A DNA stretch of 64,000 nt from Verrucomicrobiia bacterium (GTDB lineage: Bacteria > Verrucomicrobiota > Verrucomicrobiia > Limisphaerales > UBA8199), in NCBI GenBank assembly GCA_035946615.1, contig DASYZB010000010.1, positions 5,235 through 69,234 on the forward strand, read 5' to 3'. Both the position numbers and the translations under genes were made by a program. This document shows, in pieces, positions 1 through 64,000 of this stretch. How positions within the stretch are numbered: position 1 is the stretch's first letter; each line of letters begins with the position of its first letter. The notes below the pieces were generated by a model, which saw only the letters and a list, made by a program, of their open reading frames with translations, made no database searches and had not been told where the DNA came from.

Positions 1-392
1 GCCTGGCGGCGAGCCTGCCGGTCCCCAAAGTGTATGGGCCTCCGGAGGGCAACGTTCTGCTGGTGGGCTGGGGTTCGACCCGCGGCCCAATCCAGGAAGC
101 GGTGGACCGCGCCCGGGCGTCAGGCGACAGCGTTTCGGCTATGCACCTCAAGCATATCCACCCGCTTCCTCCCGGGCTGGAAAACATCTTCTCCGGCTTC
201 AATACCGTCCGGGTTGTCGAGATGAACGATGAGGGTTTGTATGGATACGGGCAGTTTGCGGGCCTGTTGCGCGCCCGGTATTGCGACCCCAAGATACGCG
301 GCATCAACAAGACCGACGGCCTGACATGGAAAGTCAGGGAGATTCTGGAACGCGCGAAGTCGGACATTGCCGCCGGTCTGCGCAAGCTGTAA
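1..392 (+). CDS. korA: 2-oxoacid:ferredoxin oxidoreductase alpha subunit, C-terminal part (5' end outside window)
   Basis: The frame is open from the window edge (track ORF 30..392). The sequence VLLVGWGSTRGPI...HLKHIHPLPP is typical of the KorA C-terminal domain. It lies directly upstream of the TPP-binding beta subunit. Confidence 0.7.
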   Translation, partial: LAASLPVPKVYGPPEGNVLLVGWGSTRGPIQEAVDRARASGDSVSAMHLKHIHPLPPGLENIFSGFNTVRVVEMNDEGLYGYGQFAGLLRARYCDPKIRGINKTDGLTWKVREILERAKSDIAAGLRKL

Positions 393-436
393 CGAATTTT
401 AACAGGTCCTATCACGTCTAACTATTTGAGAAATGT

Positions 437-1393
437 ATGAGTTCCCCCGTAACTGAAGCCCAGCCACGCATCCTGAATGGTTCTGCCAACGGCAGCGCCA
501 CCGCTCTGCCAACCCCCACTGAGCGCAAACCCCTGACTAAAAAGGACATCGCCGCCGACCATCCGACCTGGTGTCCGGGTTGCGGCGATTTTTCGGTGCT
601 GGCGCTCTACTTCAAACTGATCGAGAAACGCAAGCTGTGGCAGGAGAGAATTACCACCATCTCGGGCATCGGCTGTTCGAGCCGGTTTCCTTATTTTGTG
701 CAGGCTTACGGCGCCCATTACATTCACGGGCGCGCCCTGGCGTTTGCCAGCGGCATCTCGCTCTCGCGCCCCGACCTCCACGTCTTTGCCTTTGGCGGCG
801 ACGGCGACATGTTTTCGATTGGGGGAAACCATTTCAACCATGCGGCCCGCAAGAACATCAAGCTCACCTGCGTGGTGATGGATAACTGGGTTTATGGGCT
901 GACCAAGAAGCAGACCTCGCCGACCTCGCCTTTGGGGTTCAAGAGCAAAACCGATACCTGGGGCGCAGTGGACTATCCTATAAATCCCATGAAGCAGGCC
1001 ATCGCGGCTGGGGCCTCATTTGTCGCGCGCACGACGAGCACCAACCCCAACCACGTCATGCAAATGATGGAAGCGGCCATGGACCACGATGGCTTCAGCT
1101 TTATCGAATGCTTGAGCGAATGCGTTGAGTTTTATGAAGGGGCGTTTGACGCGTCGAACCCCCGTAAGGGCGGTGTGTTTAACACCGTCCCCGCCGGCCA
1201 CGATGTAACCGATGAAACGGCGGCCTATAAGCTCGCTGAAGAGCCGTTTCCGGGCGTATTCGGGATTTTCTATAAAGTCAACAAGCCCACCAAAAACGCT
1301 AAAGAAGCCGCTCTGAATGCGGCAGCCCGCGAGAAGCTAGCCGGCCTAAAGGACTGGGAAATTCTCAAGAAGAGCTTCGAGCGGATGAAGTAG
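437..1393 (+). CDS. korB: 2-oxoacid:ferredoxin oxidoreductase beta subunit (TPP-binding)
   Basis: 318 aa with HPTWCPGCGDFSVL and GGDGD TPP-binding-type motifs. It follows korA by 45 nt. Confidence 0.85.
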   Translation: MSSPVTEAQPRILNGSANGSATALPTPTERKPLTKKDIAADHPTWCPGCGDFSVLALYFKLIEKRKLWQERITTISGIGCSSRFPYFVQAYGAHYIHGRALAFASGISLSRPDLHVFAFGGDGDMFSIGGNHFNHAARKNIKLTCVVMDNWVYGLTKKQTSPTSPLGFKSKTDTWGAVDYPINPMKQAIAAGASFVARTTSTNPNHVMQMMEAAMDHDGFSFIECLSECVEFYEGAFDASNPRKGGVFNTVPAGHDVTDETAAYKLAEEPFPGVFGIFYKVNKPTKNAKEAALNAAAREKLAGLKDWEILKKSFERMK

Positions 1394-1405
1394 CACGGCA
1401 AAAGG

Positions 1406-1430
1406 AGCAGCGGTGTCCCACGGCTGCTTT
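1406..1430 (+). terminator. Candidate rho-independent terminator after korB
   Basis: Hairpin AGCAGCGGTG-tcc-CACGGCTGCT with one G.G mismatch, followed by TTTCT, 13 nt after the korB stop. Confidence 0.4.
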
Positions 1431-1815
1431 CTGGCTGACCAAGCGCAGACTGCTCCAATAGCTTCAAAGGACGCTGTTGGAGTCCAGGCTCAGAGACTCC
1501 TGAGTGGTCTGAAATCCAGACGGCACTGTAACGCCTCAGTGACTCGGGGCTGCCGGCTGAAGCCGGCGTTCCGGACGCGCGGAACGCCGCCTTTAGGCGG
1601 CAGCGCCCGCCGTCACTAACCGATTACTCGACAGTTCGATTTTTGCAGTCGTACAAATAGTCCCCCGGGCATTTCTCCTGTTGCGCATCCAAGCTCGCGC
1701 ATGCCCCACTCAGAAGCAAACAGGGAATTTCCCAGGTACTTCTGGAACTCATTATCACCAATGGGCTGGTTTGCCAGCTCGTTTTCAGCGTGCGCCTGCT
1801 CCGCAAGGGCAGGGG

Positions 1816-4647
1816 CTAATGGAAACCCGTCGAGCTGCTCTCTTCTTCCCTCGGCGGGAATTCGAAATTGGCTTTGCCGGTTTCATCCATAACGAGATAG
1901 GCGCGGAAGGGCCGGCCCGTTTTGGAAATGAATTGGCTGAGGATGTCGGTTCTGCCTTCTACGAGGAGTTTGGCGGCTTGGGCGCGGTCGATGGGTTGCT
2001 GCAAGATGACTTTGCTTATTTTAAATTTACAGGGGCGCTTCTCAGCTTGCGACTTTTCGCAGAGATAAGCGGCCTCGGTTTCAAATACCTGTCCGCCGCA
2101 CTTGGGGCACTTGCCAATGGGTTCTTGCCCGGTGAAATCCAGTTTAGGCTGGGGCTCCTTGGGTTCGCTGGATTTTGCTGCGCCCCGTTTTGATTTGGCG
2201 CGCGGCTCGAATTCGAAACCGATCTCGCCGTCTTTCAGGGCGAGGAATGCCTTGAATGGCCGTCCCTTTTTGGAGATGAACTTGTCAAGGAGATCAGTCT
2301 TGCCTGTGGCCAGCAGCTTCTCCATTTGGCCCCTCTCGATGGGTTGTTGAAGGATAATCTTGCTCGCCCGTCGAAAATCGCATGTGTGGTTAGGGCCTAC
2401 GGTTCGCTCACAGACATAATGCATCGCGGTTTCGAATATCCGCTGCCCGCACTTGGGGCATTTGCCGACCGGCTCCTGCCCGCTAAAGTCCACTTCCTCG
2501 ATTTGGCCCTCGCCGTTGCGTTGTTCCTGTCCGAAATCCCATTCCATCTTGTTCTCGGCGTTCAAGCGCAGGACGGCCGCGAAGGGTCTGCCCATCCGGC
2601 TGCGGAACCCCTGCAATGGTCCGAGCTGCCGGTGCCGGATCAGTTGCTCGACCTCCTTGGCTTCAAAGAGACGGCCTTTGATGATTTTCCAAATGGAGAA
2701 CTCACATTTAACGCACTGAAAGGCCTTGTAGCGTTCGTGAACTTCTCCGCCGCATTGAGGACAAGGGACGTGCAGGACGCCGAAATCGCCGGGGATAGTG
2801 TCCAACTCGAACTTTTTGGCGCGCTCGACGATATGGCGGGTCATGTCGGTGATACCGGTCATGAACTCGACGCGGCTCTTTTGCCGGCGCTGGACCTGGC
2901 GCAACTGGAATTCCCAATCGCCAGTCAATTCGGGTTTGGTCAGTTCCGGGATGCCCAGGCCGTTGAGCAGTTCCATCAGTGCAAAGGCCTTGGCGGTGGC
3001 TTGCAGCTCTTTGCCCTGGCGCAGGAGGTACTGTTCATAGATCAGGCCCTCGATAGTGGCGGCGCGGGTGGCCGGCGTGCCCAACCCCTTTTCGCTCATA
3101 GCCTCGCGCAGCTCTTCATCCTCGACCAGTTTGCCAGCCCCTTCCATTGCGCCGAGCAGGGTGGCCTCGGTAAACCGGGGTGGTGGTTTGGTTTGATTAG
3201 CTTTGACTTCGACGTTGCTGGTTTGGACCTGCTCGCCGGGCTGCACAGGGGCCAGGCTCGGGGCGTCATCGCCTTGCGCCTCCCGTCCATAAACAGCCAG
3301 CCACCCCGGGTTCACGAGGACTTTGCCAACGCTCTTAAACGGCTCGGTCTCGACCCTCGTAATGCGGGTCGTTTCGAGAAACTCAGCAGCGGGATAAAAA
3401 ACAGCCAGGAAGCGCTTGGTGACCATGTCGTAGAGCTTCTGCTCTGGCTCGTTGAGGCCCTTGGGCGGCTCGGTGGTGGGGATAATCGCAAAGTGATCGG
3501 AGACCTTCGCATTATTGAAGATGCGCTTGTTGGGTTTGACCCAATTATTCTTGAGCACGGTTTCCGCCAGCGAGCCGTAAGATGTGCCCGAAAGCATACC
3601 GAGCGTTTTGCGGACCGTGTCCTGGTAGTCCTCGGGCAAGGCGCGGGAATCAGTTCTTGGATAGGTCAAAACCTTGTGCCGCTCGTAGAGGGCCTGAGCC
3701 AGCTTCAGAGTGTTGGAGGCGCTGAACCCGAACCGGCTATTGGCCTCACGCTGCAAACCGGTCAGATCGAACAGCAAGGGCGAAAGCTGCGTGCTGGGCT
3801 TGCTCTCCTCCGTTACGATGCCGGGTTTGCCCAAACATTTTTCGCGAATGGCTTCGGCCCGCTCGCGTTCCCAAAGACGCTCGGCCCGCAGCTCGGCGTC
3901 GGCATCCTTTTCAGCGCGGACAAATTTTTCGTCAAACCATTTGCCGGTGTATTCACCACCCTGTGCCTGGAAGGTGCCGAGCACCTCCCAATAATCGCGT
4001 GGAACGAATTTCCGGATGCGTTGCTCGCGTTCGACGACAATCGCCAGGGTAGGGGTCTGCACGCGGCCAACGGTGGTTTTGAAAAAGCCCCCTGATTTCG
4101 AGTTGAAGGCCGTCATGGCCCGGGTCCCGTTAATGCCAACCAGCCAGTCGGCTTCCGACCGGCTCACGGCGGCATCGGCCAAGGGCAGCATCTCCGCGTC
4201 CTCGCGCAAGGTGGAAAAGCCTTCGCGAATGGCCGCGGGAGTCATCGACTGGAGCCAAAGGCGTTTCACGGGCTGTTTGGCGTGCGTGTACCGGGCAATG
4301 TTGCGGAAAATCAATTCACCCTCGCGCCCGGCGTCACAGGCGTTAATGAGCAGGTCAACGTCCTTGCGCTTGATGAGCTTGCCCAACACTTTCAGGCGGG
4401 ACTGGCTCTTCTCGATGGGTTGCAGGTCGAAATGAGGGGGAATCACCGGCAGATGGGCAAAAGACCATTTGCCGCGGGCGGGTTCGACCCCTTCAGGGAC
4501 GATCAGTTCGAGCAAATGTCCGACCGCCGACGAGAGGACGTAATGCTCACTCTCGAAGTAATCTTCGTTTTTCTTAAAGCCACCCAGGGCCCGGGCAATG
4601 TCGGTCGCAACCGACGGCTTTTCGGCAATTATCAAGGCCTTACCCAT
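1816..4647 (-). CDS. topB: DNA topoisomerase III with three C-terminal zinc-ribbon/Topo-C repeats
   Basis: 943 aa with a TOPRIM N-terminus (MGKALIIAEKPSVATDIARALG) and a type IA core. The C-terminus carries three copies of CPxCG...GRPF repeat units. Confidence 0.9.
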   Translation of the reverse strand: MGKALIIAEKPSVATDIARALGGFKKNEDYFESEHYVLSSAVGHLLELIVPEGVEPARGKWSFAHLPVIPPHFDLQPIEKSQSRLKVLGKLIKRKDVDLLINACDAGREGELIFRNIARYTHAKQPVKRLWLQSMTPAAIREGFSTLREDAEMLPLADAAVSRSEADWLVGINGTRAMTAFNSKSGGFFKTTVGRVQTPTLAIVVEREQRIRKFVPRDYWEVLGTFQAQGGEYTGKWFDEKFVRAEKDADAELRAERLWERERAEAIREKCLGKPGIVTEESKPSTQLSPLLFDLTGLQREANSRFGFSASNTLKLAQALYERHKVLTYPRTDSRALPEDYQDTVRKTLGMLSGTSYGSLAETVLKNNWVKPNKRIFNNAKVSDHFAIIPTTEPPKGLNEPEQKLYDMVTKRFLAVFYPAAEFLETTRITRVETEPFKSVGKVLVNPGWLAVYGREAQGDDAPSLAPVQPGEQVQTSNVEVKANQTKPPPRFTEATLLGAMEGAGKLVEDEELREAMSEKGLGTPATRAATIEGLIYEQYLLRQGKELQATAKAFALMELLNGLGIPELTKPELTGDWEFQLRQVQRRQKSRVEFMTGITDMTRHIVERAKKFELDTIPGDFGVLHVPCPQCGGEVHERYKAFQCVKCEFSIWKIIKGRLFEAKEVEQLIRHRQLGPLQGFRSRMGRPFAAVLRLNAENKMEWDFGQEQRNGEGQIEEVDFSGQEPVGKCPKCGQRIFETAMHYVCERTVGPNHTCDFRRASKIILQQPIERGQMEKLLATGKTDLLDKFISKKGRPFKAFLALKDGEIGFEFEPRAKSKRGAAKSSEPKEPQPKLDFTGQEPIGKCPKCGGQVFETEAAYLCEKSQAEKRPCKFKISKVILQQPIDRAQAAKLLVEGRTDILSQFISKTGRPFRAYLVMDETGKANFEFPPREEESSSTGFH

Positions 4648-4736
4648 GTTTGTATAGACACTTACACGCGGTTAACCAAGGAAGCAACCGCCGTGCGAGT
4701 GGGTGGACAGTGGACTAACGTGGGGCGGGGGTCAAG

Positions 4737-6107
4737 TTACTTGCCGATACAGAACTGGCTGAAGATCATATCCAGGAGGTCTTCGGTGGTTGTTTTACCC
4801 ACGATTTCGCCAATAGCATTGACTGCAATGCGCAAATCCAGGGCGGCCAATTCAAGTGTTTGTTGGGCGCGGAGCGCATCCACCGTGCGGCGGATGGCCG
4901 CGCAGGCACGTTGGAGAGCCTCCTGGTGGCGCGAGTTGATCATGACCTCGAGCATCTCCGCCCGAATCTCACCTGACCAGGCCAGCGCATTGATTTGGTC
5001 CTTGAGCTTTTCAATGCCTTCTCCGGTCAGGCAGCACACATCAACGGCGTTTTGTGCCTCTTCCGGCGGAAAGAATAGACGCGAAGGCAGATCGCTCTTG
5101 TTGCGGATGAGGATACGTTTCTTTGCAGAGAATTCGTGCAAAAGGGTATCATCAGCAGCCGTGAGCGTCTCGGAGGCGTCAAATACATGGAGGATGAACT
5201 CGGCCGCTTCGAGTGATTGGCGGCTGCGCCGGATTCCCTCGAATTCGATTTCGTCGCGGGCTTCGCGCAGCCCGGCGGTATCAATGAAAACGACCGGGAC
5301 ACCCCGGATGTTGGCGGTCTCCTCGATGGTGTCGCGGGTCGTGCCGGGGATGGCCGAAACGATGGCCCGCTCGCGCCCGAGCAGTTGATTGAGCAAGCTG
5401 GATTTGCCGGCATTGGGCCGGCCAATAATAGCTGCGCGAATCCCGCGTCGCAGAATCTGGCCTTCGTTCGCCGTTTTGATCAGTTCCTCGACGAAGCCAA
5501 TGCCTCGTTCGAGGCGCTCGACTAATTGGTTGCGGGTATCCGGGGAAATATCTTCATCGGGGAAATCGATATGCGCCTCGATATGGGCCAGGATTTTGAG
5601 CATCTGCTCCCGAAGCTGGTTTATGCGTTGGGAAAGCTTGCCCGCAAGCTGCTCGTTAGCGGCGCGCAAGGCCAACTCTGTACGCGAATGAATCAGGTCA
5701 GCCACAGCCTCAGCCTGGGCCAAATCCAGCCGGCCATTCAGAAAGGCGCGCCGGGTGAATTCGCCGGGCTCGGCCAGGCGCGCGCCGCACGCCAGCACGG
5801 CGTCGAGGACCATTTTGGACGGAAGCACCCCGCCATGGCAGGTGATCTCGATGACATCCTCGCGTGTGAAAGTGCGCGGGGCTCGCATGACGGCGAGCAG
5901 GACCTCGTCCACTCGCCGGCCATTGCGGGTGATATGGCCGTATTGAATGGTATGGGTAGAAGCCGCGGAGGGCTTGAGCGATGACTTGCCGGCCGGGACA
6001 AAGCAGCGGTCTGCCACCTCGATTGCGAGCGGGCCGGACAAGCGGATAACGGCGAGCCCACCTTCGCCAAGCGGCGTGGCAATTGCCGCTATGGTGTCGT
6101 TATCCAT
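4737..6107 (-). CDS. mnmE: tRNA modification GTPase MnmE
   Basis: The N-terminus MDNDTIAAIATPLGEGGLAVIRLSG, the G domain GRPNAGKSSLLN and the C-terminal CIGK motif are all present. I trimmed the start to the internal ATG at 6107, because the longer track ORF overlaps the upstream gene. Confidence 0.9.
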   Translation of the reverse strand: MDNDTIAAIATPLGEGGLAVIRLSGPLAIEVADRCFVPAGKSSLKPSAASTHTIQYGHITRNGRRVDEVLLAVMRAPRTFTREDVIEITCHGGVLPSKMVLDAVLACGARLAEPGEFTRRAFLNGRLDLAQAEAVADLIHSRTELALRAANEQLAGKLSQRINQLREQMLKILAHIEAHIDFPDEDISPDTRNQLVERLERGIGFVEELIKTANEGQILRRGIRAAIIGRPNAGKSSLLNQLLGRERAIVSAIPGTTRDTIEETANIRGVPVVFIDTAGLREARDEIEFEGIRRSRQSLEAAEFILHVFDASETLTAADDTLLHEFSAKKRILIRNKSDLPSRLFFPPEEAQNAVDVCCLTGEGIEKLKDQINALAWSGEIRAEMLEVMINSRHQEALQRACAAIRRTVDALRAQQTLELAALDLRIAVNAIGEIVGKTTTEDLLDMIFSQFCIGK

Positions 6108-6108
6108 T

Positions 6109-6333
6109 TCAAGCGCCCCTTTGTTCCAGCAGGAGCCTGGCTTTCTGATAGCTTTTCTTGTGCAGGTAATGCACCAAATCCGGGTCCGAGCCTTTCGGCA
6201 ATTGCCGCGCCAGATCATCCAAACGCGCGAAGAGTGGGCGCAGGTCAGGCTTTGGATTGGCTGAAGCCATCGCATTCACCGCCCAATCGAGTTCGATAAG
6301 ACCATTCAGAATGTCTGTTTCAAGCGCAGTCAT
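6109..6333 (-). CDS. Hypothetical small protein (74 aa)
   Basis: The ORF ends 1 nt before the mnmE start and has a normal amino-acid composition. I recognise no family. Confidence 0.4.
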   Translation of the reverse strand: MTALETDILNGLIELDWAVNAMASANPKPDLRPLFARLDDLARQLPKGSDPDLVHYLHKKSYQKARLLLEQRGA

Positions 6334-6394
6334 ACCCGAATATGCAGGAGTTCAAATGCCTTGAAAAGAGCCGCTCGCACGAAATAATCACGCC

Positions 6395-8257
6395 ATGACG
6401 CACCGTGGCGGTGAGAAGAATCAAAGGTTTCTGGGAATTGAAGGTGGCGCAACTCGCACCGTGGCCCTGCTTGCAGACAGCCAAGGCAAAACGCTGCGCC
6501 GGCTCGAAGCGGGTCCCGCCAATTTAAAACTCCTCACCGATAGCCAATTGACCGAGCATCTTTTCGGGTTCGCAGCCGCTCTGCCCCGTCCGGATGCGGT
6601 GGCCATCGGTCTGGCAGGGGCTTGGGCCGAATCGGACAAAACTCGAATCCGGTTAGCCGCAGGCCAGGCCTGGCCGGGTGTGCCGTGTTTTGCCACTCAC
6701 GATTTGGAGACGGCGCTGGCCGCCGCAAATCGCAACGAAGGGCAAGGGTCGATCACGCCGCAGGTCCTTATCCTGAGCGGGACCGGCTCGGCCTGCTACG
6801 GCAAAGACCCGGCAGGTAAAGGCATCAAGGTGGGGGGCTGGGGGCATCTGCTGGGGGACCACGGCAGCGGCTATGAAATTGGCCTGCGCGCCCTCCAGGC
6901 GTCAGTCGAATATCGCGACCGCACTGGCAAATGGCCTGCGCTGGGACAAAACATTCTGCGTCAATTGAATCTCGCGCAACCGCGTGAGCTAATTGATTGG
7001 GTTCATCGCGCGACTAAAGGCGCTATTGCAAGGCTGGCTGAGGAGGTCTTCGCATCCCATGCAGCGCGCGAAAAGCTTGCAGCGCAAATTCTGAAAAAGG
7101 CCGCTTGCTCTCTCGCCCAGGATGGGGCGTTGTGCGCGCGGAAGGTTGCCAGGCCAAACAGGCGTGTCGATTTCGTTCTCTCGGGCGGGGTGTTGCTCAA
7201 GCAGCCTCGGTTCGCGGCAGAAATTGGCCGTGAATTGCGCCGGCTTTGGCCGGGGGCGGTGGTTAAAACGCTGCAACGGGAGAGCGTGTGGGGGGCGGTT
7301 GAATTAGCCAAAACGAGATGCCGTAGTCCGGGGCCGGAAGGCAAAACTGCCCCTTCAGCGAGTCTCGGTGAAAGTGCGCTTTCGATAGCGCAGGAAGCAA
7401 AGGAGCGCCCGCGCCTTACCGTCACATCAATGCGCCTATCGCCTACCGAGCAGCGCAATCCGCGCTCGAGGAGGCTGGACAAACTGCCGTTGCGCAAAGC
7501 GATTCGCTTGATGCTCACCGAAGAAGGCAGGGTGCCGAGGCAGGTTTTAACACAGTTGCCAGCCCTCGAACGAAGCATCCGCTTGATTGCCTCCGCGTTC
7601 CAACACGCGGGCAGATTATTTTATGTGGGCGCCGGCACGAGCGGACGGTTGGGCGTTTTGGATGCGAGCGAATGTCCGCCGACGTTTGGCGCCCCCTCTG
7701 AGCAGGTACAAGGGATTATTGCGGGAGGACGCTCAGCATTGTGGGCATCCATCGAGGGCGCCGAAGATGATGCGGCTGCAGGCGCCGCCGAGATCAAAAC
7801 TCGCCGCGTGAGCGCCCGCGATGTCGTAGTCGGCATTGCCGCCAGCGGCACCACCCCGTTTGTGTGGGGCGCCATCGCCGAAGCCAAACGGCGCCGTGCC
7901 AGGACGGTGCTGATTTGCTTCAATCCGTTTCTGAGAATCCCATCGGCTTTGCGTCCCAACGTCATCATTGCGCCGGATTTGGGGCCTGAAGTTTTGACTG
8001 GCTCGACGCGATTAAAGGCCGGCACGGCCACAAAGCTGATTCTAAACTCGTTCACGACGCTGAGCATGGTTCGGCTCGGAAAAGTGATGAGCAATCTCAT
8101 GATCGATCTGCGCCCCACCAATACAAAATTGAGACAACGCGCTGTGGGGATTGTGCAGGAGTTGACAGGCGCGAGCGCAGAGCGGGCCAGACAGGCATTG
8201 GAAGCGGGTGGGTGGAGTATAAAGAAATGCGTTGCGCGGTTAGGGAGGAGCCGATGA
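6395..8257 (+). CDS. murQ: Fusion protein: BadF/BadG/BcrA/BcrD-type sugar kinase (MurK/NagK-like) plus N-acetylmuramic acid 6-phosphate etherase (MurQ)
   Basis: The N-terminal half has FLGIEGGATRT and GWGHLLGDHGSGYEIG ASKHA-kinase motifs. The C-terminal half has the SIS-domain etherase signature SPTEQRNPRS...LFYVGAGTSGRLGVLDASECPPTFG. Confidence 0.8.
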   Translation: MTHRGGEKNQRFLGIEGGATRTVALLADSQGKTLRRLEAGPANLKLLTDSQLTEHLFGFAAALPRPDAVAIGLAGAWAESDKTRIRLAAGQAWPGVPCFATHDLETALAAANRNEGQGSITPQVLILSGTGSACYGKDPAGKGIKVGGWGHLLGDHGSGYEIGLRALQASVEYRDRTGKWPALGQNILRQLNLAQPRELIDWVHRATKGAIARLAEEVFASHAAREKLAAQILKKAACSLAQDGALCARKVARPNRRVDFVLSGGVLLKQPRFAAEIGRELRRLWPGAVVKTLQRESVWGAVELAKTRCRSPGPEGKTAPSASLGESALSIAQEAKERPRLTVTSMRLSPTEQRNPRSRRLDKLPLRKAIRLMLTEEGRVPRQVLTQLPALERSIRLIASAFQHAGRLFYVGAGTSGRLGVLDASECPPTFGAPSEQVQGIIAGGRSALWASIEGAEDDAAAGAAEIKTRRVSARDVVVGIAASGTTPFVWGAIAEAKRRRARTVLICFNPFLRIPSALRPNVIIAPDLGPEVLTGSTRLKAGTATKLILNSFTTLSMVRLGKVMSNLMIDLRPTNTKLRQRAVGIVQELTGASAERARQALEAGGWSIKKCVARLGRSR

Positions 8258-9054
8258 AGGCAATGCGAAAGGCATCGTTTGCCGGTCTTATCGGCAGCAT
8301 TCCGAATCGGCTGGCGCTGGCGGGCGGATGGATTGACCAGCCATTTGTCTCGCGGCACAACCCCACTCCACCGGGGTCAATGGTGGTGGTCTCGCTTGAA
8401 CCGACATTCCGTTTCATGGACCGCGCGGGGTGTGCCAGCGGGACCCGCGCGGTCGCCATGGCGCTCTGGAACGGACGGCTCCCCAATCGGCCCGCCGGGC
8501 AGCTTGTGCGCGAGTTGTACGCCGCTGAGAACAAGGGCATGGCGGAGCCCAGCGGTTCACAAGATATGATCGGGCTGATTTATCCGGGCATCAGCCGTCT
8601 CGATTACGATTGCGCCGTCGATGGCGGGGTGTTTCCGCGCCGGATTGAATCGCTGGCGAGTTGGCGCGTTGCGCGCTGGCTCGAGCGCGTGTTGTATGTG
8701 CTCCCGATTGAGCCACGCCCTGCGGGTTACAATCCACTTGGCGTGAAGCGCCTCGATCCTAAATGGATCGCGCGGCTGGGCCAGACTGGGAAACACTGCT
8801 TTGAGGCGATACGCTCTGGTGACGCAGGGGCTCTGGGGGCATCGATGAATGAATGCATGGTCTGTTGGCAGAAAATCCTTCCGCACACGGTGCGACATCC
8901 CTCGATTAAAATCGATTTGGAGCGAATCCTTGCTTTTTATCAACGGCACTATTGCGGCGCGATGTACTCAGGCTGCGGAGGCGGCTATCTCCTCGTCATT
9001 TCGAACAAGTCGGTGCCCGGCGGTTTCCAGGTACGGGTCCGAACCAAGAGATGA
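8254..9054 (+). CDS. Divergent GHMP-like sugar kinase family protein
   Basis: The start overlaps the murQ stop as ATGA. A GHMP motif-II-like PSGSQDMIG and a motif-III-like YSGCGGGYLLVIS are present. The family assignment is tentative. Confidence 0.5.
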   Translation: MKAMRKASFAGLIGSIPNRLALAGGWIDQPFVSRHNPTPPGSMVVVSLEPTFRFMDRAGCASGTRAVAMALWNGRLPNRPAGQLVRELYAAENKGMAEPSGSQDMIGLIYPGISRLDYDCAVDGGVFPRRIESLASWRVARWLERVLYVLPIEPRPAGYNPLGVKRLDPKWIARLGQTGKHCFEAIRSGDAGALGASMNECMVCWQKILPHTVRHPSIKIDLERILAFYQRHYCGAMYSGCGGGYLLVISNKSVPGGFQVRVRTKR

Positions 9055-9872
9055 GTGCGCCATCTGTCGTTGTTAGCGGCGCGTTTGATAATGCCGGTTC
9101 AGCCGGCCTGCGCTTCCTGCAAGAGGCGGCCAAGCTGGGCGATGTCACCGTTTTGCTTTGGCCGGATGAAGCGGTGCGATTGCTTGCGGGCCGCACCCCA
9201 GGGTTTCCTTTCTCGGAGCGCGCCTATTTTCTGCGGGCTGTCCGGTACGTCCATGACGTTAAGGCTGCGAGTGGTGTGATGGAAGGCGAGGGCCTCGCGC
9301 TGGCCGCCGGGTTTCGCGCGCAGGTTTGGGCTGATCAGGAGGGACCGGCCAATAATGCGCGGTGGACCTGGTGTGAGCGGCACGGAATTCAATACCACAT
9401 CATTCCAGCAAAGCAGCTTGAAGGCTTTCCCGAGGCCACCCCCAAGCCGGCGTTGCCCGGGCGCAAGAAGGTCATGGTGACCGGCTGCTATGACTGGCTA
9501 CATTCCGGTCATGTTCGCTTCTTTGAAGAGGTCAGCCAGTATGGCGATTTATACGTTGTGGTCGGCCATGACGCCAATATCCGCGTGCTCAAAGGCCCTG
9601 GGCACCCATTGCTTTCCCAGGATGAAAGGCGCTACCTCGTCGGTTCGATTCGCTATGTGCGCCAGGCGCTGATTTCCAGCGGTAATGGCTGGCTGGACGC
9701 CGAACCGGAGATCGAGCGGATTCAACCTGATATTTACGCCGTGAACGATGATGGCGACCGGGGAGGTAAACGCGAATACTGCGCCCAGCGCAGCATCGAG
9801 TACCTCGTGCTCAAACGCACACCGGCCCCCGGCCTGCCCAACCGCACGAGCACCGAATTGAGAGGATTTTAA
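9051..9872 (+). CDS. Tandem cytidylyltransferase-like protein (degenerate N-terminal domain, intact C-terminal HxGH domain)
   Basis: ATGA overlap with the upstream gene. The C-terminal domain has GCYDWLHSGHVRFF (HxGH). The N-terminal domain has SGAFDNAGSAGLRFL, where HxGH is lost. Confidence 0.65.
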   Translation: MSAPSVVVSGAFDNAGSAGLRFLQEAAKLGDVTVLLWPDEAVRLLAGRTPGFPFSERAYFLRAVRYVHDVKAASGVMEGEGLALAAGFRAQVWADQEGPANNARWTWCERHGIQYHIIPAKQLEGFPEATPKPALPGRKKVMVTGCYDWLHSGHVRFFEEVSQYGDLYVVVGHDANIRVLKGPGHPLLSQDERRYLVGSIRYVRQALISSGNGWLDAEPEIERIQPDIYAVNDDGDRGGKREYCAQRSIEYLVLKRTPAPGLPNRTSTELRGF

Positions 9873-9901
9873 TCAGATAGGAAGAACAAACTACAAGATT
9901 G

Positions 9902-9910
9902 AACCTGCGC
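9902..9910. repeat. Target-site duplication, left copy (AACCTGCGC)
   Basis: An identical 9-mer lies immediately outside both IS inverted repeats. Confidence 0.8.
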
Positions 9911-9931
9911 GTGCGTGGGACAGATTTCTTC
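9911..9931 (+). repeat. IS left inverted repeat GTGCGTGGGACAGATTTCTTC
   Basis: It is the exact reverse complement of 11670..11690. Confidence 0.9.
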
Positions 9932-9991
9932 AGATTCATGATTTGCGCCGTTTTTTGTTGTCTTATAGAGATGTATATCTATACTACGCCC

Positions 9992-11667
9992 ATGAATACT
10001 CCTCTCACACCTCAGTCCCTCATCCAACAGATCCTTCAAATCCAACGGATGGAGCACGGCTCCCTCTCCATCATCCGCCAGGGACCCAGCGGTCCCTACT
10101 ACAACCTCAACTCCTGGGAAAACGGCAAAAACTGCTGCCGCTATCTGCCACAAGACAAGGTTCCGGAGGTCCAACAGGCCATTGAGGGTTACCAGCAATA
10201 CCAGCAACTCACCGAGCAATACGCTCAGCAGATCATCGAGCAAACCCGCGCCCAGTTGCATATCGGCGTAAAAAAAAAGCTCCAGCCCAACCCGCAGAGA
10301 TCCCGCCCCAAATCCGCCTCGCCCAAGACCAGGAAATCGAGCACTTGATGGCCCGTTTCCAGGCTACCGAACCCAACGGTGTCGCCGTCCAGAAATTGGA
10401 GGGGCTAGTACGGACGGCCGTTTTTCGCTCGGCCAGGGACGTGGTCGCTTATCTGTTGCAGCAAGCTGCCGACCGCATTGACGCGGCTTACCAGCCCAAA
10501 CCAGGCTGGCAGCGCAAAGCAAAAGCGCAGCTCACGCTCGACTGCATCTTCGGGTTTTTCACTTTGGAACGGGACTATTACTATCATCCGGGCAAGCAGC
10601 AGGGGCACTATCCGGCTGATGCCGCCTTGGGGCTGGAGGGGAGCTCTACCAGGAGCTCTACCCCGGCCTTGGCGCGGTTGGTGTGCTTAGAGGGGGCCGA
10701 TGAAGCCAGCTACCAAAAGGCCCAGGAACATTTGAAAGAGACCGGCGGTATTAAGGTGTCGGCCCGGCAGATCCAACGGTTGGTACAAGGCGTGGGTCCC
10801 GACGCCCAAATCTGGCAAGAGCGCGAGGCATTGGTACCACTGCCGGGCACCCAACCGGCGTCCATTATGTATCTCAGCGGCGACGCCTCGGGCGTAACCC
10901 ATGCGCCCGGAGGAACTGGAGGGCCGGGAAGGCAAAGGACCCGACGGCAAGGCCAAGACCCGGATGGCCAACCTGGGTTGCGTTTTCACGCAGCATCAAG
11001 TCGATGACCAAGGCCATCCCATACGCGATCCCAACTCAACCACCTACGTCTCCACCATGGGACCGCTCGAGGAGTTCGGCCCGCTGTTGCGGCAGGAGGC
11101 CATCCGGGGACTGTCCTTGGCCGTGTTCATGGTAATGCTCATCGATGGCGCCGAAGGGTTGGCCAACATGGGGCGACTCTGTTTTCCCGCCGCTCTTCAA
11201 ATCGTGGACTTCTATCACGCGATGGAGCACGCCCGCAAGGTGCTGGCGGCCCTGCTGGGCAGCAAGGAACATCCCGATTTCAAGAAACGACTCGGCCGTT
11301 GGGCTCGACAATTACTCCGCGATAAAGTCCAACATCTCATCGACGCCGCGCGCAAGGAATGCGCCGGCACCGCCCGAGCCGAGGCGGTAGAAAAGGAACT
11401 TGGTTATTTCGTTCGCAACGTGGCGCGCATGCAGTATGGCACTTTCCGCAGCCGGGGTTTCTTCATCGGTTCGGGAGTCATCGAAGCCGGCTGCAAGACG
11501 ATCATCGGCACTCGGTGCAAACAGTCAGGCATGTTCTGGGGCGTACCTGGAGCCCAAAACATCCTGGCTCTGCGCTGTATCAGCGCCAGCGCCGACTCTC
11601 TGACTTTTGGAAAACGCGACTCAACGCCCACGCTGCCCGCAATGATTGCCTGGCCCTTGCCGCCTAA
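9992..11667 (+). pseudogene. ISKra4-like transposase with a DUF6788-like N-terminal part, split over at least four frames
   Basis: The pieces are 9992..10348, 10345..11007, 10901..~11590 and ~11590..11667. Motifs present are SGDASGV/MRPEE (DGTGVPM-like), KTRMANLGCVFTQ, VDFYHAMEH, CKQSGMFW and the C-terminal RLSDFWKTR. The inferred natural stop is at 11665-11667, 2 nt before the right IR. Confidence 0.8.
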
Positions 11668-11669
11668 CC

Positions 11670-11690
11670 GAAGAAATCTGTCCCACGCAC
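11670..11690 (-). repeat. IS right inverted repeat
   Basis: It is the reverse complement of 9911..9931 (21/21). Confidence 0.9.
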
Positions 11691-11699
11691 AACCTGCGC
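11691..11699. repeat. Target-site duplication, right copy (AACCTGCGC)
   Basis: Identical to 9902..9910. Confidence 0.8.
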
Positions 11700-11742
11700 C
11701 ATCGGCTTCTCAAGATGTTTGCAATTCCCACAAACTGCGCAA

Positions 11743-12174
11743 CTATGGCGGTTCCATGGCCCACCGCTCCTTTTGAGGGCGCTTTTGAATCTCGTTCCAC
11801 ACCTCCTTGTAGAATCCTTTTGGCATTTTATAGTGCGCTATGCTTCCCTGGCTGTCGATCACGACATCGAGGCACTCGTTGCAGAACTGGACCTCAATTT
11901 TGCCGGCCGGCGTTCGGAAGATGGCGTCGTGAGAGTGCAAGTCCCACCTTCTCCCAACTGGGTCCGCCTCGAGATGAACGCTTCGCGAGATGCGCGCGAC
12001 GTCTGCCGCGTTGGTAATGGTGAAGCTCACCTGGTTGGTTGTGCCCAGGTCCTCCTGGACCAGGGTTATCGATGTGGCGTTTGTAAAAATCCAGGAGCGA
12101 TGCGGCAGCTCGCTGTGCGGCTCTGGCGCCGGTTCTGCCGGCGCGGCGCGCGCCGGGTCATCTTTTTTCTTTTT
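11743..12174 (-). pseudogene. C-terminal domain of the upstream membrane-anchored protein, displaced into another frame
   Basis: The frame is open from 12174 with no ATG/GTG/TTG until 12030. It reads as a PAEPAPEP linker followed by a beta-rich domain. It overlaps the 3' end of 12158..12961 inside the A6GA6 run. Confidence 0.45.
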
Positions 12175-12961
12175 TCAACTCGGGGGGCGCCGCGCCTCCG
12201 GTGTCAAGCCCTCTAAGATAGCACGCCAGTTTGCCTTGGGGATCGAAGACGAAGCCGAATTTGGGGAGCGGCATGAAGGGGGCGTTGACACCTTCCCCCA
12301 CATCCACAGAAACTCCACCGTTCATGGCCCCTGACGCGCTGGTTGGCCTGATGGCGATTTGGTCGGGCGGGAATTCTTGGCCTCCTGAATCCGCCTTTAT
12401 AAGCCTAAGAATCTCCTCCCGGCTGACTGACATCGGCAGCGGCGGCGCCGGGCTTTTTGGCATGCGGAACAGGTCGTTGGCTGCAGCGGACATCAGGTAA
12501 TCAACGCATATCTTGCCGTGGTCATCGCTGACGCCCAAGGTCGTGCCATTAATCACGAAGCTAAATTCTGGGGCCGGCCCGTCCGGAAATGCGCTTTCCC
12601 TTAGCTTGTCCTCTGTCACGTCCTCTGGCCGGAAGGGCAGGTGCCTTCCGTATATCTTACACCACTGTTCCACGGCCGGTTTGATCTTCTCCGCGAATTT
12701 TTTGTCGAATGCTTCCCTTTCCTCGCTAGTCATATCGGAAACGGGCTCTCGAATTTGGCGAAGCCGCTGTTGAATGGGATTCATGGGCCGGACAGCAGCA
12801 ATCGCCACATTCGTCTTTAGGGGCAGCGAGCGTTCTGGGGCGGAGGCGGCCGGAGCTGGTTCAGCGGTTGGGAGCGTCCGTTTTTGATTAGCAAGGAAGA
12901 TCGCTATGGCCACTAGCATCACAGCGACCACAAGCACGCCCATGCCCCAGTTCCGCCTCAT
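12158..12961 (-). CDS. Hypothetical membrane-anchored protein (N-terminal TM), probably the 5' part of a frameshifted gene
   Basis: 267 aa with an N-terminal hydrophobic helix (GMGVLVVAVMLVAIAIFLA). I recognise no family. Confidence 0.55.
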   Translation of the reverse strand: MRRNWGMGVLVVAVMLVAIAIFLANQKRTLPTAEPAPAASAPERSLPLKTNVAIAAVRPMNPIQQRLRQIREPVSDMTSEEREAFDKKFAEKIKPAVEQWCKIYGRHLPFRPEDVTEDKLRESAFPDGPAPEFSFVINGTTLGVSDDHGKICVDYLMSAAANDLFRMPKSPAPPLPMSVSREEILRLIKADSGGQEFPPDQIAIRPTSASGAMNGGVSVDVGEGVNAPFMPLPKFGFVFDPQGKLACYLRGLDTGGAAPPELKKEKR

Positions 12962-12973
12962 AGCTTCGTTCCT

Positions 12974-14491
12974 CTACTGATTTACGTTCCCCAGATTGTT
13001 TCCCATTATTTCGTCGTCCAGCAGCGTTGTGTATGGCAGCCAGTAGTAGCCGGTGAGAACAGGCTTATACACCGAAAGACCTGGGAAATTGTTTAGGGTG
13101 ACTCTAAGCATCCTGGCGACGCCCCAGTTTGGTTCGCAACCGCCGGGGTAACTGTTGGGACCGGTGACCCAGAACTGGTCGAATCCCTCCTCTGCCTGGG
13201 CAATCGATGTCAGTGGAGTTCCAAATCCCTCCTGGGGAAACTCTCCCGCGAAGAACAGGCCGCTGTTCTTTCTCATGAAAGTCGTGTCTTGGAGCGGCTT
13301 GGGGCGAATTCCGAATGCCACGGGAAATGGGATTCTCCCGGGGTAAACCGCCGGGTTGGTGGAAATGGTGTTGCAGGCCCACATGGCAACTTTCCTCATT
13401 CTCCAGTTTTGTCCAGCAGCTTGGGTCCAGCCTGCCAGCTCACCGGATGAAGCCACGGCCCCGTTGTACCCCGGGCCCTTTGCGCCGACTCCGGTCCAGC
13501 CGCCATGGGTTGGCCCCCAGGTAAGATCAGAGTAAAGCATGCTGCCCAACTTTTGCTGATGGAAGGGTTTCCAACCAGATTGACTCCCCGGATTGAGGTC
13601 ATACCCGGTGGTGATGTTGCGGCCGTCTCCTATTTCCCACGAGTAATATTGGGTCAAGCCTAACTGGTCGTAGATGTCGTTATATAAGAATTGCAAAGTC
13701 TGGTCGATCCAGGTCTCTGCTTGGCTGTTGATCCAGCCCATCCACTGATTGTTGGTGTTCGACTCCTCGCAGTACGTGAGGATGACCCCCGCCCCGGGCC
13801 GCACCCCCTGCCGGTCTATGGTGTTCGTGACGTCCAAGGTGGTCGGATCGTTTGCCACAAAGTGTACGACGTAGGTGTCGTCAGTGTAAGGGGTGGTGCC
13901 ATCGGGCTCCGTGAAATTCCACGGGATCATTGCAGTTCCCGGATTCGGTAGGTCCCCCGCGTAGCTCGCCAGAAGCCGGCCGTCGGACGCGGCGGAAATT
14001 GTCACCTGAATCTGATCGGGTTGATTGACGCCGAAAAGAATTAAGTTCGTGCCCATATCGGGCGAGCACATGTCGCTGGCGTTCACAAGGAACGCCGGAT
14101 TTTCAAAATCGAGAGAGAGTGTGGCCGTGTTGCCGTAAACCAGTTGCGTGTCCATCGGGGGGTTTTGCGGATCGAATGCAAAAGGGATGCTCCCGTAGTT
14201 TATCTCAATCTCCTGGAGACCCGAGGCGGCGTACCGGGTGTCGAGGGTTACGGTATTTGTGCTGCCGAGGGTAACAGTGGCCCTGGGCTGGAGGCCGTTA
14301 ACTGTTACCGCAAGCCCCTGATTTGTGCCCGTGAGGCCGCTGATGTCGGTGATCACTGCCTGGACCGAGATGATGTTGCTGACCGTCTCGTTGGGTTGGG
14401 GGCCTGTCAATTGCATCTGCGCCCCGCCGTAGGGGATCGCCGCGAAAAAGGCGTTATAGGAGAGGTTCAGGTTTGACACGAGCATGAACAT
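12974..14491 (-). CDS. Hypothetical protein (505 aa), ORFan; the N-terminus may be truncated
   Basis: A long ORF with normal composition and Ig-like/beta-rich sequence. The frame stays open about 40 codons upstream of the ATG (to 14611) without a start codon. Confidence 0.5.
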   Translation of the reverse strand: MFMLVSNLNLSYNAFFAAIPYGGAQMQLTGPQPNETVSNIISVQAVITDISGLTGTNQGLAVTVNGLQPRATVTLGSTNTVTLDTRYAASGLQEIEINYGSIPFAFDPQNPPMDTQLVYGNTATLSLDFENPAFLVNASDMCSPDMGTNLILFGVNQPDQIQVTISAASDGRLLASYAGDLPNPGTAMIPWNFTEPDGTTPYTDDTYVVHFVANDPTTLDVTNTIDRQGVRPGAGVILTYCEESNTNNQWMGWINSQAETWIDQTLQFLYNDIYDQLGLTQYYSWEIGDGRNITTGYDLNPGSQSGWKPFHQQKLGSMLYSDLTWGPTHGGWTGVGAKGPGYNGAVASSGELAGWTQAAGQNWRMRKVAMWACNTISTNPAVYPGRIPFPVAFGIRPKPLQDTTFMRKNSGLFFAGEFPQEGFGTPLTSIAQAEEGFDQFWVTGPNSYPGGCEPNWGVARMLRVTLNNFPGLSVYKPVLTGYYWLPYTTLLDDEIMGNNLGNVNQ

Positions 14492-14927
14492 GGGATCGGC
14501 AACCTGGTATTGAGGGACCGTCCCCTGTATCAGCCAGCCGTCTTGCGCGCCGGGACCGGATAGATCGATGTTCTTCCAGAATGCGGCGGGAAGGCAAGCG
14601 CAGAAGAATTAAAATGCATTAAAATTGCAGGAAATTTCCGCGGACAGCATAGCTTTTTCTTGGTTTTGGGCCAGCAAGGGATGGCCAGAAACGCTTGTCG
14701 GGGCCAGCAGTCTGGTTTTGTGTTTTGTTTCGCCAGGAATTCGTAATCGCGGTCGTGTTAATCAAATGTCCTGCTGGGCAAGCTTTGACCTTCCGGCCCC
14801 TGCGTCCTCATCACGAGAATCGCTGGCCAATTGGGCTTTGCGTTGACGGCAGAATCCAATACGATTGCAGGGTGATGCCGATGACTAATGTCCTCATCTG
14901 ACCTGAATTGTTTATCACCAATCCAAA

Positions 14928-16466
14928 ATGAGTATCAAACGCACCACCTTGGCGCTTTTTACGCCGGTCTTGCTCTTCCTGCTCTTTCTGGTCCAGGGCG
15001 CGCAGGCCGGTTCCTCCAACCCTCTGCCGATTGCTCCGGGCCCGTTCGAACCGACGATGGATTCACTCACCAATTATCATTGTCCGGAATGGTTCCGGGA
15101 CGCGAAGTTTGGGATATGGGCGCATTGGGGTCCGCAGGCGGTGCCGATGGACGGCGATTGGTATGCCCGGCATTTGTATGAACAGGGGCAGGAACAATAC
15201 CGGGATCACCTCGAACATTACGGGCATCCCGCGACCAATGGTTACAAGGATATTATCCCGCTCTGGAAAGCGGAGAAATGGGACCCCGGCCGCCTGATGG
15301 CGCTCTACAAGCGCGCCGGCGCCCGCTATTTCGTCAGCATGGGCTCGCATCACGACAATTTTTTCCTCTGGAACTCGAAACTGCACCGGTGGAATGCGGT
15401 GAATATGGGGCCGCACAAGGACGTGGTGGGCGCCTGGCAAAAGGCGGCCAGGAAGCAAGGGCTCCGCTTTGGGGTTTCCGAGCACTTGGGCGCCAGTTTC
15501 ACCTGGTTCCAGGCCAGTCACAAATCAGATAAGACGGGCCCTTTGGCCGGCGTGCCTTACGATGGCGCCAACCCGGAGTGGCAAGACCTCTACCATTTCC
15601 CGGCGGAGCCTGGGGACACCGGTTGGTACAGCACCAACCCGCGCTGGCAAGATCAGTGGTTTGATGAAATCAAGGAGTTGGTCGATAACTATCATCCCGA
15701 CTTGCTCTACAGCGATGGCGGGGTGCCCTTTGGCAACGAAGTTGGCCGCAGTTTGATTGCGCATTTGTATAATTCCGATCCGCATCGCCGGGGGATGCGC
15801 GGCCAGGTGGTCTATACCTGCAAACAAAAGTCCCAAGGCCGCTGGGTCGAGGACCTCGAACGCGGGGTGATGCCGGGCATCAACCCGTATCCGTGGCAGA
15901 CCGATACTTCGATTGGGGACTGGTTTTACAACCGGCATTGGAAATACCGGCCAATAACCTGGACCATTCACATGTTGGTGGACATCGTCAGCAAGAACGG
16001 AAACCTCTTGCTCAATGTGGTCCAGCGCCCGGACGGTTCGCTTGATGCCGATGTGGAACAGATGCTTCATCAGATGGCCGACTGGATCAGCATCCATGGT
16101 GAGGCGATTTATGGCACACGCCCCTGGCTGGTTTATGGGGAAGGCCCGGTGCGCATAAAAGGCGGCAGTTTCAAAGAGGATTTCGCGTATGGCGCCAAAG
16201 ACATCCGGTTTACGACAAAGGGCCGGACTCTCTACGCTATCGCGTTGGGCTGGCCTGAGGACAACCAGTTGGTAATCAAATCTCTTGCTACCGGCGGCGG
16301 CAAGATTAAGAGGGTCAGCTTGCTGGGTTATAAGGGCAAACTCGACTGGATCCAAACCGAGACGGGCCTGGTTGTAAAGCTCCCGGCAGAAAAGCCCTCG
16401 ATATACACCTGCGGGCTGAAGATCACCGGCGCTGATTTGAAGCCGGCGCCAGTGGCTGCGGAGTGA
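14928..16466 (+). CDS. Alpha-L-fucosidase, GH29, secreted
   Basis: A signal peptide is present, and WFRDAKFGIWAHWGPQAVP...YFVSMGSHHDNFFLWNS is typical of GH29. Confidence 0.9.
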   Translation: MSIKRTTLALFTPVLLFLLFLVQGAQAGSSNPLPIAPGPFEPTMDSLTNYHCPEWFRDAKFGIWAHWGPQAVPMDGDWYARHLYEQGQEQYRDHLEHYGHPATNGYKDIIPLWKAEKWDPGRLMALYKRAGARYFVSMGSHHDNFFLWNSKLHRWNAVNMGPHKDVVGAWQKAARKQGLRFGVSEHLGASFTWFQASHKSDKTGPLAGVPYDGANPEWQDLYHFPAEPGDTGWYSTNPRWQDQWFDEIKELVDNYHPDLLYSDGGVPFGNEVGRSLIAHLYNSDPHRRGMRGQVVYTCKQKSQGRWVEDLERGVMPGINPYPWQTDTSIGDWFYNRHWKYRPITWTIHMLVDIVSKNGNLLLNVVQRPDGSLDADVEQMLHQMADWISIHGEAIYGTRPWLVYGEGPVRIKGGSFKEDFAYGAKDIRFTTKGRTLYAIALGWPEDNQLVIKSLATGGGKIKRVSLLGYKGKLDWIQTETGLVVKLPAEKPSIYTCGLKITGADLKPAPVAAE

Positions 16467-16538
16467 CGACAGAGTGCGCCCAGGGTCTTGGAATGGAGCA
16501 GTGCTCTGCCGTGTCCGGTAATGGTAGTGATCTGGAAG

Positions 16539-16679
16539 TAGCCGCAAAGGAACGCAGGGAACGCAAAGAACCGAAGAGTCTTCCGGTCATACTTCCCGGA
16601 AACCGCCGGTCCTCTTGAAACTCCTTCTGCCGCTCTCCCGCTTAATGCTCTTTGCGTTCTTTGAGTTCTCATGCGGCTA
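16539..16679. repeat. Intergenic element bounded by imperfect ~33-bp inverted repeats
   Basis: The left arm is TAGCCGCAAAGGAACGCAGGGAACGCAAAGAAC. The reverse complement of the right arm is TAGCCGCATGAGAACTCAAAGAACGCAAAGAGC. Confidence 0.5.
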
Positions 16680-16772
16680 AAAGCTTCTGAATTCTTCTGG
16701 ACCAATTTCGCGGGCCAGAATAGCTTCATGCCCGAATGCAGCCGTTCCCAGAAATCCTTCAGGTGACCATAT

Positions 16773-18098
16773 ATGAAAACAAACCGTTCCTGCTCTCGCC
16801 GCTCGTTTCTTAAGCAAACCGCAATTGCTGGAGTAGCGCCGTTGCTTCTGCCCTCCCGCATCTGGGCCGCGGATGCAGGTCCCAACAGCCAAATTACTCT
16901 GGGTTTCATTGGTATGGGCACTCAGAACCGGGGTTTGCTGGGCGGCTTTCTGAGGCACAACGGCGTGCGCGTCCTGGCCGTGTGCGATGTGGACACCGAC
17001 CGCCGTGAAAACGCCAAGGGCATCGCCGACAAATTCTACGCCCAATCTGCAGGCAATGATTCGGCCAAGAGCTGCGCCATGCATGGCGATTTCCGCGAGT
17101 TGGTCGCCCGTCAGGACCTTGATGGTATCGTCATTGCCACGCCGGACCATTGGCATGCGCTGACGGCTATTGCGGCCGCCCGCGCCGGCAAAGACATCTA
17201 TTGCGAAAAGCCGATGAGCCACACCATCCGCGAAGGCCGGGCCATGGTCAACGCCGTGCGCAAGAACAACCGCGTCTTTCAGGTCGGCAGCATGCAGCGC
17301 TCCTCACACGAGTTCCGCGCCGCATGCGAGTTGGTGCGCAACGAATGCATCGGCAAAGTCATGCGCGTCGATGTCGCGGTCGGCGGTCCGCCTGTTCCCT
17401 GTGATTTGCCCGCCGAACCCGATCAACCCGGGTTGGATTGGAGCTTCTGGCTGGGAGCCGCGCCCATGCGGCCTTACAACTCGGTCCTCAGCCCGCGCGG
17501 CGTTCACAAACACTTCCCCGAGTGGCGCCATTACCGCGAGTATGGTGGCGGGGGTGTCTGCGATTGGGGCGCTCATCACCTCGATATCGCCCATTGGGCG
17601 CTCGGGTTCGACAACACCGGGCCGGTGGAAATCGTGCCGCCCAAAGACCCCAATGCGCAGAGCGGCGTGCGTCTCCTGTATGCCAACGGAGTGGAAATCA
17701 CCCATCGCAGCGGCAACGGAGTCACCTTTTACGGCGATAAAGGAAAAATCTACGTGAACAGGGGCAAATTCGAGCTTTGGCTTGGAGACGAGCAAAAGGC
17801 CAAAGAGGTTGGCGAATGCAAGCAAATGCTGCAGGACCTCTTGCCGGCCAATGCGGTCCGGCTCTATAACAGTTATGATCACCTGGGCGATTGGCTGCGT
17901 TCGATGCACACGCGCAAACCGCCTATTTGTGATGTGGAAATTGGGCAGCGATCCGCCACGGCCTGCAATCTCATTAACCTGGCGTATTTCCACGGAAAGA
18001 TTCTGAGATGGGACCCGGCGACCGAGCAATTCAGTGGGGGCACAGGCGATCCGCAGTGGCTCACACGCGAGTACCGCGCGCCTTGGAAGCTGGCTTGA
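16773..18098 (+). CDS. Gfo/Idh/MocA family oxidoreductase with a TAT signal
   Basis: The twin-arginine leader SRRSFLKQTAIAG is followed by a Rossmann N-domain (LGFIGMGTQNRG). Confidence 0.85.
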   Translation: MKTNRSCSRRSFLKQTAIAGVAPLLLPSRIWAADAGPNSQITLGFIGMGTQNRGLLGGFLRHNGVRVLAVCDVDTDRRENAKGIADKFYAQSAGNDSAKSCAMHGDFRELVARQDLDGIVIATPDHWHALTAIAAARAGKDIYCEKPMSHTIREGRAMVNAVRKNNRVFQVGSMQRSSHEFRAACELVRNECIGKVMRVDVAVGGPPVPCDLPAEPDQPGLDWSFWLGAAPMRPYNSVLSPRGVHKHFPEWRHYREYGGGGVCDWGAHHLDIAHWALGFDNTGPVEIVPPKDPNAQSGVRLLYANGVEITHRSGNGVTFYGDKGKIYVNRGKFELWLGDEQKAKEVGECKQMLQDLLPANAVRLYNSYDHLGDWLRSMHTRKPPICDVEIGQRSATACNLINLAYFHGKILRWDPATEQFSGGTGDPQWLTREYRAPWKLA

Positions 18099-18107
18099 GC
18101 GTCGGGA

Positions 18108-18857
18108 CTAGCGCTGCCGATTGGCCATGGCCTGCAAGGACCTTTGGAGTATCGCCTCTGGCGGGCCTTCGGCCGAAACCGGGAGCAGTAAGTTGCGGCG
18201 CTGATAAAACTCCGCCAAAGGCGCGGTGCTGCGGCGGTAGGCCTCCATGCGCACACGGATGGCTTCAGGGGAATCATCCGCCCGCTGATAGAGTTCGCCG
18301 CCGCAATGGTCGCATACGCCCTCTGCCTTGGGTGGAAGCGCCTGGATGTGAAACACTGCCCTGCAGTTGCGGCAGGTGCGCCGTCCGCTCAATCGGGCGA
18401 CGATCTCCTCGATGGGCATCTCATAGCTGAGCACCCCATCGAGATTTACCTTTTGCTCAGCGAGCAATTTTTCGAGGGCCTCGGCTTGGGTTACGGTGCG
18501 GGGGAATCCATCCAACAAGAACCCTCCTTTGCACCGAAGGCAGTGAACCCGTTCAGCGACCAGGTCCAGCACCATCTCATCGGGCACTAATTCTCCGCGT
18601 TCCATGTACTCGAGAGCCAAGGCCAGGGTGCGGCTCCGATCACACAGGGCCATGGACCTTGCCGCGCGAAAAATATCGCCGGTGGAAAGGTGGCAAGCTC
18701 CGAACGTTTCGTTCAGCAATTCGGCCTGGGTCCCTTTACCCACACCCGGCGCGCCCAGCAGTACCAACCGGCGCGGCGCCCCCAGCGGCTTTGGCACAAC
18801 CTTGCAGCGGCTTTTGCCGGCTGTAAGCCACGTCATTCGATCGCTTGCAGTTCTCAT
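18108..18857 (-). CDS. adk: Adenylate kinase (zinc-lid type); start uncertain (18797-18920)
   Basis: The P-loop LLGAPGVGKGTQAE and a Cys4 lid (CRNC...CDHC) are present. The N-terminal extension is unusual. Confidence 0.85.
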   Translation of the reverse strand: MRTASDRMTWLTAGKSRCKVVPKPLGAPRRLVLLGAPGVGKGTQAELLNETFGACHLSTGDIFRAARSMALCDRSRTLALALEYMERGELVPDEMVLDLVAERVHCLRCKGGFLLDGFPRTVTQAEALEKLLAEQKVNLDGVLSYEMPIEEIVARLSGRRTCRNCRAVFHIQALPPKAEGVCDHCGGELYQRADDSPEAIRVRMEAYRRSTAPLAEFYQRRNLLLPVSAEGPPEAILQRSLQAMANRQR

Positions 18858-19170
18858 GCTCGCTTCGCGTTTGAATGAAGCTCGAAGCGCGCCCGCTTCC
18901 CTTGGGCAAACAACAGGCAAGTCTCTTGGAGACGCGCCTCGAGCTATCTGTAGGTAAACTACTTCACAACGCGTGTGTGCTACAACACACTAATTGCCTA
19001 TTGCTCGCCCTTTTTTGGCCCCATGGCATTGAATTGGACGGGCGCTGGTGCGCCCTAGGATAGGAGTCCGCGCGAAGGGTCGTGGACTGCGCCAGTCCCT
19101 GGCGCTTTTGGGCTTTTGCGCCGCGCGCTCGCCAAGTTTGAGTTAGGCGCCCAAGTGGGAGTGAAAGGTC

Positions 19171-20196
19171 TTATCTGATCTTCAAGTCATCCGGTCTAAC
19201 CCCGAGTTTAAAGCTTCCAAAGCCGAACCAGGTCGGATGGTAAGGGGCCACATAATCGACATTGGCTCTGGCGGGGACATCTAACCCGGTCGCCCAATAG
19301 CAGGCATTGACCAGCAAACGGCGCAAGCCCTCATTCTCGAGGTCCACCGCTGCGCCCATGGTGGTCACAAAAATTTTTGCGCTTTTCCCTTGCTCGCCTT
19401 CAAAGTGGCGCAGCCAGACCAGCGGCATCATCGGTGTGTTTTTAGGCCCAAGCACAGGCGGGTCCGTTGGATGCATGCCCGACAGGACCTGGCCCCAAAT
19501 CAGAACGGTTGCATCGCTGGGCAGGTGCACGACCGTATAGACATCCGACGGGACCCAAATATCCGCCACCCCTCGTAGCAGGGGGTTGTCTTTGAACGAG
19601 TTGTTGATCACCCCGCGCGTGCTTTCCTTGCCATGCTCGCCGTGATGACTCACCCAGGTCTCGCCCAGCACCTGCCGCCCAAAACCGCCCGGCCATTGCT
19701 TGCTGCGCCAGTCGAATTTGGCATAAGGGCTTTGCTTGTTGTGCTCGTAGGCAAATGCGTGGGTGCTGGTGCGTAGCGCGATGATGGCTTTGCCGGCATT
19801 CAGGTAATCGACGAAATGCTTCATTTGCTCGTCAGGCAGTTCCCGGAATCGCAACGCCATCACACATAAGTCCGCAGAATCAAGAGCTTCGAGTCCTGGG
19901 ATATTTGTCAGCGTAATGGGATCGATTGTGCCATTAGGCCCGATCGGAAATAAAACGGTGCACTTGAACCCGTGGCGGACGGCAAGGATTTCCGCCAGCA
20001 TCGGCAGGCTTTCTTCCGAGCGATACTCTTCATCACCCGATAGAAAAACGATTCGCTTCCCCTGTCCGGGCCCTGGCTTGCCCTGGTACACCACCCAATC
20101 GGTTGCCCAGGCTCGGCTCAGGACCACGGAGGGGAGAAAGCCCGCAATTAACACCAAGCTCAATGAGATGTTCATGCGGATAGCATTGGCGGACAT
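19171..20196 (-). CDS. ThuA-like (class I glutamine-amidotransferase-like) domain protein, secreted
   Basis: A signal peptide follows the internal start MSANAIRMNISLSLVL. The ThuA-type pattern KRIVFLSGDEEY...ALRTSTHAF is present. Confidence 0.55.
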   Translation of the reverse strand: MSANAIRMNISLSLVLIAGFLPSVVLSRAWATDWVVYQGKPGPGQGKRIVFLSGDEEYRSEESLPMLAEILAVRHGFKCTVLFPIGPNGTIDPITLTNIPGLEALDSADLCVMALRFRELPDEQMKHFVDYLNAGKAIIALRTSTHAFAYEHNKQSPYAKFDWRSKQWPGGFGRQVLGETWVSHHGEHGKESTRGVINNSFKDNPLLRGVADIWVPSDVYTVVHLPSDATVLIWGQVLSGMHPTDPPVLGPKNTPMMPLVWLRHFEGEQGKSAKIFVTTMGAAVDLENEGLRRLLVNACYWATGLDVPARANVDYVAPYHPTWFGFGSFKLGVRPDDLKIR

Positions 20197-20611
20197 AGCA
20201 CCCCTGACAACCTCAAACGCACTGAACCGGGTGGAGGCAACGTGGTAGTGGGTCTCGCGGCTGCCTCGTTGCCAACCAGGCTTGCCAGTCTGTAAAACCC
20301 CGGGAATTCTTTCCCGGGAATCACCGGGGACACGACCCGGCGCAGCCCTGATTGTGAAGGCCCTCTCTTGCGGCAAACTAGGCATCAAGAATTTACAGGT
20401 ACTTAAAGGCAAGGGAACCGGGACCAAGCTGGTCTCGGGTTGAAAGACTGGAGCTGGCCGCTGCGTCGTGAACGGCATTTGGGATTACGGGCCGTTGACG
20501 CCAGCGGCCAGTTCATGTCTTCTTCATGCTGGTTAAGCGCGGTTTGGCCAACCAACAGGCTTGTGAACCAGTTCAGAACCCTGTTTCATAGCTGCGATTA
20601 CTGTGGTTTAG

Positions 20612-22099
20612 ATGAATCGCTCAGCGTGTTGCTGTCTTTGGGCTGCCCTGTTGTTGGCTGCTGGCATTTCCCGCCCGGCCAAGGCTGCAGATCACCTTGA
20701 CCAAATCCGCTCGCGGGGGGTGTTGCGGTGGGGGGCTGATGCCGAAGCCGGCGCCCCTTATGTTTATCCCGATCCGCAGAATCCCGAGCGGTTGATTGGC
20801 TTCGAATATGAGCTCGCAGACGCCCTGGCGGCCAGGCTGGGGGTCAAAGCCAGCATGGTCCAGAACCAATGGGACCAACTTATCCCGGCGCTGGACCGGG
20901 GCAACTTCGACATCATTCTCAACGGTTTGGAGCTGACGCCGGAAAACCAGCAGCGCATTGCCATGAGCCGGCCCTATTACGCCTACGCCCAGCAGATCGT
21001 TGTCCGCAGGGAGACGGAGGGCCTGGCCCACCTGGAAGACCTCAAGGGCAGAGCGGTGGGCGTGCTCTCCGGTTCGGCGGCCGAGCGGTTGCTTAAAGCA
21101 CAACCAGGCGCGGATTGGAAAAGCTACCCGGGCAATGTCGAGAGCTTCCAGGACCTCAAGAACCGGCGGATTGACGCGGTGGTCCTCGATTTGCCCATTG
21201 CGTTGTACTACGGCCAGTCGGAGCCGGCGCTCAAGTTTGCCGGCCAGCCGTTTGCGCCCGGCTATTATGCCATCGGCGTGCTGAAGCAGGATACAAATCT
21301 GCTGGCTGCGCTCAACCTGGCCATTAAGCAACTCGTCGCCGACCACACCCTGGAACGGATTTACCGCAAATACGGTTTGTGGGATGGCCGGCAGGATTGC
21401 TTGACAGATTTCCAAGCGGCCGCGCCGGTGGCCTCAAGACCAGGACCGAGTCTTCGCCAGCGTCTGGGTTACGTGCCGTTGCTGCTCAAGGCAGCGGTAG
21501 TTACGGCCGAGCTTTCCGTGCTCTCAATGGCCCTGGCAGTGGTTGCCGGCCTGGTCATTGTGCTTTTGCGGCTCTACGGGCTTGGCCCGATTAAGTGGCT
21601 GGCTAAAGGCTACGTCGAGGTGATTCGCGGCACGCCTTTGCTGATTCAGCTTTTCCTGATTTATTATGGCCTGCCCGAATTGGGCATTCGCATGAATGCC
21701 TTTTGCGCGGCTATTGTTGGGCTTGGCTTGAATTACGCCGCCAACGAGGCCGAGAACTACCGCGCGGGCATTCTAGCCATTCCCCACGGCCAAACGGAAG
21801 CCGCACTGGCTTTGGGAATGACGCGCTGGCAGACCTTGCGCCAGGTGGTGCTGCCGCAAGCGGCCTGCGTGGTCCTCCCGCCGGTCACGAATGATTTTAT
21901 CGCCATGTTCAAGGATACCTCGATTGTTTCGGTCATCACCATGGTCGAATTAACCAAGGAATACGGGATGCTGGCCGCCTCCAATTCCGATTACATTGTG
22001 GTGGGCCTGATGACAGCGGGGATTTATTTTGGCTTGAGCTACCCGGCCTCGATTTTCGCCAACCGGTTGGAAATCAAGTTGCGCCATGATCCTCGTTGA
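20612..22099 (+). CDS. Amino-acid ABC transporter, fused substrate-binding and permease protein
   Basis: The N-terminus is a family-3 SBP ([15 protein letters not shown]). The C-terminus is a His/Glu/Gln/Arg-type permease with an EAA loop ([26 protein letters not shown]). Confidence 0.85.
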
Positions 22100-22844
22100 A
22101 CAACTGATTAAATCGTATCATTCACTGCGCGTGCTGCACGGGATCGATCACAACCAGCAGCGCGGCGAGGCGGTGGTGTTGATTGGACCAAGCGGCTGCG
22201 GCAAGAGCACCTTTTTGCGCTGCCTCAACCAGCTTGAACCAGCCGATTCGGGTCGCATCACCATTGATGGGGTGACCATCGAAGGCGGAAGCGTCCCGCG
22301 CACCAGCCAGGACCGGGAGCAACAGCGCCAGTTACGGCTGCGGGCCGGGATGGTCTTTCAATCCTTTAACCTCTTTCCGCACCTGACGGCGCTGCAAAAT
22401 GTCATGCTGGCGCCCGTGGTTGTTAAAGAGACGCCGGGTGCGGAGGCCGAAGCGTTGGCCCTGGCGCTGCTCAAGAAGGTCGGCCTGGAAAGCAAAACCG
22501 CCGCTTATCCTTCGCAGCTCTCAGGAGGCCAGCAGCAGCGGGTCGCCATTGCCCGTGCGCTGGCCATGGAACCCAAAGTCATGCTCTTCGACGAACCGAC
22601 CAGCGCCCTGGACCCGGAATTGCGCGGGGAGGTCTTGCGCGTGATGCGCCAACTCGCCGAGGAAGGCATGACCATGCTGGTAGTTACCCACGAAATGCAG
22701 TTCGCGCGGGATATGGCCGATAAGGTGGTATTTTTCGAGGCGGGCCGTGTGGCCGAAAGCGGTCCACCTGAACAAATCTTTTCGTGTCCCCAACAAGAGC
22801 GGACGCGGGAATTTGTTCGAAGGGTGAACATGCAAGATATATAA
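22086..22844 (+). CDS. Amino-acid ABC transporter ATP-binding protein
   Basis: Walker [10 protein letters not shown], signature [15 protein letters not shown] and Walker [12 protein letters not shown] are all present. Confidence 0.9.
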
Positions 22845-22864
22845 ACGGGGCTGAGGAAAGGGCC

Positions 22865-22989
22865 GGTTCCAAACCTTCGTAGGAGACGACGTGAAGAGTC
22901 GAGTCTCTGATCAAGATGGTCTGCTGGCCGCTGCCTTTGCTTCCGCCCGAACTTGCTGACCAGAGACTACTTACGTCGTCTCCTACACT
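22865..22989. repeat. Palindromic intergenic repeat, family A (copy 1)
   Basis: It shares GGTTCCAAACCTT...AGGAGACGACG...GAGTCTCTGATCAAGAT...CAGAGACT.CTTACGTCGTCTCCTACACT with 29248..29362. The two arms can pair into a long hairpin. Confidence 0.7.
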
Positions 22990-23009
22990 CGAGAGTGGTG
23001 GGTCGAAAA

Positions 23010-23927
23010 CTATTTGCCTTCCCCCAGCAGCCCCCGGCTGCGCATCCAGTCGGTGGCGCGCTGGGGCCAGGTGGTTACCAGATTTTTAGTCGAGCGTAAT
23101 CCGTAACCGTGGCCGCCCGTTGGATAGACGTGCAACTCGAAGGGGACGCGCGCCTTTCGCAGGGCGGCGGCGTAGAAAAGCACGTTCTCTACCCGAACCG
23201 GGTCGTCGGCTGCCATCACCAGGAAAGCGGGCGGAGTATTGCCGTTCAATGTGAGTTCCGGGGCGACACGGTCATCTTGGTCTTTCACGGTAAGGTAGCC
23301 GGGATAAATGAGGAGGGTAAAGTCCGGTCGGCAACTGGTTGCGTCGGCATCATCCACCGCTGGATAAGTTCGTTGAGCGTATTGGCAGCCAACCAGGGCG
23401 GCCAGATGGCCTCCAGCCGAGAACCCCAGCACCCCGATGCGGTGCGGGTCAATGCCCCATGTGGTCGCCTGATGCCGCACCAAGCCCAGGGCGCGCTGTG
23501 CGTCCTGGACAGCAGCGGTGTGTTTCTCGAGGCCGGGGCGTTTGGGCACTCGATATTTCAAGAGAATGGCCGTCACGCCAATCGAATTGAGCCAGTCGCA
23601 GACCTCGGTGCCTTCCAGGTCCATGGCTAGAATCGAATAGCCGCCTCCAGGGCAAACCACCACCGCCGTGCCGGTTTGCTTGTCGGCTGGAGCCGGGTAA
23701 ACGGCAATGGTTGGAACGGACACGTTACCCAGCCGGATGACCTGCTTGCCGGCAACCAGGCCGTCGCCGGGCTTTGTGGTATCGTGTTCCTCGCCAAGAT
23801 TTCCAGTGTCTCCTGGGGCTGTGGCGGGCCAGAGCCGGATGACCTTTGCAGGTTCCGAAGCCGCGCAGGGAATCAGCACAACGAACAAGGGTGCCAGTAA
23901 AAGAAACCTTTTGGGGATGGCTATCAT
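23010..23927 (-). CDS. Alpha/beta hydrolase (acetyl-esterase/lipase-like), secreted
   Basis: Signal peptide, oxyanion motif CPGGGY and nucleophile elbow GFSAGGHLA. Confidence 0.75.
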   Translation of the reverse strand: MIAIPKRFLLLAPLFVVLIPCAASEPAKVIRLWPATAPGDTGNLGEEHDTTKPGDGLVAGKQVIRLGNVSVPTIAVYPAPADKQTGTAVVVCPGGGYSILAMDLEGTEVCDWLNSIGVTAILLKYRVPKRPGLEKHTAAVQDAQRALGLVRHQATTWGIDPHRIGVLGFSAGGHLAALVGCQYAQRTYPAVDDADATSCRPDFTLLIYPGYLTVKDQDDRVAPELTLNGNTPPAFLVMAADDPVRVENVLFYAAALRKARVPFELHVYPTGGHGYGLRSTKNLVTTWPQRATDWMRSRGLLGEGK

Positions 23928-24004
23928 GAGCGCAGCAAACCGCCTGCGATTGGCGAAGTCAAGCCTGGCGCATTAAGCTGTGAAGGTTCGCCCCTGGGCG
24001 CGGG

Positions 24005-24140
24005 GCGCCGGTCGGTTACTGCGTAGGCGCGCCAGAGCCCGCAACGCCAACGGCGTCCCTCATACCAGGCCACGGCAGCGCCGTGGGAACACGGGCGTGC
24101 AGGTGAATAGTCGCAGGCCAACGGCCTGACTTATAGAGCC
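24005..24140 (-). repeat. Hairpin-rich intergenic repeat, family B (copy 1)
   Basis: The reverse complement aligns with 48561..48700 (GGCCGTTGGCCTGC..CACCTGCAC..TTCCCACGGCG.TGCCGTGG.CTGGTATGAGGGACG). Confidence 0.6.
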
Positions 24141-24161
24141 CTTTACGGGGAGGATGGTGGG

Positions 24162-24440
24162 ATGGACTACACGCAGAGGGACCCCTCTCCCCGACCCTCT
24201 CCCCTTCGGAAGGGGGAAGAAGCCCAAAAGAGCGCCCGGTTGGCGCTGGTGGCCCAGGTTGGCGCGGCCTATCTCACCGAACGGGAGGTGAGCGAAGAGC
24301 TTGACGCGGCAGGGCAATCGTTGAAAGCAGCGCAGCAAATTTATGATCTGACTAAACGCGGTTTTGAGGCCGGCGTTCTCTCCCAAATCGACCTGAACAA
24401 TTCAATCAACCTTTAGCAGGCGCTGGGCGTCGGGTGGAAG
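24162..24440 (+). pseudogene. Remnant of the C-terminus of an RND-efflux outer-membrane factor (NodT/TolC family)
   Basis: Only the last ~90 codons remain (ARLALVAQVGAAYLTERE...). An in-frame TAG at 24414 precedes the family-typical tail QALGVGW. There is no N-terminal part. Confidence 0.6.
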
Positions 24441-24512
24441 GAATTCTCGACTCCAAGTCAGCCGCCGGAGGCCTCGACGAAATTAAAAAATGGCCGTTAG
24501 GCATCACTTCAA

Positions 24513-25652
24513 TCATTTGCGTCCCAGGCCGAATTGATCCCCGGCGCGAACGGGCTGGCCATCGGCAAAGTCAATCTCCAGCAACTTTTCGCTCTGCACA
24601 TCGGCGCCGTGCTCATCTTTGAGCTCCGCAACGATTTTGCGGCCGGCGGTCTCAATGACGTCGCCGGTGGATGGATAAGCATATTGGCCGTCGATGGTGA
24701 AGGTGACCCAGCCCGGTTCGTCGCGCAGCAGGATGCTTTGGATTTGCTTGGGTGGCATGGCGGTCGCATCGAAAAGATGAAGGCGGCGGTTAAATGAATC
24801 ACACAGCCAGATTTCCTTCTCGTCGGGAGTAAGGCCAATGCCATGGCTGGGACAGCCGTGGCGCTTGGTCGGCCCCGTCTTGAACCCTTGGACCTGGACG
24901 CGGCAAAGCATCTTGCCAGTCACCAGGTCGCCAACCTCGAACCCGAGCAACTCGTTGACGTTCACAAAACAGAGTGTCCCCCGGGCGTTGACGGTGAAGG
25001 GGCGAATGACGTTGCTGAAAGGGCCCTCCACGCTCGTGATGGTGTGGGTTTTGGTTTCAGCGATGCGGAGCAGTGGCGATTTGAGCCCGGCCAGATAAGC
25101 GTGGCGGCCATCCGCGGCGTAGATGGTGTTATGGGCGCCGGAGCCCGGTTCGAGACGTTTGATAACCGCTCCGGAAAGGGCATCGACCACGTTCCAGTGG
25201 GCTTGTTCGAGAGAGGGCAAGTAGATGACTTTGCCATCCGGGGCTAAGGCCAGGCGATCGCATCCGCCCTGGTATGGTTTTTCCCAGAGCACCTTTTCGG
25301 TGAGCAGGTCCAGGCAGCTCAGGGTGCGGGTGGTGGTAATATATAAGCGCCTGGTGCCGGCATTTGCTGCAATGCCTTTTACGTTGAGCGGCTTGCCGTT
25401 GGCATCGAGTCCGCCGAACGCGATGCGTTTGACGAACCGATGACCGTGGTCGATGTCGAACACCAAAACCCCATGCCCGCCGTATTCGAGATAATCGCGA
25501 ATCCCCGGCGCGCCCACATAAAGCAGCCGTTGAGTGGCAGCGGGAGGCGGTTCAGCGGCGGCCACAATCCCAAACCAGAAGAGCAAGGGCAAACCAACCT
25601 TGAGCAGGGCAGGGGAGAACAGGCTGGAAAAGACGTGAGCGGGTCGGTGCAT
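24513..25652 (-). CDS. Secreted beta-propeller protein (YncE/lactonase-like repeats)
   Basis: A signal peptide is followed by repeated beta-strand blades (LYVGAPG, RLYITT, HAYLAGL, WLCD). Confidence 0.5.
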   Translation of the reverse strand: MHRPAHVFSSLFSPALLKVGLPLLFWFGIVAAAEPPPAATQRLLYVGAPGIRDYLEYGGHGVLVFDIDHGHRFVKRIAFGGLDANGKPLNVKGIAANAGTRRLYITTTRTLSCLDLLTEKVLWEKPYQGGCDRLALAPDGKVIYLPSLEQAHWNVVDALSGAVIKRLEPGSGAHNTIYAADGRHAYLAGLKSPLLRIAETKTHTITSVEGPFSNVIRPFTVNARGTLCFVNVNELLGFEVGDLVTGKMLCRVQVQGFKTGPTKRHGCPSHGIGLTPDEKEIWLCDSFNRRLHLFDATAMPPKQIQSILLRDEPGWVTFTIDGQYAYPSTGDVIETAGRKIVAELKDEHGADVQSEKLLEIDFADGQPVRAGDQFGLGRK

Positions 25653-25663
25653 CAAAACACGCA

Positions 25664-28600
25664 CTAAGGGGCGAAGTCAACTTTCAGGGACAAGGGGGCA
25701 AACGGCTTGATGGGCGCTTTGATGGTTTTGCCATGCTCTCGAAGATTGCGCTGAGCGGTCTCGACGAGATTACAGGCGACCACCGCGCGAGCCGGTTTGG
25801 GCAGCAGCAGTTTCGCCGTCCCGCCCGCGCCGGCATAATCGCAGCAACGGAAAACAAAGCCGTCTTTATCCTCGGCTTCTTTGATAGTCGTGAGCGGCAA
25901 ACCCACCGGCTTGATTTCAACCAACGATTTGGCTACCGCCGCAATGACAGGCTTCTGTCCGTCCCTGGAAAGTTCCGGGGCCAGCGCTGCCCTGGCCACG
26001 GGTGGACAAAACATATCCCAGCCTTTGACAACAGCATCCCGTTTGACAAAGCCCCCCGCGCTGGAGGTCAGCGAATAGCGGAAGACGAAACGGCCGCCCT
26101 GCTGGGCCTTGTAATTGGTGTGCCAGTAATTGTTCATGATGTAGGCAAAAACGTGGCCATGGCGCAGCGAAAGCTCACGCGGCCAGGTCGAGGCCGTCAT
26201 GTGGCCCAATGTGAAGAGAGGCGCATCCAGTGGTGAAAGCTCGACGGTGTCTGCGCCGTCGGAAACAGCCAGCCAGCGCTGGACAGAATACCAGTCGCGG
26301 CAGGCAGAGGCGTGCTGGTCCTTGAGCGGTTCGGTGATTTCATCCGGATATTCGAGCCATAAACCGCCTTTGTTTGCGTCGAACGCAAACGGGAAAGCCA
26401 GATAGACGGCCTCCTTATTGAGCGTTTCTGTCTTGTCCAGTTCGTAAATCAAATCCAACTGCTTCAACCCGCGGTAAAGGCGGACGCGCACTGTGATCTT
26501 GGGAAAGTTCTCCGTTGTCGCCTCGCTGTCCAGTTCGCCAAAAACCGGTCCGTTGATGGATTTGATCCCGGTTCCGGTCTGCCGATGATACTCAAATTTT
26601 GGCGGCGGCAAATTGTTCAAATCGGAGTGGACCGCATAAGTGCCTTCGCCGCCCGTGACGTAAATCAACTCGCCGAGATCGAACTGGCGCTGGGCATCCA
26701 CCAGTTCGCGGCGCAGTTGCTTGTCGTAAATGGACTGGATGCCGCCGGTCTTGGGATTGAGTGTGACGCGGTAAAATTCGTTTTCCATTTGAGCGCCGGA
26801 GATTTGAACGGCGTCCGGCCCAGGGGCTGACACTGCCGCAACGCGATAGGAGCGATAGCCGACGGAAGGCAGATTCTCCGCGACGAAGCAGTTTCCGCCT
26901 TCAGGCAGCGGTTGGGAGGGGAGTATTTTCCCTGTTTCGATGTCCTGCACCGGGCTGGTCGTTTCCGTTTTCACGACGGCTTTGCGCGGCCAGGCCAGGG
27001 AGTTAAAGACAAGCAAGTCCGCCGGGGGAACCATGGCGGCGAGCCTGGCCAAGCCGGAATTTAACAGCGCGCGCGACTCGTCGTCGGATTGGCGCGCAAA
27101 GGAACTCTTTACTTCCCATTGTTGGACGGTTTGCTCGGAGTTTGGGCTGGAGATGCTGCCGGCCGCGCCCCAAGTATGCTCGTTGTAGAGCAGAACGTCC
27201 TGCCAAACCTCGTCGAAATTGGTTTTAGGATAAGCGGCGCGGGTCATGAGGCTAGCCAGTGAATGCAGCATCTCGGCGGTTACGGCGCGCTCCTCTGCCC
27301 GGCGGGACAGGGTAGTTTCCAGGGCGCTGGAACCGGCGCCGTCCTCCCACCAGCCGCCAAAGTCGGTTTTGATGACGGGAATATCATTGGAAAAATTCTT
27401 CTCGATATAGCCGAAAAAATCTTCGGGCTGGGCAAGAATCAGTTTTGGGTAGTCCCATTGGGCGTTCCAATCCTCAACGACCTTGGGCAGCCACGGTTCG
27501 ACCGACCGATTGTCGCTGAAGCTGCCGTTGAGCAGAGCGGCGTCATAGGGATAATTGGTTGTTTCAAAACGGGCCAGGAACGGGGGCAATTGCTCGCTGG
27601 CGCGGGTGACGCTGGGCACCAAGTTGCCGGCCGCGCCGTAACCGGGGCGGGTGGTGATGTCAGCCAGCACGCGCGAGCCGTCGGCGCCTTCCCAGTAAAA
27701 TGGATTGGGCACTTGGCCTGCGTAAGGGGCGCGGTCGTTGTTGGCGCCTTCGATGAAATAGCGGATGCCGGAATTGGCGAGCACCATGGGCAGAGTGCCA
27801 ATGGCGGAGGGGACGTCGTCGAGGATGACCGAGTTCAACTGGCAACCAGCGCGGTTGGCGAGGTTGCGTGAGGCCAGCGTCAGCCGGTTGAGGGCCTCCG
27901 AGGAGCAAAGCCCGGTGAGCATGTTGGCGTAATCGCCGGAAAGGCCCCAGCGCTTCTGGCGCAGGCGTTCGAAGACGGCGTCGGTCTTTTCAGAATGCAA
28001 CTGCAACAAGGCGTCGAGTTGCCAATAGGTCTCGGAGTACCATTTGAAAAATGGGTATTGGTCGAGCAACTCGAGCGCGCGCAGGCCATTGTCGGCATGG
28101 CGGGTGCGGACGCGTTCCTGAAGGTCGGTGTAGCCGACGTCGGTATGGACTGTGGGCACGATGAACAGACGCCATTTTTTTGCCGGAGGCAACAGGAGCG
28201 GCAACTGGATTTGGCGCCGGGCCGCTTTGAGGGTCAGCTCAAGCTGGGCAACGACCGGGACAGCGATGAGCAAATCATTCTGGCCGAAGCGCAGATCAAA
28301 TTTTTGGGAACCGGAAAAGCTCTTGGAAGTCCAAGCCAATTCCGCCGGAGCTGTGCCGGCCTCGAGGTTATCAATTGAGACTTTCACCGCGCGTTGAAGT
28401 CCCTGCGGCGCGCGTTTGAAAAAGGGCAGGGGCTCGGTGGTGAGGCTTAAGGTCTGGGCGGGGGCGGGGAGGCCGCTTTCGAGCCGGAGGTCGTCGAACA
28501 GCGCCCAGCTTCCCTCGCGCGTGGTCAAGGCGATGGTGTTGTCACCGGGGCGCAGGAGCAGGGCCGGAAAGAGTTCCTGAATGGAACAATTTTTCCCTGC

Positions 28601-29035
28601 TTTGGGGTCGGACAGGGCATCGTCGCTGCTGCCTCGAGGCAGTCTGCGCTGGATTTTTTCGCCATTGATGTCGATGACCAGGCGGGGCGGAGCCGCGGCG
28701 TGGGTGCTAACGAAGTCAATGACCAGGCGGTAGTAGCCGGAAGAAAGTTGGGGGATTTGAAAATGGATTTTGAAGGTGTGGTTATGGCGGCCAGCCCAGG
28801 CGTCTGCAGGTCCCGGCAAGATGTAGGGCCAGTCTTGCTTCGGATCGCTGCGGCCCGCCACAAAGTCGGCATCATGGGGAAACTGTTTTATGTACTCGGC
28901 CCAATTCCCGGCGATAGCAAATTCCCGGTAGTCGCTGTCCGGCACACCGATTTGAAAGACCACCTGGTTTTGTTGGGCGCCAATGGAGCAGGCCCAGGCG
29001 CAGCAAAGGAGAACGGGCAAGAGTATTTTCTTCAC
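25664..29035 (-). CDS. GH38-like glycoside hydrolase (alpha-mannosidase family) with an N-terminal carbohydrate-binding-like domain
   Basis: Probable GTG start giving the signal peptide VKKILLPVLLCCAWA. The GH38 N-domain-like LFIVPTVHTDVGYTD is present in a large multidomain protein. Confidence 0.6.
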   Translation of the reverse strand: MKKILLPVLLCCAWACSIGAQQNQVVFQIGVPDSDYREFAIAGNWAEYIKQFPHDADFVAGRSDPKQDWPYILPGPADAWAGRHNHTFKIHFQIPQLSSGYYRLVIDFVSTHAAAPPRLVIDINGEKIQRRLPRGSSDDALSDPKAGKNCSIQELFPALLLRPGDNTIALTTREGSWALFDDLRLESGLPAPAQTLSLTTEPLPFFKRAPQGLQRAVKVSIDNLEAGTAPAELAWTSKSFSGSQKFDLRFGQNDLLIAVPVVAQLELTLKAARRQIQLPLLLPPAKKWRLFIVPTVHTDVGYTDLQERVRTRHADNGLRALELLDQYPFFKWYSETYWQLDALLQLHSEKTDAVFERLRQKRWGLSGDYANMLTGLCSSEALNRLTLASRNLANRAGCQLNSVILDDVPSAIGTLPMVLANSGIRYFIEGANNDRAPYAGQVPNPFYWEGADGSRVLADITTRPGYGAAGNLVPSVTRASEQLPPFLARFETTNYPYDAALLNGSFSDNRSVEPWLPKVVEDWNAQWDYPKLILAQPEDFFGYIEKNFSNDIPVIKTDFGGWWEDGAGSSALETTLSRRAEERAVTAEMLHSLASLMTRAAYPKTNFDEVWQDVLLYNEHTWGAAGSISSPNSEQTVQQWEVKSSFARQSDDESRALLNSGLARLAAMVPPADLLVFNSLAWPRKAVVKTETTSPVQDIETGKILPSQPLPEGGNCFVAENLPSVGYRSYRVAAVSAPGPDAVQISGAQMENEFYRVTLNPKTGGIQSIYDKQLRRELVDAQRQFDLGELIYVTGGEGTYAVHSDLNNLPPPKFEYHRQTGTGIKSINGPVFGELDSEATTENFPKITVRVRLYRGLKQLDLIYELDKTETLNKEAVYLAFPFAFDANKGGLWLEYPDEITEPLKDQHASACRDWYSVQRWLAVSDGADTVELSPLDAPLFTLGHMTASTWPRELSLRHGHVFAYIMNNYWHTNYKAQQGGRFVFRYSLTSSAGGFVKRDAVVKGWDMFCPPVARAALAPELSRDGQKPVIAAVAKSLVEIKPVGLPLTTIKEAEDKDGFVFRCCDYAGAGGTAKLLLPKPARAVVACNLVETAQRNLREHGKTIKAPIKPFAPLSLKVDFAP

Positions 29036-29247
29036 GAATGTGCAGGGAGAATATGGGTTGAATTCGGCGGCGTCAAGAAAGGGCGCATTAGCCGCAAAAG
29101 AACGCAAAGATCAAGGGTCGGGGGAAATGGTTGAATTGAACGGAGGGAACGGAGGCATGGGGATGAGGCCATCGGGAATCGAAGTGGAGCGACGATTTCG
29201 ATGCCAGTTCGCGGCGTTAGGTCCCTCCAGGGCCAATGACCAAGGTC

Positions 29248-29362
29248 GGTTCCAAACCTTTGCAGGAGACGACGAAAGGAGTCTCTGATCAAGATTGTCA
29301 GTTGGCCGCCTTTGGTTCCGGGAAGTTGCTGATCAGAGACTCCTTACGTCGTCTCCTACACT
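29248..29362. repeat. Palindromic intergenic repeat, family A (copy 2)
   Basis: See 22865..22989. Confidence 0.7.
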
Positions 29363-29894
29363 TGGGATTTTAGAATTTTGCTTTGCGATTCTTGATTGAG
29401 GGACCGCAGATGACGCAAAGATTAACGCAGATGAATTGTGGATTTCAGAGGGGAGGAGCGCGAATTGGGGGGCGGGTTTTGGGAGTCTGAAAAAGGGACG
29501 AACACGGACGGAGGGCAAACGGCAGATGGCACACAGAGGGGCGGCGCGGCGCAGTCTGAAAAATCTAGGCATTCCGTGTTCCCGCAGCCCATCACTTGGA
29601 GGCGGACCGCAAAAGGGTTCTGGCGCTGGTCGAGGAGCGATTGGATTATTTCGAGCGCCGAAGGTGCGCAGGCGCGGCAAAAAAGGAGGGAGGCCCGTGA
29701 GCGCGGCTGGCGAAGCCTGTCTAAAGGGTCGAGTCAATGGAATGAGCGCGAAACCGGCAAAGCGAATGGGATCGAGAGGCTTTACGCTTCTTGAACTGTT
29801 TGGCGATGGACATGTGGTTCTGGTGAAGCGGACCGATTACCTATTCCCGCCGAGATTGCCAGCCAATTGCGCGCCCACACCGTGACACTTGGCC

Positions 29895-31100
29895 TCACCG
29901 ATTGAACCACCCCAACTCCTCTTTGTGCGTGAGGTAAAGCAATCCCAGAATCCGCATGCCCACAGCGACGAGATAAAGGTACACCAGGGCCGAAATCAAT
30001 CCGGGCACAAACGGGACCGGAATGGCCGATACCAGTGCCCCTTCGACAAACCAGTGGAGCAAAAAAACGAGCACGAAGGCCGTCGCCGCCGCAAGATAAG
30101 GCAGGGGCACACGCAGAATCGACCAGGCCAGAGCGATGGGGTTCAACGCACCGAGGTGATCAAACATGGCCAGCGCCAGGGTCCCCATCGGAGCCAGCAG
30201 CATGCCGAGGCCAAGGGCGGCGAGATAAGCAATGGCGGCTTGCGTTTGGGTTCCGGGCCGCCAAACACCAATCAGAAACGATGGCCCGAAATAAAGCGCC
30301 AAAAGGGCCAGAAGCTGCAGGTAAGGCATGAGGATGTCGTCCTTCCAGTCGGTGAAATTCGGCCAGTCAGGCAGTTCTTTTTTCCCCTCGGCCGTCGAGG
30401 TGATGATGCTTTTGGCATAGCTGAACATGTAGCCTGTCACAATCAGCCCGATCAACGGCATCCATCCCAGCACGAAAAAGAACAGCGTGCCGACGACCAG
30501 CATGAGGACGCCACTGCCCTGGAATGGATAGAGCAACGAGCCGGGCAACAACGCGATAAAACCTTTTGGGGCTTTTACTTCTTCGCGCTGGATCTCGACG
30601 GGCTGGCATTCCGAACCGCACCGGCGGCAGAAGTGCCTGGTGATACCGTCAGCCAGCCGTGTTGTGACGCATAGCTCGCAAACGGCTTGGGCGCACCTGG
30701 GACACAAGTATCTCCCGAGCGCTGCCGGGTGGGATTTGCAGAACCTGTTCGTTGCGAGAGCCGCGCTAATCCGCCGGGGCAGGGGGGGCTCTTTGGTTTC
30801 TGTCTGGTCCGGCTCATCGGATTCATACCGCAGTTCCACCTCACCCAATCGGATGCGTTGGCCCGGCTTGAGCCTCGCTTGCTCGATAAGTTCCCCATCG
30901 ACAAACGTGCCTGCCGTCGATCCCAAGTCCTTCAGCCAGGCGGCGCTATCCGACATTGTCACCTGGCAATGGGAGCAGGACACCGAGGGGTGCTCGATGG
31001 GAACCTCGTTTCCCTCGCCACGTCCGAGGGAGATTGTTCCGGGGTGCAGTTCAATCGACCAGGCATCTGGCGTGTCCGGGTTGACAATAAGCCGCGGCAT
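29895..31100 (-). CDS. FHA-domain protein with a zinc-ribbon/B-box-like segment and a polytopic membrane C-terminus
   Basis: The N-terminal FHA domain reads ISLGRGEGNEVPIEHPSVSCSHCQV...GSTAGTFVDG. Cys clusters CKSHP..CPRC..CELC..CRRCG follow, then 6-7 hydrophobic helices. Confidence 0.75.
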   Translation of the reverse strand: MPRLIVNPDTPDAWSIELHPGTISLGRGEGNEVPIEHPSVSCSHCQVTMSDSAAWLKDLGSTAGTFVDGELIEQARLKPGQRIRLGEVELRYESDEPDQTETKEPPLPRRISAALATNRFCKSHPAALGRYLCPRCAQAVCELCVTTRLADGITRHFCRRCGSECQPVEIQREEVKAPKGFIALLPGSLLYPFQGSGVLMLVVGTLFFFVLGWMPLIGLIVTGYMFSYAKSIITSTAEGKKELPDWPNFTDWKDDILMPYLQLLALLALYFGPSFLIGVWRPGTQTQAAIAYLAALGLGMLLAPMGTLALAMFDHLGALNPIALAWSILRVPLPYLAAATAFVLVFLLHWFVEGALVSAIPVPFVPGLISALVYLYLVAVGMRILGLLYLTHKEELGWFNR

Positions 31101-31329
31101 GACGCTTCCGTGCTGTCGAGAATACCGGGGCCGCCCCGTTCCGCCAACGACAATTGCCGCAATTCGTTGCTAATTGCTAAGAGATCTAAGAGATGGGCTT
31201 GAAAGCGGCCATACTGTAAGAATGAATTTGTGCCTGGGATGAGGAAACAATAAAACTGGGGGACAGAATCATTCGGAATGGAGGGTTTACAGAAACAGCA
31301 AAGGCTCACCATGCGCCAATCCTGGCGCA

Positions 31330-31357
31330 ATTGAACATAACATACATTGTGCGAAGC
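31330..31357 (-). other. dif: dif-like XerC/XerD recombination site
   Basis: The minus strand reads GCTTCGCACAA-TGTATG-TTATGTTCAAT. A hand alignment to the E. coli dif core gives 23/28 identities (8/11, 5/6, 10/11). Confidence 0.7.
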
Positions 31358-31395
31358 CGCCTCAATTTCAAATTCATTCGCTTACATCAATCCAA

Positions 31396-32262
31396 ATGAG
31401 CAAACCAAACCTCATCCAATTTGGGACTGCCGTGGGCTTTTACCGCAATCCCCGAGTCCGCGAACTCTATGACCGGCTCAAAAAAGAGATACCGAGGAAG
31501 GTAGATTTTGCCGAGTTGGCGCCGATGCTTTTTCAGGTGGTTATGTCCGCTGCTGCCGAGAACCAGATCGACGGTGACTTTGCAAGCTACAACGCCAACC
31601 GCTGGTGCGAGATTTTCCTGGCGAACCATGTGCAAGTAACGCTCAAGGAAGCTTCGCTGATCCGGGTTTTGTTTAAAGACATCGGCTTATTCGAGGGGGA
31701 CAAAATCCGTTCCTGGGCCAAGTTCAACCGGCACCTGGCCGACTACGAGGGTATCGTCAAAGCTAAGAGACGAGCAGGCAAACTTTCGGCAAAGAGGCGC
31801 GAACAAGACGCCCGATCAGCCCTCAAAGGAGGTCGAAAAAACGACGAAATTTCCGCTTCGGAACCCGAAAAAAGCGCTTCCGAAAATGGTTCTGCGAGCA
31901 AGCAACTTTGGCTCATCGAAAAGGGTCTGGAAAAGGCCAAAGGCAAAGCCCGCCGGGAGCTGCTGGTCAAGAAGGAACGTCTCCTGAGCGGTGAGCTTGG
32001 CGTTGACCTCTCCGAGCCAGCGCCGGCAGCTCGCCCGCCGGCGCCCAAGGCGCAAAAGGAAACTCCGGGCGGATGGCAGCGGACGCTGCTCAGCTCTGCG
32101 CGGCAACTGCTGGCCGATTCACCGGAGCTGCTCACCGAGAAGATGGTTATCGCCCTGGCCAACGCGCGCGCCAAATTCCCGGAGGACGTTTACCAGAGAT
32201 TTCGCAAGGTCCTTGACGGCCTTGCCGAAAAAGAAGCCGGAGACAATCCCGTCCCCGGCTAA
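31396..32262 (+). CDS. Hypothetical protein, possibly replisome-organizer/DnaD-like (288 aa)
   Basis: The N-terminal ~130 aa end in LIRVLFKDIGLFEGDKIRSWAKFNRH, which resembles the winged-helix end of phage replisome-organizer N-domains. A Lys/Arg/Glu-rich linker and a helical C-terminus follow. Confidence 0.45.
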   Translation: MSKPNLIQFGTAVGFYRNPRVRELYDRLKKEIPRKVDFAELAPMLFQVVMSAAAENQIDGDFASYNANRWCEIFLANHVQVTLKEASLIRVLFKDIGLFEGDKIRSWAKFNRHLADYEGIVKAKRRAGKLSAKRREQDARSALKGGRKNDEISASEPEKSASENGSASKQLWLIEKGLEKAKGKARRELLVKKERLLSGELGVDLSEPAPAARPPAPKAQKETPGGWQRTLLSSARQLLADSPELLTEKMVIALANARAKFPEDVYQRFRKVLDGLAEKEAGDNPVPG

Positions 32263-32286
32263 ATATCAGAACCGAAAGGAAGCATC

Positions 32287-32562
32287 ATGCAAAAACCAGA
32301 ACCTGTCACGGAGGAAGTTATCCGCGAGGACCTCAGCGTCAATTCCGACGATGGAGGCGAGCCTGCCGTTGCGCGTGGCATCAGCAAGACGCCGCTGATC
32401 AACCGCGAGCATGTCCGGGCCCTGCTGCTGGACCTGGCCAAGGCCCGGGCGCACAAATATACGCGAGTCAGCGAAGAAACGCTGCTCACCGTCAACGAAA
32501 TCGTCCGGGCCCATTGCGTGTATCACGTAGGGCGATTCCCATCGAAAGGCAAAACGCTATGA
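32287..32562 (+). CDS. Hypothetical protein (91 aa)
   Basis: Normal composition. Its stop overlaps the next start as ATGA. Confidence 0.55.
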   Translation: MQKPEPVTEEVIREDLSVNSDDGGEPAVARGISKTPLINREHVRALLLDLAKARAHKYTRVSEETLLTVNEIVRAHCVYHVGRFPSKGKTL

Positions 32563-32951
32563 GCGACTACGAACCCTCGGCGGCCACCGTGCTCGACTGG
32601 CTGCACTCAAATTTAGGCGGAGCCGCCCTTGCTCCGCTGACGGGCAGCGACACTCACGCGCTGCGGGCAGCGGTGCAAATCATGGAGCAATATGCCTACG
32701 ACCGGCACCCGGGACTGCTCAATGCGTTTGCTGAGGTGGTCGGGCGGATGCAACCAAAGACGCGGGAGCTAGCTTACCACGCAATCGCCCACCCTCTCGA
32801 CTGGAGCGACCGTGCACGGGTATGGGCCGAGGCCGGACTGGGAACACCGGTTTTTTTTCAACCGCGCATGAAGTGCTCATTCGAGCCGGGCGGCTCTCGC
32901 ATCGATCACCTGGAGCTAGAGCAGAAAGAAGGTGAGGCGGAGAGCTTATGA
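32559..32951 (+). CDS. Hypothetical protein (130 aa)
   Basis: The internal ATG at 32559 overlaps the upstream stop (ATGA), and the downstream junction is also ATGA. Confidence 0.55.
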   Translation: MSDYEPSAATVLDWLHSNLGGAALAPLTGSDTHALRAAVQIMEQYAYDRHPGLLNAFAEVVGRMQPKTRELAYHAIAHPLDWSDRARVWAEAGLGTPVFFQPRMKCSFEPGGSRIDHLELEQKEGEAESL

Positions 32952-33124
32952 TTTCCGATTTTGAATTCTTCGAGAACGCGGAACGCATCAAGCAGCTTGA
33001 GGCTCTTCAAAAGGAGCTTCTTGAAAAGAAGATGGCCCGGCTCAAAGCCCAGATACAGAAGCTTTGCCAGGATTCTGCGGAACGGAAGGCCCAGGACAGG
33101 TTAAAGAGAAAGGAGCAAAAATGA
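32948..33124 (+). CDS. Hypothetical coiled-coil protein (58 aa; below the track cut-off)
   Basis: My own translation is MISDFEFFENAERIKQLEALQKELLEKKMARLKAQIQKLCQDSAERKAQDRLKRKEQK. Both junctions are ATGA overlaps. Confidence 0.45.
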   Translation: MISDFEFFENAERIKQLEALQKELLEKKMARLKAQIQKLCQDSAERKAQDRLKRKEQK

Positions 33125-33333
33125 AAGCAACAAAAAGACCGAGGCTGAGTTCTGCTCAACCTCGGTTAGGAGCGCGATTGGAACTCGCGCTAACAACAGG
33201 CGGGTGGTGGTGCCACGATTGTCAGAGTCACACCGAGCGCATTGAGAGCGAGCAGGGTGAGCCTGCAAGTTGCGCCGGATGCGGCTCTCACCGAATCGAA
33301 TACCAACCGCCGATCACATCAGCAACTCTATGA
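33121..33333 (+). CDS. Small zinc-ribbon protein (70 aa)
   Basis: CHDC...CAGC forms a CxxC-x19-CxxC arrangement. Both ends have ATGA junctions. Confidence 0.5.
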   Translation: MKATKRPRLSSAQPRLGARLELALTTGGWWCHDCQSHTERIESEQGEPASCAGCGSHRIEYQPPITSATL

Positions 33334-33569
33334 CCAAAGAAATTTTAATCCAGATAATTCCCGATGAGCGGACGCGGTTTCTGTGCTCTGACCACGAGCT
33401 GATGGACAGCCTGGCTTCGGCCATAAAACCAATGGTGAAGGGCTGCCTCAAGGTTTGGACCACAGGGCCAATCCCGGAAATCAAGATCGTGCCAAAGGGC
33501 GAAATGAGCGCCGGCGAAACAGTGCGGAGCGCGCTGGACGATCCGAGTGATGTTCCGCCCTGGCGATGA
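33330..33569 (+). CDS. Hypothetical protein (79 aa)
   Basis: ATGA-coupled at both ends. Confidence 0.5.
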   Translation: MTKEILIQIIPDERTRFLCSDHELMDSLASAIKPMVKGCLKVWTTGPIPEIKIVPKGEMSAGETVRSALDDPSDVPPWR

Positions 33570-33757
33570 GTGCCGAGGACGCACTGCGGTTCCTCGACCA
33601 CGAGTCCGGCTATTGCCGCTGCCACGATCAGCACGAAGCTTTGTGCCTGCTCTTGCCGGGCCTGCTCCGGGTCCTGGACCTCGAGCCGATGAACAGTTAC
33701 GAGGCTGAGAAATTCCGCAGCGAATTCCGCAAGGCGCTCAGGGAGGCCAAATGTTGA
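33566..33757 (+). CDS. Hypothetical protein (63 aa)
   Basis: The start is ATGA-coupled. Confidence 0.45.
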   Translation: MSAEDALRFLDHESGYCRCHDQHEALCLLLPGLLRVLDLEPMNSYEAEKFRSEFRKALREAKC

Positions 33758-33936
33758 AAGACTACCTTTGGTTCGGTCTGGCCTATCTGGCAACGCTGCT
33801 GCTGTTCGCGGCCGCCTTTGGGGGAGGCTGCTGCGTTGGCCGCTGGTCCAAGGAACTGGAAGAGCTGCGCAAGCTTCCGCCTTGGCCAGGACGAAAGGAG
33901 CATCGCGCTGAAAACTACACTGAGCGAATTGGTTGA
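33751..33936 (+). CDS. Small membrane protein (61 aa)
   Basis: One hydrophobic helix (WFGLAYLATLLLFAAAFGGG). It overlaps the previous gene by 7 nt. Confidence 0.45.
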   Translation: MLKDYLWFGLAYLATLLLFAAAFGGGCCVGRWSKELEELRKLPPWPGRKEHRAENYTERIG

Positions 33937-33964
33937 AAGCTCCGAGCAATTGCCCGGCGCTTTG

Positions 33965-34198
33965 ATGATGCAGGTTTGTCTCGAGGACGAGCTCGGAGCC
34001 GACCTGGCGCTGCCGCTGGCGAAGAAGGCGAGCACGACGGCTGAACGGATGCGGCGCTACCGTGCCCGTAAAATCCTTTACCGGCATCTTCTGCGGGCGC
34101 GCTCTCTGGGCTTGCCCATCTCTGACGCCATCCAGCTTTTGCATGCTGCCTGGCAAAACAAGCCTCCCCAAAAATGCCCTCCCCGATTCTCAGCGTAA
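33965..34198 (+). CDS. Hypothetical protein, or an upstream relic of the MTase pseudogene
   Basis: It lies in the same frame as the MTase remnant and is separated from it only by a TAA at 34196-34198. It ends in KPPQKCPPRFSA, which loosely resembles the PCQxFS catalytic motif. Confidence 0.3.
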   Translation: MMQVCLEDELGADLALPLAKKASTTAERMRRYRARKILYRHLLRARSLGLPISDAIQLLHAAWQNKPPQKCPPRFSA

Positions 34199-34477
34199 CG
34201 CAGATCGGCGTTACGGCCCTGGCTCGATGAGTCACAACCTGAGCCAAGCTGGTTCCTGCTCGAGAACGTGCCCGGGGTTCCGGACATTCACATTTCGGGC
34301 TACCAGGTCCAGCGGTTCAACTTGTTCGCCCATGAGTTTGGTTTAAGACAAAGCCGCAACCGCTCGTTCCAGTTTGGCAGCCGTGACGGCCGTCCACTTC
34401 AGCGGAATTGCCGTCCAATCGAGCCTGGCCAAAAAGGCTTGAAAAAGGAAGGCGCTAGTAGGAAAGTTGCACCATGA
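34199..34477 (+). pseudogene. DNA (cytosine-5)-methyltransferase remnant (ENV and QxRxR motifs only)
   Basis: The reading is PSWFLLENVPGV...FGLRQSRNRSFQFG. Motif I, the target-recognition domain and motifs IX/X are absent. Confidence 0.6.
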
Positions 34478-34734
34478 GCGCCACAGTTTTACGCGAAAAG
34501 CGCCAGACCACCCTGCCGGTCGAGGTGGTTGAAGCAGCCGGCCTGAAACCAAACGACCAAGTGGACTGGCGTTTCCAGGACGGCGAGATACGCGGACGGA
34601 AGCTCGAGCCGGTCAGGCCCATCCCCAGGCTTAAACCGCTCCGAGTAAAGGGCCGGCTGCGCCCTCCTGATGGCTTCAAGCCATCCCGCCAGATCATTGC
34701 GGCCGCCGTTCGCGCAGACCGGGACGATAGATGA
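34474..34734 (+). CDS. vapB: AbrB/SpoVT-type antitoxin (VapB-like)
   Basis: KRQTTLPVEVVEAAGLKPNDQVDW is a swapped-hairpin AbrB motif. It overlaps the PIN gene as ATGA. Confidence 0.75.
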   Translation: MSATVLREKRQTTLPVEVVEAAGLKPNDQVDWRFQDGEIRGRKLEPVRPIPRLKPLRVKGRLRPPDGFKPSRQIIAAAVRADRDDR

Positions 34735-35126
34735 GGCGTTACTGGGACAGCTCCGCGTTGCTGGACGCCTTTTTCGAGTCCAGGATTGAGTCCTTAGTCC
34801 GGGAACCGGACCAATGGACAAGGCCCCACACCCTTGCTGAGATGTTTTCGGCCCTTACGGGGGGACGGTTAGGCGGACAATTCCATCCAGCCGACGCGTC
34901 CGCCATCGTCCGCGAGTTGACGGAGACCATGAATTTTGTCGAGCTGGACGCCAAAGAGGTTCAAGCGGCACTGGATTCGGCGGACAAGCACGGCGTCCGG
35001 GGAGGGAACGTCCATGATTGGATGCACGCCACGGCTGCAAAGAAAGCCGGCGCTATCGTCCTGCTAACCGACAATTCCACGGACTTCCAGAATTTGGCGG
35101 ACGGATTCGCCGTCGAGGCTCCTTAA
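34731..35126 (+). CDS. vapC: PIN-domain toxin (VapC-like)
   Basis: Acidic residues are in PIN positions (YWDSSAL, AEMF, LLTDNSTDF). It has the classic two-gene arrangement. Confidence 0.8.
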   Translation: MRRYWDSSALLDAFFESRIESLVREPDQWTRPHTLAEMFSALTGGRLGGQFHPADASAIVRELTETMNFVELDAKEVQAALDSADKHGVRGGNVHDWMHATAAKKAGAIVLLTDNSTDFQNLADGFAVEAP

Positions 35127-35749
35127 AACAGTTTCCCGGACAGTTTTGTCCGGGTTAGGCGATTCCAGGACAGGAAACTCCCCAAGGGCAATCCCTGGAC
35201 AGCCTCCGCATCGGCCCCCAATCGCCGGACACAAGCCAATTCCTTGGGTTCATCAAGGCGGAAACAGACCAGTTCGGTGGACTGTCCGGTAATGGAGGCA
35301 TTAATCAAACTCGGACTCTGAGTGGCGGAGACAAGCTCCGTGTCCTCTTCACGGCCAAGGCGGACAAGCCTGTCCAGCTCTCGGGGAATGTCCTCGCGGT
35401 CCTGCCATTGCCAGATTTCGTCCACCAATACCAGTTTCTTGCCCGGACCGCGTTGGGACGCTGCATACACCCAATCGCAGAAAAACCGGAAAGCGGCTTT
35501 GTAGTCGCCATCCGGGAACATCCGGGCAGGATTAAAGATGACCCATCTCGAGGCCAGCGCCGCCTCGAGTTCGGCGGACGTGTAGCATGGACGGAGATTG
35601 AGCCGGGTGGCAGCCCGGCCCAGGTCATCGAACAAGAACCGGCAGGCAGCCGGCGCGTTCAGCAGGTAGCGATAGGCAAAGGTGGATTTCCCGCTGCCGG
35701 ACATGCCGACAATCAGCGTGTTGGCCAGCTCGAGGGTGTAATCGGCCAT
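35123..35749 (-). CDS. Small P-loop NTPase, FtsK/HerA/VirB4-like (possible virion packaging/morphogenesis ATPase)
   Basis: Walker A GMSGSGKST and Walker B LVLVDEIW are followed by RLGREEDTELVSATQSP. It is 208 aa with no TM helix. Confidence 0.65.
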   Translation of the reverse strand: MADYTLELANTLIVGMSGSGKSTFAYRYLLNAPAACRFLFDDLGRAATRLNLRPCYTSAELEAALASRWVIFNPARMFPDGDYKAAFRFFCDWVYAASQRGPGKKLVLVDEIWQWQDREDIPRELDRLVRLGREEDTELVSATQSPSLINASITGQSTELVCFRLDEPKELACVRRLGADAEAVQGLPLGSFLSWNRLTRTKLSGKLF

Positions 35750-35813
35750 CTGCTCAATGAGTCACACCCTGGTTCAGCCGGTCCAAGGGCCAGAAGGAGC
35801 AAGGTGTAGTGCA

Positions 35814-36263
35814 TTATTTTTCTTTCTCTTTCTGTGGTTCTTGTTTTGGAGGAGGCTGGAGATTCTGCAAAGCAATCAGCTTATCGAGCCGGCGCAAGAG
35901 CTTGACGTGGTGTCCGCCGATGAGCGCCAGCGAGCTGACCAGGACAGCCACGTCTTTATACTCGGGACTGATGCCAGTCGCGTTGAGCAGTTTGGCCGCC
36001 ACACGCGGCGCTGAAATCTCGAGGCCGCGCTTGCCCACAGTCGGCCATTTAGCCGAATCCTGGATTTCCTGGACGATCTCTCCGGGCAGCCTGGCCTTTT
36101 CCGCACGGCTGCTAACCTGTAGGGCCATTCCCTCTTCCAACGCCGGGATCAACTGTTCGCAGATCGGTTTGAGTTCCTCCGGGTCCCAAGGTACAGGCGG
36201 AGGACTTTGAGGAAAAGCCACACCGCCCGCACCAACAGGCGCCGCTTGAGGCGAGTTAGCCAC
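35814..36263 (-). CDS. Hypothetical protein (149 aa, GTG start), upstream of the ATPase
   Basis: Pro-rich N-terminus, helical core and a Lys/Glu/Pro tail. It is co-oriented with the ATPase. Confidence 0.5.
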   Translation of the reverse strand: MANSPQAAPVGAGGVAFPQSPPPVPWDPEELKPICEQLIPALEEGMALQVSSRAEKARLPGEIVQEIQDSAKWPTVGKRGLEISAPRVAAKLLNATGISPEYKDVAVLVSSLALIGGHHVKLLRRLDKLIALQNLQPPPKQEPQKEKEK

Positions 36264-36457
36264 AGCCGCGGCGCTCGGCAGTGGCGGAGGTTCTGGGGAA
36301 CGCTGCTTGCGCTTGCGCTGCGCATCTTTCTTCCGGTCGGCTTCGATGGCCTCGGGTGATCCTGGGACAAGGCCGTCCAGGCGTTTGCGTCCGCCTCGCA
36401 GGCCTCCATGCTTTGTAGCTGCTTCGCCAGCAGAAAGCGGAGCGGAAAAAACTCGAA

Positions 36458-37036
36458 GTGAGTTTGTATTGCAACGGGATTTACATTACGAACAATCCCA
36501 CTTGGGCGGTTCAAATCTTCAACACGGGCGACACCACGCCGCCCCGTTTCAAAATCGCCAGCAATGGGTCCGCCTCGCAGCACTTTTGGCAGTTTCAAAA
36601 GGACCTGGAAAGCAACGGGAGTCAGTTTGAGTTCTACTCGAGCACCAATGGGGGCAGCAACGTGAACCTCACTCTGACGCTTGACCCATTCAGCGGCAAT
36701 GAAAATCTGGTGTTCGGAAAGTACGTCGGCAACCTGGCCGGGGCCACAAATGTAAGCTCTACGGTGCTTGCCAGCTCGGCCGATGTGGCTCTTAAGGGCT
36801 TCGAGGAATACGTCTTCCTGGCCGGCAACCATACTTGCACCCTCGGCAGCGCTGCCACCAACGCGGGACATTCGGTCTCGATCACCTGCACCAGCGCCGG
36901 CACGAATGCGATTCTGCCTATTTTGAGCCAAACGATCACCGGTGCCAGCAAGTGGACTAACGGAGCCATTTACACCGTCACCAAGCTCATCAGCGACGGG
37001 TCCAACTGGCAGATAGCCGGCTCTCGAGGAAACTGA
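36458..37036 (+). CDS. Beta-rich Ser/Thr/Asn/Gly-rich structural-type protein (192 aa, GTG start)
   Basis: No helices are evident. The C-terminus TKLISDGSNWQIAG is reminiscent of phage fibre/adsorption protein ends. Confidence 0.5.
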   Translation: MSLYCNGIYITNNPTWAVQIFNTGDTTPPRFKIASNGSASQHFWQFQKDLESNGSQFEFYSSTNGGSNVNLTLTLDPFSGNENLVFGKYVGNLAGATNVSSTVLASSADVALKGFEEYVFLAGNHTCTLGSAATNAGHSVSITCTSAGTNAILPILSQTITGASKWTNGAIYTVTKLISDGSNWQIAGSRGN

Positions 37037-37038
37037 TT

Positions 37039-37461
37039 ATGGCCTGGTTCGGACTCGATAAACTTTTTTTGGGGTACGACCTGACTGCCCAGCAGCAGCA
37101 GAGCAACGCCCTCGACGCGCAGATCAACAACGTCAACCAGGCGCTGCAAACGGCCGGTTACGTCCCGCCAGGCTATGCCGAACAGGCCGCTGCCGACATT
37201 GCGGCGGGGGACAACAGCACGGGCGCGGGCGACGTGGTTCAAAGCGTGGATTCCGAATTCGTGGCCGGGGCTAAGCAGGGCCTTGACAACGTGCTGACCG
37301 CGCCCGGCAAAGTCGTTGGGGCAGTCGGTTCGGGGGCCTCGACTCTCTTAGGCGGCATAATCAAAGCAATTCCCTGGTGGGTCTGGCTCGGAGCCGCCGC
37401 GGCCCTGTTCGTCTGGATGGGCGGCCTCGAGCTGCTGAAAGGAAGGTTCGCGCGAAAATGA
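37039..37461 (+). CDS. Gly/Ala-rich protein with a C-terminal TM helix and basic tail (140 aa)
   Basis: The C-terminus reads ...AIPWWVWLGAAAALFVWMGGLELLKGRFARK. Confidence 0.55.
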   Translation: MAWFGLDKLFLGYDLTAQQQQSNALDAQINNVNQALQTAGYVPPGYAEQAAADIAAGDNSTGAGDVVQSVDSEFVAGAKQGLDNVLTAPGKVVGAVGSGASTLLGGIIKAIPWWVWLGAAAALFVWMGGLELLKGRFARK

Positions 37462-37649
37462 CTCAGCAAGACTCTTTACGCCTTGTGCTTGTCCGCATCG
37501 AAACAAAGGTCGATCTGCTTATAGCTAATGACGGCGACAAGGAGAAGCGAATCCGCAAGCTTGAACGCCGCGACGGCATCGTGGCCGGTGCTTCCGGCAT
37601 CGCAGCAATTTTGTCCCCAATCGTTTGGAAAAAGTTATTCGGTTTATGA
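37458..37649 (+). CDS. XhlA-like architecture: short coiled coil plus a C-terminal TM helix (63 aa)
   Basis: RIETKVDLL...KRIRKLERRDGIVAGASGIAAILSPIVWKKLFGL. Both ends have ATGA junctions. Confidence 0.5.
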   Translation: MTQQDSLRLVLVRIETKVDLLIANDGDKEKRIRKLERRDGIVAGASGIAAILSPIVWKKLFGL

Positions 37650-38212
37650 TAGAAACAGCAATACCAGCGCCGGCTGCTCCGGCAATCAACGCGCCGGCCG
37701 TCCAGGCCGCAGCCAAGGACCTCGTGGATACTGCCACGCTGGTTAAATCAATCCTCACGGCCTACAAACAAGGCGGCGCCGCAGCGGCCGCTGGCCAGCT
37801 CCCCGCCGCCGTGAGCCAGATCGCCACGGATATAAAGGACGCGGAGGCTGCCCTGCCCTCGATCAAAAGCGGCTACGCTACCACGGAATTCTGGCTCACT
37901 GCCGGCGTCGTGGTTCTCAACGGCGTTTATCCGCTGGTCACCGGCAAGCAACTCCCATTCGATGCCAATATCGTGATGGGCGCTGCCGTGGCCATCTACA
38001 CGGCAGCTCGAGGCCTTCAAAACCAAAGCCGCATGAAACGGTTATGCTTTTTGACTGGACTCTGCTTGCTGCTTAGCGGCTGCAAAGTGGTTGAGCGCAT
38101 CGCTACTGCCCCGCTGGGCCTGGCCATGGGGGTTTATTGGGGCGCTCACGACAGATCGCCCGGAGTTGAAAGGCCTCCCAATACCAACAGCTTTTCTGCA
38201 TTGCCCCATTGA
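37646..38212 (+). CDS. Two-TM holin-like membrane protein (188 aa) with an in-frame lipoprotein-type start near its 3' end
   Basis: The TM segments are TTEFWLTAGVVVLNGVYPLV and IVMGAAVAIYTAARGL. Confidence 0.5.
   Translation: MIETAIPAPAAPAINAPAVQAAAKDLVDTATLVKSILTAYKQGGAAAAAGQLPAAVSQIATDIKDAEAALPSIKSGYATTEFWLTAGVVVLNGVYPLVTGKQLPFDANIVMGAAVAIYTAARGLQNQSRMKRLCFLTGLCLLLSGCKVVERIATAPLGLAMGVYWGAHDRSPGVERPPNTNSFSALPH
38033..38212 (+). CDS. Possible internally initiated small lipoprotein (59 aa)
   Basis: An in-frame ATG gives MKRLCFLTGLCLLLSGC, a lipobox-type signal peptide. Confidence 0.3.
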   Translation: MKRLCFLTGLCLLLSGCKVVERIATAPLGLAMGVYWGAHDRSPGVERPPNTNSFSALPH

Positions 38213-38216
38213 ACCA

Positions 38217-38426
38217 ATGCTCACTGGCTTTCTATCTCTGGCGGGCGCGTTGCTCTCCATCCTCTTTTGGGAGATGAAACGGCGCGCCGCCAAGGTGGAC
38301 GATCCGAGAAATGAAAATCAAAATGCACGCGACCAAAACCGGCAGGCGATTGCCAATGGTTCTGCTGGCGATCTGCTTGACCGCCGGCTTAACCGGCTGT
38401 CTCCACCCGCAGGTCAAGGTCATTGA
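38217..38426 (+). CDS. Small N-terminal-TM protein (69 aa), i-spanin-like position
   Basis: MLTGFLSLAGALLSILFW is followed by a charged tail. The next lipoprotein gene starts inside it in another frame. Confidence 0.45.
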   Translation: MLTGFLSLAGALLSILFWEMKRRAAKVDDPRNENQNARDQNRQAIANGSAGDLLDRRLNRLSPPAGQGH

Positions 38427-38571
38427 CCCAACGACAACCGTTCAGCGGCTCCCAAGAGGAACCAACGTAACGGCCTGCGTGGATGGCTATTTTGTGCCTG
38501 ATGCGACCATGCTTCGGATTCTCGATCACCTCGGGGAGCTGGATGTCTTCGGCACAAACCAAACAAAGTAA
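38311..38571 (+). CDS. Small lipoprotein (86 aa), o-spanin-like overlapped arrangement
   Basis: The signal peptide with lipobox reads LLAICLTAGLTGC. The start is embedded out of frame in 38217..38426. Confidence 0.55.
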   Translation: MKIKMHATKTGRRLPMVLLAICLTAGLTGCLHPQVKVIDPTTTVQRLPRGTNVTACVDGYFVPDATMLRILDHLGELDVFGTNQTK

Positions 38572-38577
38572 AAAAAT

Positions 38578-38958
38578 ATGAGCGAAACCCAAACTTCAAC
38601 GCCGCCGCCTGCACTGGCGCCAGGCCAGCCCGTCCCCATCAGCCCCGGCAAGATTCCCGAGAGTATAGCGGCAATCCGCGTCCTTTCTGATCCGATGCAG
38701 CTGCTCGAGAAAGAGGCTGACGACCTTTTGGCTCAGAATGCCGCTCTGCAAATCGAGAACAGCACGCTTAAGAACCAGGTTGAACAGCTTACCGCCTTGG
38801 TCCAAAAGAAACCGGCGGCCGCTGGCTTCTTGCCAGCCACTGAAGCAGAGCTGCGCGCGCTGGTGAACGGCTTGGAGAAGAAAGCGCTGCCTTGGGGTTA
38901 CCGAGCGGGCAAACTGCTCTCTGAGCTGGTCAACGAACGCTGGTTGCTCAGGCGATGA
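38578..38958 (+). CDS. Coiled-coil protein (126 aa)
   Basis: Heptad-like LLEKEADDLLAQNAALQIENSTLKNQVEQLTALV. Confidence 0.55.
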   Translation: MSETQTSTPPPALAPGQPVPISPGKIPESIAAIRVLSDPMQLLEKEADDLLAQNAALQIENSTLKNQVEQLTALVQKKPAAAGFLPATEAELRALVNGLEKKALPWGYRAGKLLSELVNERWLLRR

Positions 38959-39095
38959 GCTTTCTACGCTCAGCACTGAGCCTGGTTACTCAGGCCGTTA
39001 AGGACCTGTTCTCGGGCAAGATTAACGCCCTCGGGCTTGCCATGCTGGCTCTGGCGGGCTTTGTCGGTTGGTGGCTCTGGAAGAAGCTCAAATGA
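38955..39095 (+). CDS. 46-aa single-TM protein with a basic C-terminus (coat-protein-like; below the track cut-off)
   Basis: My own translation is MSFLRSALSLVTQAVKDLFSGKINALGLAMLALAGFVGWWLWKKLK. Both ends have ATGA junctions. Confidence 0.45.
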   Translation: MSFLRSALSLVTQAVKDLFSGKINALGLAMLALAGFVGWWLWKKLK

Positions 39096-39253
39096 ACCAA
39101 CGCCAAGCCACCGCTTCGATCATCATGCTGGTGCTCATCCTGCTGGGCATGGCCGGCCTCTATTACGGCCTCTGGAAGGCTTACCAGCTTTACCAGCAAT
39201 ACCAGGCACAATACCAAAAAGGCGGAATCCTCGGTCTGCTAGGTGGAAAATGA
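39092..39253 (+). CDS. 53-aa single-TM protein
   Basis: MNQRQATASIIMLVLILLGMAGLYYGLWKAYQLYQQYQAQYQKGGILGLLGGK. The start is ATGA-coupled. Confidence 0.45.
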   Translation: MNQRQATASIIMLVLILLGMAGLYYGLWKAYQLYQQYQAQYQKGGILGLLGGK

Positions 39254-39635
39254 AGTCCAAATTGCGCAAAGCCAACAGGTCCAAACGGCGTCCTGGGCGG
39301 TCACGGCGGGGAACGGCCATGATAAGCGTCCGGTTCCGGGAGCCCTTGAGGTTTCTCAAAACCCTGTTGCATTAAAGCTGCCTTGCGTCCTGCCGGTCTC
39401 CGCCGCCGATGCCCTTGCCTGGGCCGAAGGCCGGCTGGATGATCTGGACCTTGTGCTGAATGCCAAATTGCGCCCGGAAGCCGTCTTTGTCGTGAACCTT
39501 CCCAACCTTCGCTCTTACCGTCAAACGCTGCGCCTAGTGGCCAATTGGCGCGAGCGCGGGGCAGTCTGCATGATAGCCCGAACCGGAAGCGATCTGGTGG
39601 AAGACGGTCACTGCGAAATTCATAGGGCTTCGTGA
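39243..39635 (+). CDS. Hypothetical protein (130 aa, GTG start); competes with a 41-aa Arg/Lys-rich ORF at 39250..39375
   Basis: The C-terminal two thirds have a normal protein-like composition. The true start is unclear. Confidence 0.3.
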   Translation: MENEVQIAQSQQVQTASWAVTAGNGHDKRPVPGALEVSQNPVALKLPCVLPVSAADALAWAEGRLDDLDLVLNAKLRPEAVFVVNLPNLRSYRQTLRLVANWRERGAVCMIARTGSDLVEDGHCEIHRAS

Positions 39636-39754
39636 GTTCCACGGGCTACACGGTCCGAATCCTCGAATATGACATCGAGGACGGCGGAGCGGCCGCAGGT
39701 CGGCGGACAAGGCGTCGGCCAGCGTCGGGCCCATGCGCAAAAAGGGTTGCCAAG

Positions 39755-39769
39755 GCACCTAAAAGGTGC
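39755..39769. promoter_or_regulatory. Palindrome GCACCT-AAA-AGGTGC upstream of the RHH antitoxin gene (candidate operator)
   Basis: A perfect 6-3-6 inverted repeat lies 12 nt before the ATG at 39781. Confidence 0.4.
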
Positions 39770-39780
39770 AAATTGAACCC

Positions 39781-40023
39781 ATGAAGCGTTCAGTTGACTT
39801 GGATGAAGACCTTGCCGCTGAGGTGGAAAAAGCGGCGGAGCTGGTCAGGGAAAAGCCGGCTACTGTAATTCGGCTTGCTATCCGTGCCGGGCTGCCAAGC
39901 GTTACGAGCCGATTCCAAGCTCCAAGGCCTGAGGGCTATTTCGCGGACGCTTACAAGGACGCTGCCCGGGCCGAGAGTGAGAACAAGATGCTATCTGCTC
40001 TGATCCAGAAACCGGAGCGATGA
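39781..40023 (+). CDS. Ribbon-helix-helix (CopG-like) antitoxin
   Basis: MKRSVDLDEDLAAEVEKAAELVREKPATVIRLAIRAGL. It overlaps the toxin gene as ATGA. Confidence 0.6.
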   Translation: MKRSVDLDEDLAAEVEKAAELVREKPATVIRLAIRAGLPSVTSRFQAPRPEGYFADAYKDAARAESENKMLSALIQKPER

Positions 40024-40346
40024 GGATTTGGCAATGGGAAATCTGGAAAGCGAAGGTTCCAGGATTCGCCGTTGATCATTGGTTTGTCCTGCTGAGCGGA
40101 CAGGAGCGGCTCGATAACCCGAAGCATCAGGCCTGCAATGGTCTAATCTGTTACACGCTGCGAGGACCGCCAATTTCCACAGATGTCCGGCTTGACGCGG
40201 CGGACGGGTTTAGAGCCGCTACCGCTTGCCAATGCGACTTTCTTTGGGTGCTTGATAAGCGGACGCTGCACAGCCAAACTGGGACGGTTTCCTGGGAGCG
40301 CCAGCAACAAATCCGCAGTAAAGTCCGCGAAATCTTGCGTCTTTAA
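40020..40346 (+). CDS. MazF/PemK-like toxin
   Basis: 108 aa. WEIWKAKVPG...HWFVLLS...CQCDFLWVLDKRTL..TGTVS matches the family's strand pattern and its position after an RHH gene. Confidence 0.55.
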   Translation: MRIWQWEIWKAKVPGFAVDHWFVLLSGQERLDNPKHQACNGLICYTLRGPPISTDVRLDAADGFRAATACQCDFLWVLDKRTLHSQTGTVSWERQQQIRSKVREILRL

Positions 40347-40380
40347 AACATCATTGGGACCCGTGTGAACGCGCTGCTCG

Positions 40381-40869
40381 TCATTGGCTCAATCCATTTG
40401 TTGTTTGTTGTTTGCCGTGACCGCCTTCACGCTGGCTCAGGATCCGCCACCCATGTGTACCATACATTATTTTCAGAACCCTGATCGGGTCGGCGTTCGG
40501 AGAGTAGTCCTCTCCCCAAATAGCTAAAGTAGAATAGCGCCAGTTTCCACCGATGTACTTGATGCCAACGGTGCCTTTATCCAGAACGATCTCGTATGGT
40601 CTCTTCCCAGCCAAAGCAAACTCGCCTAGAATGTTGGTATCGGCGATAGACTCCTCCCCTGCCCCAGGGCCGCCCCGTTGCCGCATCAGACGATCACACC
40701 GGGATGCGAACTGATCCAACTCGCTGCGTGGAAGGGCTTCAACTGCGTCACAGAAAGCGCGACTTTTGGCGACCCGGTACCGAAGAACCCAAAATGGCAG
40801 GGCGACCACCAGGAGCAAAGCCCCGATTAGGAGGAAAACAACCCACGCCCGTGTCGTCATAGCTCCCAC
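40381..40869 (-). CDS. Hypothetical membrane-anchored protein (162 aa)
   Basis: N-terminal TM helix AWVVFLLIGALLLVVALPFWVL. I recognise no family. Confidence 0.5.
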   Translation of the reverse strand: MGAMTTRAWVVFLLIGALLLVVALPFWVLRYRVAKSRAFCDAVEALPRSELDQFASRCDRLMRQRGGPGAGEESIADTNILGEFALAGKRPYEIVLDKGTVGIKYIGGNWRYSTLAIWGEDYSPNADPIRVLKIMYGTHGWRILSQREGGHGKQQTTNGLSQ

Positions 40870-40940
40870 CGCTGCCCGGTACCCTGGCTGAGTGATTGAG
40901 GCATATGTTGAGTGTCCTTCCGAAAGGGCTTGGGGAGCCT

Positions 40941-41065
40941 ATGATGCAGGCCGTTGGCCTGCAAACAGAATTATAGCCATTCGTACCCAGGACGTTGGCC
41001 CTGGGCCGGTATGAGGGACGCCTTTGGCGTCCTGCGTCGCTACGCGACGCAACCTCGATTTGTTG
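40941..41065 (+). repeat. Hairpin-rich intergenic repeat, family B (copy 2)
   Basis: It contains AGGCCGTTGGCCT, CCCAGG..CCTGGG and GGTATGAGGGACGCCTTTGGCGTCC. Confidence 0.6.
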
Positions 41066-41338
41066 GCTCTTCTTCCGTAGGCCGAGGCCCACAGCCACCG
41101 GCATGGCACCGCTACGCGGTGCGAGGCGCCGGCACAACTTCCTTTTGCATCAGGTCCGTCGCCAGCGAAGGGCAAAAAAATTGACACCATTCTCCTCATC
41201 CTCGATTTTCCAGGGGCTTCGAGGACGAGGACGAAAGGAAGAGCCGACTATTTTCAAAACACGCCCTAAAGGTCCCTAAAGGTCCGCACAACCCACAATT
41301 TCCATTTGCACTGGAGAGATTACTGAGGCAAACTTAAA

Positions 41339-41353
41339 TGCAAATGATTTGCA
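41339..41353. promoter_or_regulatory. Perfect 7-1-7 palindrome TGCAAATGATTTGCA, candidate Zur/Fur-family operator
   Basis: It lies 10 nt upstream of the ZIP transporter start. The operon also encodes the Fur-family regulator. Confidence 0.6.
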
Positions 41354-41362
41354 ATTGAGCGC

Positions 41363-42118
41363 ATGATAACCCCTGTTTTAATCCGCATCTTTGCGGCCTT
41401 TGCCATTGCGCTGGCGGGCGGGGCGTTCAGCGCGTTGCTGGCGCGGACGCACAAGCAGCTTTGCGCCTTTATCAGTCTGGGGGCGGGGACGTTATTGGGG
41501 GTTGCGGTCTGCGGGATCGCCCCGGAATGCCTGGAGGCCTTGAGTTGGTGGCAATTTGTCCTGGGGGTTGGGTCGGGTTATGTCCTGTTCGCCGTGGTGA
41601 GCAAATACATTTTTCATATCTGCCCGGCATGCGCGGCCAGTCATTTCGATGATGTAACGACGCATCATCTGGCGGAGTTCGCGCTGGCGATGATGATAGC
41701 GCTGGCGATTCATTGCACGGTGGATGGATTGGCGCTGGCGGTGGGCCACGAAGAGAGCGAGGCGGTTGATTTGTCTGTCACCTTTGCCATTTGCGTGCAT
41801 AAGTTTCCGGAGGGCCTGGCGCTGGGGGCGCTGCTGCTGGGGGGCGGATTTCGGCGAGCCAGGATGCTGTGGCTGGTGACAGCGGTGGAGTCCACAACGA
41901 TTTTGGGCGGGTTGCTGGGGTGGTTTGCCCTGCACGATGTGTCGAATATGTGGCTGGCGCTTGCGCTGGCAAATGCGGGTGGCGGATTTCTTTATCTTGC
42001 GCTGCATGCGGTGCTGGGCGAGATTTTCAAGCACCATAAGGGACTGGTGCTGGGGAGTTTTGCCAGTGGTTTCAGCGCGATTGCCGCGTTGATTCTGTAT
42101 TTTCATTTAAAGGCCTAA
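41363..42118 (+). CDS. ZIP-family zinc/metal transporter
   Basis: Eight hydrophobic segments and the signature HKFPEGLALG. Confidence 0.85.
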   Translation: MITPVLIRIFAAFAIALAGGAFSALLARTHKQLCAFISLGAGTLLGVAVCGIAPECLEALSWWQFVLGVGSGYVLFAVVSKYIFHICPACAASHFDDVTTHHLAEFALAMMIALAIHCTVDGLALAVGHEESEAVDLSVTFAICVHKFPEGLALGALLLGGGFRRARMLWLVTAVESTTILGGLLGWFALHDVSNMWLALALANAGGGFLYLALHAVLGEIFKHHKGLVLGSFASGFSAIAALILYFHLKA

Positions 42119-42583
42119 ATGCCCAAATTGGAATCACCACGTCATTTCGATATGCCACGGACAAAGACCATGTCGGCCTTGACGGAGCGCCTGCGGCGTC
42201 ACGCGCGGAAGATCACCGGGCCGCGCAAGGCGGTTCTGGAGATTCTGCGAAAGCACTCGCATCCACTGACAAACCGGGAGGTGCTGGTCGCCCTGCCCCG
42301 CGGGCAATGCGATTTGGCCACAGTTTACCGGGCGATGCACGTGCTCGAGGGGATAGGGATGGTGAAGCGCTTTGATTTTGGGGACGGCGTCGCTCGATTC
42401 GAGCTGATTGGCGACGGCGGGGACGGGCATCATCATCACTTGATTTGCACCCACTGCGCGCGAGTAGTTGAGATCGAGGAATGTTTTTCAGGGTTGATGG
42501 AAAAGCGGATTGCGGCCAAAAACGGTTTCAAAGGGGTGACGCACCGGCTGGAGTTTTTTGGGATTTGCCGGGAGTGCCAGTGA
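42119..42583 (+). CDS. zur: Fur-family metalloregulator (probably Zur)
   Basis: Winged helix (ATVYRAMHVLEGIGMV), HHHH, CTHC...CREC. It starts at the nucleotide after the ZIP stop. Confidence 0.75.
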   Translation: MPKLESPRHFDMPRTKTMSALTERLRRHARKITGPRKAVLEILRKHSHPLTNREVLVALPRGQCDLATVYRAMHVLEGIGMVKRFDFGDGVARFELIGDGGDGHHHHLICTHCARVVEIEECFSGLMEKRIAAKNGFKGVTHRLEFFGICRECQ

Positions 42584-42742
42584 ACGGTGGCACCCATCGC
42601 TCAAAGCTGAAATTCTGGAAAGATTGTTCGATCTGCCGGGCACCTGTTGAGCCGTTGCAAAGATTTCATTGTCCCGCTTTTTTGGTTGTGAGGCTGTTTT
42701 CTTGAATTGACAACTTCCCCCGGGCGTCTGAAACATTGGGTT

Positions 42743-44155
42743 ATGAACGAATCTTTCCAATCCTCGAATACCTCACGCCGGGAGTTTATCAAGACGACTG
42801 GCCGTCTAGCTGCAGTCTCGGCCCTGGCTGGAGTGACCTTGCCGAACGTCCATGCCGCCTCAGGAGACGCCTTGCAGGTTGCGTTAATCGGGTGCGGCGG
42901 GCGCGGGACAGGCGCCGCGGCCAACGCCTTGGAGACGAGCGGCGGCCCAATCAAGCTGGTGGCCATGGCGGATGTTTTTGAAAACCGCCTCAACCGCAGC
43001 TATGAGAATCTTAGCAGAGGCCATGCCGCTAAGATGGATGTGCCGCAGGAGCGAAAATTCATCGGCTTCGATGCTTATCGCAAGGCGATGGACTGCCTGA
43101 AGCCAGGGGACGTTGCGATTTTCACGACGCCGCTGGCATTTCGCTGGGTGCATTTTACCTATGCGATTGAAAAGAGGCTGAACGTGTTTATGGAGAAGCC
43201 GTTGACGGCCGACGGTCCGACCTCGAAGCGGATGCTGGACCTGGCGGAGCAGGCGATCAAAAAGAACCTTAAAGTTGGGGTGGGTTTGATGTCGCGCCAT
43301 AGCCGCGCGTTCCAGGAGCTGGCGGACCGGCTTCATGGGGGAGAGATTGGGGACATCATTTTGCTGCGCGGTTACCGGATGCACGGCCCGGCGGGGTCGG
43401 CTTATGTGACCAAGTGGCCGGGCAACCCGAGCGAATTGCTGTGGCAAATCCGCAACTTCCATAGTTTCCTCTGGGCCAGCGGCGGGTGTTTCAATGACTT
43501 TTACATTCATCACATCGATCACCTATGCTGGATGAAGAATGATTGGCCGGTGAAGGCCCAGGCCCTGGGCGGCAAGCATTACAAGACCAATCCCGAAGGC
43601 GAGCCTTACGTGGATCAGAATTTCGACGTTTATTCGGTGGAATACACCTTTGCGGACGGCACCAAGATGTATATGGACGGCCGCTGCATGAACGGCTGCA
43701 ACGACATTTATTCCAGCTACGCCCAAGGCAGCAAGGGCATGGCGATTGTGTCTCATGCCAATGACTGCGGATTTCCTTCGATGACGTTCAAGACCCAGGC
43801 GCCCAAGCGCTCGGAGATGATCTGGCAGGCCAAGGAGATCGCCGGCCAGCAGGACCCATATGAGAACGAATGGAATGACCTGCTGGAGGCCATCCGCAAC
43901 GACAAGCCCTACAACGAAGTCGAGCGGGGGGTCAAAGCCAGCGTGACATCGAGCATGGGCCGAATGGCGGCGCACACGGGCCAGGAAATCAGCTTTGAGG
44001 ACATGCTCAATTGCGATCAGGAGTTCGCGCCCGGGGCGGACAAGTTTACGTTCGAGTCCCCTGCCCCGCTGGTGTCGGATAAGAACGGGAGATACCCGAT
44101 TCCGGCGCCCGGCATTACACGCAAGCACGAGTACGAGCCGGTGGCTTCGGCGTAA
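42743..44155 (+). CDS. Gfo/Idh/MocA family oxidoreductase with a TAT signal
   Basis: SRREFIKTTGRLAAVSALAG is followed by VALIGCGGRGTGAA. Confidence 0.8.
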   Translation: MNESFQSSNTSRREFIKTTGRLAAVSALAGVTLPNVHAASGDALQVALIGCGGRGTGAAANALETSGGPIKLVAMADVFENRLNRSYENLSRGHAAKMDVPQERKFIGFDAYRKAMDCLKPGDVAIFTTPLAFRWVHFTYAIEKRLNVFMEKPLTADGPTSKRMLDLAEQAIKKNLKVGVGLMSRHSRAFQELADRLHGGEIGDIILLRGYRMHGPAGSAYVTKWPGNPSELLWQIRNFHSFLWASGGCFNDFYIHHIDHLCWMKNDWPVKAQALGGKHYKTNPEGEPYVDQNFDVYSVEYTFADGTKMYMDGRCMNGCNDIYSSYAQGSKGMAIVSHANDCGFPSMTFKTQAPKRSEMIWQAKEIAGQQDPYENEWNDLLEAIRNDKPYNEVERGVKASVTSSMGRMAAHTGQEISFEDMLNCDQEFAPGADKFTFESPAPLVSDKNGRYPIPAPGITRKHEYEPVASA

Positions 44156-44157
44156 GG

Positions 44158-44316
44158 GTTTTAACGCAGAGACGGCCAGGGAACTGGACGCGGGCCGGGC
44201 CAGGGGCTCAGACGCGTTATTTCGGCGGCTCCAACAGCTTTATTTAATGAGGCGTAGGCTCGGGCCATCCACTGGTGTCTGCGTCTCTGCGGCTTCGCGC
44301 CTTTGCGTTAAAATAA
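44158..44316. repeat. Intergenic element bounded by imperfect inverted repeats (TTTTAACGCAGAGACG ... CGTCTCTGCGG..GCGTTAAAA)
   Basis: It lies between convergent genes and could act as a bidirectional terminator. Confidence 0.4.
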
Positions 44317-44452
44317 GGGTCATCGAGCAGGCCGTTGACTACACGATGAATGCCCGCGCGCAGAGGCGGAAAGCCTCTGCGCTTCTGTTTGCAATCCGCA
44401 GGCCGGATCCGGTTGACCCGGCTCAGTTTCTTTTGGCGCTCCTGGTTGGAAG

Positions 44453-45661
44453 CTATCTCCTGCTGAGGCCGGCTTTGCCTTGAATGGCTTTGGGATTGCC
44501 GAGGAAGAATGTCGTCGTGAGCGCGGCATGGTCCGAAGGCCAGAGCGGGGGCTGAGCCAGGCTGAGCATGGGGTCCAGGACCTGCGCCGCAACGGGCGTG
44601 AATTCGTTCCCGCGATAGAGCACGAAGTCGATGCGATAGACAAATTGAGTTGTCGGATCAGCCAGGTTGGGATCATGCCCCCATGTCAGGCCGCCTGCGG
44701 GGTCACTCGGATTCAGGGTGAGCCAGGAATCTTTAAAGCCCGCGGCGATGAAAGGGTGGTAAGTGGATGTTTCAGTGCGGTCCAGGGGATCGGCATTGAG
44801 ATCGCCGGCGATAACGACTGGGCCGCCAAGGTGTGCGGGGCCGGCCAATAATTCCAGTCCTTGTGCTTCTTGAATCGCTGGGGAGGAATTATCTTCGAGG
44901 TGTGTGCAGATGCAGCGGAAGCGCTCGCCGCGAACAAAGGCATCTACCGAGCACCAGCCACGATAGACCGAGAGGCCGAGGGCGGGGATTTGCAAATAAG
45001 TGGAGAACTTGCCGGTTTGGGGATTGGAAGCGCGCAAATAGCCCGGAGGCAAATCTGTCCGGACCAGGATAACCTCATGGTCGATGGCGCGGGCATAGGC
45101 GAGTTGCAAGGGATTGAGGTTGGCTATCATTGGCATGGTCACATCCATTTCCGTTGAAACAACGGCCACTCTGTAATGGGCGCCCTTAGCTTCGAGTGCG
45201 CTGGTCAGGAGTTGCAGATAATCGTAGGCCACCGTGAAAGGACCTGGCCCCTGGGCTGTGGCCGGCGCTTGCTCGATGGTATAGACCTCTTCCAGCGCGG
45301 CGATATCGGGCTTGGCAGCCGCGATCTCGCCGGCCAGGCCCGCCATGCGCGCCGGCGGATCCGATGCAACGATCTGCATATAAACAGCGGTGACTGTCTG
45401 AAGGAGCTCTTGCGGAAAGGCCGGGTCCGTTGGGTCCAAGGCTAATGGCGCTTCGATGGAGCCGCCTATGTAAGCGTTTCCTTGGTAAAACTTGACGCTC
45501 TTTTTGCCTCCAGCTTCAGGCGAGCCCGCCACCGCCGAAAGGGCGCATGTGGCGAGAGTGACGATGAGGCAAGCGATGGCGCGCCTCAAACTAACGCCGC
45601 CAGGCCGAAGACGAATGGCTGCTGGTTCCTGTTCGATTTGATTAACCCGCTCTGATTTCAT
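44453..45661 (-). CDS. Endonuclease/exonuclease/phosphatase (EEP) family protein, secreted
   Basis: Signal/anchor sequence, plus ALEEV, CTHLE, AGDLNADP and WPSDHAAL motifs. Confidence 0.7.
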   Translation of the reverse strand: MKSERVNQIEQEPAAIRLRPGGVSLRRAIACLIVTLATCALSAVAGSPEAGGKKSVKFYQGNAYIGGSIEAPLALDPTDPAFPQELLQTVTAVYMQIVASDPPARMAGLAGEIAAAKPDIAALEEVYTIEQAPATAQGPGPFTVAYDYLQLLTSALEAKGAHYRVAVVSTEMDVTMPMIANLNPLQLAYARAIDHEVILVRTDLPPGYLRASNPQTGKFSTYLQIPALGLSVYRGWCSVDAFVRGERFRCICTHLEDNSSPAIQEAQGLELLAGPAHLGGPVVIAGDLNADPLDRTETSTYHPFIAAGFKDSWLTLNPSDPAGGLTWGHDPNLADPTTQFVYRIDFVLYRGNEFTPVAAQVLDPMLSLAQPPLWPSDHAALTTTFFLGNPKAIQGKAGLSRR

Positions 45662-45771
45662 AACTCATTTCCTTTTCCGAGCGGGAGATTTTGCGCTTGG
45701 ACCGCCCCGCTCCGGCGGCGCCAGGCGTTTTGTGAGGGGCCTTGTGGAACTCGGCCCTCCAAATCGACGAG

Positions 45772-46368
45772 CTACTTTCCAGCTTGTTGTTGGGCGCTGG
45801 AAACCGCTTCGCGCTTGAGTTCGACAGCAGAGGTCCAGGCGTCTTTGGTTTTGAGATGTTCGAGCACGAATTTCTGCAGGTCGGACGTGCTGGCTGTCAA
45901 GACTACCCGCAGGTCATCGGGATTGTCGCTGCTTTGGACCAGGTGATGCGCAACGGGGTGGGGGTGTTTTGCCAAATAACTTTTGAGCCAATCGTTGTCC
46001 AATTGGGCCAGCTTCAAGGTGGGAGTGAAGCCGACTACCTGGAGCAAGTAATGCGGTGGAATGACCCGCACATCGGTATCGATCGAGGCAAGGTCCAGAA
46101 AGAGTTGGTCTTGCAGTTTAAAGGCATGGACATTCATGACGGTGGCTTTTTGCGACTCGACTAATATCAGCCGATAGGCCTGAGGCTCGCTCTTCTGGAA
46201 TTTCCATGTGTTGTTCGAGTTATCATCGACCTCGAGCCAGTCGCCGACCAGGGCGGGTTCGAAGACCAGGTCTTTGGTGGTGTAATAAGGGCAGACGGAC
46301 GTGACCAGACAACCTGCGAGCAGCAGCCCCGCTGAGGCCGCAAGAAGCGTGAATGCGCGTTTTTTCAT
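45772..46368 (-). CDS. Hypothetical lipoprotein
   Basis: MKKRAFTLLAASAGLLLAGC lipobox. Confidence 0.5.
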   Translation of the reverse strand: MKKRAFTLLAASAGLLLAGCLVTSVCPYYTTKDLVFEPALVGDWLEVDDNSNNTWKFQKSEPQAYRLILVESQKATVMNVHAFKLQDQLFLDLASIDTDVRVIPPHYLLQVVGFTPTLKLAQLDNDWLKSYLAKHPHPVAHHLVQSSDNPDDLRVVLTASTSDLQKFVLEHLKTKDAWTSAVELKREAVSSAQQQAGK

Positions 46369-46369
46369 A

Positions 46370-46966
46370 CTATTCAATCCTTTCTCCTCTGACCCATTTG
46401 TCTGTTGTTTCGGCGACCAGTTGACCGAGCTTATCGATCAGGTCTTCCAACTTCATCATGTCCCAACCGCCGATACCCGAGCCGCCCAAATACGATTTGC
46501 GCGCCGTGAATGAAGTGAGTTTTGTGCCATCGCTGGAGTGTATCATGAACTCCCCGACGGCACGCTGCTGACCCGCTCCCATTCCGACCCAAAACCGCGC
46601 AGCGGCGCTCCCCTTCTCCACCTGGGTGATGGCGCCTTTGAGGATAATGGCCCCAGGCGGGACATTGGTGGATGGAACGTCCCTGAGGACATCAAACGAT
46701 TTATGCTCTGCGCACCATTTCTCAACGCCCAATTGGAATGCGTGGGCCATTACCTTTTTTTCGGGCTCGGAAAGACGCGCATCGGTAATTTGGAGTTCAC
46801 CCAAGGCCAGGGCGGAGGGTCTCTGTTTTGGCGGCGCACCGCTGGCCAGGGGTTTGACCTCTTTGAACGTGCTCACACATCCTGCGGCCAATAATGCCGC
46901 GAGGGCCACTACGGCCAACGCTACTATCTGCTTTCCAAACAGGCAACTCGACCGGCTTTTTTTCAT
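46370..46966 (-). CDS. Lipoprotein, DUF4410-like
   Basis: Lipobox LLAAGC. The motif FWVGMGAGQQRAVGEFMI is as I remember for DUF4410. Confidence 0.5.
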   Translation of the reverse strand: MKKSRSSCLFGKQIVALAVVALAALLAAGCVSTFKEVKPLASGAPPKQRPSALALGELQITDARLSEPEKKVMAHAFQLGVEKWCAEHKSFDVLRDVPSTNVPPGAIILKGAITQVEKGSAAARFWVGMGAGQQRAVGEFMIHSSDGTKLTSFTARKSYLGGSGIGGWDMMKLEDLIDKLGQLVAETTDKWVRGERIE

Positions 46967-47062
46967 AAGTAACTCCGTCCTTCTGTATTTGATTAGTTCT
47001 GATTGCTCCTGAGCCTAAAGAAAACGGCGTAGAAAGTCGAATCAAATAAAATGTGACTAATA

Positions 47063-48325
47063 TCAATTGGAACGATGTTTTGCGGAGCGCAAGGTTTTGA
47101 GGGCAAGCCCAAGCCATAGGCTGCCGCCGATCAGCAGAGCCAGTGGCAGGATGAGAACGGCGCGATGCAGGCCGAATGCATCAGACAAGCGACCCGTGAT
47201 TTCCGGGGAATAGAAATCGCCGAAGAGGTGGATCATAAAGATGGACATGGCCATCGCGCTTGCGCGGAGATTCACAGGAACGGTTTCCACAATGAGTGTG
47301 TTGACGGGGCCGGTGCCCAAAAACAACAGCAGGATAGCCCCCGCCAAACCGAGCAGGAGGGCGGTCCTGGTTCCGCCCAGAAAGGCCCAGGTGGCGAAGG
47401 GAGCGGCGGCCAGCGTGGAGATGCCCAGAGTGAGGGAGTAAGCAGCCGGGTTCCGCTTGCGCCATGCGGAGGCAGCGAACCCGCCAGCGAAGGTGCTGAC
47501 CAGGCCGGCGACTGCGGTTAAGGCGGCAAAGTAAGCGCCCGCCTGTTTGTGGCTCATGCCGGAAACGCGATTGAGATAGCTTGGCCCCCAGAAGGCGAAG
47601 GCGCCCATGGCGAACGTGTAAGCGACATAGCCCCAAACGACGAGATTAAAATCAGCCAGGCGCAGGAGTTTGAAAACGCCGGCCCAACCGGGCTTGTTGG
47701 CTCCCCTGCCCTGCCCTTCATCGGACTGGCCGCGTTCCGGGTCACGGAATGGCAACAGGCTGGCGGCCAGCAGCAAGCCGGGCACGCCCGCGACGATAAA
47801 GGCATAGCGCCAGCCCCAGACCGCCTCGATTTGGGAGCCGATCAGATAGCCAAGGGCAGCGCCTAACGGAATGGCCACGTAGAAAATGGTCAGGGCATTA
47901 TTTCGCCGCGCGGGGCCATAGGCATCCGAGATCAAGCTGGGGCTGATGGTGGCGTAACTGGCCTCACCTAAGCCGACCATGATCCGAAAGCCCAGCAAAC
48001 CCACAAAGCCGCCGGCCAGGCCCGTGAGGACCGTCCCCAAACTCCACACGAAAATCCCGGCGGCAATCAACCACTTGCGCGTCATGCGGTCGCCCAAATA
48101 GCCGAAGAATGGGGAGGTGAGAAAATATCCGATCATGAAAGCGGTATTAATGCGGCCCGCCTGGCTATCGGTGAGATGAAAATAGGCCTTGATTGGCTCA
48201 ACCATCTGATAAGCGACGTAGCGGTCCAGATAGTTGAACAGATTCAGGCCGGAAAGGATGAACAGGAGCCAAAAAGGAGAGAGTGCGCGGCCAGCCGTGT
48301 TTTGAATGGGCTTGGGTGTGTTCAT
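47063..48325 (-). CDS. MFS transporter, Spinster-like
   Basis: Twelve TM helices. NLFNYLDRYV and FFGYLGDRMTRKW resemble Spinster-family motifs. Confidence 0.75.
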   Translation of the reverse strand: MNTPKPIQNTAGRALSPFWLLFILSGLNLFNYLDRYVAYQMVEPIKAYFHLTDSQAGRINTAFMIGYFLTSPFFGYLGDRMTRKWLIAAGIFVWSLGTVLTGLAGGFVGLLGFRIMVGLGEASYATISPSLISDAYGPARRNNALTIFYVAIPLGAALGYLIGSQIEAVWGWRYAFIVAGVPGLLLAASLLPFRDPERGQSDEGQGRGANKPGWAGVFKLLRLADFNLVVWGYVAYTFAMGAFAFWGPSYLNRVSGMSHKQAGAYFAALTAVAGLVSTFAGGFAASAWRKRNPAAYSLTLGISTLAAAPFATWAFLGGTRTALLLGLAGAILLLFLGTGPVNTLIVETVPVNLRASAMAMSIFMIHLFGDFYSPEITGRLSDAFGLHRAVLILPLALLIGGSLWLGLALKTLRSAKHRSN

Positions 48326-48461
48326 GGGTCACAACCGCAGGGCGAACGCCGCTCAGGATACCACAGCCAGCCCAGGAGAGGGAATGGAAAAAAGGATTTG
48401 GGCTCGGCCCTTACAGCCGGCAACCAAAAAAGGACAACCGCGGGATATGCGAAATACTACC

Positions 48462-48552
48462 GAGGCCAAAGGCCTCTTTTATACCAGCCCTGGGCCAGCG
48501 CCCTGGGAAAAGAAGCCCGCGCTGCGTCTGCAGGCCAACGGTCTGCCTTATA
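48462..48552 (-). repeat. Family B repeat (copy 3, inverted)
   Basis: It contains GAGGCCAAAGGCCTC, CCCTGGGCCAGCGCCCTGGG and AGGCCAACGGTCT. Confidence 0.55.
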
Positions 48553-48560
48553 GAACCATC

Positions 48561-48700
48561 TATAAAGCGGGCCGTTGGCCTGCAACCATCCACCTGCACC
48601 GCGTTTCCCACGGCGTTGCCGTGGGCTGGTATGAGGGACGTCTTTGGCGTCGTCGGCTCTGACGCGCCTACGTTCGCAATCGGCGTCAGAGCCGTAGAGC
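48561..48700 (+). repeat. Family B repeat (copy 4)
   Basis: GGCCGTTGGCCTGCAACCATCCACCTGCAC...GCTGGTATGAGGGACGTCTTTGGCGTC is the closest relative of copy 1. Confidence 0.6.
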
Positions 48701-48782
48701 GTGCGGGCTTGGAAAGCGCCCCGGGCGCGCTCGACGCTCCACGAAAATCCATCCAAGCACCGAGGTTGATTCTGCTCGATCC

Positions 48783-49751
48783 TTAAGGGAGCAACGCGCG
48801 CAGAAAAGGCAATTTGCGACAGGTTAACCGAGTTCGCCAGGCATCGACAATGACGGCGAGAATGATGACTGCGCCAGTCACGACACGTTTTATCGGCTCG
48901 GATATCCCGAGCTGGGCGAGGCCGGCCTGCAGGGTCGCGATAATCAGCACTCCAAAGAAGCTGTTCACCACCGAGCCGCGCCCCCCGGCAAGGCTGGTGC
49001 CGCCGATAACAACTGCTGCGATAGCTGAGAGTTCAAGGCCCACGCCGGCATTAGGGTCTGCCGAACCCAAACGGGAAGTGTAGAAGACCGCTCCCAAGGC
49101 GCTGAGCAATCCTGAAAGCGCAAAAACAGCTATCTTGGCCGGACGCGGATTGATGCCTGCCAAACGCACGGCCTGCTCATTAGTTCCAATGGCGATGAGA
49201 TGACGTCCGAAGAGTGTCCGCGTCAAGGCCACTTGACCAGCCCCTACAATCAGCAGCGACAGCAGGAAGGCAGCGGAGCAGCCGACGACAGGCAACGGCC
49301 CCGCCAACCCGGTAACTGACTCGCCGATGTACTTGGTTTGCGAGTGGGTGGTGAGATACGCAAGCCCTCGGGCGATTTCGAGCATCCCCAATGTGACAAT
49401 GAATGACGGAATACTCAAACGCACGCTCAGCGCTCCATTACAAATGCCGGCGGCCAGGCCAACTCCAAGACAGAGTGCTGTGGCCGCGCTGAATGGTGAA
49501 TGCCAATCGCTCATGGCCACACCCAGAACAGCGCCCGCCAATCCGAGCACCGAACCGACCGAAAGATCAATGCCCCCGATGATCAGAACAAAGGTCATGC
49601 CCACTCCGACCACAGTGAGGGCCGGGATGTTGTTGGCTAGTATCGCCAGATTCCGCGTCGTGAGAAAGTTTTCGCTGAGGGCCCCAAACAGGAGCAACAG
49701 CCCAATCCAAATGAAGAGCAGTGCCGCGTTTTGGCCAAAATGCTTTGCCAT
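48783..49751 (-). CDS. Sugar ABC transporter permease (RbsC/AraH-like)
   Basis: A polytopic protein. The family pattern GGIDLSVGSV and the tail GGTSLAGGRGS are present. Confidence 0.8.
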   Translation of the reverse strand: MAKHFGQNAALLFIWIGLLLLFGALSENFLTTRNLAILANNIPALTVVGVGMTFVLIIGGIDLSVGSVLGLAGAVLGVAMSDWHSPFSAATALCLGVGLAAGICNGALSVRLSIPSFIVTLGMLEIARGLAYLTTHSQTKYIGESVTGLAGPLPVVGCSAAFLLSLLIVGAGQVALTRTLFGRHLIAIGTNEQAVRLAGINPRPAKIAVFALSGLLSALGAVFYTSRLGSADPNAGVGLELSAIAAVVIGGTSLAGGRGSVVNSFFGVLIIATLQAGLAQLGISEPIKRVVTGAVIILAVIVDAWRTRLTCRKLPFLRALLP

Positions 49752-49773
49752 CAGAGCCGTCGCCGGCTGTTGA

Positions 49774-51297
49774 TCAGGTTTGTTTTTCCTCGTCCAGGTA
49801 CCCGCTGAATGCGGCGCGGGTGATAACCTCCTGTGACCACCGGCCTGGCAAGAATTCGGCTGCAATCCGGCCAGCGGACATGACGAGGATACGATCACAG
49901 AGAGCCATTAATTCGGTCAATTCACTTGAAACAACCACCACGGCTTTGCCTTCTTGAGCCAAGTCACCGAGCAGTTGATAAATGCTGTCTTTGGCCGCGA
50001 CATCGATTCCGCGCGTTGGTTCATCGAACAGGAGTACGCGGCAATCCCGCGCCAGCCAGCGTGCGATGACGACCTTCTGCTGGTTGCCCCCGCTCAGCTC
50101 GGAAACGATTTGCTCCGGAGAGGCGCAACGGACAGCCAGACGGCCACAGAAAGAATCTGCTGTTTGGCCTTCGGCGCGCCGGTCCAGCCAGCCACCCGCG
50201 TGAGTGTGGCGTGGCAGGGTTGCCAGGGTGGTGTTGACACGAACCGATTGGCCCAACAGCAGACCATCGGCCTTGCGGTCCTCCGGGACCATGCCAATCC
50301 CGGCGCGAACGGCATCCACCGGGTCCCGGATTGTGACGGGTTTTTGATCCTCATTGAGGAAGATATCACCTGCATCTTTGGCATCCGCTCCGAAAATGGC
50401 CCGCAAGGTCTCGGTCCTTCCCGAGCCGATGAGACCGGCCAAGCCCAGGATTTCCCCGCGGCGCACTTCAAAGCTGACATCCTGGACCCGCCCACCAGCG
50501 CGCAAATGGCTCACCCGCAGGGCTGTGGCGCCCGTGACGCGCTCGCCCACTGCCTTGCGCTCCGGCAGATCGTGTCCGACCATGTCGCGCACCAAACCGG
50601 TTGCAGTGACTTCCGCGGCGAGATGAGTCGCTACTCGGCGGCCATCGCGCAAGACCGTTGTTCGGTTGGCTATCCTGCGGATTTCATCCATGCGATGGCT
50701 GATATAGATGATTCCGACGCCTTCCGCCTGAAGCTTGCGCACATTGGCAAACAACCGTTCGATCTCGGGATCGGTCAATGCAGCCGTGGGTTCATCCAGG
50801 ATCATAACCCGGCAGTTTTGGGCCAGCGCGCCGGCGATTTCAACCAACTGTTGCTGGCCGACTCCCAGGTGATGGGCCGGCGCTGTCGGGTCCAGGTTCT
50901 TTAAGCCAACCCGCGCCAGGGCCTGCTGCGCCATTTTGCTTAATTCACCGAATCGCACAAAGCCGGCCCGGCGCGGTAATCGGCTGAGAAAGATGTTCTC
51001 GGCCACGGTGAGCGTGCCGATGACATTGAGTTCCTGCATGACCATGATGACGCCGGCTTGCTCGGCGTCCCGTTTGGACCTCGGCGAGTAGGGCCGCCCT
51101 TCGAGTTGGACCTCTCCACTGCCGGGTTGAGTCAGTCCGCACAAAATCCTGGCGAAAGTGGATTTTCCCGCCCCGTTGCTGCCGACCAGCGCATGGACCT
51201 CGCCACGCAGCAAATCAAAGCTGAAATCGGTCAACACCGGCGTGCTATAGCTCTTGTTGAGATTACTGACTTTCAACAGTTTGGGGGGTGAGGGCAT
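49774..51297 (-). CDS. Sugar ABC transporter ATP-binding protein (duplicated ABC domains)
   Basis: Two Walker A/signature sets are present (GSNGAGKST, LGVGQQQLVEI; SELSGGNQQKV). Confidence 0.9.
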   Translation of the reverse strand: MPSPPKLLKVSNLNKSYSTPVLTDFSFDLLRGEVHALVGSNGAGKSTFARILCGLTQPGSGEVQLEGRPYSPRSKRDAEQAGVIMVMQELNVIGTLTVAENIFLSRLPRRAGFVRFGELSKMAQQALARVGLKNLDPTAPAHHLGVGQQQLVEIAGALAQNCRVMILDEPTAALTDPEIERLFANVRKLQAEGVGIIYISHRMDEIRRIANRTTVLRDGRRVATHLAAEVTATGLVRDMVGHDLPERKAVGERVTGATALRVSHLRAGGRVQDVSFEVRRGEILGLAGLIGSGRTETLRAIFGADAKDAGDIFLNEDQKPVTIRDPVDAVRAGIGMVPEDRKADGLLLGQSVRVNTTLATLPRHTHAGGWLDRRAEGQTADSFCGRLAVRCASPEQIVSELSGGNQQKVVIARWLARDCRVLLFDEPTRGIDVAAKDSIYQLLGDLAQEGKAVVVVSSELTELMALCDRILVMSAGRIAAEFLPGRWSQEVITRAAFSGYLDEEKQT

Positions 51298-51309
51298 AGA
51301 ATGGGAGCG

Positions 51310-52311
51310 TTAGTTGGAACCTCCCGGTAACTGCAGTGTGAGATTGGTCTGGGTGATTAAATCCACTTCAGTGGTTTGATCGGCGGGGGGCGCTTCGCCT
51401 TTAAGGATTTTAAGCGCCGCCTCGATGCCGAAGACAGCGAGTTGGTCGGCATGCTGGTCGGCGGTGGCCGTTACGCGCCCGTCGGCAAGCATTGGGCGAA
51501 TCGCCTTGATGTTGTCAAAACCGGCTATGAGCACTTTGCCGTTCCTGCCTGCTGCCTGTACGGCGGCCACTGCTCCAAGGGCCATGCTGTCATTGGCGCA
51601 GAGAATGGCCTTAAGCTCGGGATGTTCGCTGAGCATCGCTGTCGCTACCGTGTTAGCCATGTCCATCTCCCAGTTGCCGCTTTGTGTGCTGACAGTTTCA
51701 ATATTGGCCGCCTTCATGGCATCCTCGAAGCCCAACCGGCGTTGCTGGCCGTTGAAAGCGGTGGGAATGCCTTCGATAATGCCGACCTGATCGCCCGGCT
51801 TAAGCCGGCGCGCTATCGCCTCTCCCACCTTGCGGGCACCCGCCCGATTGTCCGGCCCCACAAAAGGCACATTAAGATCCGCTTGCTTGAGCGTCTGCGC
51901 ATCCAGCTTGTTATCTATGTTGACCACGAGGATGCCAGCCTCTTTGGCCCGCTTTAATACGGTCACGAGAGCTTTGGAATCCGCAGGGGCGATCACGATG
52001 GCCTGAACCGGGCGGGCAATCATTTGTTCGACGAGGTTGACCTGCTCCCCCAGGTCGGTCTCATTCTTGATGCCGTTGATAATCAGTTCGTATGCCTCAG
52101 GATGTGCCGCTTGATGCTGTCTCGCCCCTTCAGCCATCGTGCTGAAGAATTCGTTGGCGAGCGATTTCATGACCAGAGCGATTCTCGGCTTGGTCGGCGC
52201 GGCGGATTGCCGGCAGCCCGCGAACGGGAGCATCAACAGGCAAAGGCAGAGCGCCACGACCCGATTGCGCCAACAGGGAAAACACCAAGGGGAAACAGCA
52301 TCCGTTGCCAT
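51310..52311 (-). CDS. Sugar ABC transporter substrate-binding lipoprotein (RbsB-like)
   Basis: Lipobox LPFAGC. A periplasmic-binding type I fold pattern is present (IALVMKSLANEFF). Confidence 0.8.
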   Translation of the reverse strand: MATDAVSPWCFPCWRNRVVALCLCLLMLPFAGCRQSAAPTKPRIALVMKSLANEFFSTMAEGARQHQAAHPEAYELIINGIKNETDLGEQVNLVEQMIARPVQAIVIAPADSKALVTVLKRAKEAGILVVNIDNKLDAQTLKQADLNVPFVGPDNRAGARKVGEAIARRLKPGDQVGIIEGIPTAFNGQQRRLGFEDAMKAANIETVSTQSGNWEMDMANTVATAMLSEHPELKAILCANDSMALGAVAAVQAAGRNGKVLIAGFDNIKAIRPMLADGRVTATADQHADQLAVFGIEAALKILKGEAPPADQTTEVDLITQTNLTLQLPGGSN

Positions 52312-52567
52312 TGGCCAAAACTTTTCAGCAATGTGCGGCTCCAGTCAATCTCAAACCCACGAGCAAGCGGATTAAAGGAGGGCCATTAACAACGCGGATG
52401 GTTTCTGAGGACGCGAGAACGGCTCGAGCACCCAGTTCTCCTTCAACTCAGGTTCGTAGGGACAAACTCCCCTGAACTCCCCTTAATTCAGGTTCGGATG
52501 GAACTGGTGGAACTCGGCCAACCTCTAGACAAACCTGCGGGTTTGTGAGCGGCCTGAACAGGAACCT

Positions 52568-52846
52568 TCAGCTCACTTGGCGCACGGAGTTCTGGCTGCC
52601 GTAGGGATTCGGCTCCCGCAACGCGCAATCCGGATCGTCCCACCATTGGCCGTCCACAAGAAAACGGTAATGATGTGTGCCCGGGGGTAAGTCCACAGCG
52701 ACGCGCCACACCCCGCCCGATTCGCGTTTCAAAGCGATGGGTTTCTTCTGCCAATGTGTGAAATCACCGGCCAACAGGACGCTGGCGGCCTGAGGCGCAG
52801 TAATGGAGAAGGTTTGATTTTTATGTCCGTTGTGCTTTCTCGCCAT
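52568..52846 (-). CDS. CBM48/early-set glycogen-binding domain protein (92 aa)
   Basis: FSITAPQAASVLLAGDFTHWQ...GVWRVAVDLPPGTHHYRFLVDGQWWDDP. Confidence 0.7.
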   Translation of the reverse strand: MARKHNGHKNQTFSITAPQAASVLLAGDFTHWQKKPIALKRESGGVWRVAVDLPPGTHHYRFLVDGQWWDDPDCALREPNPYGSQNSVRQVS

Positions 52847-53313
52847 AGTAGTTCTTTCTCTTAATGGTGCCGGCCCGCGATGTATCCCTTTGCATGCAGC
52901 AACTGCTTGCTTTACGAATCGAACGCCCGCCGCATAGAGACTATAGAACTCGACCATTGCTCCCACGATAGCGTTCAAATCTTTGCGGCGGGAAGATATT
53001 CACAGGCTGTTTGGAGTGGTTCTCCGCCAACCACGAGTGGAATCGCAGGTGCCATAGAAGAACAAACTTCTTTGGCCTCCGGATCGAAAGGCGTTGGGAA
53101 CACCACAGTTGCAGTTCCCCGCGCGCTTGGCACAAAGGAAGCTAAGCGAGCACAGGATATATGGAATTGTCGTCAAACGACGGGCATGATGCGGAAATCG
53201 ATCGCTGTGCGCTCGAGATGCCCAGAGGAATCCCGGATTCTGTTCTTGGCAACGGCGATGATGACAGACGCTCTGGACCAAACGTCCCGATCGGAGCATC
53301 ATCCCCGAACAAG

Positions 53314-55689
53314 ATGTCCAACATCCAAACCGATAGCATGAGCGCTCCGGCGCCACGGAGGCTGATCGATCACAATCATCGTGGACTAACGACCGCCGAG
53401 GCGCTGGCGCGCCAGAAACAATTTGGTCTCAACAGTGTCCAGGAGGAAAGAGCTCATCCGCTGAAGCAATTCATCAAACGGTTCTGGACGCCGATTCCGT
53501 GGCTGCTGGAGGCTACAATTATCATTCAGCTTTTTCTCCATGAGGCATTGGAGGCCGCTGTGATTGGCGGGGTGCTCGTTTTGAATGCGGCATTAAGCAT
53601 GGTCCAGGAAGGCCGCGCGCAAAAGGCTCTGGCGCTGCTGCGCCAGCAACTGCGGGTGCTAGCCCGCGTGCGGCGTGACGGAGCGTGGATCGCTTTGCCA
53701 GCCGAGCAATTGGTGCCGGGGGACACAATTCATCTGCGTCAGGGGACGATTGTGCCAGCCGATGTGAGGCTCGATGAGGGCTCGCTCTTGGTGGATCAAT
53801 CCGCTCTGACGGGCGAGTCTGCGGCTGTAACCGTCGAACCCGGCAAGGGCGCTTATGCGGGGTCCATGGTGCGCGGGGGCGATGCAACCGGTGAAGTCAC
53901 GGCCACGGGGGCGCGCACTTTCTTCGGCAAAACGGCCGAACTGGTGCGCACAGCCGGTTCGGCCAACCGCCAGGAGCACGAGATCGTGGCGGTGGTGAAA
54001 AACCTATTTGTGGTCAATGCCGCCATGGTCGTGCTGGTGCTGGGCTTTGCGCATCATGCCGGGATGACCCTGGGCTTTATTCTCCCGTTGTTGCTTACCA
54101 TTCTGCTCGCCTCGATACCGGTCGCGTTGCCGGCCACCTTCACACTCGCCGCGGCCCTGGGCTCGGTCGAACTCTCCAAACGCGGGGTGCTCATTACACG
54201 GCTCAGCGCCCTGCATGACATTGCATCGATGACGGTGTTGTGCAGCGACAAGACCGGCACGCTGACCCGCAATGAGGCAACCGTCAACGCGCTCTGGCCT
54301 GCCCCTGGTTTCTCAGAAGAGGACCTGTTGCGCGCCGCGGCGCATGCGAGCGATCCGTCAGGCCAGGACCCAGTCGATGGAGCGATCCTCAAGGCTGCCA
54401 CTGCCCATGGCTGGCAGGATGGCGATCTGGAGCGAACGGCTTTCCAGCCGTTTGATCCGGCAACCAAACGGGCGGAGGCCATTTATCGCGTTGAAGGCGT
54501 CATGCGCCGCTTTGTCAAAGGGGCCCCCGCTGTGGTTGCAGAAATGGCCGGGCTGCCTGATGCGCTTTGGCAAGGGGCCGCCCAAAGCATAGTTGAACGG
54601 GGACAACGAGTTTTGGCGGTTGGAGAAGGGAGTTCGAGCGAGTTGCGCCTGGTGGGCCTGCTGGGGCTTGAGGATGCCGTCCGCGCGGATTCGAAGAGCG
54701 TAGTCAGCACAATCCGGGATGGGGGAGTCCGTGTGGTCATGGTGTCGGGTGATAATGCCATCACGGCCCGCAGCGTGGCACAGCAGGTGGGGATTCCGGG
54801 CGGTGTATGTCCGCCCGAAGACCTTCACCCGGACCTGCGGAATGGCGCACTGGATTGCGGCGTGTTTGCGGGGGTTTTCCCGGAGGACAAATTCAAGCTG
54901 GTTCGCGGGTTCCAGCGCCGTGGCGAAGTCGTGGGGATGAGTGGAGACGGGGTGAACGATGCCCCCGCTCTGCGCCAGGCCGAAGCGGGCATAGCGGTCG
55001 CTAATGCGACGGATGTGGCCAAAGCCGCAGCCGCCATGGTGCTCACCAATCCGGGACTGGGGGGAGTAGTGCCGGCCATTGAGACGAGCCGGCGCGTTTT
55101 TCAGCGGATCATCACATACACCCTGAACATGCTGATTAAGAAAATCGAGATGATGGCGCTCCTGGTTATCGGCTTCGTCGTCACAAGACACAAACCGCTC
55201 ACACCCCTGATGATGGTGCTGATTCTGCTTCTCAATGATTTCCTTACGATGTCTCTCTCGACGGACCGCATGGAATACTCACGCCACCCAAACCGGTGGA
55301 ACACACGCGCCATCCTGCTGGCGGCGACTTTTCTTGCGGCCTGCAAGCTCGTTTTCTCGTTAGGTGTATTCCTCTGCGGCTATTACGCGCTTGGATTGGA
55401 TATGCCTTCCCTGCAGACACTGACGTTTGCCACCCTGATCCTCAGCTCACAGGCCGGCGTTTATTTGCTGCGCGAGCGCGCTCATTTCTGGAATTCGGCG
55501 CCGAGCCTCTTCCTTGCCGGCAGCTCCGTATTTGGCCTGATCATGGCGGCGGTTTTCGCGCTAGCCGGCGTTCTCATAAGGCCCGTGAGCCCCTTGCTTC
55601 TGGGGGCGGTAGTCGGGGCGGGTCTTCTCTACTTTAGCGCGCTGGACTGGCCCAAAGTGTGGCTCTTCAAACGGTTGAACCTGCGGTGA
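53314..55689 (+). CDS. P-type ATPase, plasma-membrane H+/Mg-type (type III-like)
   Basis: LCSDKTGTLTRNE, TGES and MSGDGVNDAPAL motifs. The start was chosen at an internal ATG. Confidence 0.85.
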   Translation: MSNIQTDSMSAPAPRRLIDHNHRGLTTAEALARQKQFGLNSVQEERAHPLKQFIKRFWTPIPWLLEATIIIQLFLHEALEAAVIGGVLVLNAALSMVQEGRAQKALALLRQQLRVLARVRRDGAWIALPAEQLVPGDTIHLRQGTIVPADVRLDEGSLLVDQSALTGESAAVTVEPGKGAYAGSMVRGGDATGEVTATGARTFFGKTAELVRTAGSANRQEHEIVAVVKNLFVVNAAMVVLVLGFAHHAGMTLGFILPLLLTILLASIPVALPATFTLAAALGSVELSKRGVLITRLSALHDIASMTVLCSDKTGTLTRNEATVNALWPAPGFSEEDLLRAAAHASDPSGQDPVDGAILKAATAHGWQDGDLERTAFQPFDPATKRAEAIYRVEGVMRRFVKGAPAVVAEMAGLPDALWQGAAQSIVERGQRVLAVGEGSSSELRLVGLLGLEDAVRADSKSVVSTIRDGGVRVVMVSGDNAITARSVAQQVGIPGGVCPPEDLHPDLRNGALDCGVFAGVFPEDKFKLVRGFQRRGEVVGMSGDGVNDAPALRQAEAGIAVANATDVAKAAAAMVLTNPGLGGVVPAIETSRRVFQRIITYTLNMLIKKIEMMALLVIGFVVTRHKPLTPLMMVLILLLNDFLTMSLSTDRMEYSRHPNRWNTRAILLAATFLAACKLVFSLGVFLCGYYALGLDMPSLQTLTFATLILSSQAGVYLLRERAHFWNSAPSLFLAGSSVFGLIMAAVFALAGVLIRPVSPLLLGAVVGAGLLYFSALDWPKVWLFKRLNLR

Positions 55690-55725
55690 ACCGATTTAGC
55701 TGACTAAAGCCAGGCAAGCAATGGC

Positions 55726-56832
55726 CTATCTCAGCCCCACGGCCCGGGCCAATTCGCGGTGAATTTTGCCGACCCGCTCGACCTGTCCCTTGGCGGCGAA
55801 GCGTTCATAGAAACCTTCGCTGCGGAAATCGCGCGCGCGTTCAGACCAAGAGGCCAAGCGCTCGCGCCAGCGCTCGACACGCGCTTCAGCCGGCTCGGCA
55901 TCCTGTGTTGCCAAATCGGCGCAGACACGCAGCAGCGCCTTGAGTGTGACCGGTTTGGTCACCATGTAGTTATCGTTGCCCCAGGCCTCGCCAAAAACCT
56001 GCGACGCTGCTTTCAGGAAATCGCGCGCCATACCATAATACCGCTCGGCAACACGCCGATCGGCGCCTTCCTTTTCCAGTTTTGCCCAAGCCTGTTTGAC
56101 CCAGCGATGGACTTCGTTAAACAACTCGGCCTGGAGAATCCATTTCTCCTGCTTGCTGCGTCCCCCAAGGCGATTAATGCGATAGCGCAGCGGACTGTCG
56201 CTTTCGCTATAAAGCATCTCGACAATCCGCGCCGCAAAGCGCCGGTCCGGTTCGGCCCAGGACACACGCTCATACAAGTCAACCAAATGACTCTTGTTAA
56301 TGCGCGTCGGGGTGGAGTTGATGATGACAAACATCTCAGTGGCAAAGTCATCGCTACGTCCATCGAAAATGACGCACGGGACAAAAATGGATTTGGCTTC
56401 CTCCGGGTGGGTGCGTTCGTAAAACTGCAACGCCGCCAGGCGGTGCTGGCCATCGATGATCAGGAATTTTTCCTCCGGCTCCTGCAGATGGCCGATGGTC
56501 TCCTGGCCATCCAAGGATTGGAAGCGAAGCCGCTGCGGAGTAAATAATAGAACGGTGCCCGGGATCGGCGGTTGCGTGATTGCCGTCTCGTAGAAATTGC
56601 GAATCAGTTTGACCTTCGAACGCGACAGCGACCGTTGGAAGGCCTTTTCGCTCCTCTCGATGCGGGCGATGAATTGTGCCACATCGTCTTCCGGGGCTAT
56701 CTCCTCTGGCCGGATGTCCTCCCCTTCACCGTAAAAGCGGCTGATGAAACGGACTTTGGCCAGCAGCCCTTCCGAAGGATAAGCCGCAAAGTAAAACATC
56801 GCATCCTTCTGTCGAATTTGCGTCGCAATCAT
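55726..56832 (-). CDS. DGQHR-domain protein (DndB-like), solitary
   Basis: Contains FLIIDGQHRLAAL. 368 aa from the internal ATG. Confidence 0.7.
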   Translation of the reverse strand: MIATQIRQKDAMFYFAAYPSEGLLAKVRFISRFYGEGEDIRPEEIAPEDDVAQFIARIERSEKAFQRSLSRSKVKLIRNFYETAITQPPIPGTVLLFTPQRLRFQSLDGQETIGHLQEPEEKFLIIDGQHRLAALQFYERTHPEEAKSIFVPCVIFDGRSDDFATEMFVIINSTPTRINKSHLVDLYERVSWAEPDRRFAARIVEMLYSESDSPLRYRINRLGGRSKQEKWILQAELFNEVHRWVKQAWAKLEKEGADRRVAERYYGMARDFLKAASQVFGEAWGNDNYMVTKPVTLKALLRVCADLATQDAEPAEARVERWRERLASWSERARDFRSEGFYERFAAKGQVERVGKIHRELARAVGLR

Positions 56833-57048
56833 AGTCACCCAGGCCTTTCGTTCGGTTTTGAAACGTCCCTGCCTCTTGTTGGCCAATACGTACACCGCCC
56901 CGGAAACAAAAACAAGGCGGAAGCAAACCGAAAAGCCGCACCCGTTCACCCGTATTCTGTACGTTGAACGTTGAGCATTATTGGCCTTGCAGAAGGCAAC
57001 ATTGTGCCGGAGTGTCTAGCAAAGCGCTTTAACCCAATCTAACGGCTC

Positions 57049-58335
57049 ATGACAGGCCCGGAGCTCTCAACGCAGTTCTTTTTGCAGATGTTCGTCATCC
57101 TGGCGGCATGCAGGCTTGTGGGGCTGTTGGCCCGCCGGCTGGGGCAACCGCAGGTGGTTGGGGAAATGATTGCGGGCGTTTTTCTCGGGCGCTCTCTTTT
57201 GGGCTTCCTTGCTCCCGGGGTGCAACAGAGCCTTTTTCCCAAAGAATCGCTCAAGTTTCTCTACGTGGGCGCCCAACTTGGCGTAGGATTGTATATGTTC
57301 CTCGTCGGCGTCGAGTTTGACACCGCCACATTTCGAAGCCGGGGACGGAGCGCCGCCTGCGTGTCGGCGGCCGGGATGTTTGCTCCCTTTGTATTGGGCG
57401 CGGGATTGGCCATTGCGCTGGTTAAACTGCCGGGGTTGTTTTCAGAAAGAGCAACCTTATTTGAAGCGATGCTTTTCCTCGGAGCCGCTATGTCGATCAC
57501 CGCATTCCCGATGCTGGCTCGCATTATTTATGAGCGCGGGCTGACCGGTTCGGCCCTTGGAACGCTGGCGCTTGCGGCAGGAGCGATTGGCGATGCGGGT
57601 GCTTGGTGTGTTCTGGCCATTGTGCTGGCGAGTTTTGGCGCCGGTCCAATGGTTGCGATTAAGGCGATCCTGGGTGGGACGTTGTATGCGGTATTCATGC
57701 TGACAATAGGCCGGAGGCTGCTGGCTCGGCTCGGCCCTGCCACCGAGGGCGCCGGGCGCATAACACCTGTGGTGCTGGCCATCACTTTGATGCTTTTTAT
57801 GCTGGCGGTCTGGCTCACTGACAGCATTGGCATCCATGCGGTTTTTGGCGGTTTTCTTTTGGGGATAGCGATGCCGCGCGGGTTTTTCGCCCGTGAGCTG
57901 CAACGCCAGCTTGAGCCCTTTGCCGTCGTCTTCCTGCTGCCGATGTTTTTTACATTCTCCGGCTTGAATACGCGGTTGGATATGGTGAACAGCCCGCAGA
58001 TGCTGCTGGTTGCCGGGGTAGTCATCTTGATAGCTTGCCTGGGCAAAGGCGGCGCCTGCTGGGCCGCCGCGCGCCTGAATGGGGAGGACAATCGAACCGC
58101 GCTGGCGGTGGGCACATTGATGAATTCCCGGGGGTTGATGGAGTTGATCATCATTAATATCGGTCTGCAGAAGGGCCTCATCCAGCCCGCCCTTTTTGCG
58201 ATTATGGTCTTGATGGCAATCGTTACAACCTTGATGGCCTCGCCCATGTTCGAATGGGTGTATGGCCGCCACGCCCGCAAGGCCGGCATGCTGGGGGCCA
58301 CCCCTGCCGCACCGGAATTGGAACCAGGCTCTTAG
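57049..58335 (+). CDS. Cation:proton antiporter (CPA2/Kef-type membrane domain)
   Basis: About 12 TM helices. GQPQVVGEMIAGVFLG is typical of the family. Confidence 0.85.
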   Translation: MTGPELSTQFFLQMFVILAACRLVGLLARRLGQPQVVGEMIAGVFLGRSLLGFLAPGVQQSLFPKESLKFLYVGAQLGVGLYMFLVGVEFDTATFRSRGRSAACVSAAGMFAPFVLGAGLAIALVKLPGLFSERATLFEAMLFLGAAMSITAFPMLARIIYERGLTGSALGTLALAAGAIGDAGAWCVLAIVLASFGAGPMVAIKAILGGTLYAVFMLTIGRRLLARLGPATEGAGRITPVVLAITLMLFMLAVWLTDSIGIHAVFGGFLLGIAMPRGFFARELQRQLEPFAVVFLLPMFFTFSGLNTRLDMVNSPQMLLVAGVVILIACLGKGGACWAAARLNGEDNRTALAVGTLMNSRGLMELIIINIGLQKGLIQPALFAIMVLMAIVTTLMASPMFEWVYGRHARKAGMLGATPAAPELEPGS

Positions 58336-58352
58336 CCGGCACCATTCAGAAA

Positions 58353-58507
58353 GAAACAGGAGGAAACGGAGAGAACAGAGGCTTTGAAGCACTTTGTGAG
58401 CAATGGTGGCACAAACAGCGCCTCACCATTTAGTCAGCAGCCACAAGGATGCAAGATATAGTTTGGCTTCGTGTTCACACCAATGTTTTCTCTGTTATCT
58501 CCTGTTC
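58353..58507. repeat. Intergenic element with imperfect purine-rich inverted repeats
   Basis: GAAACAGGAGGAAACGGAGAGAACAG pairs with TCTCTGTTATCTCCTGTTC about 105 bp apart. Confidence 0.35.
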
Positions 58508-58578
58508 AAACTGACTCGTTGCGGCTTAGCCGCGCGAATCGAGTTGAATTTCAACCTTTTCGCCCGCAATCTGCCCGC

Positions 58579-59127
58579 ATGCAATCTGTTTTTAGCGGTC
58601 CGGTTTATGTAGTGCGCGACAACATCGATACCGATCAGATCATCCCGGCGCAGTACCTGAACCTCATTCCAACCATTCCCGAGGAATACGAGAAGCTGGG
58701 CGCGTACGCCTTGTGCGGCTTACCCGAGTCGCTCTATCCAGTGCGTTATGTTAAAGAGGGCGCGCTGGACAGCGAATACCCCATTGTCGTGGGGGGACGC
58801 AACTTCGGCTGCGGCAGTTCGCGCGAGCACGCCCCGATTGCCCTTGGCTCAGCCGGTTGCAAAGTCGTATTGGCGGAGAGCTTCGCGCGCATCTTCTTCC
58901 GCAATTCGGTCGCCACAGGCGAGCTGTATCCGTGCGAATGCGTGGACCGTCTCTGTGAGGTGCTCCACAACGGGGATGTCGTTACGGTGAACCTCGATGC
59001 GTGTACCGTCACTGCAAATAAGACCAACAAATCTTACAAATTCAAACCGCTGGGAGACGTGCGGCCAGTTGTCGATGCGGGGGGGCTGTTCAATTACGCG
59101 CGCAAAACCGGAATGATCGCCACATAG
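58579..59127 (+). CDS. leuD: 3-isopropylmalate/homoaconitate dehydratase small subunit (LeuD type 2-like)
   Basis: DNIDTDQIIPAQYL and GGRNFGCGSSREHAP motifs. No large-subunit gene lies nearby. Confidence 0.8.
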   Translation: MQSVFSGPVYVVRDNIDTDQIIPAQYLNLIPTIPEEYEKLGAYALCGLPESLYPVRYVKEGALDSEYPIVVGGRNFGCGSSREHAPIALGSAGCKVVLAESFARIFFRNSVATGELYPCECVDRLCEVLHNGDVVTVNLDACTVTANKTNKSYKFKPLGDVRPVVDAGGLFNYARKTGMIAT

Positions 59128-59136
59128 GCGGACAAG

Positions 59137-59544
59137 ATGCTCACACCTAAGCAACTGAAATTGGCTCAGAAATCTGCCGCCGAACAGCGGCAGGTCATTA
59201 AAGAGCTGAACGCGTTGGCAACAGACATTGAACGCAGCGAAAAAACAGTGACCCAGCTTCGCGGCGAGTTGGAGGCGCTGAATGTGAAATTCCAGGGCCC
59301 CCGGACGACTCGCGACGATATCGGATACCTCAGCGGTTTGCTCGATTGCGCAAAAAAGAAACTCGCCTGGGAAAAGCAGATGGCCAGCCTGCAAAAGCGC
59401 GCGCCCGCTATCCTTGAACGAGTATCAAAGGTCATCGATGATGCGCTCGCCCCGCCTCCGGACGAGGTCCGGGCCGAGTTGCTCCGCGGATTGCAGGCGA
59501 TACAGGCTGCCATGGAACGGCTGCAAAATCTGAAGCCGGCCTGA
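59137..59544 (+). CDS. Hypothetical coiled-coil protein
   Basis: 135 aa, helical and heptad-rich. Confidence 0.5.
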   Translation: MLTPKQLKLAQKSAAEQRQVIKELNALATDIERSEKTVTQLRGELEALNVKFQGPRTTRDDIGYLSGLLDCAKKKLAWEKQMASLQKRAPAILERVSKVIDDALAPPPDEVRAELLRGLQAIQAAMERLQNLKPA

Positions 59545-59547
59545 GCC

Positions 59548-60948
59548 ATGAGCCCCGTGGGCAGAGGTGTCGATTACGACGTTGCCGTCATTGGCGGCGG
59601 CAGCGCAGGTTACGCGGCCGCCCGCATCGCGAGCGACACGGGTCTGAAAACGGCCATCATCGAAGGGGGCGAAGAAGTTGGCGGGCTATGCATTCTGCGC
59701 GGTTGTATGCCCACCAAGGCCCTGCTCTACGCAGCCGAGGTCATGCATCGAGTCAGCCATCCTGAGCCCTGGGGCATTCACGTTGAAGACATCGGCTTCA
59801 ACTTAGCCCAGGTCATGGCTCGAAAAAATGCGTTAATCAAAGACTTCGCCGATTACCGCGAGAAGCAGCTTCGGAATGGTGATTTTGAGTTCATTCGGGC
59901 CATGGCTCGCTTCGAAGACCCCCACACATTGCAACTCAGCGCGGGGAAAAAACTCTCGGCAAGGTCTTTTGTCATTTCGACCGGTTCGCGCATCGCGCCC
60001 AGTCCTCTGGCTCAACTCGATGAGCTGGATTGCTTAAATAGCGATACGGCGCTCAAACTCACGCGCCTGCCCAAGTCCCTCATCGTGCTGGGCGGGGGCG
60101 CCGTAGGAGTCGAGTTTGCCCAGTTTTTCGCCCGATTTGGTGTTCGTGTGACGCTCATCCAGCGCAGCCCGCACGTGTTGCACGAATTCGACGAGGATGC
60201 CACAGAGGTCTTGGAAAATGTTTTTCAGCGTGAAGGCATAACAATTTACGCTGGCACAAAGCTGCTCAATGCCCGCCGTACCGGTTCGCAAAAGGAAATC
60301 ACTTTCGAGCACAAAGGCGAGCGGGTTCGGGTCCATGCCGAGGAGGTTTTCTATGCATTAGGCCGCCTGCCAAACCTGGGCGGCCTCGGGCTGGATAAGA
60401 TAGGGGCCCAGGTCCAGTACGAACGAATTGTCACCGATGCCTCGATGCAGACTTCCCTGCCCCATGTCTATGCCGCAGGCGACTGCACCGGCCTTTACGA
60501 AATCGTTCATATCGCCGTTCAGCAAGGCGAGATTGCGGGCCACAACATCGCGCATCCGGAAGCCAAGAAACAAATGGATTACCGCCTGCGCACCGAAGTC
60601 ATCTTTACCGAGCCGCAAATCGCGGCCGTGGGCCTGACGGAAAAGAAAGCGCACGTGCTCAACATCCCGTATGCCGTGGCGAAATATCCGTTCAATGACC
60701 ATGGCAAATCATTGATCATGGGGGCTACGGACGGTTTCGTGAAACTTCTGGCCGAACCCATGACCGGTGAAATCCTGGGTGGCTGTTGCGTTGGGCCGGT
60801 TGGCGGCGAACTTATCCATGAAATCATTGCCGCAATGAGCAAGCGCATGACCGTGCATGAATTGGCCGCTATGCCGCACTATCACCCTACCCTGGCAGAA
60901 ATCTGGACTTATCCGGCCGAAGAGCTCGTGGCGGAGATTCGTGCGTGA
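59548..60948 (+). CDS. Class I pyridine nucleotide-disulfide oxidoreductase (dihydrolipoyl dehydrogenase/mercuric reductase-like)
   Basis: GGGSAGYAAA FAD site, redox CILRGCMPTK, and a C-terminal dimerisation domain with HPTLAE. Confidence 0.75.
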   Translation: MSPVGRGVDYDVAVIGGGSAGYAAARIASDTGLKTAIIEGGEEVGGLCILRGCMPTKALLYAAEVMHRVSHPEPWGIHVEDIGFNLAQVMARKNALIKDFADYREKQLRNGDFEFIRAMARFEDPHTLQLSAGKKLSARSFVISTGSRIAPSPLAQLDELDCLNSDTALKLTRLPKSLIVLGGGAVGVEFAQFFARFGVRVTLIQRSPHVLHEFDEDATEVLENVFQREGITIYAGTKLLNARRTGSQKEITFEHKGERVRVHAEEVFYALGRLPNLGGLGLDKIGAQVQYERIVTDASMQTSLPHVYAAGDCTGLYEIVHIAVQQGEIAGHNIAHPEAKKQMDYRLRTEVIFTEPQIAAVGLTEKKAHVLNIPYAVAKYPFNDHGKSLIMGATDGFVKLLAEPMTGEILGGCCVGPVGGELIHEIIAAMSKRMTVHELAAMPHYHPTLAEIWTYPAEELVAEIRA

Positions 60949-62345
60949 ACGGGGTTATGCCTCTTTCCACAACCCTTTTAACGGACCTGCGCCGGCTGCT
61001 TGGGGCTGGCAACGTCCTGACCGAGCAGGAAGACCTCATCCCATACTCCTTTGATGCTACTGCGGCGCTGAGGCAGATGCCCGGGTCCGTTGTTTTTGCG
61101 CAAACCACTGGCCAGGTCTCAGCGATTCTCAAGCTGGCAAATCAGGGCCGGATACCCGTCGTGACGCGCGGTTCGGGGACCGGTCTGAGCGGTGGCAGCA
61201 TTCCCGTACCGGATTGCCTGGTGCTGTGCCTGGCCAAAATGGACGGCGTTCTCGAGTTGGACCGCGCCAATCTCACCTTGCTGGCTGAGGCGGGCGCCAC
61301 CACCCAAGCAGTTTCCGATACCGCTGCCGCCGCCGGGCTTTTTTATCCGCCTGATCCTGGTTCGATGACAATCTCCACAATCGGCGGCAACGTGGCGGAA
61401 AACTCGGGCGGTCTGCGCGGCCTGAAATACGGCGTTACCCGCAATTATGTGATGGGCCTTGAAGTGGTTTTGCCCGATGGCGAGGTCCTTTGGACGGGCA
61501 ACAAATGCGTGAAGGATGTCGCCGGTTATTCCATCAAAGACCTCTTCATCGGGTCGGAAGGGACACTCGGCGTCATCACCAAGGTGCTGCTCAAGTTAAT
61601 CCCCAAGCCCGCCGCCAAGAAAACCCTCGTCGCCACTTTTGCACAGATGGATCAGGCGGCCCAGGCTGTTTCGGATATCATCGCAGCGCACATTATCCCC
61701 TGTACGCTCGAGTTTTTGGACCGTACCACAATTCAATGCGTGGAGGAGTTCGCAAAAATTGGCCTGCCCCTGGACTGCGAAGCGCTATTGCTGATGGAAA
61801 CGGACGGGCACCCAGGTCCGGTCGCCGAAGAAGCGGCACGAATGGAGGCCCTGGCCCGCAAGAACGGGGCCGCCGACGTGCGGGCCGCCAAAGACGAAGC
61901 GGAAGCCGCCCGCCTGGCCAGCGCCCGGCGCAGCGCCTTCTCTGCGCTCGCGCGGGTTGCCCCAACCACCATCCTCGAAGACGCCACCGTACCCCGAAGC
62001 CAATTAGCGAACATGATCCGATTCGTTGAGGAGGTCGCAAAAAAATATCGCCTGCGCATCGGCGCTTTCGGCCACATGGGCGATGGCAATCTTCATCCCA
62101 CCTTCCTGACCGACGAACGCAACCACGAGGAGATGCATCGCGTCGAGGTCGCCTTCAAAGAGATTTTCGCCGAGGCCGTCCGGCTGGGCGGCACGATAAC
62201 CGGCGAGCACGGCGTTGGCCTTGCCAAAAAATCGTTCCTGCCGGCATTCGCCGGCGATGCTCCAATGCGCGTCATGCGCGAGTTCCGCCGTGCGCTGGAC
62301 CCAAAGGGGATTCTGAATCCCGGGAAGATGTTTGATGTTCTATGA
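60945..62345 (+). CDS. glcD: FAD-linked oxidase, glycolate oxidase subunit GlcD-like
   Basis: FAD-binding PCMH domain (PVVTRGSGTGLSGGS) and a C-terminal GEHGVGLAK motif. Confidence 0.85.
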   Translation: MNGVMPLSTTLLTDLRRLLGAGNVLTEQEDLIPYSFDATAALRQMPGSVVFAQTTGQVSAILKLANQGRIPVVTRGSGTGLSGGSIPVPDCLVLCLAKMDGVLELDRANLTLLAEAGATTQAVSDTAAAAGLFYPPDPGSMTISTIGGNVAENSGGLRGLKYGVTRNYVMGLEVVLPDGEVLWTGNKCVKDVAGYSIKDLFIGSEGTLGVITKVLLKLIPKPAAKKTLVATFAQMDQAAQAVSDIIAAHIIPCTLEFLDRTTIQCVEEFAKIGLPLDCEALLLMETDGHPGPVAEEAARMEALARKNGAADVRAAKDEAEAARLASARRSAFSALARVAPTTILEDATVPRSQLANMIRFVEEVAKKYRLRIGAFGHMGDGNLHPTFLTDERNHEEMHRVEVAFKEIFAEAVRLGGTITGEHGVGLAKKSFLPAFAGDAPMRVMREFRRALDPKGILNPGKMFDVL

Positions 62346-63652
62346 GTCCATCGGCGTCTCACCTCAAGAACCTCGATTATTCCGTCCTGCAACAATGCAT
62401 GCACTGCGGGCTTTGCCTGCCCGTCTGCCCCACCTACGACGCAACCAAAATCGAGCGGCATAGCCCGCGTGGACGCATTTCCCTGATGCGGGCGGTGGCC
62501 GATGATCGCATGGCCATGAGCCGGACCTTCGCCGACGAGATGTATTTCTGCCTTGGCTGCCTGGCTTGCATGAGCGCCTGCCCTGCCGGTGTGAATTACG
62601 CCGAGCTGTTCGAGCACGCCCGCGCTGAGGCCGAGAACAGTGGCGCGCTCAAATCGCCTCAACGCAACTTCATCCGCGCTTTCACCCTCCGCTGGCTTTT
62701 CATGGACCTAACCCGGCTGCAACTGGCTGGCCGCGCGTTGGGCCTGTATCAGCAACTCGGCTTTCAGGCGTTGCTACGGAGTAGCGGGATTTTGAAATTG
62801 CTCCCGAAACGATTGCGCGAGCTCGAGTCAATGATGCCCGCGATTCAACCGCACGTCTCGGCCGACCTCATCGCGCCCGTGACGCCCGCTCTTGGACAGA
62901 AGAAATACCGCGTAGCGATGCTGATTGGCTGCGCGCAGGATTTGATCTTCAGCGATATCAATCAGGACACTGTCGAGGTCCTCGCGGGCAACGGCTGCGA
63001 AGTCGTCACACCTCCGGAGCAGTCTTGCTGTGGGTCACTTCATGCCCATAACGGAGAATGGGAGTTGGCCCGGCAGTTGGCCCGCAAGCAAATCGATCAG
63101 TTCCCGCCTGAGCAGTATGACGCCATCATCAGCAACGCCGGTGGATGCGGCTCGCATCTCAAGCACTTCCACAGCCTGCTGGCGGATGATCCCCTTTACC
63201 GGGAGCGCGCCAGCCTTTGGGACCACAAGCTTAAGGACATCCACGAATGGCTGGTTGAGATTGGCGTTCGCAAGCCTGTTAACCCGCTTCCAAAGCAGAT
63301 TGTCACCTATCACGAGTCCTGCCACCTGGCGCATGGACAGCAGATCACCTCTCAACCCCGGAGACTTCTCGGCTTCATTCCGGGCCTCGAACTGGTTGAT
63401 TTGCCTGAGAGCGCCTGGTGCTGCGGCAGCGCCGGGATTTACAATCTGATTCAGCCCCAAATGGCCAATGACCTCCTCGAACGCAAACTCAACCACATTG
63501 AATCCACGGGCGCCGGCATCGTCGCCACCGCGAACCCGGGCTGCCTGTTGCAACTTATCAATGGAGCAAAGGCGCGCGGATTAGGCCTGCGCGTGGCGCA
63601 TCCTGTCTCGCTGCTGGCTGAGGCCTACCGCCTCGAAACTCAAGAGCCATGA
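62342..63652 (+). CDS. glcF: (Fe-S)-binding protein, GlcF-like
   Basis: Two CxxCxxCxxxCP ferredoxin motifs and two CCG domains. It overlaps glcD as ATGA. Confidence 0.8.
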   Translation: MSPSASHLKNLDYSVLQQCMHCGLCLPVCPTYDATKIERHSPRGRISLMRAVADDRMAMSRTFADEMYFCLGCLACMSACPAGVNYAELFEHARAEAENSGALKSPQRNFIRAFTLRWLFMDLTRLQLAGRALGLYQQLGFQALLRSSGILKLLPKRLRELESMMPAIQPHVSADLIAPVTPALGQKKYRVAMLIGCAQDLIFSDINQDTVEVLAGNGCEVVTPPEQSCCGSLHAHNGEWELARQLARKQIDQFPPEQYDAIISNAGGCGSHLKHFHSLLADDPLYRERASLWDHKLKDIHEWLVEIGVRKPVNPLPKQIVTYHESCHLAHGQQITSQPRRLLGFIPGLELVDLPESAWCCGSAGIYNLIQPQMANDLLERKLNHIESTGAGIVATANPGCLLQLINGAKARGLGLRVAHPVSLLAEAYRLETQEP

Positions 63653-64000
63653 CACGTTCCAAATCAGAAATCGATTCGCTCCTGGTCAATCCAGGAATTA
63701 TCGCCGTGGTCCGCGCGCAAAGCGCAGAACAAGTGCTGCCCCTCTCCGAAGCACTTCTCGAAGGCGGCGTCCGTGCCATCGAAATCACCATGACCACCCC
63801 CAATGCCCTCGCCGCCATCCGCGACGCCCGCCAGCGCCTTGGCCAACGCGCGCTGATCGGTGTTGGGACCGTTCTCGATCTGGGTATCTGTCGCGCGGCA
63901 ATCGCGGCGGGTGCTGAATTCGTAGTCACACCGGTTTGCCGCCCGGAGTTTGTGCCCATTGCGCATGATGCCGAGCGGGTCGTCATGCTCGGCGCCTACA
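63649..64000 (+). CDS. eda: KDPG/KHG aldolase (Eda-like), 3' end outside window
   Basis: My own translation is MTRSKSEIDSLLVNPGIIAVVRAQSAEQVLPLSEALLEGGVRAIEITMTTPNAL. It overlaps glcF as ATGA. Confidence 0.75.
   Translation, partial: MTRSKSEIDSLLVNPGIIAVVRAQSAEQVLPLSEALLEGGVRAIEITMTTPNALAAIRDARQRLGQRALIGVGTVLDLGICRAAIAAGAEFVVTPVCRPEFVPIAHDAERVVMLGAY

Follow-up and report, generated by a model that had tools for sequence, protein, structure and literature searches.

The 28-bp site and the adjoining island

The window analyzed here, i.e. the whole stretch of 64,000 nucleotides, contains a 295-bp intergenic gap between an FHA-domain gene on the minus strand and the first gene of an island on the plus strand (Table 1). 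This gap, which is divergent and AT-richer than the 58% GC genome, holds a 28-mer that reads GCTTCGCACAATGTATGTTATGTTCAAT on the minus strand (31357..31330), i.e. GCTTCGCACAA-TGTATG-TTATGTTCAAT, and has the 11-6-11 layout of XerC arm, central region and XerD arm, with an inner palindrome CACAA/TTATG. Scored against E. coli dif (GGTGCGCATAATGTATATTATGTTAAAT), it agrees at 8/11 positions in the XerC arm, 5/6 in the center and 10/11 in the XerD arm, giving a total of 23/28, as against a top score per shuffle of 16-20/28 in 200 mononucleotide shuffles of the window. It is the sole match of at least 18/28 to E. coli dif in the window (the runner-up reaches 17/28), and it is present in a single copy in the 64 kb with up to 3 mismatches allowed, the expectation from dinucleotide shuffles being 0. 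An initial annotation had reported this 28-mer with its arm scores, its non-coding position between the FHA gene and the first island gene, and an identity beyond chance for 64 kb; the scores were reproduced exactly, the position is right, and the shuffles bear out the last point.

The remainder of the window is ordinary chromosome, with topB, mnmE, adk, a GH38 mannosidase, ABC transporters, Fur and a P-type ATPase, and no xerC, xerD or ftsK was found among the window ORFs scanned. The host is taken to be a verrucomicrobium because the public homologues of both the FHA protein and the island ATPase bear the names Verrucomicrobia or Verrucomicrobiae. In L042, a relative that is 84-87% identical, the nucleotide identity in the FHA gene being 84%, the homology stops at window position 31156; neither a dif nor an island lies beside the FHA gene there, and a REP element and a B12-binding gene take their place. 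A search for an empty site via FHA orthologues recovered none in close relatives, and the remoter relatives checked were non-syntenic.

Table 1. Features at the locus, KOPS-type motifs of the host flanks, and sites of related elements
Feature	Position	Strand	Sequence or remark
FHA-domain gene	29895..31100	-	Pfam FHA 6.6e-16, Yop-YscD_cpl; host gene, borders the XerD-arm side
XerD arm	31340-31330	-	TTATGTTCAAT
Central region	31346-31341	-	TGTATG
XerC arm	31357-31347	-	GCTTCGCACAA
Island	31358 to about 39.7-40.9 kb		putative degraded Vinavirales prophage, without integrase
288-aa end gene	31396..32262	+	46-57% identical to its counterparts in L026 and L031-L041
Cytosine DNA methylase remnant, ~56 codons	34232..34399	+	79-88% aa identity to an internal part of the L026/L031 genes
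MazE/AbrB-type antitoxin	34474-34734	+	Pfam MazE_antitoxin 4e-6
PIN-domain toxin	34731-35126	+	Pfam PIN 1e-6; 65-76% identity to L026/L031 PIN genes
FtsK/HerA-superfamily packaging ATPase (putative)	35123..35749	-	phrog_2666 'terminase large subunit' 7e-24; weak FtsK_SpoIIIE
Homologue of 239-aa gene upstream of ATPase	35814..36434	-	tblastn 36-42%: L026 8920-9639, L030, L031
192-aa beta-rich protein	36458..37036	+	no family match; in the place of the MCP or a variable gene of relatives
140-aa membrane protein, virion module	37039..37461	+	71% to L031 2796-3215, 40% to L018
61-aa transmembrane protein	39068-39253	+	tblastn to relatives
130-aa gene	39243-39635	+	tblastn to relatives
RHH-like and PemK-like pair	39766-40346	+	40020-40346: 29-31% to L018/L025 PemK toxins
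162-aa membrane protein	40381-40869	-	uncertain right edge of island
GGGNAGGG (KOPS-type), left flank	1807, 4047, 25607, 28424, 30777	all +	pointing to site
GGGNAGGG, right flank	42291, 44059, 47704, 47709, 60455, 60885	all -	pointing to site
Window junction			...TGTATG-TTATGTTCAAT; canonical XerD arm
L026 junction			AATTCGCACAA-TGTTAG-TTATATTCACT; canonical XerD arm
L034 junction			ACTTCGCACAA-TGTTTG-TTATATTCAAT; canonical XerD arm
L036 junction			...TGTTAG-TTATATTTAGT; canonical XerD arm
L037 and L038 junctions			...TATTTG-TTATATTTAAT; canonical XerD arm
L031 attP-type site			TTGTGCGCCCG; degenerate distal arm
L035 attP-type site			TTCGTGCGACT; degenerate distal arm
L040 attP-type site			CGAAGTACAGC; degenerate distal arm

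The island shares with its relatives the end gene, the methylase, the MazE/PIN pair, the ATPase, the 239-aa gene, membrane proteins and the 130-aa gene. The end gene, which adjoins the XerC arm in all related loci, has no match in Pfam, PHROG or the PDB (the last also by profile search). The methylase is represented by a remnant, the full-length DNA_methylase genes of L026 and L031 encoding 336 aa, and the MazE/PIN pair converges on the ATPase gene in an arrangement that is the same in the relatives. This ATPase is the most widely represented component, with 306 homologues in metagenomes at E <= 0.001, the best 120 of which are 60-81% identical and nearly all ~207 aa in length; the contigs that bear such homologues are small elements of ~15 kb. 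It is 62-71% identical to the versions in L018, L022, L023, L025, L026 and L030 and 47% identical to that in L031, and a PDB sequence search with it gave nothing significant. Its family membership and its gene neighborhood suggest a genome-packaging ATPase analogous to P9 of PM2. The 61-aa and 130-aa genes are the last ones common to the window and the relatives, and the homologue of the latter lies close to a phage integrase gene in L025 and L030. How far the island extends to the right is uncertain (39766..40869); REP-like repeats of the host set in at ~40920, and its ZIP and Fur genes (Pfam) at 41363.

In L026/L027 and L030 the ATPase operon is adjoined, in divergent orientation, by an MCP gene with the Pfam domains P2_N and P2_C, i.e. 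the PM2 capsid domains. No match to this P2 MCP was detected in the window with tblastn, Pfam or PHROG, which makes the prophage here a defective remnant rather than a complete member of the Vinavirales. The gene upstream of the ATPase (35814-36434) has a frame open to 36470 and no start codon upstream of 36263, its N-terminus apparently missing, and this is likely to be where the deletion of the capsid gene had its breakpoint. The 192-aa protein might possibly be a spike or host-recognition protein, judging by its position. A Phage_integrase or other recombinase domain is absent from the ORFs of the window island. On the whole, the gene content suggests that the island is a decayed, integrase-less Vinavirales (PM2/corticovirus-like) prophage. 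A filamentous phage was ruled out by the absence of a Zot or RCR gene and by the clustering of the ATPase with those of MCP-bearing DJR elements, and a tRNA-targeting island by the absence of tRNA genes from the window. The earlier label of an ORFan island was a fair first description, given that almost none of the island ORFs has a Pfam or PHROG match; what it treated as a mere neighbor of the site appears in reality to be a defective PM2-like IMEX prophage.

Neither a second dif-like site nor a half-site turned up near the far end of the island with minimum scores of 16/28 and 13/17 or with loose patterns; the window also lacks a 17-bp repeat or attR there, and generic searches for direct and inverted repeats in the island and in L018 returned chance-level pairs only. 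The complete architecture of an IMEX is therefore seen only in a relative. Neither the ATPase nor the end gene had relatives in scans of viral contigs and GenBank phages, and 15-mer scans of viral contigs gave chance-level matches devoid of ATPase or end-gene homologues.

The junction in related elements and in other bacteria

Related loci were gathered through the end gene and through the ATPase. In every locus with upstream DNA, a dif-like 28-mer is present 39-83 bp upstream of the start codon of the end gene. Nine independent elements from different hosts and samples, namely the window, L026, L031, L034, L035, L036, L037, L038 and L040, contain this 28-mer, with the XerC arm proximal, in the same orientation, and with TTCGCACAA invariant. 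Six of the nine (the window, L026, L034, L036, L037 and L038) display a canonical XerD arm of the form TTAT[GA]TT[CT]A[ACG]T and represent integrated forms. Past this arm, where the flank permits, unrelated host DNA is encountered, namely serS in L037 and the FHA gene in the window, and the XerD arm of L026 is followed by REP-like repeats and an unannotated ORF without a Pfam match. The remaining three, i.e. L031 (L031/L032), L035 and L040, have a degenerate distal arm and are attP-type forms. In L031 and L035 this arm leads into the other end of the phage, comprising a ~55-aa basic ORF and an 80-aa gene homologous to L026 1-660, and L040 is tied to that end by the short motif CTGATGGCTTAGC past the arm alone, as read by eye. 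The contig order suggests that these three elements are in the attP configuration. An inverted, imperfect version of the XerC arm often serves as the distal arm of attP, L031 (CGCACAA-TGTTTG-TTGTGCG) being an example, and in many copies attP is bordered by an inverted repeat of 13-15 bp.

Both junctions are available in the intact relative L044/L026, in which AATTCGCACAATGTTAG is followed by TGCGCTTCAGC at the left junction and by TTATATTCACT at the right one. This 17-bp direct repeat, comprising the XerC arm and the central region, brackets 14.9 kb, with the host genes tilS-ftsH-rpe-pgm-lepA-lepB-lepB outside the left junction and host DNA again beyond the right junction. A repeat of this kind appears to be just what recombination between dif and a half-site attP would be predicted to produce. 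None of the 31 genes of L044/L026 has a recombinase domain. The sister elements L030 and L025 possess a tyrosine integrase and lack the dif-like site.

Comparisons with other bacteria place the site among chromosomal dif sequences. A dif was predicted in 3/3 Verrucomicrobia (Kono et al. 2011, PMC3025954), and the supplement of that study gives ACTTCGCACAATATATGTTATGTAAAAT for Methylacidiphilum infernorum, which on the relative scale of that paper lies ~4.5 percentage points away from the point where the GC skew shifts, and ACTTCGCATAATATATGTAATGCCAAAT for Akkermansia muciniphila. The window 28-mer matches the former at 24/28 positions and the latter at 21/28, and its XerC arm (xCTTCGCACAA) is the same as the predicted M. 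infernorum arm at 10/11. When 185,579 species genomes, a collection that excludes the source genome of the window, were scanned with CGCANAATGTATNTTATGTTCAAT, a 24-mer core in which two positions are free, 16 contigs were recovered, all proteobacterial and each with one match. To these proteobacterial sites, one per contig, the 28-mer is identical at 25-26/28 positions, including 26/28 for the site of Pseudomonas sp. GV085, which is taken as the dif of that strain. The XerD arm TTATGTTCAAT is of the proteobacterial type, and the 11-6-11 architecture is common to the window site and the chromosomal dif of Verrucomicrobia and Proteobacteria (PMC3025954). Unlike a plain chromosomal dif, the window site has a XerC arm and center that are shared with, and possibly derived from, a prophage attP. 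From its sequence, the 28-mer appears to be a dif-type XerC/XerD site of a verrucomicrobial chromosome.

Origin of the site and the terminus question

Given that the same junction recurs in nine elements and that L044/L026 is bracketed by the 17-bp repeat, the site is best read as a regenerated host dif. We consider it quite probable that the 28-mer is a junction of the dif type, and more specifically that it represents a host dif restored where a defective PM2-like IMEX prophage joins the chromosome. The following scenario, whose attP, recombination products and later decay are seen in relatives or in the window, would account for such a junction. The attP of the Vinavirales phage, which lacks an integrase, would consist of a host-like XerC arm and center (xxTTCGCACAA-TNTNNG) and a degenerate, non-XerD distal arm. 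TLCphi-type attP sites are likewise not known to have a proper XerD arm. Recombination between this attP and the chromosomal dif would place the prophage on the XerC-arm side, such that the junction at the end gene becomes a complete 11-6-11 dif, with its XerD arm and flank contributed by the host, and the far junction a hybrid site. Catalysis by the host XerC and XerD, as well as the order of the strand exchanges, is inferred, an exchange on the XerC side being supported by the identical 17 bp; the second strand exchange would be completed perhaps by replication or by an activating factor. The window prophage apparently went on to lose the capsid gene or module, the bulk of its methylase gene and the second junction, and as a consequence of these losses it is fixed in place, no longer able to excise.

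The regenerated dif could still serve in dimer resolution and would for this reason probably still mark the terminus region. If the phage integrates at dif, then the regenerated canonical site would be the working dif of its host. Evidence bearing on this was sought in motif polarity and in strand asymmetry. The KOPS-type motif GGGNAGGG occurs five times on the plus strand and never on the minus strand in the left flank, and six times on the minus strand and never on the plus strand in the right flank, all 11 of the 11 converging on the site; the counts are small, and the motif is the E. coli KOPS, which may not be the FtsK-orienting motif in Verrucomicrobia. Within the island there are three minus-strand copies (34177, 37851, 40657) and one on the plus strand (34999). 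The best convergent split falls at about 30777-34177, an interval that contains the 28-mer (permutation P ~0.006 over any split). The related motif GGCAGGG is convergent in 20/23 cases (P = 0.004). The motif bias has the same sign inside plus-strand and minus-strand genes and is therefore more than a coding-strand effect; GGCAGG in plus-strand genes, for example, stands at 8:2 left of the site versus 4:14 right of it (Fisher P = 0.005). In a blind k-mer scan none survived correction for ~25,000 tests, with GGCAGGG among the top four convergent exact k-mers. In the host flanks of the other integrated copies, 4/5 occurrences of GGGNAGGG point to the site.

Strand composition shows no corresponding change. 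Raw GC skew is positive on both sides of the site (+0.041 and +0.028), and within the window neither GC nor GC3 skew changes sign there. When GC3 skew is regressed gene by gene, the unidirectional term comes out at +0.068 (95% CI 0.02-0.11) and the convergent term at -0.011, and this model favors a single direction of replication throughout the window. The polarity and skew tests are of local scale, the source contig being 72.7 kb long. Gene orientation is divergent about the site rather than convergent, and mnmE, a gene that is origin-proximal in many bacteria, lies 25 kb away. The initial annotation had proposed a XerC/XerD dif that marks the chromosome terminus and had named KOPS-like polarity and GC skew as checks. 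Its assignment to the dif type stands, given the 11-6-11 layout and the 24/28 match to M. infernorum, and what it missed is the prophage junction. As for the terminus, the polarity check within the window was positive, with a switch interval that contains the site, and the local skew check failed to reveal a switch. Taken together, the site probably marks the dif/terminus locus, the sole indication of terminus status being the KOPS-type polarity. That it is the active dif of the replicon is reasonably likely, and it would then be the only active dif of the host.

The alternative that retains most weight, while being unlikely, is that the junction was formed at a secondary mimic of dif, or by a phage recombinase that escaped recognition, and in either case is uninformative about the terminus. 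A mimic would be consistent with the unchanged GC and GC3 skew, with the divergent gene orientation and with the FHA gene of L042 that has no dif beside it. The tyrosine integrases used by the sisters L030 and L025 fit either version, and several phage genes without an assigned function, including the 288-aa gene, leave room for a recombinase. However, the 31 genes of L044/L026 are free of recombinase domains, and the canonical XerD arm is found exactly at the crossover in every integrated copy, in three unrelated chromosomal contexts. The polarity switch of the KOPS-type motifs, their correct orientation in 4/5 cases in other hosts and the near-identity of the XerC arm to the predicted M. infernorum arm likewise argue against this alternative. 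It is very improbable that the 28-mer is a plain host dif, with the adjoining island as unrelated cargo in a plastic terminus region. Its closeness to predicted verrucomicrobial and proteobacterial dif sites, the convergence of KOPS-type motifs and the lack of a second junction in the window would all suit this explanation, but chance adjacency does not explain why nine independent elements should all have a 28-mer of this type, identically oriented, 39-83 bp upstream of the same phage end gene, nor why the intact relative is bracketed by a repeat of the XerC arm and center. The idea that a promoter region rich in AT resembles dif by coincidence, for which the base composition of the divergent gap might speak, can be dismissed in view of the 23/28 score against at most 20/28 in the shuffles, the conservation of the 28-mer in related loci and the 24/28 match to an independent, phylum-specific dif prediction.

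Relation to known Xer-exploiting phages

Reading the site as a dif regenerated at an IMEX junction has its closest precedent in the DJR (PM2-like) prophages of Vibrio, which are divided into int-type and dif-type forms, the latter being IMEXs with a 28-bp or 17-bp dif-like attP (PMC12715192). The dif-type DJR IMEXs of Vibrio and Pseudoalteromonas are tailless membrane phages of 10-15 kb without an integrase (PMC12715192; also PMC11630473 and PMC9966536); they integrate at the host dif, and one of their junctions regenerates a canonical dif (PMC12715192). The same pattern is displayed by L044/L026, down to the existence of integrase-encoding sisters with shared core genes. Several differences are nevertheless apparent. 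The hosts of the described IMEXs are Gammaproteobacteria, whereas those considered here are soil and freshwater Verrucomicrobia. The 17-mer attP of PM2 corresponds to the XerD arm and center, whereas that of the verrucomicrobial elements corresponds to the XerC arm and center. The end genes of the described IMEXs are rstR/P16 and XafT/P15, and their counterparts here, the 288-aa gene, the 80-aa gene and the ~55-aa basic ORF, are matched by position only; no homologue of XafT was identified in the verrucomicrobial elements. In contrast to the Vibrio and Pseudoalteromonas IMEXs, the window copy is defective, with no MCP and a single junction.

The Vinavirales described from Verrucomicrobia are PM2-like prophages, divergent and possibly degenerate, that encode an MCP and an FtsK-like ATPase and lack P15/P16 (Yutin et al. 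2022, PMC9502842). They share host phylum and prophage type with the window island, the lineages being likened by description, and a term search of the text of PMC9502842 yields neither XerC nor an integrase. Thus, dif predictions in Verrucomicrobia, dif-integrating DJR prophages in Gammaproteobacteria and Vinavirales prophages in Verrucomicrobia were already known; what appears modestly new is a verrucomicrobial phage lineage that would constitute IMEXs with an attP mimicking the XerC arm and central region. Such a lineage would extend the Xer-exploiting tailless phages from Vibrio-type Gammaproteobacteria to Verrucomicrobia, without overturning current understanding, and would offer an integration mechanism for the Verrucomicrobia-associated Vinavirales prophages, on whose integration PMC9502842 is silent.

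For annotation, the site would be labeled both as dif and as a prophage junction (attL/attR), and the 8-10 kb beside it as a putative defective Vinavirales IMEX prophage, a label that would replace that of an anonymous ORFan island. The end gene with its adjacent 28-mer might also furnish a practical marker of dif and the terminus in fragmentary MAGs with weak GC skew. A broader proposal, which we regard as evenly balanced between acceptance and doubt, is that the verrucomicrobial PM2-like prophages form an undescribed IMEX lineage outside Proteobacteria, characterized by an attP of XerC arm plus center, an inverted or degenerate distal arm and a frame of 13-15-bp inverted repeats. Under this proposal their junctions could reveal the dif sites and termini of uncultured soil Verrucomicrobia, and the 288-aa or 55-aa protein may be a Xer-activating or directionality factor analogous to XafT.

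The use of host XerC/XerD with no integrase and insertion at dif, as proposed here, is also seen in CTXphi, VGJphi and TLCphi of Vibrio cholerae (PMC4246890, PMC9226527). These are ssDNA inoviruses, whereas the element described here is apparently a dsDNA DJR phage belonging to an unrelated virus realm.

Surroundings of the core site and the end genes

In the attP-type relatives of the prophage, the core site is enclosed by a 13-15-bp inverted repeat, CAGCTAA(A/G)CCATC ... GATGGCTTA(A/G)CTG. A conserved ORF of about 55 aa with a very basic product (MNTK..AALLGARGGK..) has its stop codon within one arm of this repeat. This framing repeat may represent a binding site for an accessory protein or form a cruciform. 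In one of these relatives, L040, the core site is itself palindromic (ACTTCGCA-CAATGTT-TGCGAAGT). The gene for the 80-aa end protein is preceded by operator-like arrays, comprising four to five copies of TGCACCTGCA and about seven copies of TTAC, which suggests that its product is a lysogeny repressor.

Coordinates of the features discussed in the window and in related or compared loci
Feature	Locus	Positions
Inverted repeat around core site	L035 (attP-type relative)	about 880-960
Inverted repeat around core site	L040 (attP-type relative)	
Inverted repeat around core site	L044 with L026 (together one intact integrated relative)	9585-9600 with 14800-14815
Operator-like arrays	L026	255-330
Operator-like arrays	L035	610-680
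Prophage remnant	L022	5786-9053
Second toxin-antitoxin-like pair	Window	39766-40346
Dif-like 28-mer	L135 (IMG/VR contig)	291-318
REP-like repeats	Window	40920-41280; 48606-48651
REP-like repeat	L042 (relative with 84%-identical FHA gene)	436-481
topB and mnmE	Window	1816-6275
ISKra4-family transposase fragment	Window	10901-11776
DndB-like/GmrSD_N-like gene	Window	55726-56949

Remnants, island edge and an unrelated dif-like site

A further remnant of the window's prophage family, about 3.5 kb in length, lies on a 321-kb contig (L022), where it is flanked by ispH and the gene of a CitMHS transporter. All that it retains is a PIN toxin-antitoxin pair, the gene for the ATPase (255 aa) and two small ORFs, and it has no dif-like site. 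Decayed copies of this family seem to be common. The right edge of the window's island, whose position is uncertain, carries a second toxin-antitoxin-like pair, consisting of an RHH-like protein of 85 aa and a 108-aa protein, neither of which has a match in Pfam; the latter shares 29-31% identity with the PemK toxins encoded next to the ATPase gene in two relatives (L018 and L025).

A good dif-like 28-mer, CTTTCGCACAATGTTAGTTATGTTCACA, is also present in IMGVR_UViG_3300032516_000014, a 76-kb contig unrelated to the window's phage family, where it lies 290 bp into the retrieved portion of the contig. It may be a host dif caught in the provirus call, or belong to another IMEX.

Host repeats and genes

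Recurring REP-like nested palindromes (GACGCCAAAGGCGTC ... CCCAGGCCAACGGCCTGGG) occupy intergenic DNA of the window, and the same repeat adjoins the FHA gene of L042. In L026, the host DNA flanking the dif site likewise contains palindromic repeats, but of another type. The topB and mnmE genes lie 25-30 kb from the window's dif-type site, the former encoding a 943-aa Topoisomerase III with C-terminal Toprim_Crpt repeats. As mnmE is origin-proximal in many bacteria, its presence near a terminus would be unexpected, though this may not hold for Verrucomicrobia. The transposase fragment matches only the C-terminal half of its ISKra4-family model (NCBIfam 5.8e-45). The DndB-like gene (Pfam DndB 6e-10) possibly belongs to a DNA-modification or defence locus.

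Follow-up and report, generated by a model that had tools for sequence, protein, structure and literature searches.

A capsid-less PM2-like prophage at a dif-type site of a Verrucomicrobiia bacterium, with probable entry through host XerC/XerD

The segment 31330-41297 of the DNA analysed here (the window, a 64-kb stretch of one Verrucomicrobiia contig) is best read as a defective PM2-like prophage of a Verrucomicrobia-infecting family that arrived through host XerC/XerD at dif, a reading to which we assign a probability of roughly 0.6. The island, about 10 kb in size, is a decayed prophage and, without a capsid gene of its own, cannot produce virions by itself. The family, which is common in Verrucomicrobia, is placed in the order Vinavirales, whose members have no tail but an internal membrane and a double jelly-roll (DJR) capsid. 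Borrowing of the host XerC/XerD proteins is the most likely route of entry, the role of these proteins being supposed here as it is for related Vibrio phages. A sequence-only reading of the same DNA had proposed an integrase-less mobile element that exploits XerCD at dif; comparative evidence supports this core idea, whereas several of its parts turned out to be wrong or overstated.

Results

The features of the island are collected in Table 1.

Table 1. Features of the island and its two junctions, in window positions
Feature	Position	Strand	Evidence
dif-type site, left junction	31330-31357	-	match to M. infernorum dif; unique in window
g1, first early gene, 288 aa	31396-32262	+	52 homologues, alignment, AF2 model
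Early operon, small genes g2-g9	32287-34198	+	homologues of g3, g5, g7; ATGA overlaps
C5 cytosine DNA methyltransferase remnant	34232-34390	+	homology to relatives
VapB-like antitoxin	34474-34734	+	Pfam MazE_antitoxin
VapC PIN toxin	34731-35126	+	Pfam PIN
Genome-packaging ATPase, FtsK/HerA type, 208 aa	35123-35749	-	phrog_2666, PM2 P9
g13, homologue of 203-251-aa protein upstream of relatives' ATPase	35814-36413	-	comparison with relatives
Deletion scar	36414-36457	.	gene order in relatives; capsid HMM negative
g14, 192 aa, all-beta near-ORFan	36458-37036	+	one partial homologue; position
Late/structural module g15-g22	37039-39635	+	homologues of g15, g21, g22
Second toxin-antitoxin-like pair, g23 (39766-40023) and PemK/MazF-like g24 (40020-40346)	39766-40346	+	g24 similarity
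g25, membrane-anchored, 162 aa	40381-40869	-	hydrophobic segment
Candidate right junction	41281-41297	+	L028 attP half-site match

Affiliation and gene order

The small P-loop ATPase recognised earlier is present and is better named a packaging ATPase of the FtsK/HerA type: it matches phrog_2666 (E 7e-24) and, by hhalign, PM2 P9 (probability 98%, E 1.8e-13). It is 100% full length and has 306 homologues at 60-81% identity, the nearest relative being at 81%. More than 300 metagenomic relatives lie on 14-16 kb elements of like layout that carry a PM2-type double jelly-roll capsid gene, and the capsid proteins of five of them (L002, L022, L023, L024, L028) score above the Pfam cut-offs for P2_N and/or P2_C. 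The relatives have a common gene order and contain homologues of g1, g3, g5, g7, g13, g15, g21, g22, g24 and the methylase. The ATPase matches, its homologues, the relatives' capsids and the common gene order together carry the family assignment, and the segment, far from being the "self-contained replicon" of ORFans described earlier, derives by deletion from a PM2-like prophage (Vinavirales).

Intact relatives start with attP, g1 or a DnaB-like helicase, small early genes and, in several of them, a DNA methylase. Then come a toxin-antitoxin pair and, on the opposite strand, the packaging ATPase; beyond a divergent promoter lie a 36-aa gene and the capsid gene, and after these the membrane proteins, a variable spike, the small late genes and an accessory locus, before attP is reached again. 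Such genomes would be circular and 14-16 kb in size; the circularity of L028 is suggested by gene order, not by overlapping ends.

Losses in the window copy

Losses at three places make the window copy a defective prophage: the capsid gene is missing together with neighbouring genes, g13 lacks its start, and of the C5-methylase a small part is left. At the position of the scar, relatives have the divergent promoter region, the capsid gene, one to four genes located upstream of their g13 homologue and, in most cases, a 36-37-aa gene; all of these are gone, and the gene order of L023 suggests that several small structural genes are missing as well. A capsid HMM trained on five relatives detects nothing in the window (best E = 1), while it recovers the gene in three further relatives outside its training set. 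The conserved N-terminal coding part of g13 (36264-36413) is in frame without a start codon, the sole possible ORF start being a GTG at 36263. The decayed C5-methyltransferase of the sequence-only reading is borne out by homology: about 53 codons are left, as opposed to about 230-336 in relatives, and correspond to residues 10-62 in a relative of 229 aa; in L024 the homologue is 336 aa long (Pfam DNA_methylase, E 5e-23).

On the far side of the scar, g14 (its AF2 model, at pLDDT 37, is unusable) occupies the slot that in L023 and L028 holds, immediately before the g15 homologue, a large hypervariable protein for the spike or for host recognition, and is possibly the 3' remnant of such a gene. 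The proteins of g15-g22 are small, many with membrane anchors, and homologues of g15, g21 and g22 stand at the end of the structural operon in relatives. Hydrophobic segments in g8, g15, g18, g20, g21 and g25 agree with the membrane-protein module noted before; g25 would be cargo within the element if the right junction is accepted.

Early genes and toxin-antitoxin pairs

The g1 family is conserved, about 285 aa long, and always adjoins attP or the dif junction. None of 52 homologues contains a Pfam domain, and g1 shows no similarity to the PM2 P15/XafT-like protein. In the AF2 model (mean pLDDT 78), a winged-helix-like N-terminal domain is joined by a disordered linker to a set of helices. 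Neither this model nor any profile supports the earlier label "replisome-organizer-like", and g1 may be a replication organiser, a regulator or an Xer accessory factor. The genes g2-g9 are translationally coupled through ATGA overlaps, and g3, g5 (zinc-ribbon-like) and g7 have homologues in related elements. About 12 of the 16 ATGA sites with open frames of at least 40 codons on both sides lie at gene-model junctions, in line with the earlier count of at least 10 overlaps.

Two toxin-antitoxin pairs had been claimed. VapB/VapC is confirmed by Pfam, and a pair sits in the same slot in most relatives examined, whereas the second is suggested by the roughly 30% identity of g24: this protein is 28-30% identical to relatives' proteins annotated as PF02452 PemK_toxin, and a direct Pfam search with it gave no match.

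The left junction and the attachment sites of relatives

On the + strand, the site at the left junction reads ATTGAACATAA (31330-31340, XerD-type arm), CATACA (31341-31346, central hexamer), TTGTGCGAAGC (31347-31357, XerC-type arm). Its reverse complement, GCTTCGCACAA TGTATG TTATGTTCAAT, is identical to E. coli dif at 23 of 28 positions, and to the published predicted dif sites of Methylacidiphilum infernorum, Akkermansia and Opitutus at 24, 21 and 18 of 28. A degenerate pattern of the site matches once in the 64-kb window, where shuffles expect 0.00 matches. By these comparisons the dif-like site is genuine and unique in the window, and its XerC arm is indeed the island-proximal one. GC skew keeps its sign at both 31.3 and 41.3 kb, and the orientation of the genes carries no terminus signal either, so that the site is no more than a candidate for the chromosome's terminus dif. 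The closest relatives of the FHA gene (87% identity) have different neighbours on both sides, and no empty site was found among them; this and the missing terminus signal count against the Xer reading.

A site in the same position and orientation, AATTCGCACAA TGTTAG TTATATTCACT, lies upstream of the first early gene in L024, L025 and L026; a similar, weaker site in L004 has 8 mismatches, which counts against the Xer reading. The free form is represented by L028, a host-free, circularly permuted contig of 16.4 kb, 14.3 kb of which are readable. Its presumed attP, GGTTCGCACAA CAAACA TTGTGCGAATG, is located 35 nt upstream of the g1 homologue and after the structural module. In it, a XerC-type arm beside g1 is separated by a 6-bp spacer from a second XerC-type arm in inverted orientation; a XerD arm is lacking. 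That this attP is known from a single contig also has to be counted against the reading. The integrated copies depart from it precisely in carrying a XerD-type arm on the distal side, which is the hybrid predicted by an exchange between attP and dif.

The right junction

The right end, earlier placed tentatively at 40.37 kb, is shifted to 41297 by a second attP half. In this half-site, GGTCCGCACAA, an inverted XerC-type arm that corresponds to the distal half of attP, is followed by CCCACA as central hexamer; upstream of it lie a twofold duplication of CCCTAAAGGT and, in degenerate form, the tail of the small ORF found ahead of attP in the free form. No other place in the window matches the L028 attP half-site with at most 3 mismatches; shuffles give such a match 0.23 times per whole window and thus about 0.002 times for this gap and strand. 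In the alignment, homology between attP and the window ends at the edge of the spacer. The island therefore most likely ends at this candidate junction, at about 41.3 kb.

Compared with a reciprocal exchange between attP and dif, the right junction is incomplete, which speaks against a Xer prophage. The sequence after GGTCCGCACAA CCCACA is ATTTCCATTTG, and the expected host XerC arm (about TTGTGCGAAGC) is absent, so that a later deletion or a non-canonical target must be invoked. The far junction of the L024-type prophage falls just beyond the sequence covered, which likewise counts against the reading.

Search for recombinases

Profile scans (Pfam, PHROG, NCBIfam) of all plausible and alternative ORFs found no integrase, resolvase, transposase or relaxase in 31.3-41.3 kb. 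A tblastn search with a relative's tyrosine integrase and E. coli XerD gave no match in the whole 64 kb, and comparison of the g1 model with PDB and BFVD revealed no recombinase fold. The description of the island as recombinase-less stands. Five relatives (L008, L013, L018, L022, L023) do possess tyrosine integrase genes, and have no dif-like site at the early end; L022 is inserted in tRNA-Arg(TCT) with a repeat of about 46 nt. One family thus appears to use two integration strategies, an integrase type and a dif type.

Discussion

Three observations support the idea that the island exploits XerCD at dif: the same junction is seen in three independent relatives, an attP with a XerC arm occurs in free or tandem form at the predicted place, and the break point of the window copy coincides exactly with the edge of the spacer of that attP. 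Other explanations have to be weighed against it.

The window copy could be an integrase-type prophage whose own tyrosine integrase targeted a dif-like sequence, the gene having later been deleted along with the capsid region. In four of the five integrase-bearing relatives the gene directly follows the g22 homologue, a place taken in the window by a toxin-antitoxin pair and g25; the window copy did suffer deletions that could have removed it, and tailless Vibrio prophages at dif often carry integrases (PMC11630473). However, no integrase remnant was found anywhere in the window, the readable part of L028 contains no integrase and its remaining 2.1 kb are needed for the ATPase and the toxin-antitoxin pair, and L024 has none within 770 nt after its last structural gene. 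No dif-like site, moreover, is seen in the integrase-bearing relatives, one of which is inserted in a tRNA gene. We consider the loss of an integrase unlikely.

It is still less probable that the site is a cer/psi-like multimer-resolution site of the element's own, not a chromosomal dif, and that the element entered an unrelated locus in some unknown or illegitimate way. The presence of a Xer-like site in the free form, the absence of a skew flip and the lack of a XerC arm in the reconstructed target, ATTGAACATAA CATACA ATTTCCATTTG, would fit such an origin. But the free-form site has no XerD arm, while in all three integrated forms a XerD-type arm is present on the host side and varies between hosts (TTATGTTCAAT, TTATATTCACT, TTATATTTAAT), which indicates that this arm was acquired on integration; the break of the element at the attP spacer edge argues in the same direction.

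Similarly improbable is a capsid-less satellite with replication, packaging-ATPase, membrane-protein and attP functions that is mobilised by intact relatives, as in TLC-phi or RS1: IMEX satellites are known (PMC6744903), the early and late operons are open with intact coupled ATGA junctions, and the ATPase is well preserved, but g13 is without a start codon, little of the methylase is left and the right junction is not complete. Among the contigs examined, moreover, a second copy with the same deletion was not found.

We therefore return to a Xer-dependent prophage and suggest the following model. In the g1-type lineage, which has no integrase, host XerC and XerD would synapse attP with chromosomal dif, with strand exchange at the spacer. 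One junction would thereby become a complete dif with a XerD arm from the host and a XerC arm from the phage (now the left junction), and the other would retain the phage non-XerD arm (now the right junction). In the decay that followed integration, an internal deletion of about 4-6 kb took out the capsid gene with its neighbours, the methylase was truncated, and at the far junction the host XerC arm was either lost or never present. The remnant may be retained by its two toxin-antitoxin modules and by its left end, which is now the only recognisable dif in the window.

Comparison with known systems

The sequence-only reading knew of no such element in this kind of genome. Precedents exist: IMEX DJR prophages in Vibrio (PMC9966536, PMC12715192), dif-flanked PhiCjT23-like prophages (PMC9719478) and verrucomicrobial Vinavirales (PMC9502842).

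For the PhiCjT23-like Flavobacterium prophages, which are flanked by 28-nt dif motifs, XerC/XerD-dependent integration has been proposed (PMC9719478). Like the island they are small, membrane-containing tailless prophages at dif, but they have ssDNA genomes of 6-8 kb, a rolling-circle Rep, a capsid of another lineage and a dif motif at both ends. TLC-phi of Vibrio cholerae is an IMEX whose attP is devoid of a XerD-binding arm (PMC6744903, PMC9226527). It shares with the island an attP with a good XerC arm and spacer and no bona fide XerD arm, and the creation or restoration of a functional dif beside the element on integration (here presumed), but is a filamentous satellite with XafT, and no XafT-like protein was detected here.

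Verrucomicrobial Vinavirales prophages of clade A, the "Mestraviridae", have been described from gut and environmental metagenomes (PMC9502842). By description, the eight genomes resemble the element in host phylum, virus order and prophage state, and in being extremely divergent, possibly degenerate and without P15/P16 homologues or known lysins. The study describes no integration of the dif type, the words "integrase" and "XerC" being absent from its main text (PMC9502842). PM2 itself (Pseudoalteromonas; Corticoviridae, Vinavirales) has the homologous ATPase and the P2_N/P2_C capsid domains, a 34-36-aa gene directly before the capsid gene, and small membrane proteins and a spike after it, as does the family here. 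It differs in replicating by a rolling-circle Rep (P12), where the family here has g1 or a DnaB-like helicase; identity at the sequence level is low, and a tblastn search of 50,697 phage records gave no match.

The closest parallel is provided by the dif-type DJR prophages of Vibrio (NO16-like, "Asemoviridae"), which have been described as IMEXs (PMC9966536, PMC12715192). The phages of both groups are small, tailless and membrane-containing, have a PM2-type capsid protein and an FtsK/HerA packaging ATPase, encode no integrase and carry toxin-antitoxin or defence genes in an accessory locus close to one end. The Vibrio attP is dif-like, either full-length or one-armed, and integration at dif regenerates a full dif at one junction, as is presumed here; the Vibrio phages also coexist with int-type relatives that have a different lysogeny module, much like the family here. 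In contrast, the hosts are Gammaproteobacteria there and Verrucomicrobia here, the end genes are P16/RstR and P15/XafT (DUF3653) there and g1 and a 55-aa basic ORF here, the non-XerC arm of attP is an inverted XerC arm only here, and here the ATPase gene and the capsid operon are read in divergent directions, the capsid gene itself missing from the window copy. We conclude that the window element is most likely a dif-type DJR prophage (IMEX) of a kind known from Vibrio, in a new phylum and with a different attP and different end genes.

Relationship to tailless phages

Judging by its own sequence and that of its relatives, we identify the island between 31330 and 41297 as what is left, without the capsid gene, of a dif-type, PM2-like prophage. 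Its genes (models g1 to g25) are mostly short and lie mostly on the plus strand, and at roughly twelve of the junctions between them the start and stop codons overlap as ATGA, in agreement with the at least 10 counted in the sequence-only reading. Profile searches gave names to only a few of these genes, and tRNA genes and Rfam families were searched for and not found. One of the named products, a small P-loop ATPase, has additional weak matches to FtsK/HerA/VirB4 beside its best profile match (see the table).

The ATPase has 306 homologues with 60-81% identity, nearly all of them about 207 aa long, which come from metagenomes and from MAGs of Verrucomicrobiota or Opitutales; a scan of genome contigs returned two MAG contigs only. 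No family member was found among GenBank phage records, nor in an IMG/VR scan with the window ATPase and with a consensus, in which the alignment patterns were saturated. The contigs around eleven of the homologues have one architecture in common. The early side consists of an early operon, often a DNA methylase, and a toxin-antitoxin pair convergent with the ATPase; the middle comprises the genes that lie upstream of the ATPase (one to a few), a divergent promoter and, in most relatives, a gene of 36-37 aa; the late side encodes a protein of 292-333 aa, small membrane proteins, a large hypervariable protein and further small genes. The 292-333-aa protein exceeds the Pfam thresholds of P2_N, P2_C or both, the domains for the two jelly rolls in the capsid protein of PM2. 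The ATPase family profile matches PM2 P9 with 98% probability (E 1.8e-13), and the local order in PM2 (ATPase, 34-aa gene, capsid gene, small membrane proteins, spike) is the same as in the relatives. The capsid match, the P9 match and the gene order lead us to assign the family to the PM2-like (Vinavirales) tailless, membrane-containing phages. In the window itself, the FtsK/HerA-type packaging ATPase homologous to P9 is present, and g15-g22, with their hydrophobic segments, have counterparts in the relatives' structural operons. A filamentous phage had also been considered, and was dropped after the ATPase matched a packaging enzyme of tailless phages. Vinavirales prophages of Verrucomicrobia are on record as "extremely divergent" and possibly degenerate (PMC9502842). 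In one relative (L018:7125-8448) the capsid gene is broken across several frames, probably by sequencing errors rather than decay, as the contig name suggests a long-read assembly.

Features of the island and its flanks (window positions)
Feature	Position	Strand	Remarks
dif-type site	31330-31357	+	ATTGAACATAA CATACA TTGTGCGAAGC, as read on this strand
Run of short genes	31396-40346	mostly +
Direct repeat, 20 nt, 18/20 identical	34222-34241; 35752-35771		start of methylase remnant; just upstream of ATPase start codon
C5 methylase remnant	34232-34390		~53 codons left
VapB/VapC toxin-antitoxin pair	34474-35126		profile search
P-loop ATPase, 208 aa	35123-35749	minus	PHROG 2666 ("terminase large subunit"), E 7e-24
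g13, conserved N-terminal coding part	36264-36413		in frame, without start codon
Interval from g13 5' end to g14 start	36414-36457		44 bp
g17	37646-38571		internal Met, then lipoprotein-type signal (MKRLCFLTGLCLLLSGC)
Alternative ORF overlapping g17	38091-38426
Short GC hairpins, non-coding	40990-41130
Tandem duplication	41264-41283		CCCTAAAGGT x2
Match to distal half of attP plus spacer	41281-41297		GGTCCGCACAACCCACA
Palindrome	41337-41357		AAATGCAAATGATTTGCAATT; shortly before the ZIP gene; likely a Zur/Fur box (predicted)
ZIP transporter gene	41363-42118
Fur-family gene	42119-42583

A defective copy without a recombinase

Every relative whose retrieved DNA covers the region has the capsid gene, and an HMM made from the capsid proteins of five relatives finds it in three more outside the building set. 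Searched against the whole window, the same HMM gives a best hit of E = 1. As the capsid gene is absent here and present in the relatives, we regard the window copy as a remnant and not as a functional member of the Vinavirales. In the relatives, the interval between the homologue of g13, the gene beside the ATPase, and the structural genes holds at least one gene, a divergent promoter, in most cases a 36-aa gene, and the capsid gene; going by the gene order in relative L023, it would also take in a number of small proteins and the variable spike's N-terminal part. In the window, only the 44 bp listed in the table lie between g13 and g14. Intact relatives measure 14-16.4 kb, the window copy about 10 kb. 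The product of g14, a 192-aa, all-beta near-ORFan, occupies the position of the hypervariable spike slot of L023 and of the free form L028, directly before the g15 homologue, and g14 may be what remains of such a spike gene. It was also considered as a capsid protein and rejected, since it resembles neither the capsid HMM nor the relatives' spikes; its AF2 single-sequence model was unusable. Around g17 the gene models are uncertain and a frameshift is possible. The 20-nt repeat near the methylase remnant and the ATPase may be due to chance or be a shared operator.

The sequence-only reading had seen no recombinase, DDE transposase or relaxase on the island, and family searches for tyrosine and serine recombinases, DDE transposases and relaxases in all ORFs of 31.3-41.3 kb, antisense ones included, confirm this, as does tblastn of the whole 64 kb with a relative's integrase and with XerD, which gave no match. 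The lack could be secondary, this copy having suffered deletions, and an integrase may have been lost in this way from this particular copy.

Two integration strategies among the relatives

Tyrosine integrases are encoded by relatives L008, L013, L018, L022 and L023, in L008, L018, L022 and L023 directly beyond the g22 homologue. L022 is inserted in a tRNA-Arg(TCT) gene, about 46 nt of whose 3' end are duplicated beside the integrase (L022:161-206, 16714-16791). At the early end of these five, no dif-type site is present. The prophage found in L024, L025 and L026 has a homologue of g1, the first early gene, with 46% identity, and 77 nt upstream of it the site AATTCGCACAA TGTTAG TTATATTCACT, oriented as in the window and followed by host DNA. 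In L004 the early operon begins with a gene for a DnaB-like helicase, and a weaker site, ATGTTGGACAA TGTTTG TTATATTTAAT, is in the corresponding place. The exact 9-mer TTCGCACAA occurred nowhere else among the loci collected to that stage of the comparison.

Several loci carry smaller traces of the family. Beside one family prophage, L016:1-8700 (ENA ERZ19032358 scaffold_206) has two extra relics, each consisting of nothing but the ATPase gene's 3' end and a PIN toxin, in one case with the antitoxin gene as well; both have a conserved 94-nt upstream stretch in common. The pattern suggests that elements integrated several times at a single site and were then reduced by deletion to the addiction module. 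The D4 repeat in L016, considered as a dif-like site, is actually the promoter and start of the antitoxin gene. A chromosomal relic consisting of ATPase and VapBC only lies between ispH (LYTB) and a CitMHS transporter gene on a 321-kb contig (L015:5786-7193, ENA ERZ25039540).

The left junction

On the opposite strand, the site at the left end of the island reads GCTTCGCACAA TGTATG TTATGTTCAAT, that is, an XerC-type arm, a 6-bp centre and an XerD-type arm, and the arm nearest to the island is the XerC arm. It is identical to E. coli dif at 23 of 28 positions. Predicted dif sites are available for Methylacidiphilum infernorum (ACTTCGCACAATATATGTTATGTAAAAT), Akkermansia muciniphila (ACTTCGCATAATATATGTAATGCCAAAT) and Opitutus terrae (GCTCCGCATCATGCATGTGATGCGAACA) (Kono et al. 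2011, supplementary table, PMC3025954), with which it agrees at 24, 21 and 18 of 28 positions, respectively. With a verrucomicrobial dif PWM, which comprises these three sites only, it scores 34.3 bits, and the runner-up position in the window 9.5 bits; a degenerate site pattern matches once in the window (0.00 expected). The earlier claim of a dif-like site whose XerC arm touches the island is upheld. No second dif-type site was detected in the whole window, whether the query was the window site, the dif of E. coli, a half-site or either of two PWMs. From its match to the predicted verrucomicrobial sites, the window site is a candidate for the chromosomal dif hosting the island. A search for direct repeats flanking the island found none, and GC skew and gene orientation around it give no terminus signal. 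The exact look-up of the protein of the FHA gene, the host gene to the left, has as its only match a 2.7-kb contig with the same junction. Two FHA relatives from a metagenome scan (87% identity) have different neighbours on both sides, which are missing from the window; as synteny around the gene is not kept even at this identity, no empty site was recovered. A verrucomicrobial-type dif, CTTTCGCACAA TGTTAG TTATGTTCACA, with the same spacer as the L024 site, is also present in an unrelated 76-kb "viral" contig (L027:289-316, IMGVR_UViG_3300032516_000014), at 290 nt from where the locus starts; it may mark another element lodged at dif, or host flank within the provirus call.

The attP site of a free form and the candidate right junction

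L028 (Ga0679369_0004511), one of the contigs of 14.9-16.5 kb with a g1 family member, of which 14,345 of 16,449 nt are readable, has no visible host gene and is circularly permuted. The unread 2.1 kb correspond in length to the ATPase and toxin-antitoxin genes not seen in the readable part. Its structural operon is followed by a 55-aa basic ORF, a site, the g1 homologue 35 nt on, and the early operon. The site, GGTTCGCACAA CAAACA TTGTGCGAATG, consists of a perfect XerC-type arm beside g1 and, across a 6-bp spacer, a second XerC-type arm, inverted, in the position of the XerD arm. We take it, from this one contig, to be attP, irrespective of whether a circle or a tandem array gave rise to the contig. 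The two ends of the window element correspond to its two halves, although this attP was read from L028, whose g1 homologue is 47% identical to that of the window, and not from the window element. In integrated copies, the g1-proximal XerC arm is kept and the outer arm is of XerD type and different in each host, which is the hybrid expected from attP x dif recombination inside the spacer. The L024 prophage has a small basic ORF like that of L028 at its far edge, where the retrieved DNA stops, and this agrees with an attP between basic ORF and g1; the far junction itself is placed shortly after position 16,459 of record Ga0634900_0000389. An IMG/VR scan for palindromic attP sites gave five matches, near the chance number; none encodes a homologue of g1, of the ATPase family or of the capsid protein, and L031, which was looked at more closely, is a piece of a tailed phage.

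Searched in the window with at most 3 mismatches, the distal half of the L028 attP together with its spacer (GGTTCGCACAACAAACA) matches once. The match is on the strand where it is expected and falls into the 1 kb that separates g24/g25 from the ZIP gene (see the table). In shuffled sequences, 0.23 such matches occur per whole window, or about 0.002 when only this gap on this strand is counted. The similarity to L028 continues leftward for about 35 nt into a degenerate tail of the small ORF and ends at the spacer edge. From this single half-attP match and the stop of similarity at the spacer edge, we place the right end of the island most likely at 41297, in which case g23/g24 and g25 would belong to the element, as its accessory locus. 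Immediately left of this candidate junction lies the tandem duplication of the table. Non-coding DNA rich in short GC hairpins (such as GGACGCC-TTT-GGCGTCC and GCGTCGC-TAC-GCGACGC) is found near element ends both in the window and at L024:14900-15350; these may be host intergenic repeats.

The g1 family

The g1 family has 52 proteins of about 285 aa, strikingly many of which are on contigs of 14.9-16.5 kb, and g1 has no family match in any profile library searched. An AlphaFold model from 33 homologues (mean pLDDT 78) predicts three parts: at the N-terminus a compact helical domain that includes a small hairpin, then a basic linker without fixed structure, and finally helical segments. Its Foldseek matches are all insignificant, the best (E > 0.1) being to the winged-helix DNA-binding domains of Fur and ArsR and to a phage protein labelled "DnaA N-terminal domain". 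The description of g1 as replisome-organizer-like remains a guess. We rejected g1 as a recombinase, as it matches neither a recombinase family nor a recombinase fold, and as XafT, as it has no similarity to the XafT-like PM2 P15 (hhalign probability 0.2%). Its constant place beside attP, together with the DnaB-like helicase in the same slot of other relatives, would fit a protein that organises replication, or else one that acts as a regulator or as an accessory factor for Xer.

A model for integration

Together, these data suggest integration by the host's XerC and XerD. The attP and the host dif would recombine within the spacer, and one junction would then be a full dif with its XerD arm from the host and its XerC arm from the phage. 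The left junction is such a full hybrid dif, whereas at the right junction the attP half and spacer are followed by ATTTCCATTTG and not by the host XerC arm expected from reciprocal exchange. Either a non-functional right junction, beside which the tandem duplication lies, would have been damaged later, or the integration target would not have been a complete dif. The earlier proposal of an IMEX (integrative mobile element exploiting Xer) at dif holds in part and gains in precision: it is favoured by the lack of a recombinase and the dif-like attP of L028, and of the two junctions the left one is a full hybrid, the right one the attP half and spacer without the host XerC arm. Since the reconstructed target has an XerD arm and spacer without an XerC arm, one might go further and suppose that the host no longer owns a complete dif of its own, and that its only functional one is the chimera of host XerD arm and phage XerC arm at 31330-31357. 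A phage family with a palindromic two-XerC-arm attP, and with g1 as a new Xer accessory factor, would then repair or replace dif when it integrates, and the remnant would be kept because its left end serves the chromosome in dimer resolution. We consider this rather improbable.

As a capsid-less remnant of a dif-type prophage, the island adds Verrucomicrobia to Vibrio and Flavobacterium as hosts of tailless phages that exploit Xer. It also points to a large phage family with more than 300 ATPase variants and with both integrase-type and dif-type members, which our searches of IMG/VR and of GenBank phage records did not recover. For annotation, this means that integrase-less "ORFan islands" at dif in environmental MAGs may be recognised as decayed tailless prophages, for which the small packaging ATPase alone suffices.

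Comparison with known systems

Tailless prophages of Vibrio with a double jelly-roll (DJR) capsid are divided into int-type and dif-type, the latter being classed as IMEXs with a full-length or one-armed (17-bp) attP and with end genes P16/RstR and P15/XafT; PM2 carries a one-armed attP (PMC12715192, PMC9966536). PhiCjT23-like prophages of Flavobacterium have dif on their flanks (PMC9719478), and the attP of TLC-phi is without the XerD arm (PMC6744903). The verrucomicrobial family has in common with the Vibrio prophages the int/dif dichotomy and the logic of a one-armed attP. It differs in host phylum and in its end genes, and a search of the island for DUF3653 or an HTH repressor family, as in XafT- or RstR-like end genes, found neither. 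It differs also in attP, where, in L028, an inverted XerC arm replaces the XerD arm. An attP with two XerC arms, combined with end genes unrelated to XafT/RstR, would represent a second, independent solution for XerCD recombination without FtsK.

Follow-up and report, generated by a model that had tools for sequence, protein, structure and literature searches.

Closest described systems

The closest described relatives of the locus are the Vinavirales clade A prophages of Verrucomicrobia and other PVC bacteria (Yutin et al. 2022, Viruses 14:1842, PMC9502842). Vinavirales prophages in Verrucomicrobia have, in front of the ATPase gene, a gene at the place of ORF h, and they may be partly inactivated (PMC9502842). 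The element found in the window (the whole 64-kb stretch of DNA analysed here) probably resides in the same host phylum, judging from its relatives in Verrucomicrobiota MAGs, and likewise has a small FtsK/HerA packaging ATPase behind a conserved uncharacterised gene. Its relatives share with clade A a double jelly-roll capsid of the PM2 P2 type, whose gene is preceded by a P7-like mini-gene, as well as many small membrane proteins, a spike/fibre gene, swappable replication modules, and the absence of a recognisable endolysin. Unlike clade A, the window copy lacks the capsid, P7-like, inner membrane-protein, penton, and integrase genes. The element family also differs in that the ORF-h-position/ATPase gene pair is usually divergent from the capsid operon and is followed, after the ATPase gene, by a toxin-antitoxin (TA) slot. 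WNFR01 was not found in the supplements of PMC9502842.

Pseudoalteromonas phage PM2 (Corticoviridae) shares its overall gene order (ORF h, ATPase, P7, MCP, membrane proteins, spike, and late membrane/lysis genes) with the element family. PM2 P9 is homologous to the window ATPase, and P2 is homologous to the capsid protein of the relatives over its full length. However, no similarity was detectable between PM2 gp h and the gene upstream of the ATPase gene, or between P5 or P6 and the 140-aa protein described below. The late genes of PM2 form a single operon, its Rep (P12) is of the RCR type, and it has neither integrase nor TA genes. PM2 is lytic and complete, whereas the element is integrated and appears to be capsid-deleted. 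STIV B204 and other A32-like Varidnaviria ATPases, including that of Thermus phage P23-77, are of similar size (~205–215 aa) and have the same single-domain FtsK/HerA fold, but STIV/P23-77-type viruses are either archaeal or built with single jelly-roll capsids, and the likeness is restricted to the ATPase. Compared with these systems, the region in the window is very probably a defective Vinavirales (PM2-like) prophage from which the capsid block has been deleted, that is, a decayed member of a known order.

Packaging ATPase

The ATPase gene (35123..35749, minus strand) is intact and encodes a 208-aa protein with the Walker A motif GMSGSGKST, the Walker B motif LVLVDEIW, and RLGREEDTELVSATQSP; no TM helix is predicted in it. 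These features, as well as the assignment to the FtsK/HerA clade with its small packaging ATPases, had been pointed out in the first-pass annotation, and they were confirmed here. The protein matched PHROG 2666 (E=7e-24) in a PHROGs profile search, the Thermus phage P23-77 ATPase (26.5% identity) by tblastn, and STIV B204 over the full length (E=3.4e-6) in a profile search against the PDB, and PM2 P9 was aligned with it by hhalign (98% probability, E=3e-13, 26% identity over 164 columns). It has >300 homologue clusters at 60–81% identity. All top Foldseek matches of its AF2 model (pLDDT 89) were B204 (TM 0.70), so that the structural comparison proposed in that annotation came out as B204-like and not as Zot- or VirB4-like. 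The protein is a minimal FtsK/HerA-type packaging ATPase, as in tailless membrane-containing viruses.

The same annotation had extended the clade to VirB4 and had kept the Zot/pI domain as a distant option. The VirB4 identity is not supported; the best fold match is B204, and the profile matches PM2 P9. The Zot/pI identity was rejected because the fold is B204/P9-like and the PHROG Zot match (E=0.27) compares poorly with that of phrog_2666 (E=7e-24).

That the locus is a non-viral conjugation or secretion module, built around a VirB4-, FtsK- or TraB-like ATPase, is extremely improbable. It would accommodate the weak, sub-threshold Pfam matches to FtsK_SpoIIIE and AAA_10 and the HerA defence ATPases among the lower fold matches, but the single-domain 208-aa ATPase matches viral packaging ATPases over its full length, syntenic relatives contain viral capsid genes, and a relaxase, a coupling protein, and a pilus gene are all absent.

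Capsid and integrase genes in related elements

Pfam and PHROGs searches found no capsid, portal, terminase, tail, or endolysin families, and PM2-type capsid profiles run against all six frames of the whole window found nothing, which bears out the earlier statement that no such genes were recognisable. In contrast, seven independent related elements have a ~290–300-aa PM2 P2-type double jelly-roll capsid gene, which is intact in six of them (L001, L002, L004, L008, L012/13, and L016) and frameshifted in L011. These relatives were found via the ATPase, and their ATPases are 52–73% identical to that of the window. The capsid assignment is based on Pfam P2_N/P2_C and on matches to PDB 9t9v_A (E=2e-11) and PM2 P2 (2vvf, E=3e-4). 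In loci that show both operons, the capsid gene belongs to the one that diverges from the ATPase block, and it takes the place that the 192-aa ORF has in the window. In a further relative, L003 (45% identity), the capsid gene is no more than probable (Pfam P2_C, E=0.04; hhalign, 0.9%), and the capsid match of L002 may lean on this weak assignment. L016 joins both halves on one contig in the order ATPase and ORF-h-position genes, then a divergent MCP gene, followed by 378-aa, 193-aa, 140-like, and 53-like genes, the 288-aa rep gene, VapBC, and the ATPase gene. Metagenomes contain many related elements, and these are mosaic.

Integrase genes occur in L002, L003, L011, L012, and L015, but the window has none. 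Nor does an integrase appear in the visible parts of L016 and L018, the closest relatives by replication module, and its absence may therefore not represent a loss in this sub-lineage.

The first-pass annotation had read the missing capsid as favouring a membrane-containing, pleomorphic or filamentous particle, possibly of an undescribed virus lineage; such a capsid-less virus would be plasmavirus-, pleolipovirus- or inovirus-like. A copy with many small membrane proteins and lipoproteins and without a capsid gene fits such a particle, yet we regard this explanation as very improbable: close relatives by both the ATPase and the 140-aa protein have genes for PM2-type double jelly-roll capsids, the ATPase folds like B204/P9 rather than like Zot/pI, and the truncated genes at the junction described below point to loss rather than design. 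The locus is not a new capsid-less virus, and Vinavirales prophages in Verrucomicrobia have already been reported (PMC9502842).

Truncated genes and the junction between them

The ORF upstream of the ATPase gene was annotated as 149 aa (35814-36263, minus strand, GTG start at 36263), but its frame is open up to 36485, and homology to the relatives runs on in frame upstream of 36263 to ~36443, a stretch that includes the conserved N-terminal motif GGLRGGRKRxDGLxPGSPEAxxADR. There is no ATG, GTG, or TTG start for the longer frame. The 149-aa ORF is only the 3' portion of a longer gene that is conserved but here lacks a start codon, a 5'-truncated homologue (35814..36443, minus strand) of the ~240-aa gene that precedes the ATPase gene in all relatives. 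Its counterparts have ~20–25 extra N-terminal codons and one or two genes further upstream; no relative lacks the latter, not even the nearest, L020 (ATPase 81% identical), but they are absent here. The position corresponds to PM2 ORF h, but hhalign found no similarity to PM2 gp h, and the label ORF h is positional only.

At the putative deletion junction (36443..36490), the truncated minus-strand gene and the beginning of the 192-aa ORF overlap. Homology to L020, L011, L008, L001, and L004 stops at ~36443-36458, where the relatives have 340–570 nt of intergenic DNA and additional genes, and no divergent intergenic/promoter region is left in the window copy. This architecture is absent from all other fetched loci. 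The right-hand breakpoint was placed where homology is lost within a hypervariable fibre gene rather than with the help of an alignable ancestor.

A mis-joined or collapsed contig at ~36443-36490, with a complete prophage in the actual genome, is an unlikely explanation for this junction. The window derives from a 72.7-kb metagenome-type contig, and another sample yielded near-identical contigs that end at the edges of the island (window 31432 and 41043); the region therefore assembles poorly. However, the junction contains no repeat able to cause assembly collapse, the reading frames stay open on both flanks, and one mis-join would leave the missing integrase unexplained.

On the right of the junction, the 192-aa ORF (36458..37036, plus strand) gave only two matches in a word-index search and 51 in an exhaustive search, all confined to its C-terminal ~95 aa. 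No homologue of residues 1–77 was found among 1.8 billion representatives; this segment is nonetheless coding-like in frame. The conserved domain has no Pfam family. It forms the C-terminus of proteins of 73–900 aa, is internal in two larger repeat proteins, and closes the 768-aa P0123 of L015, directly 5' of the 140-aa gene. The AF2 model has pLDDT >90 at residues 100–190 and <50 at the N-terminus. Foldseek matched it to tailspikes, to a capsid spike, and to T4 gp9/gp10-like domains, and 273 viral models, tail fibres included, match the fold. The 192-aa ORF is a remnant of a larger fibre/spike gene, with a fibre-tip beta domain at residues ~100–192. The first-pass annotation had proposed testing for a jelly-roll or fibre fold; the domain is a fibre/spike tip and not a jelly roll. 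The C-terminal ~95 aa resemble the small beta-domain fold of the CBA120 TSP4 N-terminal domains, the T4 gp9/gp10-like domains, and the Pa223 capsid spike. In contrast to these known tip domains, the domain is carried here on a short, homologue-less N-terminus in a tailless-phage context.

Proposed origin of the element

We propose that the module represents the morphogenesis half of an integrated element of ~9 kb (about 31.3-39.6 or 40.3 kb of the window), which would belong to a widespread family of PM2-like (order Vinavirales) temperate phages of Verrucomicrobiota; these are tailless and icosahedral with an internal membrane. In intact relatives, a divergent promoter region serves two operons. 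The first comprises small gene(s), the ~240-aa protein, and the packaging ATPase. The second starts with a small P7-like membrane protein and the ~290–300-aa double jelly-roll capsid, continues with small membrane proteins, spike/fibre genes, and the 140-aa anchored protein, and ends with more membrane proteins and lipoproteins, with an integrase next in some relatives. From the start-less upstream gene abutting the 192-aa ORF and from the synteny of the fibre domain, we infer a single deletion of ~5 kb or more, which would have joined the ~240-aa gene, at its 5' end, to the distal portion of the fibre gene. Lost with it would be the two promoters along with the P7-like, capsid, membrane, and penton/spike-base genes. 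The truncated upstream gene, the truncated fibre gene, and the missing promoter region are the scars that indicate loss. What is left is the intact ATPase gene, the start-less gene, a 192-aa fibre-tip stub, the distal membrane/lysis-like genes, the replication module, and the TA pairs. The window copy would then be unable to build a capsid alone and would be a cryptic, grounded prophage remnant, whose retention the TA modules may aid. As a counterpoint to decay, the ATPase gene and all remaining ORFs are intact and without frameshifts, suggesting either recent decay or some function still under selection.

Alternatively, the element could be a functional, capsid-less satellite that supplies the ATPase, the membrane proteins, and the fibre tip itself and takes its capsid from a co-resident or co-infecting intact Vinavirales phage as helper. 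The intact ATPase, 140-aa protein, replication module, and TA pairs, the still packageable size of ~9 kb, and the abundance and mosaicism of kindred elements in metagenomes are compatible with a satellite. We nevertheless consider it quite unlikely, given that the junction is unique, that none of the other fetched loci shares the architecture, that nothing homologous to the N-terminal half of the 192-aa ORF turned up in any of the databases searched, and that the start codon upstream of the ATPase gene and the promoter region of both operons are lost.

Distal operon, replication module and toxin-antitoxin genes

The genes downstream of the fibre remnant are all on the plus strand. The 140-aa protein (37039..37461), which has a C-terminal TM anchor at residues 107–125, has 84 homologues (40–74% identity) and no similarity to PM2 P5 or P6. 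In the relatives, its gene is always 3' of the fibre/spike gene, with synteny in L010, L015, L016, and L018. It is followed by a 63-aa small membrane protein (37458..37649; TM prediction), for which no sequence homologue was detectable among the fetched loci, although L018 has a 66-aa gene at the same position. The 188-aa protein (37646..38212) has two hydrophobic segments, judged by eye and below the TM-scan threshold, and then an in-frame lipobox, LLSGC; this architecture recurs at the same position in L010, L015, L016, L018, and L003, and the protein is a candidate lysis or outer-membrane factor. Next are a 69-aa ORF with one TM helix (38220..38426), whose call is uncertain as it overlaps the next gene, an 86-aa predicted lipoprotein (38311..38571; lipobox LTGC), a 126-aa coiled-coil protein (38578..38958) with only weak coiled-coil/leucine-zipper Pfam matches, and small TM proteins of 46 and 53 aa (38955..39253; TM predictions). 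Homologues of the 53-aa protein close the structural operon in L016 (61% identity) and L018. The last structural-operon gene here encodes a 130-aa protein (39243..39635), whose homologue in L011 adjoins the integrase.

The ORFs of the first-pass annotation (208, 149, 192, 140, 63, 188, 69, 86, 46, and 53 aa) were all found where it had placed them, and the TM helices or lipoboxes agree with its description of the small plus-strand proteins as membrane- or lipid-anchored; the 126-aa (38578-38958) and 130-aa (39243-39635) ORFs were missing from its list. Since the ATPase has >300 homologue clusters, the 140-aa protein has 84 homologues, and GC3 is coding-like throughout the module, these ORFs are real genes and not chance ORFs.

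The replication and regulation module (31396..34198, plus strand) encodes a 288-aa protein and small genes including one for a zinc-ribbon protein. The 288-aa protein matches those of L016 and L018 (E=1e-89 to 1e-95), in which its gene is directly 3' of the structural-operon end, and further small genes of the module are common to L004, L008, and L018. A VapB/VapC pair (34474..35126, plus strand; Pfam MazE_antitoxin and PIN) is convergent with the ATPase gene. TA genes occupy this position also in L004, L008, L013, L016, L018, and L003, and the site is a conserved TA slot of the element family. A second TA-like pair (39766..40346, plus strand), consisting of an 85-aa protein and a 108-aa PemK-like protein, lies at the right edge and may or may not be part of the element. 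Counterparts of the 108-aa protein are the PemK_toxin gene of L018 and the ATPase-adjacent gene of L011.

Gene content of the module

The module comprises a minus-strand pair, in which a 149-aa ORF (35814-36263) precedes a 208-aa P-loop ATPase (35123-35749), and a plus-strand series that begins with ORFs of 192 aa (36458-37036) and 140 aa (37039-37461) and continues with ORFs of 63, 188, 69, 86, 126, 46, 53 and 130 aa, the last ending at 39635. Every ORF called in the first-pass annotation was found where it had been placed, and the Walker A, Walker B and RLGREEDTELVSATQSP motifs attributed to the ATPase are all present. GC3 is coding-like across all frames of the module, and, as had been claimed, the small ORFs mostly encode a TM helix or a lipobox. 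The reported lack of capsid, portal, terminase, tail and endolysin genes also held, since no such family was matched in Pfam or PHROGs. Neither tRNA genes nor a trace of an integrase or DnaB was detected in the 64-kb window.

A packaging ATPase of the PM2 P9 type

Among PHROGs, the ATPase matched phrog_2666 (E = 7e-24), which is annotated as "terminase large subunit", the label used for the packaging ATPases of tailless phages. The ATPase of Thermus phage P23-77 was a tblastn match among GenBank phages (26.5% identity). Against the PDB, a profile of 38 homologues gave a full-length match to STIV B204, a genome-packaging NTPase (E = 3.4e-6), with HerA ATPases ranking next. In the AlphaFold model (pLDDT 89, pTM 0.88), B204 accounted for 15 of the 16 best PDB fold matches (TM ~0.70 in both directions), the remaining one was a chain of a HerA complex, and HerA came next in the list; neither Zot nor VirB4 was among the top fold matches. 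Alignment to PM2 P9 with hhalign gave 98% probability (E = 3e-13, 164 columns). The proposal that the protein belongs with the packaging ATPases of tailless membrane-containing viruses is thus upheld by the PHROG, profile, fold and PM2 P9 comparisons, and its fold is B204-like, not that of Zot or VirB4. A small FtsK/HerA (A32-like) packaging ATPase homologous to PM2 P9 is a feature of the Vinavirales, and the window has one.

Two other ATPase classes were considered and rejected. The Zot/pI ATPases of Inoviridae have a C-terminal TM helix and accompany small coat proteins without a capsid; the Zot-like PHROG match reached just E = 0.27, against 7e-24 for phrog_2666, no TM helix is predicted in the protein, the fold matches are B204 and HerA, and the relatives have icosahedral capsid genes. 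A VirB4/TraB/FtsK ATPase of conjugation or type IV secretion does not agree with a single-domain protein of 208 aa. The FtsK_SpoIIIE and AAA_10 scores are under the Pfam cut-offs, and no relaxase, coupling or pilus genes are located near the ATPase.

More than 300 clusters of ATPase homologues (60-81% identity, nearly all 207 aa) were found in metagenomes and in Verrucomicrobiota or Verrucomicrobiae MAGs. Scanning IMG/VR and GTDB genomes with the ATPase as a single protein gave no match; an alignment-based scan found three Verrucomicrobiota genome loci and confirmed no relative among IMG/VR viral contigs. Because so many clusters are present in metagenomes and MAGs and none was confirmed in IMG/VR, current virus catalogues seem to miss the PM2-like phage family to which these relatives belong. 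The family fits the published description (Yutin et al. 2022, PMC9502842) of integrated Vinavirales prophages of Alphaproteobacteria and Verrucomicrobia. What emerges is the outline of a large, Verrucomicrobiota-associated family of PM2-like temperate phages, with a characteristic toxin-antitoxin (TA) slot after the ATPase gene.

Capsid genes in the relatives and their absence from the window

The gene order of PM2 is ORF h, P9 ATPase, P7, P2 capsid, P3/P4/P8, gp j, P1 spike, P5, P6, gp k and gp l. Four of the loci fetched for comparison (L001, L004, L008 and L012/L013) encode a protein of 291-303 aa divergently from the block of the ATPase and the conserved gene upstream of it, at the position held by the 192-aa ORF in the window. 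Pfam assigned P2_N to all four proteins and P2_C to two; the PM2 major capsid protein is made up of these two domains. A profile of the four matched the PDB entry 9t9v_A, "Double jelly roll capsid protein" (E = 2e-11), and PM2 P2 itself (2vvf, E = 3e-4), in both cases end to end. In L008 and L012/L013, a mini-gene of 36-41 aa lies directly before the capsid gene, where Vinavirales have a P7-like mini-gene (PMC9502842). A broader capsid profile also found the gene in L016 and L002. In L011 (ATPase 72% identical), the capsid gene (L011 7125-8448) is broken over at least three reading frames, which reflects either decay or indel errors of a long-read assembly. A complete ~11.5-kb prophage with an integrase, on a 1.1-Mb Verrucomicrobiota contig (L003), has a 291-aa gene after a small TM protein in PM2-like order; its assignment as a capsid gene is weak. 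A tblastn search of GenBank phages with the capsid protein of a relative gave no match.

Profiles of four and of six capsid sequences detected no capsid gene in the window in six frames of all 64 kb. The Vinavirales capsid is therefore found in L001, L002, L004, L008, L012/L013, L016 and, frameshifted, L011, and is lacking from the window. For this reason we regard the window copy as a derivative of Vinavirales and not as a functional member. The first-pass annotation had read the module as a pleomorphic or filamentous virion of a possibly undescribed lineage, and neither part was borne out: the relatives carry PM2-type capsid genes, the window bears the marks of a deletion, and the element derives from a PM2-like (Vinavirales) prophage. 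A pleomorphic virus of the Pleolipoviridae or Plasmaviridae type, with a spike and internal membrane proteins and no capsid in any member, is unlikely, given the capsid genes of the element's close relatives. A Sphaerolipoviridae-like virus (P23-77/SH1 type, now Helvetiavirae) was also rejected. Only the ATPase resembles P23-77, and the relatives have one PM2-type double jelly-roll protein, unlike the two single jelly-roll major capsid proteins that the P23-77/SH1 type encodes beside its ATPase.

Truncation of the upstream gene at the junction

The position immediately 5' of the ATPase, that of ORF h, is occupied in nearly all Vinavirales genomes (PMC9502842); in all relatives it holds a conserved gene of ~240 aa, which is truncated in the window. 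Comparison of this family with PM2 gp h by hhalign gave no similarity, so the ORF h label is positional here; homology of ORF h to PRD1 P10-like assembly factors was established via customised HHpred (PMC9502842).

The upstream gene is ~240-260 aa long in the relatives and was annotated in the window as the 149-aa ORF. The window frame is open and homologous well 5' of the annotated GTG at 36263, and this stretch includes the most conserved motif of the family, GGLRGGRKRxDGLxPGSPEAxxADR. The extended frame has no ATG, GTG or TTG; homology ends at ~36443, and a stop is located at 36486-36488. The relatives' copies have ~20-25 more N-terminal codons, and 5' of them come one or two extra genes, beyond which lies a divergent intergenic region of 340-570 nt. 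The nearest relative (L020, ATPase 81% identical) retains a 101-aa gene at this place. The truncated window copy runs into the 192-aa ORF instead, overlapping its GTG start at 36458. Scans for sigma-70 and terminator patterns performed no better than on shuffled sequence.

The 192-aa ORF as the remnant of a fibre or spike gene

A word-index search with the 192-aa ORF gave one partial homologue. An exhaustive search of 1.8 billion representatives gave 51 matches, all to the C-terminal ~95 residues alone; the matched proteins are 73-1621 aa long, and in nearly all of them, at lengths of 73-900 aa and often with a signal peptide, the domain is C-terminal. The best match, a 768-aa protein (P0123), is encoded in L015 directly 5' of the homologue of the 140-aa gene. 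The corresponding position holds genes of 378 and 193 aa in L016 and of 321 and 268 aa in L018, with other C-terminal domains. In the AlphaFold model, pLDDT exceeds 90 over residues 100-190 and stays under 50 in the N-terminal half. For the confidently modelled domain, Foldseek matches were tailspike, capsid-spike and T4 gp9/gp10-like domains of PDB entries, together with 273 viral models, including annotated tail fibres. A jelly-roll capsid, one of the folds that had been considered for 36458-37036, was rejected, since confident folding is confined to the C-terminal domain, a fibre tip whose matches are to tailspike and fibre domains.

We conclude from the C-terminally limited homology, the synteny with L015 and the predicted tailspike/fibre fold that the 192-aa ORF is the distal stub of a fibre or spike gene. 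The first 77 codons are coding-like in frame and have no homologue in the exhaustive search, which is consistent with a deletion that exposed an internal segment of a hypervariable shaft. A P1-like spike with a penton domain, as in Vinavirales, is not present in the window, where the distal fibre-tip domain remains alone; the long spike proteins of the relatives matched neither Pfam nor PHROG families. Fibre-tip domains are swapped among members of the PM2-like family, and the one found here is shuffled between the fibre proteins of tailed and tailless phages. This beta domain (window 36755-37036, residues ~100-192) has no Pfam family, and its consensus is ...TLPTA..G..FTI.CTS.GTNAIL..SSQTI.GA.KWTNTA...T..SDGANW.V.G.N.

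Compared with L016 and L012, the window gap extends from codon ~25 of the upstream gene to the tip of the fibre gene and amounts to at least about 5 kb. The absence of the capsid gene is best explained by this deletion in a PM2-like (Vinavirales) prophage, and the window copy is an ordinary defective prophage of a known kind; some Verrucomicrobia-associated Vinavirales may be inactivated (PMC9502842). The junction could instead be an assembly artefact, as near-identical contigs from another sample break at the edges of the island. It is also conceivable, at long odds, that the element is alive as a satellite-like derivative, with an intact relative supplying the capsids in which it is mobilised. 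All genes that remain are intact, and it has retained a packaging ATPase and a replication module of its own, along with membrane proteins and a fibre tip; on the other hand, the junction is unique, and the start codon and promoters were lost. Such a satellite would be the first described for tailless double jelly-roll phages. As a defective prophage, the element illustrates how decay can produce a virion-like module lacking a capsid gene, with no new virion type required; this origin was recognised because syntenic relatives were checked. The relatives are better targets for follow-up than the window copy.

Distal structural genes and a lysis candidate

The 140-aa protein has 84 homologues, and it and the 53-aa protein are conserved in the relatives. 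The 140-aa family has no sequence similarity to PM2 P5 or P6. TM proteins and lipoproteins occupy the window position expected for the membrane-protein/lysis cluster that follows the spike gene in Vinavirales.

The gene after the 140-aa gene encodes two candidate TM helices near the N-terminus and, behind them, a lipobox cysteine in the same frame. This build recurs in every element (window 37646-38212, L010 419-1144, L015 3707-4474, L016 3215-3886, L018 2822-3466 and L003 17129-17719), with no detectable sequence similarity between elements. In the window copy, the part behind the lipobox appears shorter than in the relatives. One possible role for the protein is that of a lysis or spanin-like factor, fused or nested. 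The protein may thus supply the lysis function missing in the Vinavirales that infect Verrucomicrobia, which have no recognisable endolysin (PMC9502842).

Architecture and integration of the element

Both halves of the element are present on a single contig in L016 (GCA_009772255.1). Its minus-strand block consists of the ATPase, a 67-aa gene, the 254-aa homologue of the upstream gene and two more genes (63 and 99 aa); a 92-aa gene and the capsid gene (P2_N) are divergent to this block. The other contig end carries genes of 143, 144, 48, 378 and 193 aa, the 140-like gene and genes of 223, 70 and 57 aa (the last 53-like), and continues with a 285-aa protein, methylases and VapBC back to the ATPase. 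The 285-aa protein is homologous to the 288-aa protein of the window replication module (E = 1e-89). Because L016 links the two halves, we consider the window element to be of the same kind. Replication modules are often exchanged among Vinavirales (PMC9502842).

The point at which the window element is opened for integration lies after the last structural gene and before the 288-aa gene. Integrases are encoded in L002, L003, L011, L012 and L015, in two cases beside the end of the structural operon. In L016 (4557-5302) and L018 (5030-6006), the two closest relatives in the replication module, the 288-aa gene follows the end of the structural operon on an unbroken contig, and no integrase is visible between them. 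These two may be circular or episomal forms, or integrated elsewhere. No terminal overlap was present in any of the 8-10-kb contigs among which circular genomes were sought. A stretch of ~20 nt 5' of the 288-aa gene (window 31336-31357) is conserved.

The TA slot lies just past the packaging ATPase and convergent with it, at 34474-35126 in the window and at L003 10648-11324, L004 4674-5284, L008 5962-6590, L013 4396-4952, L016 9568-10205 and L018 11163-11737. The families that fill it vary by relative (VapBC/PIN, ParE-RHH or PemK). In the window, another pair, which is PemK-like, lies at 39766-40346.

The only att candidate found is a weak one, a 16-nt direct repeat (31125-31140 and 40664-40679, 15/16 identical, 9539 nt apart) that roughly brackets the island; its right copy lies inside a 162-aa ORF, and the repeat may be due to chance. 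An empty integration site was not found in near-identical strains, from which only contigs ending at the island edges were recovered. They come from another sample (SRR28522400) and share 98.7-99.8% identity with the host flanks. On the left, L023 ends at window 31432, 37 nt into the island; on the right, L022 ends at 41043, ~170 nt past the 162-aa gene and ~700 nt past the PemK-like pair ending at 40346. Contig ends at the island edges suggest strain heterogeneity or multiple variants of the element.

Outside the island, downstream of a 1147-aa gene, there is an inverted repeat at 29261-29360 with 31-nt arms (94% complementary) and a 38-nt loop. Two copies of a 26-nt motif, GGGGCGG...GTCTGAAAAA, are located near it, at 29469 and 29538.
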